This document shows, in pieces, positions 1 to 36,750 of a stretch of 36,750 nt of DNA. The translations under genes were made by a program, and so were the position numbers. Each line of letters begins with the position of its first letter. The first letter of the stretch is position 1. Source of the DNA: Candidatus Adlerbacteria bacterium (lineage in GTDB: Bacteria; Patescibacteriota; Minisyncoccia; Phycocordibacterales; SBAW01); the NCBI GenBank assembly GCA_043734325.1, contig JAYTFN010000017.1, positions 1 to 36,750 on the forward strand, in the 5' to 3' direction. The notes beneath the pieces were generated by a model. It did not search any database, had not been told where the DNA came from, and was given only the letters and a program-made list of their open reading frames with translations.

Positions 1-1055
1 AAGGAAGAGCCTACTACGGGTGTTATTTGACCTACGGCAGGGATAAGCACACACGAAGCACCAACATACGTCATACAAGAAGGAACGAGTGGCGTATAAA
101 ATCCTAGCGTAGCAATACCCGGCAGCGGGATATTATAATACGGGAACGCCTGTGAGCCATTTATATAATTTAAAAGAATGTTTGATATCGGCGGTGGCGC
201 GTTTGGCAACACTACAGTTATTTGCGTAACAATCCCCGGCGGGCAGTTACAGATAGCCGGGTTTACATAGGTAATAAAACCTCCAAAAGGAAGTCCCGGA
301 CCTACTGCCTGTACTTTTGTGATACTAAATACACCTTGAATTGAAGCCAGGGCTTTCCCTAAAAACACATTGAGCATCGACTGTGGCGCACTCTTAAAAG
401 ACTCTGGTATATGAGCTTTTTGACTATCAGAATATATCTGCTGATAGTTTGCCGTTGCTGCCAAATTACGAATATTTTTCTCAATTATATCAACAACTTC
501 AGGCGAAGTGCCGTTGTTTAAAGTAGCGGCGCGAACCGCGGCTACATATGCATCCAAGTTTTTTAAGTTTGGGTATACGGGTGGGGCAACAGGATTTACA
601 GAAGATGGTGCGCCGATAGCCAAGGGTGTGGCAGGTTGTGACGTGGAAGGAGTTCCCGGTACATTGAGCACAGCTGGCAACGTCGGGCTCAATACACTTG
701 TAACCGGTGAGGAAGACTGAATATACGCTAACGTACGTAATTTTTTAAGCGTTAAAGCGCCTACGAATCCAGTGGGCGAGGCTACGCCAGCGGGCACAAG
801 CACTTCACTGCGATATTTATTTTGAAAACGTTTTACGGCACTTAGTGTTTTTGCACCAAAATACGCACTCTCGTGCCCCGGAGACCCTATACCGGACACG
901 GCAACTTGTGTATCAGAAGACTTGTTAAGAACCTGTTGTAAAAACACCACTTCTTGGCTGGTGACGCCGAATCGCAGAGTAGTAGTGAACAGTGCCGCAT
1001 GAACGGGATACACCGCCAATAAAAAAGTAGCCGAAGCAATTGATACGAGGCACAT
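1..1055 (-). CDS. Secreted protein with a peptidoglycan-binding (PG_binding_1-like) domain. The 5-prime end is in the window and the 3-prime end runs off the window start.
   Basis: My own translation of the minus strand from the ATG at 1055-1053 stays open to position 1 (351 codons). It is probably absent from the ORF track because it has no stop in the window. The N-terminus MCLVSIASATFLLAVYPVHA looks like a signal peptide. FGVTSQEVVFLQQVLN...YFGAKTLSAVKRFQNKY...GFVGALTLKKL matches the PG_binding_1 pattern. A Pro/Ser/Thr-rich linker and a Cys-containing C-terminal region follow. Confidence 0.7.
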   Translation of the reverse strand, partial: MCLVSIASATFLLAVYPVHAALFTTTLRFGVTSQEVVFLQQVLNKSSDTQVAVSGIGSPGHESAYFGAKTLSAVKRFQNKYRSEVLVPAGVASPTGFVGALTLKKLRTLAYIQSSSPVTSVLSPTLPAVLNVPGTPSTSQPATPLAIGAPSSVNPVAPPVYPNLKNLDAYVAAVRAATLNNGTSPEVVDIIEKNIRNLAATANYQQIYSDSQKAHIPESFKSAPQSMLNVFLGKALASIQGVFSITKVQAVGPGLPFGGFITYVNPAICNCPPGIVTQITVVLPNAPPPISNILLNYINGSQAFPYYNIPLPGIATLGFYTPLVPSCMTYVGASCVLIPAVGQITPVVGSS

Positions 1056-1122
1056 TTTCACAAGCCGGTGCATTACGAACATTGTACAGTATATATAGAC
1101 CCCTATGCCGCGTAGGTGCGAC

Positions 1123-1136
1123 CGAACAACGGTTCG
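1123..1136. promoter_or_regulatory. CGAAC-N4-GTTCG palindrome (Cheo/LexA-box-like)
   Basis: Exact CGAACAACGGTTCG. It lies 68-81 nt upstream of the ATG at 1055 and just downstream of the helicase stop at 1148. It has the same half-sites as the box in front of lexA at 29756-29771. Confidence 0.45.
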
Positions 1137-1147
1137 TGTACGTACGG

Positions 1148-2773
1148 CTAAACTTCCTCTTCAATAAGCCCAAGTTTCAGTAATCGCGCATGAATCGAAC
1201 CTGGTTGTCTTCCAAAGACTTTAGCTATATCTTTCAGTTTCTCTCCCTTTTCAAACCGTTGTGCGAGTTCACCGTCATGTTCCGCGGTCCACGGGCGATA
1301 CGCATTTGGAAATTTTTCGCGAACTGCGTGTAGCGTAGACTTTTCCACCGCCACCGGTACTTTTGCTTCTACCGTACCACTTGGTTCGTGGCCGCCGCTC
1401 GCTTTCACAAAGTTTGCGTGCATCCCTGCCAACTCTGCTTCGCTCAATTTACCAAACGCTTCCGTTGCCGCTTCAGAGTTTTCGCGAAAAATAATATCTT
1501 TCTCTAAAATTTCCGGATGTACTTGCAGCGCGCGTTCGTTAAGTCCCGCTAAAGAAAGGCCACTGAGTGTGCGCACACGCGACAGTGCGACGTAGCCTTG
1601 GCCATATTCAAACGCATGTGAGAGATCCATATGGGCCGCATCAAGTGACATACCTTGGCTTTTATGGACCGTCATAGCCCAGGCAAGGCGAAGCGGCAAT
1701 TGCGTTATCGAGGCCAAAATCCTTTTTCCATCCTGCACACTCCAGTCTTCTGGTTCAACAACAAGAGTTCGACCGTCGTGCGTTTTAACAATAGGGTTCC
1801 CCGACTCAGATGCGAAACCTGTTACTTTACCTAAGGTGCCGTTTACAAATCGCTGTGTTTGGACATCATTTTTTGTAAACATTACGCGCGCGCCTACTTT
1901 AAGGGTGAGCACTTCCGGCGAAAGGCAGCCTTTCTTTACATTAATAACTAATCTATCAGGACCCACACTGGTCATAGAAAACACGCGAGCGTCGGAAGTC
2001 AATTTAGCTATCGCTGTGTCGTTAATACGGTCCACATCTTCGTTATGTGAATATAGTTTAGTTGTCTCCTCTCCCGCAATAGCATTGAACCGCGTACGCA
2101 GGAGCACGCGGTGCGCGGCAGTTAAGGCATTGCGCCGCATAGCAGACAACACGTCTAAGAAATCACTATCCTCCTGGCGATGCTGTTCGTGTAAATAACA
2201 AACAATGGGACTGAGTCGCTCCCATGCTGGTGAGCCGAACGAAAACAACGACTGTCTGTCTTCGAACAATTCCTGCGACTCTTCTTCAAAATCATTACGC
2301 CTTTGCACAGGAGGAAGTTGGAAGAAATCCCCCACTAACACAACTTGGATACCACCAAAGGGTCGCTCGTCGCGCTTAATAGTTCGACATACCGCATCGA
2401 CCATTGATAGTGTTTTAGCGGCGAGCATAGATACTTCGTCGATTATAAGCACATGCGCACCGGACACTTGGTCGACAATACGCTTATTTTGCCCGATTTG
2501 ATCAAGATCGTAGTCAGTCAAAAATTGCTTGATGCCGATTCCGCTCCAGGAATGGATAGTGTAGCCCCCGATATGTGTGGCTGCGATACCGGTTGAGGCA
2601 GTTATCGCTGGCTCAATTGCTCGCTCTGAGAGCCACGAAACATAGCGGTTAACCGTGTGTGTTTTACCACTACCTGGCTCACCTGTGAGAAAAACGTTCG
2701 CGCCGGTTTTTAAAATGTTGAGTGTTTCTTCTTGTGTCACGTACCTAGTGAAACAAAATATGTGACTATACAC
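1148..2773 (-). CDS. Pif1/RecD-family ATP-dependent DNA helicase with a C-terminal HTH-like tail
   Basis: Walker A motif GEPGSGKTH; DEVSM Walker B-type motif; VGDFFQLPPV and TVHKSQG motifs typical of Pif1/RecD (AAA_30 + UvrD_C_2). The listed start is a GTG, so the start is uncertain by about 11 codons. Confidence 0.85.
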   Translation of the reverse strand: MYSHIFCFTRYVTQEETLNILKTGANVFLTGEPGSGKTHTVNRYVSWLSERAIEPAITASTGIAATHIGGYTIHSWSGIGIKQFLTDYDLDQIGQNKRIVDQVSGAHVLIIDEVSMLAAKTLSMVDAVCRTIKRDERPFGGIQVVLVGDFFQLPPVQRRNDFEEESQELFEDRQSLFSFGSPAWERLSPIVCYLHEQHRQEDSDFLDVLSAMRRNALTAAHRVLLRTRFNAIAGEETTKLYSHNEDVDRINDTAIAKLTSDARVFSMTSVGPDRLVINVKKGCLSPEVLTLKVGARVMFTKNDVQTQRFVNGTLGKVTGFASESGNPIVKTHDGRTLVVEPEDWSVQDGKRILASITQLPLRLAWAMTVHKSQGMSLDAAHMDLSHAFEYGQGYVALSRVRTLSGLSLAGLNERALQVHPEILEKDIIFRENSEAATEAFGKLSEAELAGMHANFVKASGGHEPSGTVEAKVPVAVEKSTLHAVREKFPNAYRPWTAEHDGELAQRFEKGEKLKDIAKVFGRQPGSIHARLLKLGLIEEEV

Positions 2774-2827
2774 AACATACGCAATGCGTTTTACTTAGGA
2801 AACCGCTACACTGTAGCTACATACGCT

Positions 2828-3193
2828 ATGCCAAAAAAAATTTTGATCGTTGAAGATGAGAAAGCACTTGCGACAGTGCTCAATTTAAAACTCAAAAGTG
2901 CCGGATTTGAAACTAAAGTCGTGTACAACGGCGACGACGCTGTCGCCTCTTTAAAAGAAGCACCTTTTGACCTTATGCTTATTGACATAATGATGCCAAA
3001 GCGCGACGGCTTCAGCGTTCTGGATGAACTTAAGAAACAAGGAAATACTACATCAATATTCGTCATGTCAAATCTTGGACAAACAGAAGACATTGCACAC
3101 ATTAAAAGCCTGGGGGTTACAGACTACATTATTAAAGCAGACACCTCCCCTGCAGAAATCTTAGATAAAATAAACGCTTTTTTTAAAAAATAA
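2828..3193 (+). CDS. Receiver-only (CheY-like) response regulator
   Basis: MPKKILIVEDE...DLMLIDIMMPKRDGF...SNLGQ...K pattern with the phospho-acceptor Asp context. No output domain. I trimmed the start to the ATG at 2828 inside the longer ORF 2732..3193. Confidence 0.85.
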   Translation: MPKKILIVEDEKALATVLNLKLKSAGFETKVVYNGDDAVASLKEAPFDLMLIDIMMPKRDGFSVLDELKKQGNTTSIFVMSNLGQTEDIAHIKSLGVTDYIIKADTSPAEILDKINAFFKK

Positions 3194-3210
3194 AACAGGA
3201 CGTACACTAA

Positions 3211-4935
3211 ATGGCTAAATTAAATGAAAAAAAATCTGCAGACACTCCCGCGCTTGCGGTTAAAGTTTTAGACGACGCATTTATCAAAGCGGCACTTTTA
3301 GCCGGCAAGTACGCCAACGAAGAGGATATTGTTAAAGCCGAAGCTCATGCGTTAAGCCACCACGCCCCGCTGACTGATTACCTTTTTAACGAAGAACTTT
3401 TAAATAAAGATCTTCTTGGCCACGCCATCGCCGAAGCTGTTGGTGTCCGGTACGTAGACTTAGCTACAAACCAACCCATAAAATCGGTCATGGTAAAAAT
3501 TCCCAAAGACCTAGCGCGTCAAAATCGCGTTGTCTTAGTGGAAGAGAAAGAAACGTCGGTAACCATAACGACCGATGCTATAAATAATACTCCTCTAGCC
3601 TCCGAGGTCTTATCACTCTTTCCCGGTAAGACTGTTAGTGCTAGTTTTTCTTTTTCTCGGGACATTGACCAGGTACTGTCGATGTACAAGGAGACGCTTG
3701 CGGTGCGATTTACCGAAATTATAAAAAAGGAGCAAAAAGTAGCGCCCGAGATCGTCGAACAAATTGTCGAAGACTCAATTCTTCTGCGCGCGTCCGACAT
3801 TCACCTTGAGCCCCAAGAGACCGAAGTGTTAGTTCGCTTTCGTATAGATGGGGTGTTGGAAGACGCAGGTTCTCTCCCCAAAGTACAGTACGAAAACATT
3901 CTCAACCGCATCAAAATTGAAGCGAGACTACGCATCGATGAACATAATCGAAGCCAAGACGGCGCAATTCGCTACAAGAAAGGTCCCATAGCTGCCGACC
4001 TACGAGTTTCCATTATCCCAACTATAACAGGTGAGAAGGTCGTGATGCGTATTTTGGGTGAGTATTTGCGCACCCTTACGTTGGCCGAACTAGGGTTTAA
4101 AGCTAAAGACCAAGCGCTCCTTACCGAAATTGCAGAGCGGCCGTATGGTATGATTTTAACAGTCGGGCCAACCGGTTCAGGGAAGACGACGACTTTATAT
4201 GCACTCTTGCGCATGCTCAACGAAAGTTCGGTTAACGTTACCACTATTGAAGACCCTGTTGAGTACCGCATCGGCCGAGTCAATCAAGTGCAGGTAAACG
4301 TTGCGAGCGGACTGACATTCGCCAGCGGACTGCGTACTATCGTTCGACAAGATCCTGACGTAATCCTTGTGGGCGAGATCCGGGACCTTGAAACCGCCGA
4401 GATAGCAGTCAACGCAGCGCTCACCGGACACCTTCTCTTGTCGACCTTTCACTCAAATGACGCCGCAACCGTGGTGCCGCGTCTGCTGGATATGAAAGTC
4501 GAGCCGTTTCTCTTAGCGTCGACTCTTTCTTTAATAGTGGCGCAACGCCTCATCCGCCGCATTTGCACACATTGCAAAGTAAGCGAAACGACTACGGTCG
4601 CTGCCGTCATTGAAGAGTTTCCAAAACTAGCGCCGTTCATTAGCGGTACCGATATTGTCATCTACAAAGGTAAGGGTTGCCAAAAATGCAACAATTCCGG
4701 CTTTAAAGGGCAAATGGGCATTTTTGAATTTATTGAAAACTCGCCCAAGCTCCAGGAAACAATTCTTAAAACTCCTTCGGCAGAGCAAATAATGAGAACC
4801 GCACGAGAAGAAGGTGCACGTAGCTTTTTTGAAGATGGTTTAGACAAAGTGCTCAGCGGCACAACTACGTTCGAAGAGCTACTGCGCGTTGCTCTCCCCC
4901 CTAAAGGCGTTACTATCACTCCTAAAAATACATAA
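3211..4935 (+). CDS. pilB: Type IV pilus assembly ATPase (PilB/GspE family)
   Basis: N-terminal T2SSE_N-like region; Walker A GPTGSGKTTTLYA; Asp/His boxes (VGEIRD, TGHLLLSTFH); tetracysteine motif CTHC...CQKC. Confidence 0.9.
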   Translation: MAKLNEKKSADTPALAVKVLDDAFIKAALLAGKYANEEDIVKAEAHALSHHAPLTDYLFNEELLNKDLLGHAIAEAVGVRYVDLATNQPIKSVMVKIPKDLARQNRVVLVEEKETSVTITTDAINNTPLASEVLSLFPGKTVSASFSFSRDIDQVLSMYKETLAVRFTEIIKKEQKVAPEIVEQIVEDSILLRASDIHLEPQETEVLVRFRIDGVLEDAGSLPKVQYENILNRIKIEARLRIDEHNRSQDGAIRYKKGPIAADLRVSIIPTITGEKVVMRILGEYLRTLTLAELGFKAKDQALLTEIAERPYGMILTVGPTGSGKTTTLYALLRMLNESSVNVTTIEDPVEYRIGRVNQVQVNVASGLTFASGLRTIVRQDPDVILVGEIRDLETAEIAVNAALTGHLLLSTFHSNDAATVVPRLLDMKVEPFLLASTLSLIVAQRLIRRICTHCKVSETTTVAAVIEEFPKLAPFISGTDIVIYKGKGCQKCNNSGFKGQMGIFEFIENSPKLQETILKTPSAEQIMRTAREEGARSFFEDGLDKVLSGTTTFEELLRVALPPKGVTITPKNT

Positions 4936-5975
4936 TGGCAAAAGAAAGCGATTTTTTCCTCGAAAATTTAAGCCTCCTCATGCATTCCGCACTTCCGGTG
5001 CGGGAAGCAGTTTCGACATTAAAAGAAGAAATTCATGGCAAAAAAATGCTGAAGGCTATTACTATTATTGAAAGTGAAATAGACTCTGGCTCGAAAATGT
5101 CCACTGCACTCGGTAAAAGTGGTTTGATGTCCGAGCGTTTTGTAGCGCTCCTCCGACTTGGGGAAGATACCGGCGAACTTGAAAAACAACTTGCTTTGGT
5201 TGTTGAGGAGCAAAAAAAAGAAAATCGCCTTAAGTCTAAAGTGCGGGGTGCACTTATTTACCCGGCGATAGTTATCACGGTGACTATATTTGTAGGTATT
5301 TTTACCATGTGGTACGTCTTCCCGCGTCTGACTTCTGTTTTTGCAAGCTCGGGCGGTACACTTCCTTTATCCACACGAGTCATCATGGGCATTGGTACGT
5401 TCCTCACTTCCTACGGCATATTTGTCGTGCCGCTCGGGACCGCAGCGGTTATTGGAGGAATCTATATATTATTTTTTTATGAAAAAACTAGATTTATCGG
5501 CGAAACATTCCTCATTCGTTTTGCGCTTACCCGAACACTGGTACAAGACATCGAACTTGCCCGATTTGGGTATGTTATGGGTTCCTTGCTTCATGCGGGT
5601 ATCACTTTGCCCCAGGCGCTTTCTTCAATGAAGGATTCAACTTCATTTCATTTATACAAAAAGTTTTATGAAAGTATTTTAAAAGATGTAACAGAAGGCA
5701 ACTCCTTGTATAAAAGTATTGAAAAATATCCAAACGCACACATATATATTCCCTCGTACCTATCGAGACTTGTCTCAGCGGGCGAGATGTCTGGCTCACT
5801 TTCCGACACCCTGCTTAACATCGGTTCGACCTATGAAGAAAAAACCGAGAACATGGCGCAGAATCTCAGCGTCATGCTTGAACCGATAATTATGGTTGTT
5901 GTCGGTATTATCGTTGCCTTTCTTGCTATAGCAATCATCTCACCTATCTATGGCCTCACCAACCAGATTAAATAA
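4935..5975 (+). CDS. pilC: Type IV pilus platform protein (PilC/GspF family)
   Basis: Duplicated T2SSF-type architecture with 3 TM segments. The ATG overlaps the pilB stop by 1 nt. Confidence 0.9.
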   Translation: MAKESDFFLENLSLLMHSALPVREAVSTLKEEIHGKKMLKAITIIESEIDSGSKMSTALGKSGLMSERFVALLRLGEDTGELEKQLALVVEEQKKENRLKSKVRGALIYPAIVITVTIFVGIFTMWYVFPRLTSVFASSGGTLPLSTRVIMGIGTFLTSYGIFVVPLGTAAVIGGIYILFFYEKTRFIGETFLIRFALTRTLVQDIELARFGYVMGSLLHAGITLPQALSSMKDSTSFHLYKKFYESILKDVTEGNSLYKSIEKYPNAHIYIPSYLSRLVSAGEMSGSLSDTLLNIGSTYEEKTENMAQNLSVMLEPIIMVVVGIIVAFLAIAIISPIYGLTNQIK

Positions 5976-6414
5976 TCGAAAGGGAGGGGGACAAGGCTTT
6001 ACGTTTATAGAGCTACTCGTAGTGGTTGCTATTATAACATTGCTTACCGCCGCAGCCGAACCCAGCTATCGCACGTTCGTAACGCAAATCGAAACGCAAA
6101 ACACTTCGACTGTATATGTACAAATGCTGCGGCGCGCAGGAGCACTCGCCCAAGCGGGAAACGGCGACTCACCTTGGGGAGTAGTGCTCGGGACGAGCTC
6201 TATCACGCTATTCAAGGGAACGACGTTTATCACTCGGGATTCCATGTATGATGAGACCTATATACCAAACATCCGTATTGCCGTTTCCGGCCTGACTGAA
6301 ATAGATTTTGCCACCACAACAGGTTTACCCAACAAGTTCGGCACCACAACTATATCCTCCGGACCCCAGACAGCGACCATCACCATCAATGCAAAAGGAA
6401 TTGTCACATATTAA
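5950..6414 (+). CDS. Prepilin-type (pseudo)pilin
   Basis: N-terminal cleavage/methylation motif G|FTFIELLVVVAIITLL. The start is uncertain because it overlaps the pilC end. Confidence 0.75.
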   Translation: MASPTRLNNRKGGGQGFTFIELLVVVAIITLLTAAAEPSYRTFVTQIETQNTSTVYVQMLRRAGALAQAGNGDSPWGVVLGTSSITLFKGTTFITRDSMYDETYIPNIRIAVSGLTEIDFATTTGLPNKFGTTTISSGPQTATITINAKGIVTY

Positions 6415-7237
6415 AAAGAGCGTAGGCCTGCCCACTCGCAAGCATGGTTTCTCGCTTATAGAAGTAATAATATCCTCCGCGCTCGTGTTATTGCTTGCGA
6501 CACTTTTTACAAACGCGATACTTTCCGGCCAAGAAGGAGCCGTGATAAGCGGTGCCCAAACGCGCGCAAACCTAGTCGCAGAAGAAGGTCTTGAAGCGGT
6601 GCGCAATATGCGCGACAGCACGTTTATCAATGTAATAGACGGAACGTACGGCATTGGACAGGTAAACGGTACCTGGACACTCGTAGGCACCAGCGATATT
6701 GTCGACATCTACACGCGCAGTGTAACCATACAAACAGTAGACCCATCTACCAAGCAAGTAACGAGCACGGTCAGCTGGAGTAAAAATGGTCAGCGCAGTG
6801 GCACAGTCTCACTGGTCACCTACCTCACTGACACGAGCCTTTTGGTACCGCAAATCAAAAAATTACAGGTTGATATTTCAGGGGGTCATATCAGTGCTAA
6901 CACTCGCCTTGTCGGGATAAAAATAAAAAATATTGGCTCCACCCCAATCACCCTCAGTACAACCACTGTGGCGTGGGTAGGCGGCAGCGCTACAACTTTA
7001 AACGAGATAGACATTACCGGCGGAGCGGTTTGGTCTGGTGTCGGTCCCGGCTATCCATTAGCCAACCAGCCATCCGGCGGTTCAGAAGGTTTGCTGGCGG
7101 TTGTTATATCGCCCAATTCTGCGAAACCAATAAACAACTTTGTATTCAATGCAAATATTCACGGCGCATATTTTATCATCAGCTTCATCATGTCTGACAA
7201 TTCATCTACCACAATAACCACACCCGTCTTTCCATGA
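6389..7237 (+). CDS. Prepilin-type minor pilin with a large C-terminal domain
   Basis: KHG|FSLIEVIISSALVLL motif. I trimmed the start to the ATG at 6389, since the ORF-track start at 6308 overlaps the previous pilin. Confidence 0.7.
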   Translation: MQKELSHIKKSVGLPTRKHGFSLIEVIISSALVLLLATLFTNAILSGQEGAVISGAQTRANLVAEEGLEAVRNMRDSTFINVIDGTYGIGQVNGTWTLVGTSDIVDIYTRSVTIQTVDPSTKQVTSTVSWSKNGQRSGTVSLVTYLTDTSLLVPQIKKLQVDISGGHISANTRLVGIKIKNIGSTPITLSTTTVAWVGGSATTLNEIDITGGAVWSGVGPGYPLANQPSGGSEGLLAVVISPNSAKPINNFVFNANIHGAYFIISFIMSDNSSTTITTPVFP

Positions 7238-7752
7238 CCCACTCAATGCATAAAAAAGGATTTACTTTTATCGAGCTACTTGTCTATATCGCCATTATAA
7301 CGGTCCTTTTGACGATGATTATCAGTCTTTATTTTGCGCTTGCCCGCTCTCGCCAAAAACAGCAATCCACGATGGAAGTGGAGCAGCAGGGCTATGCGGC
7401 AATGTCTATCTTGACCCAAACGATTCGAAATGCACAAACCGTTTCAACCCCTTCCCCCACCGCGTCGTCGAGCTCGCTTGCACTTGTGACATATACCGCA
7501 AGTACGTCGCCCACCGTCTTTAGGCTTACCGCGTCCAGTCTTGAGATAACTGAAGGCTCCAGCACGCCAGTCTGGCTCACCAGCCCGCAAGTAGTGGTCA
7601 GTAACTTATTATTTTTAAATCTTGCAGCATCCACCACAGAAGGCAGCGTCCGTATACAGTTCACCATCTCGCACGCAACGACAAGCGACCGGTATGACAC
7701 AAATTACTCGACTACCTTTTACGGGACAGCGACCGTCCGCAATATTCAATAA
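7234..7752 (+). CDS. Prepilin-type minor pilin
   Basis: KKG|FTFIELLVYIAIITVLL motif. A 4-nt ATGA overlap with the upstream gene. Confidence 0.75.
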   Translation: MTHSMHKKGFTFIELLVYIAIITVLLTMIISLYFALARSRQKQQSTMEVEQQGYAAMSILTQTIRNAQTVSTPSPTASSSSLALVTYTASTSPTVFRLTASSLEITEGSSTPVWLTSPQVVVSNLLFLNLAASTTEGSVRIQFTISHATTSDRYDTNYSTTFYGTATVRNIQ

Positions 7753-7754
7753 GT

Positions 7755-8126
7755 ATGAACCAAGGATTTGCCATGCTCCTGTCAGTGCTGATTTTAGCCG
7801 CTATCGGTATGTTTATTTCGACAACACTACTTATACTCAGTGTGTCTGCAGCGCAAACAACAGGCTCATTACAAGAGTCACAGCAAGCTCGCGCGCTTGC
7901 TAGTGCATGCGTCGAAAAAGGGTTGCAGCAACTAATAACTCTAAACACGTACACCGGCAGCGGTTCGCAAACGTTAGGTCTAGGAACTTGCACATACACC
8001 GTCTCTACCATCGACCCGTACAACGATTCAGTAGTGGGCGTCGGCACCGTAGGCCAAACAACTAGGCGCGCCAAGGCGATTATATATATTTCACAGCTCT
8101 TGGTCACCTCTTGGCAAGAAATATAG
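7755..8126 (+). CDS. PilX-like minor pilin (hydrophobic N-terminus, no Glu5)
   Basis: MNQG|FAMLLSVLILAAIGMFI. Its position within the pilin operon supports the call. Confidence 0.55.
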   Translation: MNQGFAMLLSVLILAAIGMFISTTLLILSVSAAQTTGSLQESQQARALASACVEKGLQQLITLNTYTGSGSQTLGLGTCTYTVSTIDPYNDSVVGVGTVGQTTRRAKAIIYISQLLVTSWQEI

Positions 8127-8151
8127 ACTTTGGTACCGTATACTATATAAC

Positions 8152-8580
8152 ATGAAACTGAGAGGCTTTTCCTTTATAGAACTGATCATAGTGATAGCAA
8201 TCATAGGCATACTTTCGACAGTACTTAGTGTCTCTGTTGGGAGTATTCGTCAGCGTGCGCGTAATGCACAGCGTGCGACCGACATCTCTTCGATACTTAA
8301 TGCGGTCTACCAATATGCGTTGGACAACGATAACCAAGTGCCGCTAGCCATCACCACCGCCACCACTACCATCTGCCGCACCACTGCACCTTCGTGCACA
8401 GGGTTTATCAACCTCTCTACACTTACGACAAATCAAAAATACCTGATCGCGATACCAACAGACCCTTTAAGCACCTCCACATCAAACACAAACTACACAA
8501 TAGTTAAAAATGCCATTGGGCGCATTACCGTCTCGGCTCCAAATGCCGAAGCAAGTACGACCATAAGTATTACTCGGTAA
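8152..8580 (+). CDS. Type IV pilin with a short leader; candidate major pilin
   Basis: MKLRG|FSFIELIIVIAIIGIL; a Cys pair (ICRTTAPSC); separated from the upstream pilin genes by its own 25-nt spacer. Confidence 0.75.
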   Translation: MKLRGFSFIELIIVIAIIGILSTVLSVSVGSIRQRARNAQRATDISSILNAVYQYALDNDNQVPLAITTATTTICRTTAPSCTGFINLSTLTTNQKYLIAIPTDPLSTSTSNTNYTIVKNAIGRITVSAPNAEASTTISITR

Positions 8581-10240
8581 TCAAGACAGGGCTTTTTATA
8601 AGAGCGTCACTTTCGGTTTGCACAAGTAACGGAAATTCGACTATAAAACTGGAACCCTTCCCTAACCCTTTGGACTCAAGATGTATAGTTCCTTTGTGCG
8701 CTTCAACGAAGGTTTTAACTATGAACAACCCAAGTCCTGACCCGGCTCCGTTGATCACTTTTGCGTTATCGCCTCGCACAAATTTCTCAAATAGTTTATT
8801 ACCTGTTTCAGGATCCATTCCGATACCGGTGTCTTGTATCTCGATTCGAACTTTCTTCTCAAGTGGGACTTTGCGCAACATAACAGTAATACCTCCTTGT
8901 GGCGTGTACTTCATTGCGTTATCTATAAGATTACTGATGACTTGCGTAAGCTTACTTGCGTCTGCCCAGACCATAACCGTTTCGACTCCGATAGCAAGTG
9001 TCAGGGTTAGACCTTTTTGACGTAAGCCCGGCTCAAGCTGCAAGGCAGTAATGCGCACCAGCTCAACTATATTAGTAGGCACAAATCGATATTCCATTCT
9101 CCCCTGCTCAATCCGAGACACGTTGAGATAATCATTTATAAAAAGCGCCATCATAGAACTTTCGTCAGAAATAGTTTGAATTGGATCTTTCAGCTCCTGA
9201 GGTAAATCACCAAACGTTCCGTCCAAAATCCCCCCCGCACTCCATTTTATAGCGGTCAGGGGTGTGCGTAGTTGGTGGGAAGCGAAAGAAAGAAACTCAT
9301 TTTTTTGCGTATCCATTTCTTGCAGTCGTAAATTTGTTTTCTCAAGCTCCTTCTCTTGCTTTTGTATGAGTTCGTGCGACTTAATTTCACTCGCTGTCCT
9401 CTTGATAAGCAAGATGTCAAAGATAAGGACGAGGACAAATATTCCAGAGCGCAGCGCAAGTTCGAAAAATGTTGTTGAAAAAAGTATTTGCAAAAGCGTT
9501 GCAAGTACCATTACGAACGAGAATAATTCTGTCACCACAATACGAGCATTAAATAATCCGTACCGGGCGATAGCGTATCCCGTGCATACAATGAACGGAA
9601 GAATGAACACAGAGCCTAGAGGAATGAAGGCGTATATATTAAATGCCACCGGAAGTATGAAATTGCAGATAATAAGAAGCGCGAATGTAGTGATAGTTCC
9701 ACCCACAATTAGCCCATATTGCATTCGCAGGATGCCTCTTGCCTGAACCATGCGCTTAAGGAACATATATATTGCGCCGCCCACTAACCCTACGATTGTA
9801 AGGCCAAACACTCCAATAAGTGGACCATTAACGATAGGCGGTATAGATCCTTGGAGTGGAGTCGATCGAAAGGTTGCGAACACTAAAGGCGTTAACGTGA
9901 GGAATGACACTGCCGTAACCGAAGGGATAATAAACCATATATAGCGCACTCCAAATACTGGCCGCTCCTGCGGGAAAATTCTCGCTAAATGAAAAATACC
10001 GAAACAAAACCATACGGCCGTAAAAATAACCAACCGCCACATCCAGAGGCTCAGCTCGAAGGATTCCACCTGTGTGCTTGTATAGTTGAGCACTCCCCAC
10101 ACGCCACCAAGAAGCGAGAACCCTAAAAAAGCACGGTTCGTCGCACTCTGTGGATTATTAAAATATACTATAAAGCCAAGAACGCCGGTACTTGCAACCG
10201 CAAGTCCTAAAATAAGTAGATCAACGTATTGTACAGTCAT
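8570..10240 (-). CDS. Sensor histidine kinase with a polytopic (about 7-8 TM) N-terminal domain
   Basis: H-box FLSFASHQLRTPLTAI; N-box NLIDNAMKYT; G-boxes DTGIGM and GSGLGL; a long hydrophobic N-terminal half. Confidence 0.85.
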   Translation of the reverse strand: MTVQYVDLLILGLAVASTGVLGFIVYFNNPQSATNRAFLGFSLLGGVWGVLNYTSTQVESFELSLWMWRLVIFTAVWFCFGIFHLARIFPQERPVFGVRYIWFIIPSVTAVSFLTLTPLVFATFRSTPLQGSIPPIVNGPLIGVFGLTIVGLVGGAIYMFLKRMVQARGILRMQYGLIVGGTITTFALLIICNFILPVAFNIYAFIPLGSVFILPFIVCTGYAIARYGLFNARIVVTELFSFVMVLATLLQILFSTTFFELALRSGIFVLVLIFDILLIKRTASEIKSHELIQKQEKELEKTNLRLQEMDTQKNEFLSFASHQLRTPLTAIKWSAGGILDGTFGDLPQELKDPIQTISDESSMMALFINDYLNVSRIEQGRMEYRFVPTNIVELVRITALQLEPGLRQKGLTLTLAIGVETVMVWADASKLTQVISNLIDNAMKYTPQGGITVMLRKVPLEKKVRIEIQDTGIGMDPETGNKLFEKFVRGDNAKVINGAGSGLGLFIVKTFVEAHKGTIHLESKGLGKGSSFIVEFPLLVQTESDALIKSPVLITE

Positions 10241-11310
10241 TACATTAAGCGTTCTTCAAGAGTATACCGAGTTGCACGCGCACTTGGGGATTCCCCGTAC
10301 CCAATGCGAAACATACAGGTAACCACTTCACGCTTATTGGTAAGCATACTATAAAGTGTTTCAATTTGTGTGTGAATTAAACTTTTTTCATGCGTAGAAA
10401 ATGCTTCCGGATGGGCTTTATGCGCAAAATCCAGAAAGATGGTGCCTGTCAGTACTTGCATCTCTACACCTAAAGAAGTGGCAGTGAGCCATATCCTTTG
10501 AAGTGTTCGCCCCGTTGCTACGAAATCTTGCGGCGTATCGCCTCGTGTAGTTAGTAATCCGAACTCTGCTGCGGAAAAATTTGTTGCCGCATTGGCTTTT
10601 TGCACCACTTTAGGAAAGCCCAGAGCAATACATACTTTCATAACACTCCAATGACGTATGAGTTTAAACAAACCGCGCACCGGCATCGGTAGCTCGAGTG
10701 TACGAATAAAAAAGCCAACCTTCTTTTTCGCATCCTCTTCTATACTCCACGTTAGATGACTGAAGAAAAACTGGTGCAAAGATTTATTTTGAAGCATCAC
10801 CTCTTCGTTAGTGGCGCCGACAACCGCCATAGCGTACATTTGTTGCGGTGAGGTAATTCTTTTATACAAAACAGTTGCACCAAGCGTTTGTACGGCAGCA
10901 CTAAGTGCAGCTTCGTGTTCGGGTTTGAGGGGTTCTTTTTTATACGGTTTGCGATTGGAAGTTCTTACGGGGATACACTCGTATAGTTTTATATCTTCAA
11001 TATTTTTTGCAGCATGTGGAGTAAGTATGATTGACGCAATAGGCTCACCATTACCCGGTCTTGGAAAAAGTGTGACTGAGGCGCGGTACCCTGTCGCCGA
11101 CGCTGCGATACAGATATTTTCAATAGCTGCGCCGTGCGCGACATACGACCCTCGGTTCGAGTCATTATATAAAGACAAGTCGCTTGCTTCATCATTGTAC
11201 AGTTCTATCGTGTTGCCGTGTACTGAAAATTTCCACGGCTGGGAATTCTCTCCAGACGGTGCTTGAAGAGCAGCTTCAAGGATAGTTTGTATGTGTGACT
11301 CTAGATTCAT
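10240..11310 (-). CDS. Tandem nitroreductase-fold FMN oxidoreductase (Acg/Rv1355c-C-terminal type)
   Basis: N-terminal LEAALQAPSGENSQPWKF motif. At 356 aa it is about twice a single nitroreductase domain. ATGA overlap with the upstream ThiF-like gene. Confidence 0.75.
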   Translation of the reverse strand: MNLESHIQTILEAALQAPSGENSQPWKFSVHGNTIELYNDEASDLSLYNDSNRGSYVAHGAAIENICIAASATGYRASVTLFPRPGNGEPIASIILTPHAAKNIEDIKLYECIPVRTSNRKPYKKEPLKPEHEAALSAAVQTLGATVLYKRITSPQQMYAMAVVGATNEEVMLQNKSLHQFFFSHLTWSIEEDAKKKVGFFIRTLELPMPVRGLFKLIRHWSVMKVCIALGFPKVVQKANAATNFSAAEFGLLTTRGDTPQDFVATGRTLQRIWLTATSLGVEMQVLTGTIFLDFAHKAHPEAFSTHEKSLIHTQIETLYSMLTNKREVVTCMFRIGYGESPSARATRYTLEERLM

Positions 11311-12488
11311 AAGCCAAAAAGCGAGGCAAACTTTTGAGATGCCAACGCACGGACTTCGACTTCACTCGGGTCAAGGTAGCCAGGGTCGAGCTTTTCATCA
11401 AGAGAAACGAGAGCGCGATTCTTCTCTATCGACTGACCGTTAAGTATTTTCCTAATAGTGTACGCCACGGCTGCACCATTAATGAGTGCCGCACCGCCCA
11501 GCTGCGGCCACGACACAATAGTCTTCCCCATTTCAAGTAATGATTCTTGCATTTTAATAGTCACGTTTTCCGGACCGATATGCTGGGTAATAGTGCGACC
11601 GATGCCGAATTTATCGAGCTTAGAGAGCTCTTCATAAGTAACATCGCCCAGACGGCCGTGAAAAAAAGCAAGATTTGGGTCTAGGTCGTATCGCTCTACG
11701 TCCACCACTGCGTTGTCTCCATTGTCTGCACCCATAACAACAGGGATACCGCGCTTCTTTGCCTCCTGTCGAATAAGATACTTCACCGCAAGGTTATCGA
11801 GCTCGTCGACAACGATGTCGAGGCCGTCAAAGAAGGTCCCAATATTTTCGGGATTGAGTCCGTCGGTAAACAATTCAATATGCGCAAATGGGTTTATTTC
11901 GTATATCCGCTTGGCGCACATCTCGACTTTCAAAACTCCAAGATTATCCACCCCCATCAAAATTCTATTTGTATTAGAGAGCGCAAGACGATCCATATCC
12001 GCAAGTTTGATGCGCTTTGCCGCACCTTGGAGCACCAGCGCGAACGCAACACTGGAGCCAACGCTTAAACCACCGATACCTACGGTCGAATTGTAGAATT
12101 TCTCCTGCTCTTCTTTGCTTATAAGGTTCCGGTTGCGAGCGGTTCGTACCAACTGGAAGTCTTCTTCTTGGAGTATGTGCGAAAGCGTTGAGCTCCACGG
12201 AAAGTACACCCAGTGACCCTGTTTCCAAAGAGGCGCGTCCGCCTGCAATTTTTCGAAATGCACTTTAAAGAGTTGTTTAAAATCGAGAGTGTACACGAGT
12301 GTCGGATTGTTAACGCCGAAAAGCTCTAGAAGTTCCTCTTCGTAGTCGTCACGCACGTGCCGGACAGCGCCCTCTTCAAATAGTTGCTCAAGCTTTTTTT
12401 GGTCAACATCGCTTGATAATGTAAAAAAAACTGGCACCGGTGCATATTGACTCTCAAGCCCTTTTTGTATTCGTGTGTGTACTGGCAT
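11307..12488 (-). CDS. ThiF/MoeB/HesA-family E1-like adenylyltransferase (Rv1355c-N-terminal type)
   Basis: Rossmann motif VGIGGLSVGSSVAF...KLADMDRLALSNTNR followed by DIVVDELDN, typical of the E1-like fold. The protein has a ~130 aa N-terminal extension. Confidence 0.8.
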   Translation of the reverse strand: MPVHTRIQKGLESQYAPVPVFFTLSSDVDQKKLEQLFEEGAVRHVRDDYEEELLELFGVNNPTLVYTLDFKQLFKVHFEKLQADAPLWKQGHWVYFPWSSTLSHILQEEDFQLVRTARNRNLISKEEQEKFYNSTVGIGGLSVGSSVAFALVLQGAAKRIKLADMDRLALSNTNRILMGVDNLGVLKVEMCAKRIYEINPFAHIELFTDGLNPENIGTFFDGLDIVVDELDNLAVKYLIRQEAKKRGIPVVMGADNGDNAVVDVERYDLDPNLAFFHGRLGDVTYEELSKLDKFGIGRTITQHIGPENVTIKMQESLLEMGKTIVSWPQLGGAALINGAAVAYTIRKILNGQSIEKNRALVSLDEKLDPGYLDPSEVEVRALASQKFASLFGL

Positions 12489-12502
12489 ATAAAAGTAAAA
12501 TA

Positions 12503-14020
12503 TTAATTACTATCTTTCACCACCCATTTTTGCTTAATGGTCGCTTTGAAATATTTCTCGTCGCCATGCGGCCAGAACACTACCTGGGGTACCACCTTAT
12601 CCCCCATGCTTGCATAATTATTTCGATATTCACTGTTCTTCAACAGGAGATTAGCTTTCGTAATTTCTTGGATAGTTTTTACTAGCTCCGGTGACGCCTC
12701 TCCATTTTGTCGCAGCTCAACATTCAATTCCAAAAATTGGTCTTGGTTTTCATCTATACGGGTGTGCATCGTGAACTTGCCGGTAATATCCATAAGCAAC
12801 ACATCCTCCTGCAGGGCTTCTCTAATATGCTCGGGATACATGATTGCTCCGTACAGCTTTGTCGAAAAGTCTGCTCGCTCATATACATAGACAAACGGCA
12901 GTCGATAGAGTGGCACGTTGGCTTCCTCAAGCTTTGTACTCAACTCATTCCCGTGCAATACACTAACGTTTTGTGCCTCGTCAAATGTCATCACGCCCCC
13001 TTGGTCGCCTACCTCATAGCGGATGAGCGGGAGCGTGTTATAGCCAGTCAGAAGAATTTCACCATTATGCGCTTCGAAGTTCGTAAAGAGCGGGTTATAT
13101 TGCGCGAGCGTCGGGGTTTTTTCTATTGGGCCGAAAAGCGAAAAGAAGAGCTTTTCATCCTCAAGCGCTTGGCGTCGCAGGAATATGGATGTCGGGGTTT
13201 CATATGCCATAGCACCAATATCAGCGGTGCCGTAAATGTTGAGCGTGTCAAGGTATGGGTTTTCAGTACCGGTCATACGCATCAGATGGTCGCGGAACTT
13301 TTCGTTGAATCCTTCGGCAGCAAAAAGCATACGAATGTTATGTTCGCGAAGCGATATACCCGACAACATCGCCTCATCCAGCACGTCTTTTACGAACGGC
13401 GGATATCCGATAACAATAGTTTGCTTATAGTTCGGCGCGAGGTCGCGAAGCGCATGCAAAATCTCCCCCTTATTCAACCCTGGTGTCAGTATGGAAATAT
13501 TCTTGCCACGCAAACTCGCGAGCTGGAACGCCTGGTAGGTAAAGAGTCCTCCTATCCACACGCCCATACCAAAGGTAATGAGTACGAGCGTTGGCCCTTC
13601 TCTTCCTTCGCGCATGCCGTTTTCTAAAAAGAGTTCAGCGAGAACCGAATACTGCCAGTCGAGCTCGTTGTCATGCGGAAAATAAAAGGGCTTTCCTGTA
13701 GAGCCTGACGTGGCGGCATATACCAGTGGTTTCTCCAGTGTGCCGTCCCAGCACAAAGAGGCAAGTGGGTACGTACGTAGATAGTTGTTTTTATTGGTCA
13801 CCGGCACCTCTTTAAAATGCGCAGGTGTCGTGATGTGCGAAGGGTCGATACGGTGCTTGTGCAAAAAATCCTTGTAAGCCGGAATACGCTCCGCCGCAGC
13901 ATGGAACAACCCCAGCATATTTTCTTCTTGCAGCTTTGCCCACTTTTTAGAGTCATTTTCTCGGATCATTTGCAAAACCTTTTGCGCAGTATATTTTTTA
14001 CTTGGTGGTAGGTATTCCAT
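12503..14020 (-). CDS. PaaK / coenzyme F390 synthetase-like adenylate-forming enzyme
   Basis: P-loop-like ATSGSTGKPFYFP motif, which matches the PaaK/F390 synthetase/CapK family. The YGTADIG motif and the 505-aa length also fit. Confidence 0.7.
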   Translation of the reverse strand: MEYLPPSKKYTAQKVLQMIRENDSKKWAKLQEENMLGLFHAAAERIPAYKDFLHKHRIDPSHITTPAHFKEVPVTNKNNYLRTYPLASLCWDGTLEKPLVYAATSGSTGKPFYFPHDNELDWQYSVLAELFLENGMREGREGPTLVLITFGMGVWIGGLFTYQAFQLASLRGKNISILTPGLNKGEILHALRDLAPNYKQTIVIGYPPFVKDVLDEAMLSGISLREHNIRMLFAAEGFNEKFRDHLMRMTGTENPYLDTLNIYGTADIGAMAYETPTSIFLRRQALEDEKLFFSLFGPIEKTPTLAQYNPLFTNFEAHNGEILLTGYNTLPLIRYEVGDQGGVMTFDEAQNVSVLHGNELSTKLEEANVPLYRLPFVYVYERADFSTKLYGAIMYPEHIREALQEDVLLMDITGKFTMHTRIDENQDQFLELNVELRQNGEASPELVKTIQEITKANLLLKNSEYRNNYASMGDKVVPQVVFWPHGDEKYFKATIKQKWVVKDSN

Positions 14021-14028
14021 ATAAAGTA

Positions 14029-15108
14029 TTACTTTGTTCGATTATTTGTTTTCTTAAATCGTTTTTCCGCAATGGCGTCTGCTATTTCATTTGTAGGTAT
14101 ATTGCTAATACGCGACTGAGCCAAAATTTCCTTTACAGTCACTTTTATGTGCTGAATATGGTCAGTCACGCGCGGCTCGCTATAGCCACCTTCGTGCAAT
14201 TCGTCCACTACGTTTATAAGACCGCCTGCGTTCGCGACGTAGTCTGGGACGTATAGAATCTTGCGCTTATGTAGGCGCGCACCATCCTTTGCTGTAGAAA
14301 GTTGATTATTTGCCGAACCGCACACAATAGCGCACCCTAACTCTGGAATCGTTTTTTGATTGAACTCGTCTCCCAAAGCACACGGAACAAAGACATCAAC
14401 CTTTTGCATATGAATGCGTGTGTGCGGCACGATGCGAATGTCGGGGAACAACGTACGGGCCGCGCTTGTGCGCTTAGGATCAATATCTGCCACAACAAGA
14501 GTGCCGCCTTTGGCGCTTATCAAAGCGCAAAGCTCTTTGCCGACATTTCCTAATCCTTTAACCGCGAACGACCTTCCAACAAAAGTCTCGTTGCCAAATT
14601 TCTCCCCAAGTGACGCTTCGATAGAAATACAGACGGAAATCGCAGCATAGCGCGCCGGCATGCCACCGATTTTTGGACGTCCAATGATAAAGTCGGAGTG
14701 TTGCGACAAAAGGGCAATATCACTTTCGTCGATACCGACATCCTCACCCGTAAAAAAATGACCGCCCAGTAAATTGAGGCGATTGGCATATGCAATAAGC
14801 AATGCGCGTTTCTGACTTTGAGTTATATTTTTGGGTGCCATGAGCACTGCTTTACCCCCGCCGAACGGCACGCTCCCCATCGCACATTTGTAGGTCATCG
14901 CACGAGAGAGTCGTAAAGCATCGGTAAGCGCCTCATTTTCATCTTTGTAGTAACGCAGTCGAGTGCCTCCGACCGCAGGACCAAGCATATTGTTATGAAT
15001 TGCGATAAAACCCCGCAGCCCGGTTTCGATGTCACACAGAAACACGACCGCAACATGGTCTTTGTGTTCGACATGCTTTTTAAAATAGGAAATTTCTGTT
15101 AGAGCCAT
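14029..15108 (-). CDS. Leu/Phe/Val-type NAD-dependent amino-acid dehydrogenase
   Basis: GPAVGGTRLRYY and catalytic-Lys motif FGGGKAVL; dinucleotide fold VKGLGNVGKEL; 359 aa. Confidence 0.85.
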   Translation of the reverse strand: MALTEISYFKKHVEHKDHVAVVFLCDIETGLRGFIAIHNNMLGPAVGGTRLRYYKDENEALTDALRLSRAMTYKCAMGSVPFGGGKAVLMAPKNITQSQKRALLIAYANRLNLLGGHFFTGEDVGIDESDIALLSQHSDFIIGRPKIGGMPARYAAISVCISIEASLGEKFGNETFVGRSFAVKGLGNVGKELCALISAKGGTLVVADIDPKRTSAARTLFPDIRIVPHTRIHMQKVDVFVPCALGDEFNQKTIPELGCAIVCGSANNQLSTAKDGARLHKRKILYVPDYVANAGGLINVVDELHEGGYSEPRVTDHIQHIKVTVKEILAQSRISNIPTNEIADAIAEKRFKKTNNRTK

Positions 15109-15120
15109 AATTTCTAGTAA

Positions 15121-15498
15121 TTATACAAGCGACTCATGCACCCGGTCTACCACTTGCTCAAGTGTGTAGTTTGCCTTTACCAGGTAAAAAATGGGTTCGT
15201 GCTTCTCTATTGCCTCTACAATATCCTTTGTATCCGGACTAAGATTAGTTAGTAAGATAACCGGAACCTTCTTGCCGTACGCCGTGTCCTTTCGCAATTC
15301 TTGCAACATGAGAAGCCCATTATGCGGCATCATAACATCAAGCAAAATAAGATGTGGTTTTTTATTAAGTGCAATTATCAATGCCTCATTTCCATCGGAA
15401 GCCGATAACACAGTAAAACCTTCTTTGATCAGTTTCTTTTCTAATATTTTTCGAAGCACTGTTTCATCTTCGACAACCAACACCGTTTTTTGGTCCAT
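15121..15498 (-). CDS. Receiver-only response regulator (first gene of the operon)
   Basis: MDQKTVLVVEDE...LILLDVMMPHNGL...TNL...K. I trimmed the start to the ATG at 15498. Confidence 0.85.
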   Translation of the reverse strand: MDQKTVLVVEDETVLRKILEKKLIKEGFTVLSASDGNEALIIALNKKPHLILLDVMMPHNGLLMLQELRKDTAYGKKVPVILLTNLSPDTKDIVEAIEKHEPIFYLVKANYTLEQVVDRVHESLV

Positions 15499-15582
15499 GT
15501 GTTTGTTATTATTTAAATACAGTACTGAATTCCATACGTATAAATATACCACGTATCATTAAAATCCCTTTACATAAACGTG

Positions 15583-15654
15583 TGCCCCCGAGAGGAATCG
15601 AACCTCTATAGCCGGCTTAGAAGTCCGGAGTTCTATCCATTAAACTACGAGGGC
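15583..15654 (-). tRNA. tRNA-Arg (anticodon UCU)
   Basis: Hand-folded cloverleaf: acceptor GCCCTCG/CGGGGGC, T-arm AGAGG-TTCGATT-CCTCT, anticodon loop CTTCTAA. There is one A-G mismatch at the base of the anticodon stem. Confidence 0.8.
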
Positions 15655-15706
15655 AAGTCGCACTACATTACTATCCAAAGCACGTGTACAATACCATTAT
15701 CACTCT

Positions 15707-16201
15707 ATGATGACCAGATTGTTTAAACGAAAGGTGTGGCACGAATTGTTTGAAGCTGGAGTTGCGCTTAAGGGTATTAATAGTGTATGGCAAATACTTG
15801 GCGGCCTTTTCCTACTTACCCGACTCCACTCGTGGCTTGAATACATATTAGTCTTTTTTAGCCGACACCAACTGCTTGGCGGCCCCGAAGATTTCCTTTT
15901 TAGCTTCGTCAGTTCGCAAATTCATCGCCTCGACATCGTCAGCGTCCGCACTTTTGTTGGCGCATATCTTCTCTTTCATGGCATTTTAAATGCGTTCTTA
16001 GCGTACAACCTCTATCGCAACAGACTGTGGTCCTACCCCGTCATGATGATGTTCATCATAATATTTTTGGTGTATCAGTCATACCGACTTGTCCATACGT
16101 TCTCACTCACTCTTTTGTTTATTACTATATTCGACATTGCGTTCCTAGTCCTTACCTGGCATGAGTATAAAGCGCAAAAAGAAAAACTAGCGCGCTCGTG
16201 A
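15707..16201 (+). CDS. Small 4-TM membrane protein (DUF2127-like)
   Basis: Hydrophobicity pattern and the N-terminal WHELFEAGVALKGINSVWQILGG motif. The family assignment comes from memory of the pattern only. Confidence 0.55.
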   Translation: MMTRLFKRKVWHELFEAGVALKGINSVWQILGGLFLLTRLHSWLEYILVFFSRHQLLGGPEDFLFSFVSSQIHRLDIVSVRTFVGAYLLFHGILNAFLAYNLYRNRLWSYPVMMMFIIIFLVYQSYRLVHTFSLTLLFITIFDIAFLVLTWHEYKAQKEKLARS

Positions 16202-16519
16202 CCCGACAGGAGCAGTGGACTCAAAAAGATGCAGTTGCTCTCCTTCGCTCCCTCCTGTAGCCAAAATCATAGCCTGGCTCTCGAGCCCCATAATAGACCG
16301 CGGCTCTACATTAGTCGCGAAAGCACATTTTTTACTTACTAAAAGCGCTGTGTCGGGAAAATGTTTCGCTATACCCGACACCACTTGACGCTCTTCACTC
16401 CCGAAATTTACGCGAAGTTTGAGCAGTTTTTCTGACCCCAAAACCGGCTCAGCTGAAAGAATCTCGCCCACACGAATTTCTACTTTTTTAAAATCATCAA
16501 TTGAAATGAGCTCGTCCAT
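16187..16519 (-). CDS. tRNA-binding domain protein (CsaA/Trbp111/EMAP-like OB fold)
   Basis: FKKVEIRVGEILSAEPV...KLLKLRVNFG...RQVVSGI is the characteristic pattern of this tRNA-binding domain. Confidence 0.75.
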   Translation of the reverse strand: MDELISIDDFKKVEIRVGEILSAEPVLGSEKLLKLRVNFGSEERQVVSGIAKHFPDTALLVSKKCAFATNVEPRSIMGLESQAMILATGGSEGEQLHLFESTAPVGSRAR

Positions 16520-16528
16520 ATTTTTACT

Positions 16529-16954
16529 TTACTGCCCTTTTCGCATCCGGTCGAGGTAACTCTGCAGGATAAGCGCAGCGGCGGATGCGTCTAATTTTTC
16601 TGCCACGGCGCGACTCTCTTCACGCTGGCGCGGCCGATGAGACTTTCCTTCCAATCGTGTTGCCTGTGCACTGGTCATAAACTCCGGCTCGAAGACGACC
16701 GCCACCTGGTGAGCCTGCAGCATTTCCGCAAAGGCTTCGGCTTCCTTCATAATTGGATTTTTTTCCTGCTTAAAATTCATTGACTCCCCCATCACGGCTA
16801 TCTTCACCCCGTTCTCCTTTATAATATCGAGCACCTCACCTAAGGCCTTACCTCCGGCTACAACTACGCCAAGTGGAAATGCCAAAGTTGCCGACTCGTC
16901 CGAGACCGCAACCCCAATGCGCTTACTTCCGTAGTCAATGCCGAGGTATTTCAT
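16529..16954 (-). CDS. ruvX: YqgF/RuvX putative pre-16S rRNA nuclease / Holliday junction resolvase-like protein
   Basis: MKYLGIDYGSKRIGVAVSD N-terminus and a C-terminal DASAAALILQSYL motif. Confidence 0.85.
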   Translation of the reverse strand: MKYLGIDYGSKRIGVAVSDESATLAFPLGVVVAGGKALGEVLDIIKENGVKIAVMGESMNFKQEKNPIMKEAEAFAEMLQAHQVAVVFEPEFMTSAQATRLEGKSHRPRQREESRAVAEKLDASAAALILQSYLDRMRKGQ

Positions 16955-17068
16955 ATGTGGTTACAGGACACCATACCGGCGAACAAATTGCAATCGCTTT
17001 GACAAAAAAGCGTTACACTGCAACTATTAGCCTAGATATACTGATCCTCACAATCATAGGAAAATATT

Positions 17069-17485
17069 ATGGAGTGGACAGAGGAACAAGTCGCCCTCCT
17101 GAAGGTTTTATGGCCGAAGAGCCTCTCGGCTACTGAAATAGGCAAACAGCTAGGCGTAACTAAAAATGCTATTATAAGTAAGGGAGGGCGACTTGGTCTA
17201 CCCCCTCGCCCCTCACCCAAAAGGAGAAGGTCACATACTACATACAGAGCGCCTACTCTGACCCGACTCTCGAATAAGGCAGTAACATTTTCTGCAATGG
17301 GCCCGGGAGCCGTTCATGAACTAGCAGTAGGTCGACCATCCGTCCGAAAGCCTGAACTTTGTTGCTGGCCTATAGGAGATCCTGGTACTAAAAGTTTCCA
17401 CAGTTGCAAGGCCACGGCTGAACCAAGAAAACCTTATTGCACAGAACATCAAGCGGAGGCGCATCTACAAAAACCTAAGGGTTGA
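17069..17485 (+). CDS. GcrA-like cell-cycle regulator family protein
   Basis: N-terminal W-TEEQVALLKVLW...SATEIGKQLGVTKNAIISKGGRLGL HTH; C-terminal CCWPIGDPGTKSFHSC...PYCTEH Cys-rich motif. Both are hallmarks of GcrA. Confidence 0.7.
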   Translation: MEWTEEQVALLKVLWPKSLSATEIGKQLGVTKNAIISKGGRLGLPPRPSPKRRRSHTTYRAPTLTRLSNKAVTFSAMGPGAVHELAVGRPSVRKPELCCWPIGDPGTKSFHSCKATAEPRKPYCTEHQAEAHLQKPKG

Positions 17486-17507
17486 AATAATGCGTACTAC
17501 CGTATCC

Positions 17508-17538
17508 TGCCCCGAGACTAGCCTCGGGGCACTTTTTA
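17508..17538 (+). terminator. Rho-independent terminator after the gcrA-like gene
   Basis: 9-bp GC-rich stem TGCCCCGAG / CTCGGGGCA with a 6-nt loop, followed by CTTTTTATA. Confidence 0.6.
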
Positions 17539-17637
17539 TAATTTCTAATCAATTCAAAAGTACTAACCTAGAAGAAATGGTAAATTTCGCTTAAAAAGTG
17601 TATTGTAATTTTCATTAGAGGCCACAAACCTTTATAT

Positions 17638-17722
17638 GGAGGAGTGGCAGAGTGGTCTAACGCACCGCACTTGAAATGCGGCGTGCCGCAAGGTACCGTG
17701 AGTTCGAATCTCACCTCCTCCG
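17638..17722 (+). tRNA. tRNA-Ser (anticodon UGA), long variable arm
   Basis: Acceptor GGAGGAG/CTCCTCC; anticodon arm CCGCA-CTTGAAA-TGCGG; variable arm GTGCC-GCAA-GGTAC; T-arm GTGAG-TTCGAAT-CTCAC. Confidence 0.9.
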
Positions 17723-17746
17723 CCCGATGTCCAAGCTTGAACCCAA

Positions 17747-17786
17747 GTAAAAAGTCGATACCTTGAACTGGATACCGACTTTTTAC
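17747..17786. terminator. Hairpin between tRNA-Ser and the convergent DUF45 gene (possibly a bidirectional terminator)
   Basis: Perfect 11-bp stem GTAAAAAGTCG / CGACTTTTTAC, followed by TTTGTTTCTTTG on the plus strand. Confidence 0.45.
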
Positions 17787-17802
17787 TTTGTTTCTTTGTG
17801 GC

Positions 17803-18351
17803 CTACTTATAAAATAACTCGTGATTACGAAGCTCTTTTTTTATATCTAAATAATTAGGGAGGGCTTTCTCCACAAGCGCCCAGAATTTTTTTGAATGAT
17901 TAAATTCTTTAAGATGGCATATTTCATGGACAATAATATAGTCACGATGTTTTTGTGGTAGAAATACAATTTTGTAATTAAAATTTAGATTTTGTTTGCA
18001 CGAACAGCTACCCCAACAAGTCTTTTGATTTTTAATAAAGATATTGTTAAACGAAAAACCATATACTTTGTTATAAACCCTAACCCGGTTCTGCACGAGA
18101 GCAAGAGCTTTGTCCTTGTTTTCCAAATAGTCTTTATGCGAGAAAGTACGGATAGCTTTGCTGTCCACGCTCTTAAAAAAGAGTATTTTGTCCCACACCC
18201 ACTGTTTTTTATCAGCAAGAAACTTCTCAACGATTGATAGTTCGACCCCGAAAGGGGTAGTCACTATTACACTGCCGTCACAATACACCGCAAGACGCAT
18301 TCGTTTTGCTCTTTTGCTCCTTTTAAGTTTATAAGAGATTTTCTTTTCCAT
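17803..18351 (-). CDS. DUF45/YgjP-like (M48-type) zinc metallopeptidase
   Basis: WGSCSCKQNLNFNYK...DYIIVHEICHLKEFNHSKKFW with an HExxH motif. It starts 17 nt downstream of hsdR. Confidence 0.8.
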   Translation of the reverse strand: MEKKISYKLKRSKRAKRMRLAVYCDGSVIVTTPFGVELSIVEKFLADKKQWVWDKILFFKSVDSKAIRTFSHKDYLENKDKALALVQNRVRVYNKVYGFSFNNIFIKNQKTCWGSCSCKQNLNFNYKIVFLPQKHRDYIIVHEICHLKEFNHSKKFWALVEKALPNYLDIKKELRNHELFYK

Positions 18352-18368
18352 ACTATATATTTTTCTTG

Positions 18369-21284
18369 CTAGAATTTCTTAGTGATGATGTCTACCAGTC
18401 TATTTAAGAATTTTGGAAAATCTTTTACAGTAAACCGACCTTTATAATCGCGCAGAATCAGTTCTTGCAAGGTTTGTTTAATATCTTTAACAAACACATC
18501 TCGCTTTGAGGATTCCTGCCACCCACTATCCAGGTCGTCCTCAATTCGATTTCGAAGTTCTTTAACAAATTCCTTAACTTCATCATCCTTGCCTCCATTA
18601 ATAAATTCCTGCGAGATAACATAAAGCGCATATTCTTTCAAATCAAGTCCTAAATCTTTTGCCTCATTTCCCTTTGTCTTGATATCACTCATTAATTCCT
18701 CATACCGACGGATTCTTTCCGCAAGGTCAATCTGATTTTGTTCAAACTCGCGACGAATAGCAGTTAGCCGTTCGCTAAATTTTTGATATGCAGGATTTTC
18801 ATCAAGATTGATTGAGATCTCTTGTTTGAGCATTTTCTCAAGATTCAGCGCCTTTTCCTCGTCATCCATCCCCTTGAGTCGCTCAAGTGTGTACAAATCA
18901 TTCACGCGTAGTTCGCGGAAATTCTTTGTAATTCCTTCGAAATCAATGATAGTGCTCTTTTGGATAAGCTCGCGGACTTTCTCGCCGTATTCTTCAAGTA
19001 AATATCGATCATCCTCGCTTCGAAATTCCTTCAAAAATGCCAAGTAAAAACTTGTCACCCATTCAAAAGGGCGAATGTATTGCTTCAAGTACGGATCAGG
19101 CGAAAGAAACTCAAACAAGCTCTTGAGCTTCATATACTTCTCAACAAAGTATTTCTGTTTGTCTTGATTATCAATGAAAATCTTTAAACATCGGCGAAGA
19201 TTATCCATTGATGGATCTTCGATATTTACGCCCGTAAATATTTTCATTACATCGCTCAAAACATCAGAAAATCTTGCCTTCACTCGCTCAATATCTATCA
19301 TCGCCGAATCAACGACATCCTCGTCAAAATCAAGAGCGTCATATAAATTTCGCGTAATTCCGTAGTAGTCGATAATTTTCCCTGCTTCCTTGTTTTTATA
19401 AACACGATTCGTGCGCGCAATCGCTTGCAAGAGATTATGATCGCGAAGCGGCTTATCGAGATACATCACTTGTTCAATTGGAGCATCGAAACCTGTGAGC
19501 AACATGTCGCAGACTAAAAGAAACTTCAAAGAAGATTTTGGGTCTTTGAATCGCTCAATAATCTGTTCGCGTTCACGCTTGCTCGTGTTATATGCTTTCA
19601 AATCATCCGCATCGCTATTTGGATCTCCGGGAGAATACACCACAGCCGACCATTCGGATGGTATGAGTTTATCGAGTAATTTCTTATACGTTGCCACGGC
19701 TTCGCGGTCATACGCCACGACCTGCGCCTTGAAGCCATTTGGCTCCACATAGAGCTTGTAATGCTCCACAATGTCCCTTGCGACAGCTTCCATGCGTTTG
19801 GGTAGCTTAACGAGCGCCGCCTTTTTACCGTATTTCCTTATAAGTTCAGTCTTTTGCTTGTCGGACAAATCTCCTGCTATTTCTTCAAACTGCTGATCGA
19901 GCTTTTCTTCGTCAATAGAAAACTTCGAAAGTCGAGCTTCATACGTCACCGGTATTGTCGCTCCATCATCAATCGCTTCTTGGATAGAGTAGTAGTCAAG
20001 ATATCTCTTTCCTTCACCTTCATAATTTCGAAAAGTGTTCGTATGCGCCTTATCAACAGGCGTTCCAGTAAACCCGAAGAAAAATGCTTTTTTGAACGCA
20101 TTTCGCATATTAATACCCGACACGCCCTCATCGCCGCGATGAGCTTCATCAGAAAGAATAATTACGTTTTCATCGAGATTCTCCACTTTGTCGCCAAGTT
20201 CCGAGAACTTTTGAATAGTGGTGATAAATATACCCTTTTCCGATGATTGTATTTTTTCTTCCAGATCCTTCCGTGAGGTTACCCGAACGATGTTCTTCCC
20301 TCCTGCATTAGTAAAAGTCTCAAATATCTGGTCGTCCAAGTCCACACGATCAACCAAAATAAATACTTTCGGATTGGCGAGAGCTTTGTTGAAGCGGAGC
20401 TTCCACGCGGTGAAATACATCGTGAGCGTCTTGCCAGATCCTTGCGTGTGCCAGATAAGTCCTTGGCGTTTTTCCTTCATCACTACACGCTCCACAATCT
20501 TGTTTGTTGCCCGCATCTGCTGATAGCGAGCCATTTTCTTCACTAGTTTTTCTTTTTCCTTTTCAAACAAAATAAAGTTTTGGACAATATCTAAAAAGTT
20601 TCCTTTAGACAAAAGTGAGAAAAGTATCATCTCAAGCTCTCCACCAAGTTCTTTTTCAATATCTTCATCTCTCCATTGGAGGAAGTACTGTTTGGGCGCG
20701 CCCGTGGCACCATAGACTGTTTTAAGGCCATCACTCGCGATGTTAAAACAGTTTGGAATAAATAGTTTCCGAGCTACTTTTTCGTATCTCTTTATTTGAT
20801 CAATCCCGTTTTCAAAACTCACTCCGAGAGAGGCAGTTGGGCTCTTTGCTTCAATATCCACAAGAGGAAGCCCGTTCACAAAAATCATTATATCTGGCCG
20901 GATATTTTCTGTATCCCCTTCGAAATAGAATTGATTGGTAACAACAAATTGGTTATTCTCCGGATTGTCAAAATCAAGTAGTTTATAGTCATGCTTTCTC
21001 CCAGTGACAGAATTTTTGAGGTTAATTCCATCTCTTAGCGCTTTCAAAAAAGCTTCGTTATTATCAATTTTCCTAACTTCATGAAGGACACTTTTTACCT
21101 CGCTATCGTTTGCGGTTGGATTGAGTGTGCTAATAGCTTTCTCTAAAAGAGAAGTGACGATGTATTCACTCTCAAGATCACGAAGTTTTGCAAATTCCTC
21201 CGGCTTTATGTACTGAAACCCGAGCTTATCTTTAATAAACTTAATGATGTAATTTTCTACTGTATATTGTTCGTTGAATTTCAT
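18369..21284 (-). CDS. hsdR: Type I restriction enzyme R subunit
   Basis: HSDR_N-like N-terminus; helicase motif I HTQGSGKTLTM; DEAH box LSDEAHRG; motif VI QAIARTNR; 971 aa. Confidence 0.92.
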   Translation of the reverse strand: MKFNEQYTVENYIIKFIKDKLGFQYIKPEEFAKLRDLESEYIVTSLLEKAISTLNPTANDSEVKSVLHEVRKIDNNEAFLKALRDGINLKNSVTGRKHDYKLLDFDNPENNQFVVTNQFYFEGDTENIRPDIMIFVNGLPLVDIEAKSPTASLGVSFENGIDQIKRYEKVARKLFIPNCFNIASDGLKTVYGATGAPKQYFLQWRDEDIEKELGGELEMILFSLLSKGNFLDIVQNFILFEKEKEKLVKKMARYQQMRATNKIVERVVMKEKRQGLIWHTQGSGKTLTMYFTAWKLRFNKALANPKVFILVDRVDLDDQIFETFTNAGGKNIVRVTSRKDLEEKIQSSEKGIFITTIQKFSELGDKVENLDENVIILSDEAHRGDEGVSGINMRNAFKKAFFFGFTGTPVDKAHTNTFRNYEGEGKRYLDYYSIQEAIDDGATIPVTYEARLSKFSIDEEKLDQQFEEIAGDLSDKQKTELIRKYGKKAALVKLPKRMEAVARDIVEHYKLYVEPNGFKAQVVAYDREAVATYKKLLDKLIPSEWSAVVYSPGDPNSDADDLKAYNTSKREREQIIERFKDPKSSLKFLLVCDMLLTGFDAPIEQVMYLDKPLRDHNLLQAIARTNRVYKNKEAGKIIDYYGITRNLYDALDFDEDVVDSAMIDIERVKARFSDVLSDVMKIFTGVNIEDPSMDNLRRCLKIFIDNQDKQKYFVEKYMKLKSLFEFLSPDPYLKQYIRPFEWVTSFYLAFLKEFRSEDDRYLLEEYGEKVRELIQKSTIIDFEGITKNFRELRVNDLYTLERLKGMDDEEKALNLEKMLKQEISINLDENPAYQKFSERLTAIRREFEQNQIDLAERIRRYEELMSDIKTKGNEAKDLGLDLKEYALYVISQEFINGGKDDEVKEFVKELRNRIEDDLDSGWQESSKRDVFVKDIKQTLQELILRDYKGRFTVKDFPKFLNRLVDIITKKF

Positions 21285-21389
21285 ATTTTTTTCTAACCTT
21301 AGTTTTCCACAGCTTCATTGATTTTTAAGAGGAAAAAGGTATTATATTGGTATGGGCTTTGCCCCGGGGTTCGCGTATGCGAGCCGGCA

Positions 21390-22244
21390 TCAAACCTGAG
21401 CTTGCTCAGGTTTTTTGCTGCTTGAGTCATCAAAACAACTATATTTTATGCCTCGGCTGGACCATTCTGATTCAGGAAGCAGTGCGTCAATAACCTTTTT
21501 GTTATTATACAATGCAACCCACGGATTATACGTTGGCTCATATTTCCTTTTCGCCATAGGATATAGATAAAGATCGGCAAGCTGCACATACAAATTTTCC
21601 TTGGTTTTACGTCGGGGTTCACCGAGTATGAGTTGCTGAAAATCAGACTGATTGAGCCCACCATATTTTTTAGAATTTTCTATATGAAACGGCATGCCAC
21701 TATGTTTCAAATCCTTTGCGTACTGAATAATAGCGCGATCCTCTTTTTTCCCAGCTCCCTCAAATCTCACGTTCAATATTCCGCCTTCATTTTGTAGATA
21801 TTTTGCAACACGTTCAATCAAAATCGAATATGCTGTTTTGCACATCAGCCACCGCTTGTCTCCATATAGTTGCTTATATCGCTCATTGTAGCCAGGTCGG
21901 TGAATCACAGTTGCAAATCCAATAACGGGTAGCGACTCAAGAAACACACTGAGTTCCTCATAGAATGTATCTCTTAATTTTGCACTACTCTTCTCTAGCC
22001 ATGCAAAATTGTCTCGCATACCGCGAATCTTGGTAGAGTGCAGTGGATAGTCTATTTTCCATTTCTTACAAAACTCAAAATATCGATCACACAGCTCGAG
22101 TTTATCAACTTCAGCAACTAAAACACCTCCCAGCGCAAAATGATCCATTCCATCGTCACGAGATTTTAAATCCAGCCCATCCGGAAGCCGTGAGCCTGAG
22201 TCGTCAATATACAAATAATACTGTTGAGCTGGTGCCTTTGTCAT
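21390..22244 (-). CDS. DUF3800-like protein (function unknown) between hsdS and hsdR
   Basis: N-terminal YLYIDDSGS acidic motif and C-terminal VQLADLYLYP motif, both typical of DUF3800. ATGA overlap with the hsdS stop. Confidence 0.65.
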   Translation of the reverse strand: MTKAPAQQYYLYIDDSGSRLPDGLDLKSRDDGMDHFALGGVLVAEVDKLELCDRYFEFCKKWKIDYPLHSTKIRGMRDNFAWLEKSSAKLRDTFYEELSVFLESLPVIGFATVIHRPGYNERYKQLYGDKRWLMCKTAYSILIERVAKYLQNEGGILNVRFEGAGKKEDRAIIQYAKDLKHSGMPFHIENSKKYGGLNQSDFQQLILGEPRRKTKENLYVQLADLYLYPMAKRKYEPTYNPWVALYNNKKVIDALLPESEWSSRGIKYSCFDDSSSKKPEQAQV

Positions 22245-23392
22245 ATTTGTACCCTTACCGATCCACTCAATAAATCCTGCATCAGACCTTTTTTGAGAAG
22301 AGTAAGTTTTGCTTTCAATTTCTTATTGACTGAAATCTTTTCATTGATACTCACCAATATTTCTGCAATCTCTCGTTGCTCTGATATTGGGGGAAGTGAG
22401 ATTGGTAATTTTTCTAATAGTTTAAGAGTTAAGAATTTAGTGGTTGAACCCACCGAAGAATCTCTTAGTTCATTCAATCGCGTATTCAATACTTCTTTAA
22501 GATATGGATAGGATAAATTATCTTCACTTTTTACGGAGATAACATAAGTTCTTTGATAAGCATCAAATTTACCATCGTAATATTTGACTGAGTATTTCCC
22601 AGCCGCGTTATTTCCAGCAAGTAAAATAGCTTCCTGGTCAAACGAATATTGATCTATTGCAAAAGTTTCTTGTGAACAAGTGAAAAACGGATATGCTCCA
22701 CCGTCTACTGCTTTATTTGAATTCAATTTTCCAGTTTTGAAAATACAAAGATCGCCCAGTTTTGATATTTTAAATTCTGAATTTCTAATCCCGCGAGTAA
22801 AGAGCTGTTGCATCAATCCACGCTTGAGCTTTTCTGTTGCCTTAATCACTTCCTGCGTCTTCGCAATATCCTCATCCACCGTCCCCAAAATCTCCGCAAT
22901 TTTTTGTTGTTCTTTTAAGATGGGTAATAAAAATTGATAGTTGGCGACGTCGTCTGAGTTTATGGCAGGATAGTTTGAACCAATTGCCTTATCAACAAGA
23001 TAATTTGTGAAATCGTCTTGCACCAAAACTTGATACGCATATCCGTGATCAATCGCTCTAGACCGAACTACACTAAATCCTGTCGAGCATAATGTACTGA
23101 CACTGTAATCGGGGACGCGACATATGCCCTTTAAATTCGGTCTCACATTTGAAATAAGAATATCGTCCTTTCTTACAAGACGGCGCGCCCTACCTGGTGC
23201 TTGCAATCCGGTAAATATTTTTAACTCTTGAATTTTGAAATCTTTGACAGAGGCAATATCGATATATTGGAAAAAATCATCGGGTGATGATTGGGGGGTT
23301 ATTTGTTCGGGGTTCACATCCAAGACATCGGCAACACGCACTTGTGTCCATCCACTCGGAATATTCTTTTGTTGTGTTGTGTTAGTTTTCAT
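22241..23392 (-). CDS. hsdS: Type I R-M specificity subunit, two target-recognition domains
   Basis: Two conserved-region repeats: LPILKEQQKIAEILGTVDEDI...LKRGLMQQLF and LPPISEQREIAEILVSINEKI...LKKGLMQDLL. I trimmed the start to the ATG at 23392, 1 nt after the stop of the upstream gene. Confidence 0.88.
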   Translation of the reverse strand: MKTNTTQQKNIPSGWTQVRVADVLDVNPEQITPQSSPDDFFQYIDIASVKDFKIQELKIFTGLQAPGRARRLVRKDDILISNVRPNLKGICRVPDYSVSTLCSTGFSVVRSRAIDHGYAYQVLVQDDFTNYLVDKAIGSNYPAINSDDVANYQFLLPILKEQQKIAEILGTVDEDIAKTQEVIKATEKLKRGLMQQLFTRGIRNSEFKISKLGDLCIFKTGKLNSNKAVDGGAYPFFTCSQETFAIDQYSFDQEAILLAGNNAAGKYSVKYYDGKFDAYQRTYVISVKSEDNLSYPYLKEVLNTRLNELRDSSVGSTTKFLTLKLLEKLPISLPPISEQREIAEILVSINEKISVNKKLKAKLTLLKKGLMQDLLSGSVRVQI

Positions 23393-23393
23393 A

Positions 23394-24293
23394 TTATTTA
23401 CTTGAGATCCACTTAATTGAGCCAGCAATGGAAGCATTCAGGACTTGTAGGCAAATTTTTGCAGTATGCTTATCGGGTGAAAACTTTGAGACGCTTTGTT
23501 CATACGGATGAATATAGTTACGAAAGTCTCGCAGGGTATGTCCAAACTTTTTCACATCCAAACCAATTACACCGAGCTCATACGCTACATCAATAAGACC
23601 CGCCAGCTTCCAGTCCGGTAGAGGTAAAACTTTTTCCAACTTGTCTTTTGGACTGGCAGCAGCTGATTGAAACTCTTGCGGATGTTTTACTGCAATACCA
23701 AATAAAATTCCCTCTAGTATACTTCCAGCCATAATAACGGAGGACAGCGGCGCATTATGTTGTAAACATTGGCGTGACTCCAGAATGCGGTCTTTCAAAA
23801 TACTTTCTATCACTCCATCAAGACCAAGTTTTGAAATATCATTTTCTTCAAAATCTTTTTTCAAAAACTCTTCCTCGGAATCAGTGGGTGCATTTTTTAT
23901 ATCTACAATCGGATTCAATGATTCCTTTAGAGAAACTATGATCGGATCACGACCTTGAAAGATAACACTCATATTTTCCATAAATAAAATATCATTCATC
24001 GCCTTTACAGCTATCACTAATTTCGTCCTGTCTGCTTTGTATTCTCTTATGTCAACAAGCCTCAAAATTACTTTTTCGAGATCGTCGAATGTTAACTGCT
24101 TGAGCAACTCAAGCACCCACCATTTTCGTGTGCTCCCGTCGTGAGTTGCACTAATATTGATATTTTGAAAAAAACGAGTTAAATAACCTGAAGATCTATA
24201 CTCAGGATACTTTCCGGCTTCATCTCCACAAATAAAATCAGCAAGTGCGTCGAGCGTGGAGGGGTCTAATCTATTTTTTAAATATCTCGCCAT
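23394..24293 (-). CDS. Uncharacterised protein. The C-terminal half is HEPN-like (putative RNase) and the N-terminal domain is unknown.
   Basis: 299 aa. The C-terminal helical region ESRQCLQHNAPLSSVIMAGSILEGILFG ... LIDVAYELGVI ... LRDFRNYIHP contains an R-x6-H / RN..H motif (DNA 23508-23531) that fits the HEPN Rx4-6H signature. The gene is wedged between hsdM and hsdS with 1-nt spacers on both sides. Confidence 0.6.
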   Translation of the reverse strand: MARYLKNRLDPSTLDALADFICGDEAGKYPEYRSSGYLTRFFQNINISATHDGSTRKWWVLELLKQLTFDDLEKVILRLVDIREYKADRTKLVIAVKAMNDILFMENMSVIFQGRDPIIVSLKESLNPIVDIKNAPTDSEEEFLKKDFEENDISKLGLDGVIESILKDRILESRQCLQHNAPLSSVIMAGSILEGILFGIAVKHPQEFQSAAASPKDKLEKVLPLPDWKLAGLIDVAYELGVIGLDVKKFGHTLRDFRNYIHPYEQSVSKFSPDKHTAKICLQVLNASIAGSIKWISSK

Positions 24294-24294
24294 A

Positions 24295-26004
24295 CTAATA
24301 TTTCAACCCCTTCAAATACCTCTCGACCTTCTTATCAATCGCTTCTCGCTCTTTTTCAATTTCTTTCACTTCTGCCCACACAGTTTTTATATCAACCACC
24401 ATCTCATCTTCGCCATTTTCTACATAGCGACGAACATTGAGATTGAATTCATTTTCTTCAAGCTCTTTAACACCCACCACGCGCGCATATTTCTCAATAT
24501 CTCGATATCCCTCAAATGCTGACACTATTTTCCCAATATCCCCCTTGCGTAGGCGGTTTTGATTTTTGCCTGCTTCATAGTCTTGCTCGGCGTCGATGAT
24601 GAGAATTCTGTTCTTATGGGCTTCTGGCTTGTTTTTGTTGAATATCACAATCGCCGCCGGAATACCTGTACCGTAGAAAAGTTTTGCGGGGAGAGCAACA
24701 ATGGCCTCAATCAGGTCATTTTTGATAAGCTCCTCTCGAATACGGCCCTCGGCTCCACCGCGGAAAAGCACACCATGCGGAAGCACGATGCCAGCACGTC
24801 CGTTTTCATTCATTGACTTCACCATGTGAAGCACAAAGGCGTAGTCGGCTTTTTTTGCTGGAGGCATTTCGTATCCAGCAACTCGTCCGTATTTGTCGTG
24901 CTTAAATATCTCGTACTCCCATTCACTTATGGAGTAGGGCGGGTTTGCGACGCAAATGTCGAATGTTTTGAGCGCGCCGTCCGGGTTTAGAAACTTCGGA
25001 TCAGCGAGTGTGTCTCCGCGCTGAATATCCGCACTATCAAGTCCGTGGAGGAACATGTTTATCTTTGCAATCGCATAAGTACCGATGTTTATTTCTTGCC
25101 CATAAAGATAGAGCGAGCGGGCTTTCTTTTCCCCGGCTTCATTTTTGAGATGATGATATGCCTCCAAGAGAAAACCGCCCGAGCCAACCGCCATGTCGTA
25201 GATATGATCTTTCTCGTGGGGCTTGAGAATATTGATAACCACACGCTCAACTTCACGGGGAGTATAGAATTCTCCGCCTTTCTTGCCAGCGTCTGCCGCG
25301 AATTGCTCAATGAGGTATTCGTATGCATCTCCGAGAAGGTCAGAGCTGATGTAATTGTCGCCAAAATTGTGCTGCGAGAAGTGATTGATAAGGCGTTGGA
25401 TGGTTTCATTGGGGAATTTGTCTTTATTTGCAAAATCAAGGTCGTCAAAAATCTTGTCGAGCTTCGGGCTGTTGGCATTGGTGAGTTTATCAAAAATCTC
25501 GTTGAGCTTGTGACCGATTCCTTCCGCTTGCATCTCTACTACTTTCCATCGGCAGTCTTTTGGAACTTGAAAGCGATGATTGTGATCTGAGCGGGCAACT
25601 TCTTCGTCGTGATATACTTCAAGAACTTTTTTATATTCCTCGTCCCAGGAGTCACTGATTCGTTTGTAGAAAAGGAGTCCGAAAATATATTTCTTGTAAT
25701 CAGAGCTATCAATTTTCCCACGCAAAATGTCTGCGCTCCTCCAAAGGAATTGCTTGAGTTGGGTGAGATTCATTTTCCCTGAATCATCGGTGAGTGGAGC
25801 ATCAAAACTTTTCATAATACTTTTGTCATTTGCAATTCGCTCTATGTCTTCCGGTTTATATTTTCGATCTTTTCGTGGACCAACACGGAGTGGGGTTATG
25901 AGTCCTTTCTTCTCCCAATTACGAAGCGTGTCTTGGTGAATACCAAAAATGCTCGAAACTTCACTGATTGAGAGTAGTGCTTTTTCGTTTGATGTTTTCT
26001 TCAT
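24295..26004 (-). CDS. hsdM: Type I R-M N6-adenine DNA methyltransferase subunit with a fused N-terminal MerR/excisionase-type HTH
   Basis: AdoMet motif DMAVGSGGFL; catalytic VANPPYS; HsdM_N-like region. The first ~60 aa, LLSISEVSSIFGIHQDTLRNWEKKGLITP, form an HTH. Confidence 0.92.
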   Translation of the reverse strand: MKKTSNEKALLSISEVSSIFGIHQDTLRNWEKKGLITPLRVGPRKDRKYKPEDIERIANDKSIMKSFDAPLTDDSGKMNLTQLKQFLWRSADILRGKIDSSDYKKYIFGLLFYKRISDSWDEEYKKVLEVYHDEEVARSDHNHRFQVPKDCRWKVVEMQAEGIGHKLNEIFDKLTNANSPKLDKIFDDLDFANKDKFPNETIQRLINHFSQHNFGDNYISSDLLGDAYEYLIEQFAADAGKKGGEFYTPREVERVVINILKPHEKDHIYDMAVGSGGFLLEAYHHLKNEAGEKKARSLYLYGQEINIGTYAIAKINMFLHGLDSADIQRGDTLADPKFLNPDGALKTFDICVANPPYSISEWEYEIFKHDKYGRVAGYEMPPAKKADYAFVLHMVKSMNENGRAGIVLPHGVLFRGGAEGRIREELIKNDLIEAIVALPAKLFYGTGIPAAIVIFNKNKPEAHKNRILIIDAEQDYEAGKNQNRLRKGDIGKIVSAFEGYRDIEKYARVVGVKELEENEFNLNVRRYVENGEDEMVVDIKTVWAEVKEIEKEREAIDKKVERYLKGLKY

Positions 26005-26005
26005 A

Positions 26006-26076
26006 TTTCATAGGTTATCATAGGTGCTATGCCATTGTAAAGCTTTTTACAAAATATCATAACTTTTCATAGGTTA
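26006..26076. promoter_or_regulatory. Three direct copies of TCATAGGT (two extend to TTTCATAGGTTA) immediately upstream of hsdM
   Basis: Copies at 26008-26015, 26018-26025 (10-bp phasing) and 26067-26074. The 12-mers at 26006-26017 and 26065-26076 are identical. Confidence 0.4.
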
Positions 26077-26262
26077 ACTGATTTTAGATTGCGTGGAGTA
26101 ATCAACTGCATTCTGTCCTTTGTCTGATTTTGGTTTCGGTACCTCAAACCACTCTGGATGTTGCTTGAACATGCCACGTAATTCACGTATGCTTGTATCA
26201 AGAACGTTGAATTTGAGCCACGTTTTCGGTTCAAACTTCCGGACATCGCCACCGCCTGAGTT

Positions 26263-26859
26263 ATGGAGCTACAACAATCAAAGTCTCTCAAAATTGGCAT
26301 TCAAGGTGGCGAGGGCAGCTTCAATGAAGAGGCGTGTCGTACCTACTGCACAGACAACGGTATTACAAACTACGAGATAGTCTACCTCTATACGTCCGAC
26401 CGAGTGCTGCGAGCACTGGAGGCACGCGCGGTTGACTTTGGTATTGCTGCTATTGAGAATTCTTTAGGCGGCCTTGTATGGGAAACAATTAACGCGTTGT
26501 CTGAGTTCGACTGTAAAATAATTACTCATTTTCAGATCGTCATTAACCATGCACTTTTAGGCGTTAGGGGCGTCACCATCTCCGAAATTGACACCATCAT
26601 GTCCCACCCGCAAGCGCTGGCACAAACCCGCGGCACGCTTGCTCGCCTGTTCCCCAATAAAAAATTAAAGAGTGGTGATGGAATACTCGTGGACCAAGCA
26701 ACTGCAGCAGCAGCGCTTGCAAAGGGAGAGCTCCCCCGCACAACTGGCGTCATAGCGTCGCACGTCTGTGCTGAGTTGTTTGGGCTCGACATCTTAACCG
26801 AAGGGCTCCAGGATATGGCACAAAACCTCACCACCTTTTTGTGGATGGAGTCTCGCTAA
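26263..26859 (+). CDS. pheA: Prephenate dehydratase catalytic (PDT) domain protein without an ACT domain
   Basis: KIGIQGGEGSFNEEA start, IENSLGG motif and SHPQALAQ motif. At 198 aa it has no C-terminal regulatory ACT domain. Confidence 0.75.
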   Translation: MELQQSKSLKIGIQGGEGSFNEEACRTYCTDNGITNYEIVYLYTSDRVLRALEARAVDFGIAAIENSLGGLVWETINALSEFDCKIITHFQIVINHALLGVRGVTISEIDTIMSHPQALAQTRGTLARLFPNKKLKSGDGILVDQATAAAALAKGELPRTTGVIASHVCAELFGLDILTEGLQDMAQNLTTFLWMESR

Positions 26860-26926
26860 TGTCATACATCCATACCCTTTAATCAACAAAGGACGCTTCA
26901 TTGTATATTTAGCTAATAGGTATAAG

Positions 26927-26941
26927 GTTAAGTTACTTAAC
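26927..26941. promoter_or_regulatory. Perfect 7-1-7 palindrome GTTAAGT-T-ACTTAAC, 5 nt upstream of marR (candidate operator)
   Basis: Read directly from the sequence. MarR-family repressors commonly bind palindromes that overlap their own promoter. Confidence 0.4.
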
Positions 26942-26945
26942 TAAT

Positions 26946-27419
26946 ATGTCTAATATATTTGAGAAACTTACCTCGGCTGCTAACAATACGACCACCTATC
27001 GCATAGGTCTTTTGCAGGCGAAAGCATACAGGAGCCTCAAGCAACAAACCACCGAGGCTTTAGCGCACCTCGATATATCCACTACAGACTGGGCGTTTTT
27101 AGGATTGCTTTATGACCACAAGGACGGTATGCGCGCGACAGACGTAGCCGAGGAGCTTGGAGTTGAAGCGCCTTTTGTGAGCGTACTTCTTAAAAAATTT
27201 GAAACACGAGAGTTTCTCTTTATTGAGACAAGTCCTGACGATAGCCGCTCTAAAGTAGTTTCTCTGACTGAAGTAGGCCGAGCCTTTGTTCCTTCAACCG
27301 AAAAAAATCTCCGCTTACACATGCGTCAGTTGGTCTCTGGCGCTTCAATTCAAGACATTGTGGCATATATTTCAGTATTAGAAACGATAATTCAGAACGC
27401 ATCGAAGTTAAAAAAATAG
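26946..27419 (+). CDS. MarR-family transcriptional regulator
   Basis: Winged-helix pattern DISTTDWAFLGLLY...MRATDVAEELGVEAPFVSVLLKKFETREFL...DSRSKVVSLTEVG. Confidence 0.8.
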   Translation: MSNIFEKLTSAANNTTTYRIGLLQAKAYRSLKQQTTEALAHLDISTTDWAFLGLLYDHKDGMRATDVAEELGVEAPFVSVLLKKFETREFLFIETSPDDSRSKVVSLTEVGRAFVPSTEKNLRLHMRQLVSGASIQDIVAYISVLETIIQNASKLKK

Positions 27420-27561
27420 TTTGCACTCCTCTCTTTTCACCCGCGGCTTTTGATACTGTTTTGAGCTAACTATTTTTATCCCACCTTTCTCCTTGGTGGG
27501 CCATAGCCAATTTTTGCTATCATGGTATGATGTCAGTGTTTGATAATAATTAACTAATATT

Positions 27562-27819
27562 ATGGCAAAAGAAGTTACATCAGCATTTATGAAGCCGAAG
27601 AACCTCAGCGAGGATCTTGAGGCTGTCGTTGGAAAAGGTCCGATGCCTTTTCCGGAAGTTGTGAAGAATCTTTGGGTGTACATCAAAAAGAACGAGTTGC
27701 AGAATCCGCAAAATAAACGAGAAATCGTTCCTGATGAGAAATTAGCCAAGGTTTTTGGCACCACATCAGGCGTCAACATGATGAAAATGTCGGGCCTGGT
27801 ATTCAAACACCTTTCCTAA
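27562..27819 (+). CDS. SWIB/MDM2-domain protein
   Basis: LEAVVGKGPMPFPEVVKNLWVYIKKNELQNPQNKREIVPDEKLAKVFG is the canonical SWIB pattern. The protein is an 85-aa stand-alone domain. Confidence 0.75.
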   Translation: MAKEVTSAFMKPKNLSEDLEAVVGKGPMPFPEVVKNLWVYIKKNELQNPQNKREIVPDEKLAKVFGTTSGVNMMKMSGLVFKHLS

Positions 27820-27844
27820 ACTATTTGGTACGGGAAGTAAAAGA

Positions 27845-27874
27845 AAAAACGCTGGAATACTCCGGCGTTTTTTC
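27845..27874. terminator. Bidirectional Rho-independent terminator between the SWIB gene and the convergent polymerase gene
   Basis: Stem AAAACGCTGG / CCGGCGTTTT (one G-U pair), flanked by an A-run upstream and a T-run downstream. Confidence 0.6.
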
Positions 27875-27884
27875 ATGTCGGGAC

Positions 27885-29171
27885 TTACTGCACCGTCCCC
27901 AGGTAGGGCAACTCAATGGTTTTTTTATGTTGTTCCGCCGACAAGGAGATAGCGCTTCTGTGGCAATGTATATTTCTTTGTTTGTCTAACTCTTGATGGT
28001 TTGTGGCTGTAAGGCTACGCGCTAAGACCACGGTTTCTTTACCATACCGTTTATTGAGAGCGTCTACCGCACGCAGTACTGAAGCGCGGTCATTGGCCAC
28101 CTTTGTCGCATCGAAAAGGTCGAGTGTAGCAACTTCTTCCCGCACGATACGGCGAAGTGAGATACCTGTTGCGCGATACAGAACATGCGGCACAAACATC
28201 CGGTCAAACTCATGCTCGACAGCCTTGAGTATTATCGAAGGGTCCGCTGTGGGAACCACTAGCACTACGTCACTATTTCGATATAAAAATTCTTGGGTTT
28301 TAAGCATTACCCCGACCTCGCCACTGCGCACCTTGGAGTGGCGAGCCTTGTCGCACGCGCGTTCAATATTTTTAGACAACTGGGCTAACACCAGTGCACG
28401 GCTTGCTGTCGGGGGCGCAAACGTGCGCGATTTAATTATCGAGCCAATGTCCCCTCGGTGCTCCAGCGTCAAAGGTTTCGTGCACCCGCCATTGAGCTCG
28501 TACCAGATTTCGCGATACGGTTTGGCTATGTGGTTACTTTGAAGCCATATCTCGTCCTTTTGTGCGAGATGAAGTGCAGTCAGTATGCCTAGTCCCTGAA
28601 ACTTCAGCGCCATAGCAGAGCCTATACCCCAAAGGTTGCCCACGGGCATAGACTCTAGAAACTGCGGAATATTTTCGCGAGCAATAGGGGTAAATCCTCC
28701 TGGCTTTCTAAACTTCGACCCAATCTTTGCCACTACTTTACTGGGACCGAGACCTACGCCAAACGTGATCCCGAGACTCAACTCCAAATCAGCCTTTATC
28801 ATCAGTGCAATATGCTCATATGACATACGGTACACCGACTCCAACCCGGTAATGTCGGCAAAGCACTCGTCGATACTATATTCTTCCACAAGAGGCGTGT
28901 AGCGCCGCACGATCGCATACATACGACGCGCATACAACGAGTACGCAGTGTAGTCGGACCGTACGACAATAACGTGGGGGCACCGTTCGCAAATTTCTTT
29001 CATAGACATCCCGCGCGACAACCCCAGCCGCTTTGCTTCGATACTAAGCGATGTTGCCGCACCTCGCTCGGCTCCGGTTATAACGGGTAACCCTCGAAGC
29101 TTGTGGTTCATTGTTTGTTCAACGGAAGCAAAGAAAGAGTCGCCGTCAAAGTGGAGTATTACGCGCTGCAT
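27885..29171 (-). CDS. Y-family translesion DNA polymerase (UmuC/DinB-like)
   Basis: ILHFDGDSFFASVEQ and YSIDECFADITG catalytic motifs; 428 aa. Confidence 0.88.
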   Translation of the reverse strand: MQRVILHFDGDSFFASVEQTMNHKLRGLPVITGAERGAATSLSIEAKRLGLSRGMSMKEICERCPHVIVVRSDYTAYSLYARRMYAIVRRYTPLVEEYSIDECFADITGLESVYRMSYEHIALMIKADLELSLGITFGVGLGPSKVVAKIGSKFRKPGGFTPIARENIPQFLESMPVGNLWGIGSAMALKFQGLGILTALHLAQKDEIWLQSNHIAKPYREIWYELNGGCTKPLTLEHRGDIGSIIKSRTFAPPTASRALVLAQLSKNIERACDKARHSKVRSGEVGVMLKTQEFLYRNSDVVLVVPTADPSIILKAVEHEFDRMFVPHVLYRATGISLRRIVREEVATLDLFDATKVANDRASVLRAVDALNKRYGKETVVLARSLTATNHQELDKQRNIHCHRSAISLSAEQHKKTIELPYLGTVQ

Positions 29172-29174
29172 ATA

Positions 29175-29753
29175 TTACGTATACTTGCGGAAAGTTCCCG
29201 TCACAACACCTATTACCTGCCCCTCTTTTGGATGTATGTTTGGATACTTTGGATTGGCTGCTTCTAAGTAAAACATTGTGTTTTTCTTTCTTAAATATTT
29301 GATAGTGTAGCCGTCTTCGGTGAGCGCTATCACAATGTCGCCCGGCTTGTAGTTGCCGCTTCGCTCGAAAATGACCATGTCGCCCGGTTTTATACCTGCC
29401 CCTTCCATAGAGTCACCTTCGACTTCTAAAAGAAAACTCGCGTTCTTGTCCCGTATCAAGTACTCTCCCACCGTAATTGTGTCTGCTAATTCTTCTTCGG
29501 CGGGAGAGGCGAAGCCGGCGCGCACCCGACCCACACGACGCACCTCATGCAGGAGACTTGTAGGCACGAGCTTGCCGCTCGCGTCTTTCTCAACAATTCC
29601 CTCTTTCACCAATTGTTCGACCACATAGAACGCCGAGGAGCGCGACGAAAACCTGCACAGTGTCATGATTTCCGAAATATTCGGCATACGTTTGCGCCCG
29701 CGAAAAAATTTCAGAACCGCCGCTCGGTATTCTTCTTTCATACACATAAGCAT
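29175..29753 (-). CDS. lexA: LexA-like repressor (winged HTH + S24 autopeptidase)
   Basis: Ala-Gly cleavage site VRAGF, catalytic Ser in GDSMEG and Lys in IKYLRKK. The ORF track extends the start to 29792. I prefer an internal ATG (29753, 29747 or 29741) because the LexA box sits at 29756-29771. Confidence 0.8.
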   Translation of the reverse strand: MLMCMKEEYRAAVLKFFRGRKRMPNISEIMTLCRFSSRSSAFYVVEQLVKEGIVEKDASGKLVPTSLLHEVRRVGRVRAGFASPAEEELADTITVGEYLIRDKNASFLLEVEGDSMEGAGIKPGDMVIFERSGNYKPGDIVIALTEDGYTIKYLRKKNTMFYLEAANPKYPNIHPKEGQVIGVVTGTFRKYT

Positions 29754-29755
29754 AC

Positions 29756-29771
29756 TCGAACATTTGTTCGA
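29756..29771. promoter_or_regulatory. SOS (Cheo-type) box TCGAAC-ATTT-GTTCGA
   Basis: Perfect 6+6 palindrome. It matches the Gram-positive/actinobacterial LexA consensus CGAAC-N4-GTTCG and sits directly 5-prime of the lexA-like gene. Confidence 0.65.
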
Positions 29772-29849
29772 TACCAAGTCCCGCTTGTACATATCTGTCT
29801 AATAAGTCGTTTTTACTGCTCGACCAATATTTGAGGTGTATAATTCTAT

Positions 29850-30344
29850 GTGATGAATGAAGACAGAATCTCTTGGAGCGTCCTAACCCACGAACATACC
29901 GACCGATCGACAGACTGGTACTGGGCCTTTGGTATTATCGCTATCGTAGGCATAGCAGTTTCTATCTATTTTTTAAATATTTTTCTGGCCATTATACTTT
30001 CCATAGGAGTGACCACCCTTATTATCCTCACCGTTCGCGGGCCGCGCGAACATGACGTGCACCTAACCCCGCGCGGCATAGATATAGACGGTACACTGTA
30101 TCGCTACCCTACAATCCACTCCTTTTGGGTATCAATAGAATATCCTGAGGACGAAACACCCGAACTCGACCCGCGCGCGCGTCTATTCCTCACCACGTCG
30201 GGGTACCTCCATCCTCGATTCATGCTGCCGCTAAACGATGTCGATCATGCCGAAGAGGTGCGCGACTATTTACTTCAATTTCTAAATGAGGAACATCAGG
30301 AGCCGCATTTTACCGAACACTTGGCCGAACTTGCCGGGTTATAA
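29850..30344 (+). CDS. Hypothetical 2-TM membrane protein
   Basis: ORF with a GTG/ATG start, two hydrophobic helices (AFGIIAIVGIAVSIYFL, FLAIILSIGVTTLIIL) and an acidic C-terminus. It is divergent from lexA. I recognise no family. Confidence 0.55.
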   Translation: MMNEDRISWSVLTHEHTDRSTDWYWAFGIIAIVGIAVSIYFLNIFLAIILSIGVTTLIILTVRGPREHDVHLTPRGIDIDGTLYRYPTIHSFWVSIEYPEDETPELDPRARLFLTTSGYLHPRFMLPLNDVDHAEEVRDYLLQFLNEEHQEPHFTEHLAELAGL

Positions 30345-30391
30345 GATTGCTACTTTAGACGGCATCATATATTGTACTGATTGTTATCCAC

Positions 30392-30463
30392 GCCCCCGTC
30401 GTTCAATGGATAGGACGCATCCTTGCGGAGGATGCGATGTAGGTTCGATTCCTACCGGGGGCA
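30392..30463 (+). tRNA. tRNA-Arg (anticodon GCG)
   Basis: Acceptor GCCCCCG/CGGGGGC; D-arm GTTC/GGAC; anticodon arm CATCC-TTGCGGA-GGATG; T-arm GTAGG-TTCGATT-CCTAC. Confidence 0.85.
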
Positions 30464-30503
30464 CCCAATAGCGTAAAGTCGAGCAAGAAAGCAGGCACCG
30501 ATA

Positions 30504-30533
30504 GTACAAATACGCCCTAGGGCGTATTTGTAC
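30504..30533. repeat. Perfect 30-bp palindrome GTACAAATACGCCCTAGGGCGTATTTGTAC
   Basis: Read directly from the sequence. It is fully self-complementary, including the central CTAG. Confidence 0.85.
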
Positions 30534-30561
30534 GTTTCGTGAAAGGTACCTTTTTTGGTAA

Positions 30562-30587
30562 TAAAAAAACGGAACGTATGTTCCGTT
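30562..30587 (-). terminator. Rho-independent terminator of the 143-aa minus-strand gene
   Basis: On the minus strand: AACGGAAC-ATAC-GTTCCGTT followed by TTTTTTTAT, starting 4 nt after the stop. Confidence 0.6.
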
Positions 30588-30590
30588 AGC

Positions 30591-31022
30591 TTAGGCCGCT
30601 TGCGCAGCATGTCCTTGTTTGGTTTTTCGCACAGCATTGACGAAGAATTGTGACCACGACGCAGTCGTCATTAGTGGATCAATCCCTCGAAGATGAAGGA
30701 AAGTCGGTATCGAAGAGTGTGCCGGCATAAGACGCCCAACAATTTTTCCACCCCTCACGAACCAGATCCACACCTTGGGCATAGATTGAAGCTTGTCGTT
30801 TACACGCTTCAGTGAAATCACTGCCACGAGAGTGGCATCGCAAGGAAGATCAAGTAACGCACTGATGGCGGTTAGGTACTGTGAATTCAAGGGCGAGACA
30901 GATCCATCAGGCTCAAACACCCCCTGCCTAAGCTGGTCATGTGTAAGCGCTGTTTCTGCATTGGGGACAAACGCCTTGCCTTTAAAGCGCAAGCCGTGGT
31001 CCGAAATAAGCATCAGTATCAT
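30591..31022 (-). CDS. Hypothetical protein (143 aa)
   Basis: An ORF with its own terminator. I recognise no motif. An overlapping plus-strand ORF (30793..31038) is less likely. Confidence 0.5.
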   Translation of the reverse strand: MILMLISDHGLRFKGKAFVPNAETALTHDQLRQGVFEPDGSVSPLNSQYLTAISALLDLPCDATLVAVISLKRVNDKLQSMPKVWIWFVRGGKIVGRLMPAHSSIPTFLHLRGIDPLMTTASWSQFFVNAVRKTKQGHAAQAA

Positions 31023-31120
31023 TACGAGTCGCCCTTAGTTGTTTGAGAAGGTACGCGAACAGAAAAACGAACTGTTCCTTTCTTAGGATAATCATAATAT
31101 TGAGTAAGTCAATTTTTAAC

Positions 31121-31158
31121 AAAAACAAACCCCTTCAGTGTGAAGGGGTTTGTTTTTG
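31121..31158 (-). terminator. Rho-independent terminator of rpsT
   Basis: Perfect 17-bp stem AAAAACAAACCCCTTCA / TGAAGGGGTTTGTTTTT with a 3-nt loop. The T-run lies on the minus strand. Confidence 0.65.
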
Positions 31159-31165
31159 TATTTGT

Positions 31166-31414
31166 TTACTTAACCGGTTTTAATAGTCGTGATACTTTCG
31201 ACTTACGGCGAGCTGCTGTGTTCTTTTTTATAATCCCGCGCTTGAACGCTTTGTCGATTGCCTGGTACGCTGCAGCGAGCGCTGCTGTGTCGCCTTTTGG
31301 AGCGGTGCGCGCAGCCTTCATAGAAAGTCGTACGGCGGTTTTACGCGTGATATTCATTTCGCGCTTGCGTCGTGACTGTCGGTGGGCCTTTTTTGCCCCT
31401 TTGGTAATTGCCAT
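31166..31414 (-). CDS. rpsT: 30S ribosomal protein S20
   Basis: MAITKGAKKAHRQSRRKREMN...AYQAIDKAFKRGIIKKNTAARRKSK. I trimmed the start to the ATG at 31414. Confidence 0.88.
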   Translation of the reverse strand: MAITKGAKKAHRQSRRKREMNITRKTAVRLSMKAARTAPKGDTAALAAAYQAIDKAFKRGIIKKNTAARRKSKVSRLLKPVK

Positions 31415-31487
31415 GAAGCGCATAGTACGCAATAATCCTAAAAAAAGCAAATTTCTGTGCAGCCTGCGCCTCATGTATGATTACAGG

Positions 31488-32072
31488 ATGATAGGCAGGC
31501 TCACGGGAGAATTTGCAGGCACTACCCCCGATGGGTCGGCACTTATTGACGTTGGCGGCGTTGGGTATACCGTTCGCACCCCTCTCTTGACCCTTGCGAC
31601 TCTCAAGGACACACCTCACGCAATTTCTATATACATCCACACAGCTGTACGAGAAGACGCTATAGACCTATACGGCTTCCTCACCGAAGAAGAGCTCGCC
31701 TTTTTTAAACAGTTGATGACCGTGTCGGGCGTTGGTCCAAAATCAGCGCTCGGCATCATGAGTGTCGCAGATGTCTCTTCACTCAAGCGGTCAATCGCCC
31801 AAGGAGACTCGGTTACGCTCATTAAGGTATATGGTATAGGTAAGAAAAGTGCCGAGCGGCTTGTGGTAGATTTACGAGATAAAATAAAACTTGAAATGCC
31901 TGCCCCGGGGGCACCTCGGCAATCAGACGATGACAGCGATGTCCTGGAGGCACTTATGGCGCTGGGCTACCGCGCTGACGAAAGTCGGAAGATTCTTAAA
32001 GAGGTTTCACCGAACATTCGCGGCACACGAGAACGTATAGCCGCAGCGCTCCAGCATGTGGGCGGCAAGTAA
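31488..32072 (+). CDS. ruvA: Holliday junction branch-migration complex subunit RuvA
   Basis: MIGRLTGEF...VGGVGYTV...FGF...EEELAFFKQLMTVSGVGPKSALGIMS (HhH motifs). I trimmed the start to the ATG at 31488. The ORF-track N-terminal extension lies antisense to rpsT. Confidence 0.88.
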   Translation: MIGRLTGEFAGTTPDGSALIDVGGVGYTVRTPLLTLATLKDTPHAISIYIHTAVREDAIDLYGFLTEEELAFFKQLMTVSGVGPKSALGIMSVADVSSLKRSIAQGDSVTLIKVYGIGKKSAERLVVDLRDKIKLEMPAPGAPRQSDDDSDVLEALMALGYRADESRKILKEVSPNIRGTRERIAAALQHVGGK

Positions 32073-32075
32073 AAT

Positions 32076-33329
32076 ATGATAAGACAATACATACCTACAA
32101 AACTACTTGATCTCTATCATTTCTATTTTGCCGTCTTGGGCGCCATATTCTATGGAAACCCGTCTAAAAAGCTTTTTGTGGTCGGTATCACCGGGACCAA
32201 AGGCAAATCCACTACGTCGGAGCTAGTGCGTACCATGTTCGAGGGTGCAGGATTTAAAGTAGCGCTCGCTTCCACTATCCATTTTCGTATTGGCGACGAT
32301 ATTGAGCCTAACCTATTTAAAATGACCATGCCGGGACGTGCCTACCTTCAGCAATTTATGCGGCGGGCGCTGGACGCGGGTTGCACCCACATTGTGCTCG
32401 AGATGACTTCAGAGGGCGCTAAGCAGTTTCGCCATAAAGGAATTGAGCTTGATGCGCTTGTTTTCACCAACCTTCAGCCCGAGCACCTTGAGTCACACGG
32501 ATCGATGGAAGCATACGCCGAAGCAAAACTCTCCCTCGCCAAAGGGTTAGAGGAGTCCTCAAAGCGTCCACGCTATAGTATCGCAAACACTGACGACACC
32601 TATGGCGCAAAATTTCTTGAAGCACACGTTGAAATAAAAGCTCCTTTCTCACTTTCAATGGCTGAGCCGTACAACGTCGACGACAAAAACGTTCGTTTTG
32701 TCTACAAAAACGGAGAACTTTTTTCCGTGCCCCTGCCCGGACTTTTTAACCTGCGTAATATTCTCGCCACCATCGCGCTCGGTGAAGCAATGGGTATCAA
32801 TATTTTAACCATCAAAAAAGCGCTTGAATATGTGAAGCCGGTTCTCGGTCGCGCAGAGAGAATTGAAGCGGGACAAAACTTCGCGGTCATAGTCGACTAC
32901 GCGCACACGCCTGACTCTTTGAAAGCGTTGTTTGAAACGTATATGGGCAAGCGTCTTATAGTCGTAATGGGGTCAACCGGGGGTGGCCGCGACCAGTGGA
33001 AGCGCCCGGAGATGGGTCGCATAGCCGACAAGTACTGCCAGGTTATATTTTTAGCAAATGAAGACCCATACGACGAAGACCCCGAGCAAATAGTCGAAGA
33101 TATCGCGCAAGGGATCCACACTAAAGTACCGCGCATCGTACTCAATAGACGAGGTGCTATAAGCCAAGCAATTGGTGAGGCAAAGTCCGGCGACGTTGTG
33201 TTATTAACCGGGAAAGGTACTGACCCGTACATTATGGGATCACGCGGCTCAAAGGAGCCGTGGAGCGATAAGCAGGTAGCAGAGGAAGAGCTGCACAAGC
33301 TCCTTCGCAAGCAAGCGCACGCGCGTTAG
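32076..33329 (+). CDS. murE: Mur ligase, MurE-like (short N-terminus)
   Basis: GITGTKGKSTT P-loop and DYAHTPDSL motif. At the position of the DNPR mDAP-specificity motif the sequence reads NEDPYDEDP, so the amino acid it adds is uncertain. Confidence 0.75.
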   Translation: MIRQYIPTKLLDLYHFYFAVLGAIFYGNPSKKLFVVGITGTKGKSTTSELVRTMFEGAGFKVALASTIHFRIGDDIEPNLFKMTMPGRAYLQQFMRRALDAGCTHIVLEMTSEGAKQFRHKGIELDALVFTNLQPEHLESHGSMEAYAEAKLSLAKGLEESSKRPRYSIANTDDTYGAKFLEAHVEIKAPFSLSMAEPYNVDDKNVRFVYKNGELFSVPLPGLFNLRNILATIALGEAMGINILTIKKALEYVKPVLGRAERIEAGQNFAVIVDYAHTPDSLKALFETYMGKRLIVVMGSTGGGRDQWKRPEMGRIADKYCQVIFLANEDPYDEDPEQIVEDIAQGIHTKVPRIVLNRRGAISQAIGEAKSGDVVLLTGKGTDPYIMGSRGSKEPWSDKQVAEEELHKLLRKQAHAR

Positions 33330-33338
33330 TATAGACAC

Positions 33339-33614
33339 ATGGCAACTGAAGAAAAACCGGCACCAGCAAACCCGTGGAATCCCGTATTGTTTTTGATTCT
33401 TATTATTGGAGGCTCGCTCTTTATTCTGTACATGCGCGGCGATTTAGGAAAGTTAAACGGCAAGGATCTTTTTGTACCTCCGCCTCCTGAAGCGCAGACA
33501 ACAAAAACGAGTGGGGACCAAAGTGGGACCACGTACGCAGAGCACGACCTGTTGCAAAACGCTTACACAATGGACCCGAACCCTATAGACACTACTAACC
33601 CAAACAGCCAATAA
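33339..33614 (+). CDS. Hypothetical single-pass membrane protein
   Basis: ORF with one TM helix (VLFLILIIGGSLFILY) and a low-complexity tail. Support is weak. Confidence 0.4.
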   Translation: MATEEKPAPANPWNPVLFLILIIGGSLFILYMRGDLGKLNGKDLFVPPPPEAQTTKTSGDQSGTTYAEHDLLQNAYTMDPNPIDTTNPNSQ

Positions 33615-33616
33615 GT

Positions 33617-34018
33617 ATGTTAAATCCATTGCCCAGTTTACTAAACTATAGTTTTTTTATACCCTTTCTCCTTCGCGTGGTTGTCGCCGTGTACTTTGTC
33701 TACCTTGCCCAACATATGATCCATAATCGAAAAAATATAGCAGATACAAAGTTCCCTATTGTTGGCAATCCAAAAGTATGGATGGTGTACACCTCAGTCT
33801 TTATTATTCTAGTTACGGCATTTCTACTTTTCGTTGGTATGAAAACCCAATGGGCCGCGATTTTTGCTATCATTATTTCATTGAAACAAGCCGTTGTTCT
33901 TCGTAACTTCGCACCGCTTCGACCTTTTTCAACTGCAACGTACATATTACTTGCGGTGATATGTTTTACTCTTCTTATTTCAGGCGCTGGCGCCTTAGCT
34001 TTTGATATACATTTGTAG
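33617..34018 (+). CDS. Small 4-TM membrane protein (DoxX-like)
   Basis: Hydrophobicity pattern with an FLLRVVVAVYFVY-type first helix. The family call is tentative. Confidence 0.5.
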   Translation: MLNPLPSLLNYSFFIPFLLRVVVAVYFVYLAQHMIHNRKNIADTKFPIVGNPKVWMVYTSVFIILVTAFLLFVGMKTQWAAIFAIIISLKQAVVLRNFAPLRPFSTATYILLAVICFTLLISGAGALAFDIHL

Positions 34019-34084
34019 CAGACCAGAAACCCTAGAGAACATTCCATACCTTCGTTTTTTGGTGTTTCTCTGTAAGATGGAAAA

Positions 34085-34558
34085 ATGATTCTAATTTTAC
34101 ACAACATACGGAGCGTTCATAATGTTGGTTCCTGCTTTCGCACTGCTGATGCCGCTGGTGTCCAGAGCATTATTCTTTCGGGCTATACTCCCACACCACT
34201 CGATAGGTTCAACCAACCACGTAAAGACTTCACGAAAGTGTCTCTTGGCGCCGAGAGGTCGGTAGCCTGGTCGTACGTTAAAACATTGAGTTCCACGCTC
34301 ACTACATTAAAAAAAGAAAACTATCTTCTGGTGGCAATAGAGCAAGACGAGCGCTCGACTCCCCTGTTTGACTGGCAGCCGCCCAACAAGTCCGCCCATG
34401 GGCAAATCGCAGTCCTCTTAGGCAACGAGGTGCGCGGCATCTCGAAGCCCTTACTGAAAAAGTGTGACGTGATCTTAGAAATCCCCATGCACGGCAAAAA
34501 AGAATCACTCAACGTGAGTGTGACCGCGGGGATTGCATTGTTTACGCTAACAAAATAA
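34085..34558 (+). CDS. SpoU/TrmH-family RNA 2-prime-O-methyltransferase
   Basis: LHNIRSVHNVGSCFRTADAAG, LLGNEVRGIS and IPMHGKKESLNVSVTAGIALF are the three SPOUT motifs. Confidence 0.85.
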   Translation: MILILHNIRSVHNVGSCFRTADAAGVQSIILSGYTPTPLDRFNQPRKDFTKVSLGAERSVAWSYVKTLSSTLTTLKKENYLLVAIEQDERSTPLFDWQPPNKSAHGQIAVLLGNEVRGISKPLLKKCDVILEIPMHGKKESLNVSVTAGIALFTLTK

Positions 34559-34568
34559 TTTGAAAAGA

Positions 34569-35816
34569 TCAGGAGATGGTAATACATATCCCTTGCTCTA
34601 TCTTTTTAGACAGTACGTCCAACGCTTCTTTTGAATCGGCTTCTGCAGCGTAGTAATAAAAAGGCTTCGGTGTGTCTGGGTATGTGACAACCTCTTCGCC
34701 GACCGCGCACAAGGGTACAAAGTCCCATACACCTTCAACACTTTGTGCTTCCTTCATACCTTGAATCTCGGATATCATTCCCTTTTCGCGAGGGAAGACC
34801 GCTTTTTGTAGAACGTGCCGGTCATGAAGCTTTGTAAGTTTCGCGGGTATACCAAGCCAGACATCCACCAAACTGGACGCCGGTTCGAACCCATACGCGC
34901 GCTTATAGCCAAGCTGTAGCGGTCCTCCCGGCAAACGACATGCTATCTCGATAAGCCTAGGGCCCTGCGGCGTTATTCGCATCTCGCAGTGGAAGCCGCA
35001 GTTATCGAACTCCAAAGCTTTTAAAATATTTTTAGTAAAAGCAAAGCAGGCTTCCTTCACTTCCAGTTCGACGCTGGAGGATATGGTATTTGCTTCTTGC
35101 GTGAAGTTTGGCTCCGGACCCATATGAAACTCAATCATACCCGCGATATGCACCACTCCATCCTGGATAAAACCATCAACGCTCACAACCGGCCCCGACA
35201 TATATTCTTCAATAAGGAAATTATTCGTAAAGTTTTTAAATACCTCTTTTTTAGATGGGTCCGTCGCATGGAAGACTTCGCCGAGGTCTTCGAGCACAAA
35301 GTCGTCGGACTCAATCTTTTTTACTCCATAACTTTGTGATCCAAACACCGGCTTGATAACGCACGGTGTGCCAAATTCCAGTATCGCTTTTTGTAAAGAT
35401 TCCTTCGTAGGTGTTTCAACGAGTGTAAAGCGCGGTGTCGAGATATCGCTCGCAACGCACGCTTGCCGCATAGCGAGTTTATTAGCGGAGCTTTGCCGTG
35501 CGGCGTGAGGTTTAATGTTTATACACCCAAGAACTTCGGCAAGTTCGGCGGTTTGCACCACCACATGCTCGTAAAAAGTTCCGACTCCGTCGAGCTTCAC
35601 CTGTGCACTATCGGCGAACATCTGCACCGTCTCTATGAGCGCCTTCACGTCGTACGTGTCCACGATAATAATTTTCTCCGGTGCTACATAAGCACGCACC
35701 CAGTCTGGCACTTTGGTCGTCGCGAGGAATAGGTTTACCTCCTTTCGAGCCAAGACATCAAAAATAAAATTCTTTGAGTCGCCCCCATGTTCGATCAACA
35801 ATAGATTTTTTTGCAT
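34569..35816 (-). CDS. ATP-grasp enzyme (L-amino-acid-ligase-like)
   Basis: PCVIKPVFGSQSYGVKKI, FLIEEYMSG and HCEMRITPQGPRLIEIACRLPGG are ATP-grasp signatures. I recognise no partner genes nearby. Confidence 0.8.
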   Translation of the reverse strand: MQKNLLLIEHGGDSKNFIFDVLARKEVNLFLATTKVPDWVRAYVAPEKIIIVDTYDVKALIETVQMFADSAQVKLDGVGTFYEHVVVQTAELAEVLGCINIKPHAARQSSANKLAMRQACVASDISTPRFTLVETPTKESLQKAILEFGTPCVIKPVFGSQSYGVKKIESDDFVLEDLGEVFHATDPSKKEVFKNFTNNFLIEEYMSGPVVSVDGFIQDGVVHIAGMIEFHMGPEPNFTQEANTISSSVELEVKEACFAFTKNILKALEFDNCGFHCEMRITPQGPRLIEIACRLPGGPLQLGYKRAYGFEPASSLVDVWLGIPAKLTKLHDRHVLQKAVFPREKGMISEIQGMKEAQSVEGVWDFVPLCAVGEEVVTYPDTPKPFYYYAAEADSKEALDVLSKKIEQGICITIS

Positions 35817-36005
35817 GCCCCTAGTGTTACAGAAGTGGTGGCAAGTTACAACTATTATCCCAAATTAACTTGGGATTAAATTTAGACTAACTATGATCTT
35901 TTCCTTCATACCTTTTTAATAAAAGTTATTCTATTAGAAGTGAAGTTGGGGGTCATTGATCAAAATTACAAAATTCATCGATTCAAGTGAATATTCATTA
36001 CTAAT

Positions 36006-36623
36006 TTAACTTAAATATGACGCTACCTTAATAAATAACCCTATAATTGAGGCAACGTAACCGGCCGCTACTAAGTAGACGATTATAGAATGTTCAAATC
36101 CAAAAAATAAAAAATAATAAAGGGCAACGGGAATGCTCAGCATTGCCAATAGACTAAACAAAAATAATATTGTTATAAATTTTTTACCATTAAACAGGTT
36201 ATCAATTTCTAGTCTGGAAAGTAGATTCATAAAAAGATACCACAATACTAATAGCATTAGGTACAGAGAGTCTCTAGGAAAAGAGAAAATTATATATATT
36301 AATAGGTTAAATAGAAAAAAACAAAGTGCTGTAACTACTAAAAAGAGAGAGGAAATCAACTCTATTGAATTTTTATAAGTATCTTTTTTAACGACACCTA
36401 GAAGACTAGGGAAAACTACTTCCCTAACAAATTGCAACAGTATGTATATGAGCATCAGGCTAGAAAATGAAAGGAGTAGAAACTTTAGGTGTTCTATACT
36501 CTTTCCAACTATGTCATATGAAATTTGCTTATTTATAATAAGCCCACTTACAACAAGGAGTACAGCTAATATTTCAAAGTACGGATGGTATTTGGTATAA
36601 AAAATATCAATACGGCTTTTCAT
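36006..36623 (-). CDS. Polytopic membrane protein encoded in a very AT-rich segment
   Basis: About 6 predicted TM helices. I trimmed the start to the ATG at 36623 (MKSRIDIFY), because the ORF-track extension runs through a terminator hairpin. Confidence 0.6.
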   Translation of the reverse strand: MKSRIDIFYTKYHPYFEILAVLLVVSGLIINKQISYDIVGKSIEHLKFLLLSFSSLMLIYILLQFVREVVFPSLLGVVKKDTYKNSIELISSLFLVVTALCFFLFNLLIYIIFSFPRDSLYLMLLVLWYLFMNLLSRLEIDNLFNGKKFITILFLFSLLAMLSIPVALYYFLFFGFEHSIIVYLVAAGYVASIIGLFIKVASYLS

Positions 36624-36643
36624 AATTATGGGGTTACATATAC

Positions 36644-36682
36644 AAAAACCACAATGAACAACCCCGGGGCAGAGCCCCGAGG
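36644..36682 (-). terminator. Rho-independent terminator of a minus-strand gene that ends at or beyond the window edge
   Basis: On the minus strand: CCTCGGGGC-TCT-GCCCCGGGG followed by TTGTTCATTGTGGTTTTT. An in-frame TAA at 36715-36717 may end that upstream gene. Confidence 0.5.
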
Positions 36683-36750
36683 TATCTCTGAGCGTTTGCG
36701 TATGTGGTCGGCCATTACCCATTCAACCTAGCACACTGGAGGACCGACGC

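What the first reader, a model, noticed from the sequence alone, without database searches (positions are those of the whole stretch)
8570..15498. Six-gene operon: a two-component pair brackets an amino-acid dehydrogenase, a PaaK-like adenylase, an E1-like ThiF protein and a tandem nitroreductase
The minus-strand gene order is receiver-only RR (15498), Leu/Phe dehydrogenase, PaaK/F390-synthetase-like adenylate-forming enzyme, ThiF/E1-like protein, tandem Acg-type nitroreductase and polytopic histidine kinase (ends 8570). The junctions are 12, 8 and 14 nt, then a 4-nt ATGA overlap and a 1-nt TAATG overlap, so this is almost certainly one transcript. I know of no characterised pathway that combines these four enzyme families. 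Two separate carboxylate-adenylating enzymes plus an FMN oxidoreductase and a 2-oxoacid/amino-acid interconverting dehydrogenase suggest synthesis or modification of an amino-acid-derived small molecule, or of a protein/peptide C-terminus. The embedding within a sensor kinase/regulator pair suggests signal-controlled production or self-sensing. In an organism that otherwise looks biosynthetically poor, this stands out.
Basis: partly seen in the sequence, partly recalled or inferred. Interest (0 to 1): 0.75.

Follow-up and report, generated by a model that had tools for sequence, protein, structure and literature searches.

The report
Sensor-linked oxazolone-like pathway in CPR bacteria
This six-gene operon, conserved across hundreds of tiny "candidate phyla radiation" bacteria, most likely makes an oxazolone-type small molecule from amino acids with a previously undescribed enzyme set, and it is always linked to a membrane sensor kinase, which hints at chemical signalling in organisms thought to make almost nothing.

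Summary
In detail: six co-directional genes with the stated junctions. The claim that no characterised pathway fits is only partly right. The ThiF-like gene and the tandem nitroreductase are together a split homologue of Rv1355c/TrzS. TrzS is the ThiF-cyclase/flavin-oxidase "oxazolone synthetase" (OxzB, TyzBC, TrzS; 2021-2025) that converts N-acyl amino acids into oxazolones.

Three things are new:
- The usual acyl-CoA N-acyltransferase is absent. A divergent PaaK-fold adenylase sits in its place.
- An amino-acid/2-oxo-acid enzyme lies upstream. It is a Leu/Phe/Trp-type dehydrogenase, replaced in some genomes by class IV or class I/II aminotransferases.
- A HisKA_7TM polytopic kinase and receiver-only regulators are co-conserved.

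The adenylase-ThiF-nitroreductase-kinase core is present in 43 of 50 informative Patescibacteria genome loci. ThiF-anchored metagenome loci carry the adenylase in 51 of 53 cases. Natural fusions exist: dehydrogenase-adenylase, adenylase-ThiF, ThiF-adenylase and dehydrogenase-adenylase-ThiF.

Best reading: signal-linked synthesis of an oxazolone-type metabolite, with the adenylase making the N-acyl amino acid. The product, the adenylase chemistry and the kinase's ligand are inferred. I rate it a new variant of a known kind. I found no paper describing it.

The parts
15121..15498 (-). Receiver-only response regulator (125 aa, no output domain)
   Evidence: Pfam Response_reg 6.4e-17 is the only domain. 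Homologous stand-alone receivers of about 130 aa, in 1-3 copies, lie at the head of the module in 34 of 80 related loci.
14029..15108 (-). NAD-type Leu/Phe/Trp-family amino-acid dehydrogenase (amino acid <-> 2-oxo acid)
   Evidence: Both ELFV domains are present. Best solved relatives are LeuDH 3vpx at 2.4e-73 and TrpDH 5b37 at 7.7e-70. The best NCBIfam hit is ScyB Trp DH, 295 bits, below the 600 cut-off. Conserved in 43 homologues: K74 and K86 invariant, pocket G121 43/43, pocket L297 42/43, acidic residue at 208 in 41/43 (D38, E3). It lies directly upstream of the adenylase in 30 of 71 loci. In other loci it is replaced by class IV or class I/II aminotransferases. It is fused to the adenylase in P0134 and P0188.
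12503..14020 (-). Divergent PaaK-fold adenylate-forming enzyme; proposed N-acyl-amino-acid-forming ligase
   Evidence: No Pfam hit; weak NCBIfam PaaK hit, 49 bits against a cut-off of 646. The AF2 model has pLDDT 85. Top Foldseek hits are PaaK1 2y27 (TMt 0.77-0.81) and BT_0428, then ClxA and HCL, then GH3 and McbA amide synthetases. ANL-type motifs are invariant: TSGSTGxP, YGxA, RYxxGD, RxD, K496. The family has 504 clusters at E<=1e-30. It sits next to ThiF in 49 of 50 loci.
11307..12488 (-). TrzS/Rv1355c-type ThiF-like ATP-dependent cyclase (N-terminal half of a split oxazolone synthetase)
   Evidence: NCBIfam NF005901 'Rv1355c family' 1.7e-97, model positions 7-345 of 722; other ThiF models score 1e-22 or worse. 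It is 41% identical to residues 70-347 of a Rhodococcus Rv1355c-family protein. The ATP and adenylation residues are invariant in 70 homologues: G140, G144, D164, D166, N172, N174, R175, K187, D231. The best solved relative is TcdA, the t6A cyclodehydratase.
10240..11310 (-). Acg-type tandem nitroreductase-fold flavin-dependent oxidase (FDO; C-terminal half of the split synthetase)
   Evidence: NF005901 positions 374-717, 8.7e-52; NF011424 (a ThiF-NTR fusion family) 9.4e-59; Acg family 1.6e-50. It is 25% identical to residues 388-656 of the Rhodococcus fusion. The AF2 model (pLDDT 94.9) has 2ymv (Acg homologue) as top hit, TMq 0.72. It overlaps the ThiF stop codon by 4 nt.
8570..10240 (-). Polytopic (about 8 TM, HisKA_7TM-type) sensor histidine kinase
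   Evidence: HisKA plus HATPase_c, with a weak HisKA_7TM hit. Homologues carry PF16927. There are about 8 hydrophobic segments with short loops. It is present in 45 of 50 loci and stays last in the module even where the enzyme genes are reshuffled.
15582..15654 (-). tRNA-Arg(UCU) immediately upstream on the same strand (possible shared transcription start; membership uncertain)
   Evidence: ARAGORN and Rfam both find it. A weak promoter-like match lies just upstream at 15725-15696.

Best explanation
The operon is a Patescibacteria-wide module for making an oxazolone (azlactone)-type small molecule from amino-acid building blocks. It is genetically coupled to a membrane-embedded sensor kinase and CheY-like receivers. 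The proposed steps follow the gene order.

(1) The NAD-type dehydrogenase, or an aminotransferase in other genomes, interconverts a bulky hydrophobic or aromatic amino acid and its 2-oxo acid. I favour deamination, which would supply the acyl donor. This step is inferred.

(2) The PaaK-fold adenylase activates that acid (or a derived acid) and makes an N-acyl amino acid. It thereby replaces the acyl-CoA N-acyltransferase OxzA/TyzA/TrzA of the known pathways, either directly as ClxA, NatL2 and GH3 do, or via CoA. This step is inferred.

(3) The ThiF-like enzyme adenylates the N-acyl amino acid carboxylate, and the amide oxygen closes the 5(4H)-oxazolone ring. This step rests on homology to TrzS/TyzB/OxzB.

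(4) The Acg-type flavoenzyme desaturates C-alpha/C-beta. This step rests on homology to the FDO domain of TrzS, to TyzC and to OxzB.

(5) The HisKA_7TM kinase and the receiver-only regulators tie production or perception of the compound to a phosphorelay whose output is not transcriptional. This is inferred from co-conservation.
For: Split TrzS:
- The ThiF gene hits the Rv1355c-family model at 1.7e-97 over positions 7-345. The nitroreductase hits the same model at positions 374-717 (8.7e-52).
- The summed bits (327+176) exceed the model's cut-off of 476.
- Both are colinear with a Rhodococcus Rv1355c-family fusion, at 41% and 25% identity.
- The adenylation residues, including D231, are invariant. 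D231 aligns with the Asp of the ECD motif in the Rhodococcus homologue.
- The FDO model matches Acg 2ymv, the same nearest structure reported for the TrzS FDO domain.

Conservation:
- The core is complete in 43 of 50 genome loci.
- Anchored on ThiF instead, the adenylase is present in 51 of 53 metagenome loci.
- Flanking genes are unrelated housekeeping genes.
- Module membership is kept when gene order is shuffled.

Rosetta-stone fusions, seen on real contigs:
- AADH-adenylase (9 contigs).
- AADH-adenylase-ThiF (two independent assemblies).
- ThiF-adenylase, each next to an FDO gene and a HisKA_7TM HK.
- Adenylase-ThiF (P0146) by domain scan only.

Other support:
- The dehydrogenase is displaced by two aminotransferase classes, which fixes that step as amino acid/2-oxo acid interconversion.
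- No TrzA- or GNAT-type acyltransferase is found in the modules of 80 loci; the sole GNAT hit lies outside the module.
- PaaK-fold enzymes that form amides without CoA exist, namely ClxA and NatL2.
Against: - No product is known.
- The amide-forming role of the adenylase is purely inferential. Its nearest structures are CoA ligases.
- The FDO scores almost equally against the TrzS-type, PRK14851-type and generic Acg models (176, 199 and 172 bits).
- The residue aligned with R540 of the Rhodococcus homologue is Glu169. The numbering was not verified against the mutated M. smegmatis enzyme.
- Known FDOs of this pathway use O2, whereas many CPR bacteria are anaerobes.
- 23 of 71 loci with enough upstream flank have no dehydrogenase or aminotransferase nearby.
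- The kinase link rests on synteny only.
- The regulators have no output domain, so no target is known.
Confidence: 0.6

Rival explanations
1. The same four enzymes act together, but the product is not an oxazolone. The ThiF-activated carboxylate could be captured by another nucleophile, giving for example a pyrazinone, a diketopiperazine-like or imidazolone ring, or an activated acyl transfer to another molecule. The flavoenzyme would then oxidise or reduce that product.
For: The acyl-transferase step of the known pathway is missing. The adenylase family is new, with no Pfam model. The FDO is only 25% identical to the TrzS-type domain and is not discriminated from generic Acg proteins. A 2-oxo-acid-forming enzyme has no role in the known oxazolone pathways.
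Against: The ThiF-like protein belongs specifically to the Rv1355c/TrzS clade (1.7e-97, against 1e-22 or worse for other ThiF families). It keeps the clade's N-terminal signature. Every characterised member of this ThiF+FDO pairing makes oxazolones.
Confidence: 0.2
2. Modification of a protein or peptide C-terminus. This would be E1-like activation of a ubiquitin-like or sulfur-carrier protein, or a RiPP-type cyclodehydration/dehydrogenation as in TOMM, MccB or PaaA systems.
For: ThiF/E1 enzymes classically adenylate protein C-termini. Nitroreductase-fold dehydrogenases partner E1-like proteins in azole-peptide synthesis. Generic E1 domain hits appear.
Against: No conserved small ORF (beta-grasp or precursor peptide) and no YcaO gene is found in 160 loci. 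The ThiF has a single, non-conserved Cys and no CxxC motifs. The tight 8-14 nt junctions leave no room for a peptide gene. E1-E2 defence models score only 4e-10.
Confidence: 0.06
3. A catabolic route for aromatic or branched-chain amino acids: amino acid -> 2-oxo acid -> aryl/alkyl-acetate -> CoA thioester via a PaaK-type ligase. The ThiF and nitroreductase genes would be unrelated passengers.
For: LeuDH/PheDH-type NAD enzymes are usually catabolic. Sources annotate the adenylase as phenylacetate-CoA ligase.
Against: No paa ring-oxidation genes, indolepyruvate oxidoreductase genes or decarboxylase genes are found in any locus. The adenylase is only 16-18% identical to PaaK and far below the equivalog cut-off. 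It is physically fused to ThiF in some genomes. It is almost never found without ThiF.
Confidence: 0.04
4. Chance juxtaposition of unrelated genes, or an E1-type anti-phage defence island.
For: A type I restriction-modification system lies 3 kb away. There are weak PADLOC E1-E2 hits.
Against: The module is conserved in 43 of 50 and 51 of 53 loci with different flanks, and there are gene fusions. The restriction system is not conserved next to it. No E2, JAB or CD-NTase partners are present.
Confidence: 0.01

Closest known systems
Oxazolone synthetases: OxzAB (Pseudoalteromonas rubra), TyzACB and TrzAS/Rv1356c-Rv1355c (Mycobacterium tuberculosis and relatives)
   Same: A ThiF-like ATP-dependent cyclase works with an Acg-type flavin-dependent oxidase, encoded adjacent or fused. 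The window's two proteins align colinearly with the fused Rv1355c family, and the adenylation residues are kept. Oxazolones have been proposed, but not shown, to be signals.
   Different: There is no OxzA/TyzA/TrzA acyl-CoA N-acyltransferase. A PaaK-fold adenylase and an amino-acid dehydrogenase or aminotransferase sit upstream instead. The module is co-conserved with a 7TM histidine kinase and receiver-only regulators. The hosts are Patescibacteria rather than Proteobacteria or Actinomycetota.
ClxA / NatL2 (benzoxazole pathways) and GH3 acyl-acid amido synthetases
   Same: These are PaaK-fold or ANL-fold adenylases that transfer the acyl-adenylate to an amine without CoA. ClxA is among the structural hits, and GH3 and McbA follow further down.
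   Different: Sequence identity is only about 12-18%. The window enzyme's nearest structures are true CoA ligases (PaaK1, BT_0428). No acceptor site can be assigned.
PaaK phenylacetate-CoA ligase
   Same: The overall fold matches (TMt 0.77-0.81) and the ANL motifs are present.
   Different: It scores 49 bits against a 646-bit equivalog cut-off. It is about 70 residues longer, has no paa catabolic context, and is linked or fused to ThiF.
TcdA (tRNA t6A cyclodehydratase)
   Same: It is the best solved sequence relative of the ThiF-like protein (1.5e-13). It uses the same chemistry: carboxylate adenylation followed by intramolecular ring closure.
   Different: Its substrate is tRNA-bound t6A. It lacks the TrzS-type N-terminal region and has no FDO partner.
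Autoinducer synthase + polytopic sensor kinase clusters (Vibrio CqsA/CqsS, LuxM/LuxN; Legionella LqsA-LqsR-LqsS) - comparison from general knowledge
   Same: The architecture is alike: small-molecule biosynthetic genes are encoded next to a multi-TM histidine kinase that lacks a periplasmic domain, with an atypical response regulator.
   Different: There is no sequence homology of the synthase or the sensor domain to those systems (one search shows kinase-core similarity only). Ligand sensing is untested here.
Leu/Phe/Trp dehydrogenases (LeuDH, PheDH, ScyB/NpTrpDH)
   Same: It is full-length ELFV family with catalytic lysines and an NAD-type acidic residue.
   Different: Pocket residues G121 and L297 differ from the Ala/Val of LeuDH seen in the alignments. 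From memory, they resemble PheDH. The ScyB equivalog cut-off is not met. In some genomes the protein is fused to the adenylase.

Membership tests
Oxazolone synthetase (OxzB / TyzB+TyzC / TrzS) | ThiF-like cyclase of the Rv1355c/TrzS clade | tested here: met
   NF005901 at 1.7e-97 over model positions 7-345. 41% identity to a Rhodococcus Rv1355c-family protein.
Oxazolone synthetase (OxzB / TyzB+TyzC / TrzS) | Intact ATP-binding and adenylation motif (Asp equivalent to TrzS D217) | tested here: met
   G140, G144, D164, D166, N172, N174, R175, K187 and D231 are invariant in 70 homologues. D231 aligns with the ECD motif Asp of the Rhodococcus homologue. The role of D217 is described.
Oxazolone synthetase (OxzB / TyzB+TyzC / TrzS) | Acg-type flavin-dependent oxidase fused or adjacent to the cyclase | tested here: met
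   NF005901 positions 374-717 at 8.7e-52. 4-nt overlap with ThiF. The model matches 2ymv. Adjacent in 44 of 50 loci.
Oxazolone synthetase (OxzB / TyzB+TyzC / TrzS) | FDO substrate-pocket residues (TrzS R540, Q651) | tested here: inconclusive
   I had no M. smegmatis sequence. The residue aligned with R540 of the Rhodococcus homologue's own numbering is E169.
Oxazolone synthetase (OxzB / TyzB+TyzC / TrzS) | [quoted passage not shown] | tested here: not met
   A TrzA-like query gave no tblastn hit in 80 loci at E<=0.01. A Streptomyces GNAT query gave one hit, outside the module (L068, 4.4e-6). No such conserved ORF cluster exists.
Oxazolone synthetase (OxzB / TyzB+TyzC / TrzS) | Product is an N-acyl oxazolone | not testable with these tools
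   This requires expression and LC-MS.
PaaK phenylacetate-CoA ligase | Equivalog-level sequence match | tested here: not met
   TIGR02155 scores 49 bits against a cut-off of 646. Identity to PaaK structures is 16-18%.
PaaK phenylacetate-CoA ligase | PaaK fold and ANL adenylation motifs | tested here: met
   Foldseek hit to 2y27, E 7.9e-21, TMt 0.77-0.81. Invariant motifs are listed.
PaaK phenylacetate-CoA ligase | paa catabolic gene context | tested here: not met
   Neighbours are ThiF, FDO, HK and housekeeping genes.
E1 / ThiF-MoeB protein-adenylating enzymes | Beta-grasp substrate gene, catalytic Cys or CxxC zinc site | tested here: not met
   No conserved small ORF. The protein has one non-conserved Cys and no CxxC.
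TOMM/RiPP cyclodehydratase-dehydrogenase | YcaO partner and precursor peptide | tested here: not met
   Absent from all loci.
Leu/Phe/Trp dehydrogenase (ELFV) | Both ELFV domains and catalytic lysines | tested here: met
   (K74 and K86 are invariant).
Leu/Phe/Trp dehydrogenase (ELFV) | Assignable substrate specificity | tested here: inconclusive
   The ScyB model scores 295 bits against a cut-off of 600. LeuDH and TrpDH score nearly equally. The G121/L297 pocket is not LeuDH-like. The PheDH comparison is from memory.
Synthase-linked quorum-sensing kinase systems (Cqs/Lqs/LuxMN type) | Biosynthetic genes clustered with a polytopic sensor kinase | tested here: met
   The HK is present in 45 of 50 loci and is retained through rearrangements. 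It has about 8 TM segments.
Synthase-linked quorum-sensing kinase systems (Cqs/Lqs/LuxMN type) | Kinase responds to the cluster's product; homology to known synthases or sensors | not testable with these tools
   No homology was detected beyond the kinase core. Ligand response needs experiment.

The most novel reading that the evidence does not exclude
The module is a self-contained cell-cell (or symbiont-host) signalling system native to CPR/Patescibacteria. A four-enzyme route builds an oxazolone-type autoinducer entirely from scavenged amino acids, with no fatty-acyl-CoA needed. The co-encoded HisKA_7TM kinase is its cognate membrane receptor. CheY-like receivers relay the signal to non-transcriptional outputs such as type IV pili. 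The enzyme subtypes and multi-copy modules would then represent signal 'dialects'.
Probability: 0.3. Interest if true: 0.9.

Novelty: new variant of a known kind. Interest (0 to 1): 0.72.

Why it matters
CPR/Patescibacteria are regarded as metabolically minimal episymbionts with almost no secondary metabolism and very few regulators. Here a dedicated small-molecule pathway is permanently coupled to one of their few sensor kinases. It was found in at least 372 loci in a collection holding one genome per species, and the adenylase family comprises about 500 clusters at 50% identity. That would give a concrete, testable handle on how these organisms sense kin or hosts.

It also widens oxazolone biosynthesis beyond Proteobacteria and Actinomycetota. 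It suggests a CoA-independent way to make the N-acyl amino acid precursor. And it supplies the first genetic link between an oxazolone-type pathway and a signalling protein, which addresses the open question of what oxazolones are for.

Tried and rejected
- The promoter and terminator scan of 8000-16300 found fewer sites than in shuffled sequence, so it is uninformative.
- The Rfam scan found only tRNAs and no riboswitch in the leader.
- A PADLOC scan gave only generic E1 and HATPase hits, so I rejected a defence reading.
- A word-indexed search with the kinase's TM region returned only 4 hits, which is too few to profile the sensor family.
I redid it with database homologues.
- I could not obtain the M. 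smegmatis TrzS sequence, so R540 and Q651 could not be mapped reliably.
- The literature check for the PheDH G124/L307 specificity pair did not retrieve the primary source. That comparison stays marked as from memory.
- Accessory ORF clusters near the module turned out to be housekeeping genes and were excluded. They include DnaK/DnaJ, aminoacyl-tRNA synthetases, RF, BipA, L25, L31, L19, MetK and FBA.
- Homologues outside CPR do not reproduce the module. Nonomuraea has a 36%-identical adenylase next to a different HK/RR but no ThiF or FDO. Gemmatirosa has a 26%-identical adenylase with a weak NTR-like neighbour.

Full report
**Observation.**
- The junctions are 12, 8 and 14 nt, then an ATGA overlap and a TAATG overlap.
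- The same gene calls appear on the public contig that contains this window, an ENA metagenome scaffold of 56 kb.
- Family assignments are confirmed: a receiver-only regulator; a Glu/Leu/Phe/Val-family dehydrogenase; a ThiF-family protein; an Acg-type nitroreductase; and a HisKA/HATPase_c kinase with about eight hydrophobic segments and short loops.
- The "PaaK-like" protein has no Pfam hit and only a 49-bit match to the PaaK equivalog, whose cut-off is 646.
- Its AlphaFold model (pLDDT 85) nevertheless matches PaaK1, BT_0428, ClxA and 2-hydroxyisobutyryl-CoA ligase best. GH3 and McbA amide synthetases come further down.
- The nitroreductase model (pLDDT 94.9) matches the full-length Acg homologue 2ymv. 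It matches single-domain nitroreductases over only half its length, so "tandem Acg-type" is right.

**What the enzyme pair is.** The decisive result is.
- The ThiF-like protein hits NCBIfam NF005901, "Rv1355c family protein", at 1.7e-97 over model positions 7-345 of 722. Ordinary ThiF, MoeB and TcdA models score 1e-22 or worse.
- The nitroreductase hits positions 374-717 of the same model at 8.7e-52.
- The two genes are therefore a split version of Rv1355c.
- Against a plasmid-borne Rv1355c-family protein from Rhodococcus qingshengii, the two window proteins align colinearly. ThiF is 41% identical to residues 70-347, and the nitroreductase is 25% identical to residues 388-656.
- Rv1355c is TrzS. 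Kleetz et al. (JBC 2025, PMC12856293) showed that it carries out ATP-dependent cyclisation and O2-dependent desaturation of N-acyl-tryptophan to an N-acyl tryptazolone.
- The split TyzB/TyzC pair (Grigg et al. 2023, PMC10404671) and fused OxzB (de Rond et al., bioRxiv 10.1101/2020.06.11.147165) do the same with N-acyl-Tyr and N-acyl-Phe.
- In 70 CPR homologues the nucleotide-binding and adenylation residues of the ThiF-like protein are invariant. These include D231, which aligns with the motif Asp of the Rhodococcus protein; the equivalent D217A variant kills TrzS cyclase activity.
- The protein has no CxxC motifs and no conserved cysteine.
- Its best solved relative is TcdA, which performs the same adenylate-then-cyclise chemistry on t6A.

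**What is different from the known pathway.**
- In every described oxazolone cluster the substrate is supplied by an acyl-CoA-dependent N-acyltransferase (OxzA, TyzA or TrzA).
- None is present here or in the module of any of 80 related loci.
- Instead, the gene immediately upstream of ThiF is the divergent PaaK-fold adenylase.
- Upstream of that lies an enzyme that interconverts an amino acid and its 2-oxo acid.

**Conservation.**
- A scan of one genome per GTDB species found 372 loci encoding a relative of the adenylase. All of the best 80 are from Patescibacteria: Adler-, Kaiser-, Lipton-, Harrison-, Wolfe-, Brenner-, Wildermuth-, Nomura- and Magasanikbacteria, among others.
- I clustered all ORFs of these loci. 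Of the 50 loci with at least 5.5 kb downstream, 49 have ThiF, 44 the nitroreductase, 45 the kinase and 43 all three, always on the same strand.
- Two of the apparent misses are a frameshifted ThiF and a nitroreductase seen only by tblastn.
- Anchoring instead on ThiF in metagenome contigs, 51 of 53 loci with room carry the adenylase, and in 45 it lies directly upstream.
- Flanking genes differ from locus to locus and are housekeeping genes.
- Where the enzyme genes are reshuffled (for example L017, L030, L039, L046, L060), membership is kept. Wherever a kinase gene lies on the contig, it stays last among the module's enzyme and kinase genes; in L039 a receiver gene follows it.
- Stand-alone receivers of about 130 aa, in one to three copies, are found near the module, mostly upstream, in 34 of 80 loci.

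**The upstream step.**
- The dehydrogenase lies directly upstream of the adenylase in 30 of 71 loci and within 8 kb in 40.
- In other loci the same position is taken by a class IV aminotransferase or a class I/II aminotransferase.
- This non-orthologous displacement fixes the step as amino acid/2-oxo acid interconversion.
- The dehydrogenase keeps both catalytic lysines. It has an acidic residue at the end of beta-2, typical of NAD enzymes.
- Its side-chain pocket carries Gly121 (43/43) and Leu297 (42/43), where the LeuDH sequences aligned have Ala and Val.
- From memory, Gly/Leu is the PheDH pattern, which would favour a bulky or aromatic substrate. I could not confirm this from the library.

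**Fusions.** An exhaustive HMMER search found 504 clusters of the adenylase family at E<=1e-30. Among the top hits are four natural fusion architectures:
- Dehydrogenase-adenylase (P0134). It occurs on nine contigs, including an NCBI assembly.
- Adenylase-ThiF (P0146).
- ThiF-adenylase (P0218). It sits beside a nitroreductase, an alpha/beta-hydrolase and a HisKA_7TM kinase.
- Dehydrogenase-adenylase-ThiF (P0188, 1242 aa). It occurs identically in two independent assemblies.

For the three fusions whose contigs I examined (P0134, P0188, P0218), a nitroreductase gene lies beside the fusion and a HisKA_7TM kinase gene downstream. Together with the ThiF-FDO fusion in TrzS, these link all four enzymes in the order of the window's genes.

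**Mechanism.**

*By homology (well supported):* the ThiF-like enzyme adenylates a carboxylate and closes a ring, and the flavoenzyme then oxidises the product.

*Inferred:*
- The substrate is an N-acyl amino acid made by the adenylase, which stands in for the missing acyltransferase. PaaK-fold enzymes that couple an acyl-adenylate to an amine without CoA are known, namely ClxA and NatL2 (PMC12519233).
- The dehydrogenase or aminotransferase turns a scavenged amino acid into the 2-oxo acid that serves as, or gives rise to, the acyl donor. This would make sense in organisms without fatty-acyl-CoA pools. The reverse direction, supplying the amine acceptor, cannot be excluded.
- The kinase is functionally coupled to the product. 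Its regulators have no DNA-binding domain, so the output is probably not transcription of the operon.

Rough confidence in each level:

| Claim | Confidence |
|---|---|
| ThiF + FDO are a split TrzS-type enzyme inside a conserved module | about 0.9 |
| The product is an oxazolone | about 0.55-0.6 |
| The adenylase makes the N-acyl amino acid | about 0.5 |
| The kinase senses the product (a quorum-sensing-like circuit) | about 0.3 |

**Rivals.**
- A non-oxazolone product from the same enzymes is the main alternative (0.2).
- Protein or peptide C-terminal modification is unlikely. There is no beta-grasp or precursor ORF, no YcaO, no catalytic Cys and no space in the junctions.
- A catabolic Phe/Leu route is contradicted by the missing downstream genes and by the fusions to ThiF.
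- A defence island is contradicted by PADLOC and by the non-conserved restriction-system neighbour.
- Chance juxtaposition is excluded by the synteny and the fusions.

**Novelty.**
- The two oxazolone papers do not mention Patescibacteria, a ligase or a kinase.
- The following searches found nothing relevant: oxazolone + Patescibacteria; ThiF + nitroreductase + phenylacetate-CoA ligase; Patescibacteria + quorum sensing + autoinducer + histidine kinase; and ThiF + nitroreductase + Candidate Phyla Radiation.
- I therefore class it as a new variant of a known kind. The cyclase/oxidase core is known. The precursor-supply enzymes are new, and so is the conserved coupling to a 7TM kinase, in a lineage where neither was expected.

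Noticed in passing
window 15582-15654 (-): tRNA-Arg(UCU) lies on the same strand, 83 nt upstream of the regulator's ATG. A weak promoter-like match (15725-15696) sits just upstream of the tRNA, so the operon may be transcribed with or behind the tRNA.
   Followed up: partly
window 2828-8580 (+): A type IV pilus-like operon: receiver-only regulator, PilB-like ATPase, PilC-like platform protein and five pilin-like ORFs. It converges on the kinase gene and overlaps its end by 11 nt. Its receiver is 32% identical to the operon's receiver. This adjacency recurs only in L003 and L046.
   Followed up: partly
window 17069-17485 (+): An ORF with a GcrA cell-cycle regulator domain (PF07750), an alphaproteobacterial-type regulator, in a CPR genome.
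   Followed up: no
window 18369-26004 (-): A type I restriction-modification cluster: HsdR (971 aa), a DUF3800 protein, an HsdS-like protein and further ORFs. It is not conserved next to the module in other genomes.
   Followed up: no
L027 and L075 (same MAG, JBBTRX01); L056: One genome carries at least three adenylase-ThiF modules of different subtypes. L056 has three tandem paralogues of the 7TM kinase after the enzymes. This suggests diversification of the system.
   Followed up: partly
L167, L168, L169, L170, L036, L137, L141, L149: A subtype of the module has an alpha/beta-hydrolase (Abhydrolase_1, about 291 aa) between the enzymes and the kinase. It could be a product-hydrolysing or tailoring enzyme.
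   Followed up: partly
L085 (Nonomuraea gerenzanensis) 6693-10365: A 36%-identical member of the adenylase family sits directly after a HisKA_3 kinase and a LuxR-type regulator in an actinomycete, without ThiF or nitroreductase. This is a second, independent adenylase/two-component association.
   Followed up: partly
L083 (Streptomyces plasmid) 6914-8712: A split TrzS-like ThiF (36% identical to the window's) overlaps a GNAT gene and follows a MerR regulator, with no flavoenzyme nearby. This is another variant of the cyclase context.
   Followed up: no
L086 (Gemmatirosa kalamazoonensis plasmid) 6709-9362: A 26%-identical adenylase homologue is preceded by an ORF with weak nitroreductase-like similarity (E 7e-5) and no Pfam hit.
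   Followed up: partly
window 10240-11310, residue 169: The nearly invariant Asn168-Glu169 of the CPR flavoenzymes aligns with Asp-Arg540 (own numbering) of the Rhodococcus TrzS homologue. If this is the Arg whose mutation blocks desaturation in M. smegmatis TrzS, the CPR substrate pocket differs in charge.
   Followed up: partly

What the first reader, a model, noticed from the sequence alone, without database searches (positions are those of the whole stretch)
17803..26004. Type I R-M operon with three embedded or appended accessory genes (HEPN-like, DUF3800-like, DUF45 peptidase): candidate composite defence system
The gene order is HTH-hsdM, a 299-aa HEPN-like gene, hsdS, a DUF3800-like gene, a 105-nt gap, hsdR and a DUF45/M48 peptidase. 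The first four genes are joined by spacers of +1, +1 and -4 nt, so the two unknown genes cannot be expressed independently of the methylase and specificity subunits. The classic precedent is prrC, an anticodon nuclease inserted into the EcoprrI hsd locus and kept silent by the R-M proteins until phage attack; RloC is a related anticodon nuclease. Two different uncharacterised passengers inside one hsd operon suggest a layered backup (abortive-infection) mechanism guarded by the R-M complex.
Basis: partly seen in the sequence, partly recalled or inferred. Interest (0 to 1): 0.8.

Follow-up and report, generated by a model that had tools for sequence, protein, structure and literature searches.

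The report
Restriction operon carrying two swappable defence cassettes
A complete Type I restriction-modification operon carries two independent, exchangeable passenger modules: a predicted HEPN RNase, and a DUF3800 nuclease-like gene that travels with its own conserved 65-nt small RNA gene hidden in the supposed "gap"; the layout is a known kind, but the RNA-protein pair is uncharacterised and now testable.

Summary
On the minus strand lie MerR-HTH-HsdM, a 299-aa gene (X299), HsdS, DUF3800, HsdR and a YgjP/DUF45 peptidase, with junctions of +1, +1, -4, 105 and 17 nt.

One correction matters. The 105-nt "gap" holds a conserved, convergent ~65-nt sRNA gene with its own promoter, two hairpins and an intrinsic terminator. 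It accompanies 75 of 80 related DUF3800 genes, has strong covariation and matches no Rfam family.

X299 is an N-terminal domain plus a divergent DUF4145-type HEPN domain. Elsewhere that N-terminal domain is fused to TIR and kinase effectors.

Neither passenger depends on this operon:
- Near-identical backbones lack X299 (L092) or carry PIN_12 in place of DUF3800 plus the sRNA (L002), with sharp cassette boundaries.
- Most homologues of both passengers lie outside R-M loci.
- The X299 + DUF3800 pairing appears only in this organism.

So this is an R-M scaffold with two cargo slots ("embedded defences", a published concept), not a co-evolved four-gene system. A PrrC-like guard remains possible for X299 only: its close clade sits directly upstream of hsdS in 8 of 8 contexts. 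No function was tested here.

The parts
26005..26077 (-). Conserved operon leader. It has a -35-like TTTACA and repeated CCTATGA/CATAGG half-sites, a likely operator for the MerR-type HTH fused to HsdM.
   Evidence: Nucleotide homology to L092 and L087 starts at about 26077. The repeats are conserved in the alignment. Operator function is inferred.
24295..26004 (-). hsdM with an N-terminal MerR-type HTH (569 aa)
   Evidence: Pfam MerR_1, HsdM_N and N6_Mtase; TIGR00497 above its cutoff; PADLOC MTase_I at 1.5e-136.
23394..24293 (-). X299, cargo of slot 1. It has an N-terminal domain (aa 1-125, 23919..24293) that is shared elsewhere with TIR and kinase effectors, plus a C-terminal divergent DUF4145-type HEPN domain (aa ~140-299) with the motif LRDFRNYIHP.
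   Evidence: More than 3250 homologues. Invariant motifs. DUF4145 hit in 21 of 76 members. AF2 model at pLDDT 89.7, with HEPN folds the only recurring matches. N-domain fusions to other effectors. The gene is absent from the near-identical backbone L092.
22241..23392 (-). hsdS, with two target-recognition domains
   Evidence: Pfam Methylase_S x2; PADLOC Specificity_I. The start at 23392 is supported by alignment to the L002 and L092 HsdS.
21390..22244 (-). DUF3800 protein (284 aa), the protein half of the slot 2 cargo. It has a predicted RNase H-like fold and invariant D14, E144, E162 and Q221-x2-D224.
   Evidence: PF12686 above its gathering score. 1324 homologues. AF2 model at pLDDT 89 and pTM 0.88, with best fold hits RNase HII 1eke (prob 0.97) and RNase HI. 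Invariant columns.
21303..21345 (+). Promoter of the DUF3800-linked sRNA: -35 TTGATT (21318-21323), a 16-nt spacer and -10 TATTAT (21340-21345). It is preceded by a DnaA-box-like TTTTCCACA (21303-21311).
   Evidence: The hexamers are conserved in alignment A5 and listed by the promoter scan. TTWTNCACA sits at a fixed position in 9 of 46 loci, against 0.003 expected per locus. Coordinates verified.
21352..21416 (+). A ~65-nt small RNA gene convergent with DUF3800. It has hairpin 1 (21354-21364), hairpin 2 (21368-21385) and an intrinsic terminator plus U6 (21395-21416). The terminator overlaps the last 27 nt of the DUF3800 ORF including its stop codon.
   Evidence: Found by nhmmer or the covariance model next to 75 of 80 DUF3800 loci, and never in X299-only loci. 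13 of 19 pairs show compensatory changes; 96.1% of cells are paired against 84.0% when shuffled (0 of 500 shuffles reach it). The strand is called from 73 versus 13 G.U cells, the U-tract and the promoter. No Rfam hit.
18369..21284 (-). hsdR (971 aa)
   Evidence: HSDR_N, SWI2_SNF2/ResIII, T1R_D3-like and T1RH-like_C; TIGR00348 at 2.8e-172.
17803..18351 (-). YgjP-like (DUF45) HExxH metallopeptidase. It is a backbone component, not swapped cargo.
   Evidence: PF01863 at 8e-41. It is conserved downstream of hsdR in L002, L085, L087, L092, L182 and L183.

Best explanation
The locus is an intact, horizontally mobile Type I R-M operon. Its backbone is MerR-HTH-HsdM, HsdS, HsdR and a backbone-linked YgjP-like peptidase. 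This backbone acts as a scaffold with two cargo slots.

Slot 1 lies between hsdM and hsdS and holds X299. X299 is a single protein built from an N-terminal domain, inferred to be a sensor, plus a DUF4145-type HEPN RNase. It is most likely an abortive-infection-type effector that stays latent until its N-terminal domain meets a trigger.

Slot 2 lies between hsdS and hsdR and holds a two-part cassette. One part is a DUF3800 RNase H-like protein. The other is a ~65-nt sRNA transcribed convergently from its own promoter and sharing a terminator with DUF3800. This sRNA most likely binds or controls the DUF3800 protein, as an RNA antitoxin, a sensor or a guide.

The cassettes are autonomous and exchangeable. 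They use the operon for expression and co-inheritance and act in parallel with restriction (layered defence). They are not obligate partners of the R-M complex or of each other.

Shown here: the anatomy, the conservation, the cassette boundaries, and the RNA structure and strand. Inferred: RNase and nuclease activities, the sensor role, any RNA-protein interaction, and defence itself.
For: - The R-M genes are complete and pass curated cutoffs.
- Cassette swaps occur in near-identical backbones, with breakpoints at the gene junctions. X299 is replaced in L092; DUF3800 plus the sRNA (window ~21291-22261) is replaced by PIN_12 in L002.
- Slot 2 holds PIN_12, OLD-type ATPase with DUF4357, Bro-N with DUF3892, SocA_Panacea, or a metallo-beta-lactamase-like gene in relatives. 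Slot 1 additionally holds SduA_C, Trypco2 or NYN.
- X299 family: more than 3250 homologues in many phyla. Most are stand-alone among unrelated, often defence-type neighbours.
- The N-terminal domain is fused elsewhere to TIR_2, CAP12-PCTIR TIR and a Ser/Thr kinase.
- The C-terminal domain looks like HEPN by motif, by weak DUF4145 hits and by fold.
- Precedents for DUF4145 defence RNases: RAZR (PMC13017515), BxaP (PMC10799925) and Ishtar (10.64898/2026.07.06.735840).
- The sRNA co-occurs with DUF3800 in 75 of 80 loci, always convergent, with covariation. It is also present on rhizobial conjugative plasmids.
- DUF3800 is known to associate with ncRNAs, retrons and CRISPR effectors (PMC5737381, PMC7736814, PMC10910872).
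- Embedding of defence genes in Type I R-M operons is documented (10.1101/2024.01.29.577857, PMC11411939, PMC3710099).
Against: - No function was tested.
- Neither passenger hits any PADLOC v2.0.0 model.
- The HEPN and RNase H assignments rest on sub-threshold sequence hits and Foldseek E-values above 0.02.
- The close X299 clade is always next to hsdS (8 of 8). This argues for some dependence on R-M and so against full autonomy of this particular clade.
- DUF3800 is repeatedly joined to hsdS by the same ATGA overlap (window, L092, L094), with a comparable overlap at the hsdS/DUF3800 junction in L107 by tblastn coordinates. This could also reflect functional coupling.
- Expression of the sRNA is only predicted.
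Confidence: 0.6

Rival explanations
1. PrrC-like guard. X299 is held inactive by binding HsdM/HsdS. It is released as an RNase when a phage anti-restriction protein disables the R-M complex.
For: - In all 8 independent contexts with at least 57% identity, X299 lies immediately upstream of hsdS, with junctions from a 14-nt overlap to a 44-nt gap (most within a few nt). These operons have at least three different HsdR C-terminal types.
- X299 co-evolves with HsdM and HsdR in L002 (85%, 86% and 86% identity).
- The PrrC precedent is described in PMC3710099.
Against: - About 63 of 80 family loci have no hsd gene within 10 kb.
- The N-terminal domain is shared with TIR and kinase effectors, which suggests a sensor that does not depend on R-M.
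- A backbone with 89-93% identical HsdM and HsdR exists without X299.
- X299 has no ABC ATPase domain and no PADLOC PrrC hit.
Confidence: 0.25
2. The DUF3800-sRNA pair is a selfish addiction or toxin-antitoxin cassette. It would be type I-like (antisense RNA) or type III-like (RNA binds protein). Its main effect would be its own maintenance, or that of the operon or plasmid, rather than phage defence.
For: - The RNA is convergent and overlaps or abuts the 3' end of the gene (27 nt in the window; overlap above 0 in 30 of 45 loci).
- The cassette behaves as a mobile unit in many contexts, including conjugative plasmids next to tra genes and IS21 elements.
Against: - Overlap with the ORF is not universal.
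- Hairpins 1 and 2 are near-invariant in sequence, which pure antisense pairing does not need.
- DUF3800 is also linked to retron and CRISPR defence systems in the literature (PMC7736814, PMC10910872).
- TA function and defence are not mutually exclusive.
Confidence: 0.25
3. The passengers tune the R-M system itself rather than acting as separate defences. Examples would be the DUF3800 cassette's terminator and opposing promoter lowering hsdR transcription, the peptidase degrading HsdR (restriction alleviation), or X299 acting on hsd mRNA.
For: - In backbones without the cassette, hsdR follows the upstream gene with a gap of 7 nt or less, or an overlap (L002, L085, L087).
- So the cassette inserts a hairpin and a convergent promoter into a formerly continuous operon.
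- YgjP is invariably linked to hsdR in this backbone.
Against: - Both passengers occur mostly without any R-M genes.
- The sRNA element travels with DUF3800, not with hsdR (L097, L180).
Confidence: 0.1
4. The conserved 100-nt element after DUF3800 is a DNA-level site, such as a recombination or attC-like site or a protein-binding site. It would not be an RNA gene.
For: - It lies exactly at the cassette boundary.
- IS elements are inserted just beyond it in L094, L180 and L181.
Against: - Compensatory changes keep three helices.
- G.U pairs are strongly strand-biased, 73 against 13.
- Conserved -35 and -10 hexamers lie upstream and a U-tract lies downstream on that same strand.
Confidence: 0.07

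Closest known systems
Defence genes embedded in Type I R-M operons: 'guilt-by-embedding' (Payne et al. 2024 preprint, 10.1101/2024.01.29.577857), TgvAB in the Vibrio cholerae VPI-2 T1RM (PMC11411939), and R-M-embedded HEPN genes (Anantharaman et al. 2013, PMC3710099)
   Same: Uncharacterised defence-type genes nested between hsd genes. The cargo is variable and also occurs non-embedded. TgvAB works independently of HsdR.
   Different: Neither X299 nor this DUF3800 subfamily matches any PADLOC v2.0.0 model. Here one cargo brings its own sRNA gene. Two separate slots are occupied at once.
PrrC / EcoprrI (and RloC) anticodon nucleases
   Same: A HEPN-type RNase gene sits inside an hsd operon. The close X299 clade is, like PrrC, always embedded (8 of 8).
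   Different: X299 has no ABC ATPase domain and a different HEPN family (DUF4145-like). It lies between hsdM and hsdS, whereas prrC lies between hsdS and hsdR. Most of the wider family is not R-M-linked. No evidence of masking by the R-M complex.
RAZR (PD-T7-4), BxaP and Ishtar: experimentally validated stand-alone DUF4145-HEPN defence proteins
   Same: Single polypeptides that pair a DUF4145-type HEPN domain with a second, presumably sensing, domain. They have an R...H catalytic motif and an abortive-infection logic.
   Different: X299's partner domain is unrelated. It has no Cys4 zinc ribbon, no HEAT-like domain and no beta-rich C-terminal domain. The HEPN domain is C-terminal and only weakly matches PF13643. 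No PADLOC hit.
AbiJ-NTD-type N-terminal modules (Anantharaman et al. 2013)
   Same: An N-terminal domain of about 110-140 aa combined with alternative effectors (HEPN, TIR, kinase). AbiJ-NTD1 is reported fused to DUF4145 and to kinases.
   Different: Identity with any named AbiJ-NTD could not be tested, because no NTD1 or NTD2 model was available. X299 itself does not hit Pfam AbiJ_NTD3-5.
DUF3800-associated RNA motifs DUF3800-I to -XI (Weinberg et al. 2017, PMC5737381). DUF3800 is also an accessory of type VII retrons, of Cas12a2/a3 and of Cas13 CASK loci.
   Same: A structured ncRNA encoded next to a DUF3800 gene, ending in an intrinsic terminator. The protein is a predicted RNase H-like fold. 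Function is unknown.
   Different: This RNA matches no Rfam 15 family. DUF3800-I and -IX are known to be in that library; whether the other nine are could not be checked. Here the promoter, the strand (convergent), the ~65-nt size and the cassette boundaries are defined, and the pair sits inside an R-M operon.

Membership tests
Type I restriction-modification system | HsdM, HsdS and HsdR are all present and full-length | tested here: met
   TIGR00497 at 277.7 bits against a 242.75 cutoff. Methylase_S x2. TIGR00348 at 574.7 bits against 284.55. PADLOC MTase_I, Specificity_I and REase_I.
PrrC/RloC anticodon nucleases | N-terminal ABC (Rad50/SbcC-like) ATPase fused to the HEPN nuclease | tested here: not met
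   X299 has no ATPase domain in Pfam, NCBIfam or PADLOC. The AF2 model shows a 125-aa helical N-terminal domain.
PrrC/RloC anticodon nucleases | Near-exclusive embedding in Type I R-M loci (PrrC) | tested here: inconclusive
   Whole family: about 17 of 80 loci have hsd genes. Close clade at 57% identity or more: 8 of 8 embedded directly upstream of hsdS.
PrrC/RloC anticodon nucleases | Latency imposed by the R-M proteins and release by an anti-restriction factor | not testable with these tools
   Requires biochemistry or genetics.
HEPN superfamily / Pfam DUF4145 (PF13643) | Score at or above the Pfam gathering threshold | tested here: not met
   15.7 bits against 23.1, E=0.016. 21 of 76 relatives hit at E<0.1, best 3.2e-4.
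HEPN superfamily / Pfam DUF4145 (PF13643) | Conserved R-x4-6-H catalytic motif | tested here: met
   R255-DFRNYI-H262 is an Rx6H motif. R258, N259 and H262 are invariant and R255 is at least 90% conserved across 76 sequences.
HEPN superfamily / Pfam DUF4145 (PF13643) | Alpha-helical HEPN fold | tested here: inconclusive
   HEPN structures are the only recurring matches (1ufb prob 0.97, TMt 0.67; 2hsb 0.94; HepT 7bxo 0.80; Csm6). All Foldseek E-values are 0.47 or higher.
RAZR (PD-T7-4) | N-terminal Cys4 zinc ribbon plus C-terminal DUF4145 | tested here: not met
   The N-terminal domain has only one invariant Cys (C22). No PADLOC hit. No PDB sequence hit.
AbiJ-NTD-like sensor modules | The same N-terminal domain recombined with different effector domains | tested here: met
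   The N-terminal domain is found fused to TIR_2 (three proteins), CAP12-PCTIR TIR (two), a protein kinase and AbiJ_NTD4. This shows how the domain works, not that it belongs to the family.
AbiJ-NTD-like sensor modules | Sequence match to a named AbiJ-NTD family | not testable with these tools
   Pfam holds NTD3-5 only and X299 hits none of them. No NTD1 or NTD2 model was available.
DUF3800 (PF12686) | Pfam gathering score, plus the conserved N-terminal D and C-terminal QxxD | tested here: met
   41.6 bits against 21. Invariant D14 (YIDDSG) and Q221-LA-D224.
DUF3800 (PF12686) | RNase H-like fold (a literature prediction) | tested here: inconclusive
   Top fold hits are RNase HII 1eke (prob 0.97, E=0.029), LC9-RNase H1 and E. 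coli RNase HI. No E-value is at or below 0.001.
DUF3800-associated RNA motifs (Rfam DUF3800-I, DUF3800-IX and others) | Structured RNA encoded adjacent to a DUF3800 gene | tested here: met
   75 of 80 loci. 13 of 19 pairs are compensatory.
DUF3800-associated RNA motifs (Rfam DUF3800-I, DUF3800-IX and others) | Match to an existing Rfam covariance model | tested here: not met
   No DUF3800-* hit in the window at E up to 10 on a 171-nt scan, nor in 11 DUF3800 loci at gathering score. Motifs II-VIII, X and XI may not all be in Rfam, and the supplementary alignments were not available.
Type I toxin-antitoxin (cis-antisense RNA) | The antisense RNA overlaps the toxin mRNA | tested here: inconclusive
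   27-nt overlap with the ORF in the window. Overlap above 0 in 30 of 45 loci, and the RNA abuts the stop codon in the rest. Toxicity was not tested.
YgjP-like / DUF45 metallopeptidase | Pfam PF01863 and an HExxH motif | tested here: met
   140.8 bits against 26. HEICH is present in the translation.
Catalogued phage-defence candidates (PADLOC-DB v2.0.0) | Hit to any PADLOC model | tested here: not met
   X299, DUF3800 and YgjP give 0 families at E up to 0.01.

The most novel reading that the evidence does not exclude
The DUF3800 protein and its convergent ~65-nt sRNA form a previously uncharacterised two-component RNA-protein immune or addiction module. An RNase H-like nuclease would be held in check, or guided, by a dedicated structured RNA, playing the role that msDNA plays in type VII retrons. 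The module moves as a ~1-kb cassette into R-M operons, conjugative plasmids and other defence loci.

In addition, the hsdS-adjacent X299 clade could be a second, PrrC-independent invention of an R-M-guarded HEPN RNase.
Probability: 0.35. Interest if true: 0.8.

Novelty: new variant of a known kind. Interest (0 to 1): 0.55.

Why it matters
- It turns a vague 'composite system' into a concrete modular picture: an R-M scaffold with two cargo slots and mapped cassette boundaries. Natural knock-out and swap variants (L092, L002) are already available for comparison.
- It adds an uncatalogued HEPN family, whose N-terminal domain is shared with TIR and kinase effectors, to the list of likely sensor-effector defence proteins.
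- It gives a clean genetic definition of a DUF3800-RNA pair: promoter, strand, ~65-nt size, terminator and 94% co-occurrence. The pair also occurs on plasmids of cultivable rhizobia. The function of DUF3800 and of its many associated RNAs has been an open question since 2017, and DUF3800 also accompanies retrons, Cas12a2/a3 and Cas13. A tractable stand-alone pair makes that question directly testable.

Tried and rejected
- X299 found nothing usable in Pfam, NCBIfam, PADLOC or PHROGs beyond a weak DUF4145 hit. A profile search against PDB sequences gave no hit.
- Foldseek gave no statistically significant match for either passenger. The fold assignments are therefore only supportive.
- Rfam scans of the window, the gap and 11 DUF3800 loci gave no DUF3800-type family.
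- The supplementary files of the 2017 motif paper are not held. Identity with motifs II-XI therefore could not be checked.
- I looked for att-like direct repeats of the tRNA-Ser 3' end at the other end of the operon. None of 10 nt or more was found, and no integrase is present, so there is no evidence for a tRNA-integrated island.
- I tested whether the TIR protein next to an X299 homologue (L001) shares the N-terminal domain. It does not.
- I considered the RNA as a sense-strand 3'-UTR element of DUF3800. This was rejected because of the G.U bias, the promoter and the U-tract.
- A literature search on DUF45/YgjP with hsdR gave nothing useful. The reported COG1451 link to Type I R-M is from my memory only.
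Full report
**Observation**

All six genes lie on the minus strand as described.
- HsdM, 24295..26004: MerR-type HTH at aa 12-58, HsdM_N, and N6_Mtase at 1.7e-106.
- X299, a 299-aa ORF, 23394..24293.
- HsdS, 22241..23392: two Methylase_S domains.
- DUF3800, 21390..22244: PF12686 at 41.6 bits against a cutoff of 21.
- HsdR, 18369..21284: TIGR00348 at 2.8e-172.
- YgjP-like HExxH peptidase, 17803..18351: PF01863 at 8e-41.

The junctions read TAG-T-ATG, TAA-T-ATG, ATGA, 105 nt and 17 nt. PADLOC recognises only the three hsd genes. The operon has lower G+C (0.37-0.44) than its flanks. It abuts a tRNA-Ser gene. The flanks carry housekeeping genes on a metagenomic scaffold.

**The 299-aa passenger (X299)**

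X299 belongs to a large family. It has more than 3250 homologues in the protein database, and at least 586 matching stretches in the species-representative genome collection, spread across many phyla. The family has two strongly conserved domains.

The C-terminal domain carries invariant GSxLEG and LRDFRNYIHP motifs (R255/R258, N259, H262).
- It gives sub-threshold DUF4145 hits in 21 of 76 members.
- In a confident AF2 model (pLDDT 89.7), HEPN structures are the only recurring fold matches, although none is statistically significant.

The N-terminal domain (aa 1-125) matches nothing known. An exhaustive search shows it fused elsewhere to TIR_2, CAP12-PCTIR TIR, a Ser/Thr kinase and AbiJ_NTD4. 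This is the sensor-plus-interchangeable-effector pattern described for AbiJ-NTD domains, one of which is reported fused to DUF4145 (PMC3710099).

Experimentally validated DUF4145 defence RNases exist: RAZR (PMC13017515), BxaP (PMC10799925) and Ishtar (bioRxiv 10.64898/2026.07.06.735840). Their partner domains differ from X299's.

**Context of X299**

Among the 80 best genome loci, about 17 have hsd genes nearby. The immediate neighbours are otherwise unrelated: 107 singleton clusters. They include TIR, AbiTii, Abi_C, Shedu SduA_C, RhuM, DUF4391 and integrases.

The clade closest to the window (at least 57% identity) is different. In 8 of 8 independent contexts X299 lies immediately upstream of hsdS inside a Type I operon. 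These operons have HsdR proteins of at least three C-terminal types.

**DUF3800 and the 'gap'**

The DUF3800 subfamily has 1324 homologues. It has invariant D14, E144, E162 and QxxD224. Its confident model (pTM 0.88) best matches RNase HII and RNase HI, weakly. This agrees with published predictions (PMC7736814, PMC10910872). No experimentally shown function was found in the literature searched.

Aligning the 105-nt gap with two other hsdS-DUF3800-hsdR loci showed near-invariant nucleotides, even though the proteins are only about 66% identical. The same element follows a DUF3800 gene that is not in an R-M locus.

I fetched 80 metagenomic DUF3800 loci and searched them first with nhmmer and then with a covariance model. 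The element is present directly after DUF3800, always in the same orientation, in 75 of 80 loci. It is absent from X299-only loci. It is also present on conjugative plasmids of S. meliloti SM11 and R. etli CFN42.

Read on the strand opposite to DUF3800, the element has the following parts:
- a conserved -35 (TTGATT) and -10 (TATTAT);
- hairpin 1, GGGC/GCCC;
- hairpin 2, 7 bp, with a U.G wobble in 41 of 45 sequences;
- an intrinsic terminator with a U-tract.

Support for the structure and the strand:
- 13 of 19 pairs show compensatory changes.
- 96.1% of cells are paired, against 84.0% in shuffles (0 of 500 shuffles reach it) and 22-60% in slid registers.
- The other strand pairs less well (89.0%) and has 13 G.U cells against 73.

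The predicted RNA is about 65 nt long, at window 21352..21416 on the plus strand. Its terminator overlaps the last 27 nt of the DUF3800 ORF here. In other loci it overlaps or abuts the stop codon.

No Rfam 15 family matches. Eleven different DUF3800-associated RNA motifs of unknown function are on record (PMC5737381). I could not check whether this RNA is one of those absent from Rfam.

**Modularity**

L092 shares 89% (HsdM), 93% (HsdR) and 87% (YgjP) identity with the window. It also shares the neighbouring tRNA and the DUF3800-sRNA cassette. It has two unrelated genes in place of X299. Nucleotide homology stops at the hsdM stop codon and resumes at the hsdS start.

L002 shares 86%, 85% and 86% identity for HsdM, X299 and HsdR. 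It has PIN_12 in place of DUF3800 plus the sRNA. Homology resumes 6 nt before the hsdR ATG.

Other relatives carry different cargo:
- In the S-R slot: OLD-type ATPase with DUF4357, Bro-N with DUF3892, SocA_Panacea, or a metallo-beta-lactamase-like gene.
- Extra genes in the M-S slot: SduA_C, Trypco2 or NYN.

No other locus combines X299 and DUF3800. YgjP stays with hsdR throughout and is part of the backbone.

**Interpretation**

The best-supported reading is an intact Type I R-M operon serving as a scaffold for two independent, exchangeable cassettes. That defence genes are embedded in Type I R-M operons is already published (10.1101/2024.01.29.577857; PMC11411939; PMC3710099).

The four-gene 'composite system' is not a conserved unit. 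The PrrC analogy fails its structural test, because X299 has no ABC ATPase. However, the strict hsdS adjacency of the close X299 clade keeps an R-M-coupled mode alive as a rival (about 0.25).

For DUF3800, the near-invariant hairpins, the dedicated promoter and the tight co-occurrence point to a direct RNA-protein partnership (antitoxin, sensor or guide). This is inference. No activity, toxicity or phage phenotype was or could be tested here.

**Verdict**

- Novelty: a new variant of a known kind.
- The most valuable lead is the defined DUF3800-sRNA cassette. It makes a question that has been open since 2017 experimentally tractable.

Noticed in passing
window 21303..21311 (+), just upstream of the sRNA -35: There is a DnaA-box-like nonamer here, TTTTCCACA (relaxed consensus TTWTNCACA). 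An exact match to the consensus sits at the same position, about 7 nt upstream of the -35, in 9 of 46 distinct DUF3800-sRNA loci, against about 0.003 expected per locus. Several are the perfect TTATCCACA. Whether DnaA or another protein binds it is unknown.
   Followed up: partly
window 26005..26077 (-), leader of hsdM: This 72-nt leader is conserved with L092 and L087. It carries three CCTATGA repeats (CATAGG in inverted form in L087) flanking a -35-like TTTACA/TTGACA. It looks like an operator for the MerR-type HTH fused to HsdM, which would mean the methyltransferase autoregulates the operon.
   Followed up: partly
window 17637..17725 (+) and L092 10736..10822: A tRNA-Ser(UGA) gene lies 78 nt beyond the end of ygjP. 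The close relative L092 has a tRNA in the same place, so the two loci are syntenic. No att-like repeat of 10 nt or more and no integrase were found, so how the operon was acquired is unclear. L002 carries the same backbone at a different genomic site.
   Followed up: partly
window ~26067..26250 (-): There is an open frame without a clear start codon, ...FEPKTWLKFNVLDTSIRELRGMFKQHPEWFEVPKPKSDKGQNAVDYSTQSKIS*, directly upstream of the conserved operon leader. It may be a remnant of a gene truncated when the operon arrived.
   Followed up: no
L094-L096 7064..8136; L180 4113..6392; L181 4173..6448: Transposase genes (HTH_38/rve; IS21 istAB) are inserted shortly after the DUF3800-sRNA element in three unrelated contexts, about 120-250 nt beyond it. 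One of them lies between the cassette and hsdR. This could be chance, or the element may be a preferred IS target.
   Followed up: no
L064, L066, L070, L071, L073, L077, L083 (match to X299 aa ~136-291 only): A sister group shares only the X299 HEPN domain (49-57% identity) and has a different N-terminal part. In several of these loci hsdM and/or hsdR genes flank it, often next to RhuM or Abi_C genes. So the HEPN module itself is recombined with other N-terminal domains.
   Followed up: partly
L092 3159..4746; L094 3523..4773; L183 3951..4622: The hsdM-hsdS slot of related operons holds other uncharacterised cargo: 347-aa plus 177-aa proteins with no Pfam hit, and NYN-domain proteins with a 157-aa partner. 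These are further embedded candidates.
   Followed up: no

Follow-up and report, generated by a model that had tools for sequence, protein, structure and literature searches.

A DUF4145-like HEPN protein nested between hsdM and hsdS: a candidate single-polypeptide abortive-infection effector

What is an uncharacterized 299-residue protein doing between hsdM and hsdS of a type I restriction-modification (R-M) operon, and, if it is a toxic ribonuclease, what holds it back? The gene, here called T, occupies positions 23394 to 24293 on the minus strand of a 36,750-nucleotide stretch from a Candidatus Adlerbacteria bacterium, the whole of which is referred to as the window. Comparative genomics led in 2013 to the prediction that HEPN RNases encoded within R-M operons are second-line "suicide" effectors (Anantharaman et al.); to our knowledge, few of them, such as PrrC, RloC, RAZR, and HEC-08, have been tested. 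An initial annotation, made from the letters of the window alone, had suggested that T may be an RNase toxin guarded by the R-M system in the manner of PrrC. On balance, we favor a different reading, in which T is probably a self-contained abortive-infection effector, with sensor and HEPN RNase in a single polypeptide, whose gene lies within a type I R-M operon.

The gene and its host operon

T is a genuine gene and not a chance ORF, a judgment based on the existence of 3250 clusters of full-length homologues (E ≤ 1e-3), about 50% identical. Its translation contains the peptides VIMAGSILEGILFGIAV, LIDVAYELGVI, and LRDFRNYIHP quoted in the initial annotation, and the AF2 model of the whole protein has a pLDDT of 84.7. 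Pfam identifies HsdM upstream (N6_Mtase, E = 1.7e-106) and HsdS downstream (Methylase_S, E = 2.9e-33) of T; the reading of the ORF and these calls bear out the 299-residue frame wedged between the two genes. Both junctions consist of a stop codon, one nucleotide, and an ATG: TAG-T-ATG from hsdM into T, and TAA-T-ATG from T into hsdS. The longest hsdS ORF begins at 23437 and would overlap T by 44 nucleotides, but this overlap was dropped, as homology places the hsdS start at 23392 (MKTNTT...), in agreement with the N termini of the relatives' HsdS proteins (MKTN...IPKGW).

The surrounding type I operon is intact, with full-length hsdM, hsdS, and hsdR ORFs, all matched in Pfam and all on one strand. 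The hsdM gene (24295 to 26004, minus strand; 569 residues) encodes an N-terminal MerR-type HTH and matches N6_Mtase, HsdM_N, and MerR_1; its stop lies 1 nucleotide before the ATG of T. The hsdS gene (22241 to 23392 from its probable start, minus strand) encodes two target-recognition domains, with two matched stretches of Methylase_S. A second embedded cargo gene, of the DUF3800 family (21390 to 22244, minus strand; E = 2.7e-10), fills the slot between hsdS and hsdR, which is the position equivalent to that of PrrC; the place of DUF3800 is taken in relatives by PIN_12, OLD/TOPRIM ATPase, Fic, Bro-N, or Lactamase_B-like genes. It is followed by hsdR (18369 to 21284, minus strand; 971 residues; HSDR_N, SWI2_SNF2, T1R_D3-like, and T1RH-like_C) and by the last gene of the operon, a YgjP-like M48 metallopeptidase (17803 to 18351, minus strand; Pfam YgjP-like, 8e-41), which likewise lies 3' of hsdR at L011, L091, L092, L093, L097, and L100. 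The R-M island has a GC content of 38 to 44%, versus 46 to 50% in its flanks, and adjoins a tRNA-Ser gene. No convincing att repeats were found around 17.5 to 26.4 kb, an Rfam scan of the window returned three tRNAs and nothing else, and promoter and terminator scans within the operon gave results not above shuffled expectation.

A reused N-terminal domain and a HEPN-like C-terminal module

T is divided into two parts joined by a variable linker. The N-terminal domain (residues 1 to 122; 23928 to 24293, minus strand) is composed of six helices and a beta-hairpin and, when modeled alone with AF2, gives a pLDDT of 88 and a pTM of 0.81. Its invariant residues are C22 G23, Y32 R33, H51 D52 G53, T55 R56, and W59, and in the 29-sequence alignment it has a single invariant cysteine. 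The domain has no match in Pfam, and Foldseek with the domain alone against PDB and BFVD returned no credible match; faint winged-helix-like partial hits to residues ~56 to 121 were not relied on. The linker (residues ~123 to 137; 23883 to 23927, minus strand) has pLDDT values of 54 to 61, falling below 50 at residues 133 to 137, and forms unalignable gappy columns in the 29-sequence alignment.

The N-terminal domain is modular and is reused well beyond T. Its homologues make up 326 representative clusters, and in other proteins it is joined to TIR_2 (6), CAP12-PCTIR_TIR (5), Abi_C (2), Ymh (1), Pkinase (1), Nuc_deoxyrib_tr (1), and SEFIR domains. Because these partners include TIR, kinase, and other HEPN effectors, the C-terminal module of T can be said to occupy the effector slot. 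A domain of this kind, AbiJ-NTD1, was described as a mostly alpha-helical unit of ~140 residues without a link to known domains; its prototype is Bcep1808_2091 (gi 134296193), its listed DUF4145 fusion is gi 113972064, and its partners are the AbiJ, DUF4145, and Ymh HEPNs, an STY kinase, and a nucleoside 2-deoxyribosyltransferase, as well as HKD and REase (Anantharaman et al. 2013). T resembles the published AbiJ-NTD1 plus DUF4145 architecture in its N-terminal domain, which is comparable in size and likewise mostly helical, and in the set of fusion partners, among which HKD and REase were not seen and TIR, not given for NTD1 in 2013, is an addition. From this fusion spectrum, rather than from comparison with the prototype sequence, we regard the domain as probably an AbiJ-NTD1 module.

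The C-terminal module (residues ~138 to 299; 23397 to 23882, minus strand) opens with a conserved E140-x2-F143-L144 and is all-helical in the AF2 model, with helices at residues 160 to 178, 183 to 203, 230 to 240, 245 to 259, and 275 to 298. HEPN-superfamily chains, from ~11 distinct proteins, account for ~27 of its top 50 Foldseek matches in the PDB, with HepT, AF_0298, TT1696, sacsin HEPN, MtlR, Csm6, and Cas13b at the top; TM scores per target of 0.5 to 0.67, probabilities of up to 0.82, and E values of ~1 make this support qualitative. Searching the PDB sequences with T, as a single sequence and as a profile, found nothing relevant. In Pfam, DUF4145 (PF13643) was the sole recurring family, matched over profile positions 1 to 71 and in the same register throughout by 8 of 29 members and by 9 of 10 members of a sister subfamily, which shares the module at ~55% identity and carries a different N-terminal domain. 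All of these matches stay below the Pfam gathering score of 23.1 bits, the window protein scoring 15.7 bits (E = 0.016) and the best relative 18.5 bits, with a best E value of 0.0021 to 0.0022. A comparison of the T family with a bona fide zinc-finger plus DUF4145 family in hhalign gave a probability of 0.6%, that is, no match. We also considered the N-terminal domain of the sister subfamily as a divergent copy of that of T and rejected this, since hhalign reproduced the by-eye alignment but at a nonsignificant E value of 0.1.

The putative catalytic motif, R255-D-F-R258-N259-Y-I-H262-P263 (23505 to 23531, minus strand), has the form R-x6-H with an inner R-N-x2-H, as had been noted at the outset. 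R255, R258, N259, H262, and P263 are invariant in the 29-sequence alignment, the motif is likewise invariant in another alignment (A3), and 79 of 79 species-level relatives retain the R-x2-R-N-x2-H-P core. R255-x6-H262 fits the Rx4-6H signature, with a polar residue after the arginine; R258-x3-H262 taken alone is shorter and falls outside the canonical spacing. DUF4145 domains typically have R-x3-N-x3-H, and the R-x3-N-x2-H of T is one residue shorter. Because recurrent weak Pfam matches, HEPN-dominated Foldseek matches, and motif conservation agree, we call the module HEPN-like, and from sequence and model it appears to be a divergent DUF4145-like HEPN domain, with no single HEPN test reaching statistical significance. 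The initial annotation had already seen a HEPN-type C terminus and a separate N terminus that could be a sensor or docking domain, and both ideas find support, the first in the profile, structural, and motif matches and the second, as a sensor- or adaptor-type module, in the reuse of the domain with other effectors; its boundaries do not, as the folded N-terminal domain ends at residue 122 rather than ~160 and the HEPN-like module starts at ~138 rather than ~165. T resembles the DUF4145-like HEPN clade (PF13643), described as being "in operon with R-M" (Anantharaman et al. 2013), in its all-alpha fold, its R...N...H motif, and register-consistent weak profile hits, and differs from it in its shorter motif spacing, in the scores below the Pfam cutoff, and in the missing profile-profile match to a canonical zinc-finger plus DUF4145 family.

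Distribution of the family and its linkage to R-M

Homologues of T are found in at least 586 species from many phyla. Scans of T with PADLOC (E ≤ 1), NCBIfam, and PHROGs gave zero hits, and phage genomes held no homologue; 24 plasmid records do, all annotated as "hypothetical protein" or left unannotated. Nesting after hsdM is recurrent. In all 12 relatives at least 54% identical to T, the gene closely follows hsdM in a type I operon, and in 8 it directly abuts hsdS. At 64% identity, T sits in R-M cores whose HsdM and HsdR are just 28 to 36% identical to those of the window (L092 and L095), which indicates that the association has been re-established and not merely inherited. Adjacency to hsdS recurs at 38 to 42% identity (L058, L154, L157, L163, L164, and L175), the sister subfamily occurs in operons of the order M-S-T-R at 7 of 12 loci, and in type III operons T homologues lie between mod and res (L002/L110 and L102) or directly upstream of mod (L041 and L087). 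The link to type I R-M suggested from a single locus is therefore real and stronger than that locus implied, extending across unrelated type I families. The proposed PrrC-like position was mistaken, as T lies between hsdM and hsdS, whereas the genes of the EcoprrI type Ic locus run hsdM-hsdS-prrC-hsdR (PMC3014915). The strict nesting of the window clade across unrelated R-M cores hints at a functional tie to R-M tighter than autonomy would suggest.

The wider family looks different. R-M genes lie within 5 kb at 10 of 40 well-flanked species loci (~25%), and the remaining ~75% of the family lacks an R-M neighbor yet retains the same invariant residues. Homologues stand variously alone, beside a TIR gene, or beside other genes. 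No universal or conserved partner and no conserved cognate antitoxin gene emerged among 125 flanking genes; candidate two-gene partnerships (with TIR, with genes of 263 and 488 residues, and with zinc-finger-DUF4145 plus HNH) were rejected, each being confined to one lineage. A search of the family loci with an HMM of the C-terminal module found no canonical DUF4145 ORF; a RAZR-like gene adjoins a T homologue in WWE3 bacteria. The 12 nested close relatives are accompanied by defense cargo (Shedu SduA_C, PIN_12, OLD/TOPRIM, Fic, NYN, and RhuM), relatives also occur near recombinases and integrases, and cargo turnover in T-carrying type I operons is high. Since ~75% of the family has neither R-M nor a conserved partner nearby, the protein probably keeps itself latent and does not depend on an R-M complex to do so.

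An autonomous effector or a guarded component of R-M

In the reading that we favor, the C-terminal module would be a ribonuclease, probably dimeric, with R255/R258, N259, and H262 forming a metal-independent active site. The N-terminal domain would act as sensor and regulator, holding the RNase latent and freeing it on a phage-derived cue; cleavage of tRNA, rRNA, or mRNA would then arrest translation and abort the infection. The stop-N-ATG junctions on both sides suggest that T shares a transcript with hsdM and hsdS and that its translation is probably coupled to theirs. T would consequently be expressed wherever the R-M system is and travel with it, serving as a second line when restriction fails.

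Several known systems share parts of this design. RAZR (PD-T7-4) is a single-protein Abi RNase made of a zinc finger and a DUF4145 HEPN, in which defense requires the conserved R and H, R146...H154 fits R-x3-N-x3-H, and activation leads to single-stranded RNA cleavage and abortive infection (PMC13017515). T is likewise a small two-domain protein, with an N-terminal module before a C-terminal DUF4145-type HEPN, encoded by a single gene without an antitoxin, but it has no Cys4 zinc ribbon, no PADLOC PD-T7-4 match, and an N-terminal domain of unrelated fold. In lactococcal AbiJ-type proteins, the variable N-terminal domain was proposed to recognize a phage component and the C-terminal HEPN to be a suicidal RNase (Anantharaman et al. 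2013). T has the same layout, and proteins joining its N-terminal domain to Abi_C exist (P0188, for example), although the HEPN of T itself is of a different family, with no Abi_C match. Defense genes identified through "guilt-by-embedding" in Hma, BREX, DISARM, and type I R-M operons include the HEPN protein HEC-08, whose HEPN histidine is needed for defense (bioRxiv 10.1101/2024.01.29.577857). T is also nested inside a multigene defense operon; HEC-08, however, has an N-terminal DUF3644 HEPN and zinc-finger-like domains, and T matches no PADLOC model, PDC models included.

The initial annotation's model, in which T is bound by the type I assembly (M2S or R2M2S), which keeps the HEPN RNase inactive until it is freed by stalled restriction or by an anti-restriction protein (Ocr, ArdA, or Stp-like), is possible but doubtful in our view. 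PrrC is itself a precedent for the concept and, like T, is a HEPN-superfamily gene embedded in an hsdMSR operon with the logic of a layered defense; the nesting of all 12 close relatives after hsdM, 8 of them against hsdS, its re-establishment with cores only 28 to 36% identical, the return of T-hsdS adjacency at six loci of 38 to 42% identity, the M-S-T-R operons of the sister subfamily, and the type III-nested relatives all argue for it. Yet the ~75% of the family that keeps every invariant residue with no R-M or common partner nearby must be self-restrained, and the same N-terminal domain is found in TIR, kinase, and other HEPN effectors as well. PrrC carries an ABC-ATPase domain at its N terminus and is almost exclusively embedded in R-M, whereas T has a 122-residue helical domain, matched no ATPase family in Pfam at E ≤ 1, and sits in another slot. 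The many unrelated cargo genes in T-carrying operons also suggest that nesting may just reflect a permissive insertion hotspot (Payne et al. preprint). For the window clade, it is conceivable, if rather unlikely, that T serves type I R-M as a dedicated fourth component that needs no ATPase, docking on the HsdM/HsdS core and firing its RNase upon attack by, for example, DNA-mimic anti-restriction proteins. This would explain its constant reinsertion between hsdM and hsdS despite swapped cores of ~30% identity, as well as the same nesting habit in the sister subfamily and the type III-nested relatives. If true, the structurally unmatched N-terminal domain (C-G, Y-R, H-D-G, T-R, and W) would be a new sensor fold arming TIR, kinase, and other HEPN effectors.

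We give little weight to the idea that T is a selfish hitchhiker or addiction toxin, latent and persisting through cotransfer with or stabilization of R-M islands without contributing to antiviral defense. The low GC content of the island beside tRNA-Ser, the occurrence of relatives on 24 plasmids as well as close to recombinases and integrases, and the turnover of cargo would suit such an element, but both domains and the catalytic motif are under strong purifying conservation across phyla, the neighbors are mostly defense genes, and there is no conserved cognate antitoxin gene. About as improbable is that the HEPN-like domain is noncatalytic, leaving T to regulate R-M by binding RNA or nucleotides or to assist its assembly, tuning, for instance, the expression or specificity of HsdS/HsdM. 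Its tight, probably translationally coupled placement, its noncanonical motif spacing, and the existence of noncatalytic HEPN families such as MtlR, itself among the Foldseek matches, are compatible with that role; against it, the invariance of R, N, and H is what marks catalytic HEPN domains, the majority of the family has no R-M to regulate, and the same N-terminal domain drives TIR and kinase effectors.

Read as an autonomous sensor-effector, T would be a potential new single-gene defense system and a way into the question of what is recognized by AbiJ-NTD-type sensor domains. Its family adds to the R-M-nested HEPN proteins a large group (3250 clusters and no fewer than 586 species) lying outside the Pfam threshold, NCBIfam, PADLOC, and PHROGs, together with an N-terminal domain that matched no known structure and recurs in fusion with TIR, kinase, and members of three HEPN families. 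Nesting is constant among close relatives, whereas distant ones that share the catalytic residues stand free, and this makes the family a clean test of whether nesting in R-M operons reflects physical guarding.

Operon and island around T

The gene for T, a protein of 299 amino acids, lies at 23394-24293 on the minus strand, and the 299-codon open reading frame and the peptides quoted from it in the initial annotation were exact. It is one of six same-strand genes, the others being, by Pfam, hsdM (24295-26004; MerR-type HTH, HsdM_N, and N6_Mtase), hsdS with two Methylase_S stretches, a DUF3800 gene (21390-22244), hsdR (18369-21284), and, directly after hsdR, a gene for a YgjP-like M48 metallopeptidase (17803-18351). 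The operon around T is tightly packed. With the start of hsdS placed at 23392 by homology to the HsdS N termini of relatives, T is therefore linked to both neighbors by a stop codon, one nucleotide, and ATG (TAG-T-ATG upstream, TAA-T-ATG downstream).

The operon forms an island (17.8-26 kb) with a GC content of 38 to 44%, versus 46 to 50% in the flanks, with tRNA-Ser(TGA) (17637-17725) at one border and a gene for prephenate dehydratase (26263-26859) at the other. Among the surrounding housekeeping genes, RuvX and a GcrA-like gene lie to one side, and prephenate dehydratase, MarR, and SWIB lie to the other; no convincing direct repeats flanking the island were found in 17500-26400 and its flanks.

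Several further features of the window were recorded. The DUF3800 gene shares 4 nt with the end of hsdS and fills the hsdS-hsdR slot, the place of PrrC in EcoprrI. It had no match in PADLOC; DUF3800 has a predicted RNase H-like nuclease fold and has been linked with Cas12a2-type systems (PMC10910872), and the gene is probably a second embedded defense gene. The MerR-type HTH covers HsdM residues 12 to 58 (MerR_1, E = 2.9e-11), and the fusion recurs in L011, the closest contig, and at loci L091, L093, and L097; such a methylase could autoregulate its operon. The YgjP-like gene is kept directly after hsdR in L011, L091, L092, L093, L097, and L100. A gene pair encoding a Y-family polymerase similar to UmuC (IMS) and a UmuD/LexA-like S24 peptidase at 27885-29792 (minus strand), a stand-alone SWIB/MDM2-domain protein at 27562-27819 (plus strand), and a GcrA-like protein at 17069-17485 (plus strand) make an odd mix given the gammaproteobacterial label of L011.

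A HEPN-like module joined to a reusable N-terminal domain

T is a real gene in a large unnamed family. Matches (E ≤ 1e-3) comprised 3,250 protein clusters, full-length at about 300 amino acids and about 50% identity and nearly all unnamed, and relatives are encoded by at least 586 species-level genomes of many phyla and on 24 plasmids, where every one is hypothetical or unannotated. None was found in the phage genomes searched. PADLOC, NCBIfam, and PHROGs scans of T gave no match, and Pfam gave only a subthreshold DUF4145 hit (E = 0.016; 15.7 bits versus a 23.1-bit cutoff).

The AlphaFold2 model (pLDDT 84.7) has three regions: an N-domain of six helices and a beta-hairpin (residues 1 to 122), a poorly conserved linker (about 123 to 137), and an all-helical C-module. 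The initial annotation had begun this module too late; relatives that align only over residues 136 to 291 or so put its start near 138, at E140-x2-F143-L144. Invariant residues are C22 G23, Y32 R33, H51 D52 G53, T55 R56, and W59 in the N-domain, and R169, E172, G190 S191, L193 E194 G195, and R255 D F R258 N259 Y I H262 P263 in the C-module. Each of the 79 species-level relatives that were checked has the R-x2-R-N-x2-H-P core.

The C-module is very likely a divergent DUF4145-like HEPN domain, which upholds the HEPN-type C terminus read by the initial annotation. DUF4145 was the sole recurrent Pfam family, matching 8 of 29 T-family members and 9 of 10 members of a sister subfamily, which shares the HEPN module but has a different N-domain (best E values, 0.0021 to 0.0022), and profile positions 1 to 71 always aligned to the same region, ending at the R...N...H motif. 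About 27 of the top 50 PDB chains in a Foldseek search with the T model were HEPN proteins, including HepT/SO_3166, an Aphanizomenon HEPN toxin, HI0074, YutE, AF_0298, TT1696, sacsin HEPN, MtlR, Csm6, and Cas13b (target-normalized TM, 0.5 to 0.67; probability up to 0.82), and R255-x6-H262 agrees with the Rx4-6H motif. Each statistic is weak taken singly, with Foldseek E values of about 1 and Pfam scores below the 23.1 bits of formal DUF4145 membership. Profile searches of PDB sequences with the T family found none, and hhalign found nothing between it and a bona fide zinc-finger plus DUF4145 family.

The N-domain alone was modeled confidently (pLDDT 88, pTM 0.81) and had no credible structural match in PDB or BFVD. 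Searched for among 1.84 billion representative proteins, this domain turned up in 326 clusters, and 110 of the top 150, many of them fragments, lack the HEPN module of T. Among 46 longer proteins, Pfam identified TIR_2 (6), CAP12-PCTIR_TIR (5), Abi_C (2), Hypoth_Ymh (1), Pkinase (1), SEFIR (1), and Nuc_deoxyrib_tr (1), with the effector C-terminal of the N-domain in partners scanned singly. These partners match the published list for AbiJ-NTD1 (AbiJ, DUF4145, Ymh, STY-kinase, and nucleoside deoxyribosyltransferase; Anantharaman et al.), which includes an AbiJ-NTD1 plus DUF4145 fusion. From these fusion partners, rather than from direct sequence comparison, we infer that T has the AbiJ-NTD1 plus DUF4145 architecture, so that the proposal of those authors, in which the NTD recognizes a phage component and HEPN is a suicidal RNase, would apply to it.

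Association with restriction-modification operons

Where T is at least 54% identical, all 12 distinct loci (the window, L011, L012, L091-L097, L098, and L100) are type I operons with T just after hsdM, and in 8 of the 12 it directly abuts hsdS. These operons are cargo hotspots: the contents of the hsdS-hsdR slot turn over (DUF3800 in the window; PIN_12, a Lactamase_B-like gene, OLD/TOPRIM AAA_15/21 ATPases, DUF3892 plus Bro-N, Fic, or unknown genes in L011, L091-L097, and L100), and the hsdM-T interval can carry Shedu SduA_C, NYN, or Trypco2 (L012, L092, L093, and L097). The association has been remade across type I families and not merely inherited, because at L092 and L095 T is 64% identical in cores whose HsdM and HsdR are only 28 to 36% identical to those of the window; at other loci with T equally diverged, the cores are 61 to 77% identical.

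In the sister subfamily the HEPN module is about 55% identical with RDFRNYIHP invariant, and the N-domain, beginning MSSLxxIEKxxFEDLFGMxxGYVLxFS, is statistically unrelated to that of T (hhalign E = 0.1); 7 of 12 loci are M-S-T-R operons. Its members (L068, L071, L073, L077, L078, L080, L084, and L088-L090) mostly occupy the hsdS-hsdR interval, and what comes next is often RhuM, AbiJ_NTD3 plus Abi_C, DUF2971, or DUF6119.

Across the wider family, 125 immediate neighbors revealed no obligatory partner, the commonest being HsdS (Methylase_S, 9/125), then scattered defense and mobility genes. Some homologs stand by themselves; others come after a TIR gene, have an unknown gene on either side, sit beside a RAZR-like zinc-finger-DUF4145 and HNH pair, or separate type III mod from res. 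Type I or III restriction-modification genes lay within 5 kb in 10 of the 40 (25%) species-level loci that had 3 kb or more of sequence on each side, and adjacency to hsdS reappears at 38 to 42% identity (L058, L154, L157, L163, L164, and L175). The mod-res cases are L002/L003/L110, with an AAA_13 ATPase next (plus a DUF2779 gene in L002), and L102. In L001/L016 the homolog follows, with a few-nucleotide overlap, a CAP12/Pycsar-type TIR protein gene matching PADLOC PDC-S35, with an OLD-family ATPase nearby. In L008/L009/L010/L017/L114 a RAZR-like 222-amino-acid Cys4 zinc-ribbon plus DUF4145 protein is encoded just downstream of the homolog (weak PADLOC PD-T7-4 match, E = 9.5e-4), an HNH nuclease gene comes next, and the three genes make up a cluster in candidate division WWE3.

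Proposed function and relation to PrrC

The best-supported reading, which we consider fairly probable, is that T is an autonomous abortive-infection RNase, in which the N-domain would act as sensor and the HEPN C-module as RNase, while the restriction-modification operon would provide expression and cotransfer and T would serve as its backup. We infer autonomy because distant relatives keep the same catalytic and N-domain residues without restriction-modification genes or a common partner, because the N-domain serves many other effectors, and because there is a tested precedent in RAZR, a single-protein zinc-finger plus DUF4145 Abi RNase that requires its R and H (PMC13017515). That T is instead a selfish toxin or a noncatalytic regulator we regard as minor alternatives.

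A guard arrangement like that of PrrC, with the restriction-modification complex restraining T, would fit the strict and reestablished nesting in these operons, but we consider it unlikely. T lacks the ABC-ATPase domain of PrrC, and type I operons are known hotspots of embedded defense genes (Payne et al., preprint). Nor is the position PrrC-like, as the initial annotation had it: the PrrC locus runs hsdM-hsdS-prrC-hsdR (PMC3014915), whereas T sits in hsdM-T-hsdS and the window has DUF3800 in the PrrC slot.

A HEPN gene in a restriction-modification operon is a known principle and not a new one, since Anantharaman et al. linked at least 16 HEPN clades to such systems, proposed the PrrC analogy for them, and noted DUF4145 "in operon with R-M." What is new here is the size of the T family, an N-domain without structural match together with its effector repertoire, and the clade-specific nesting of T between hsdM and hsdS, independent of the restriction-modification core.
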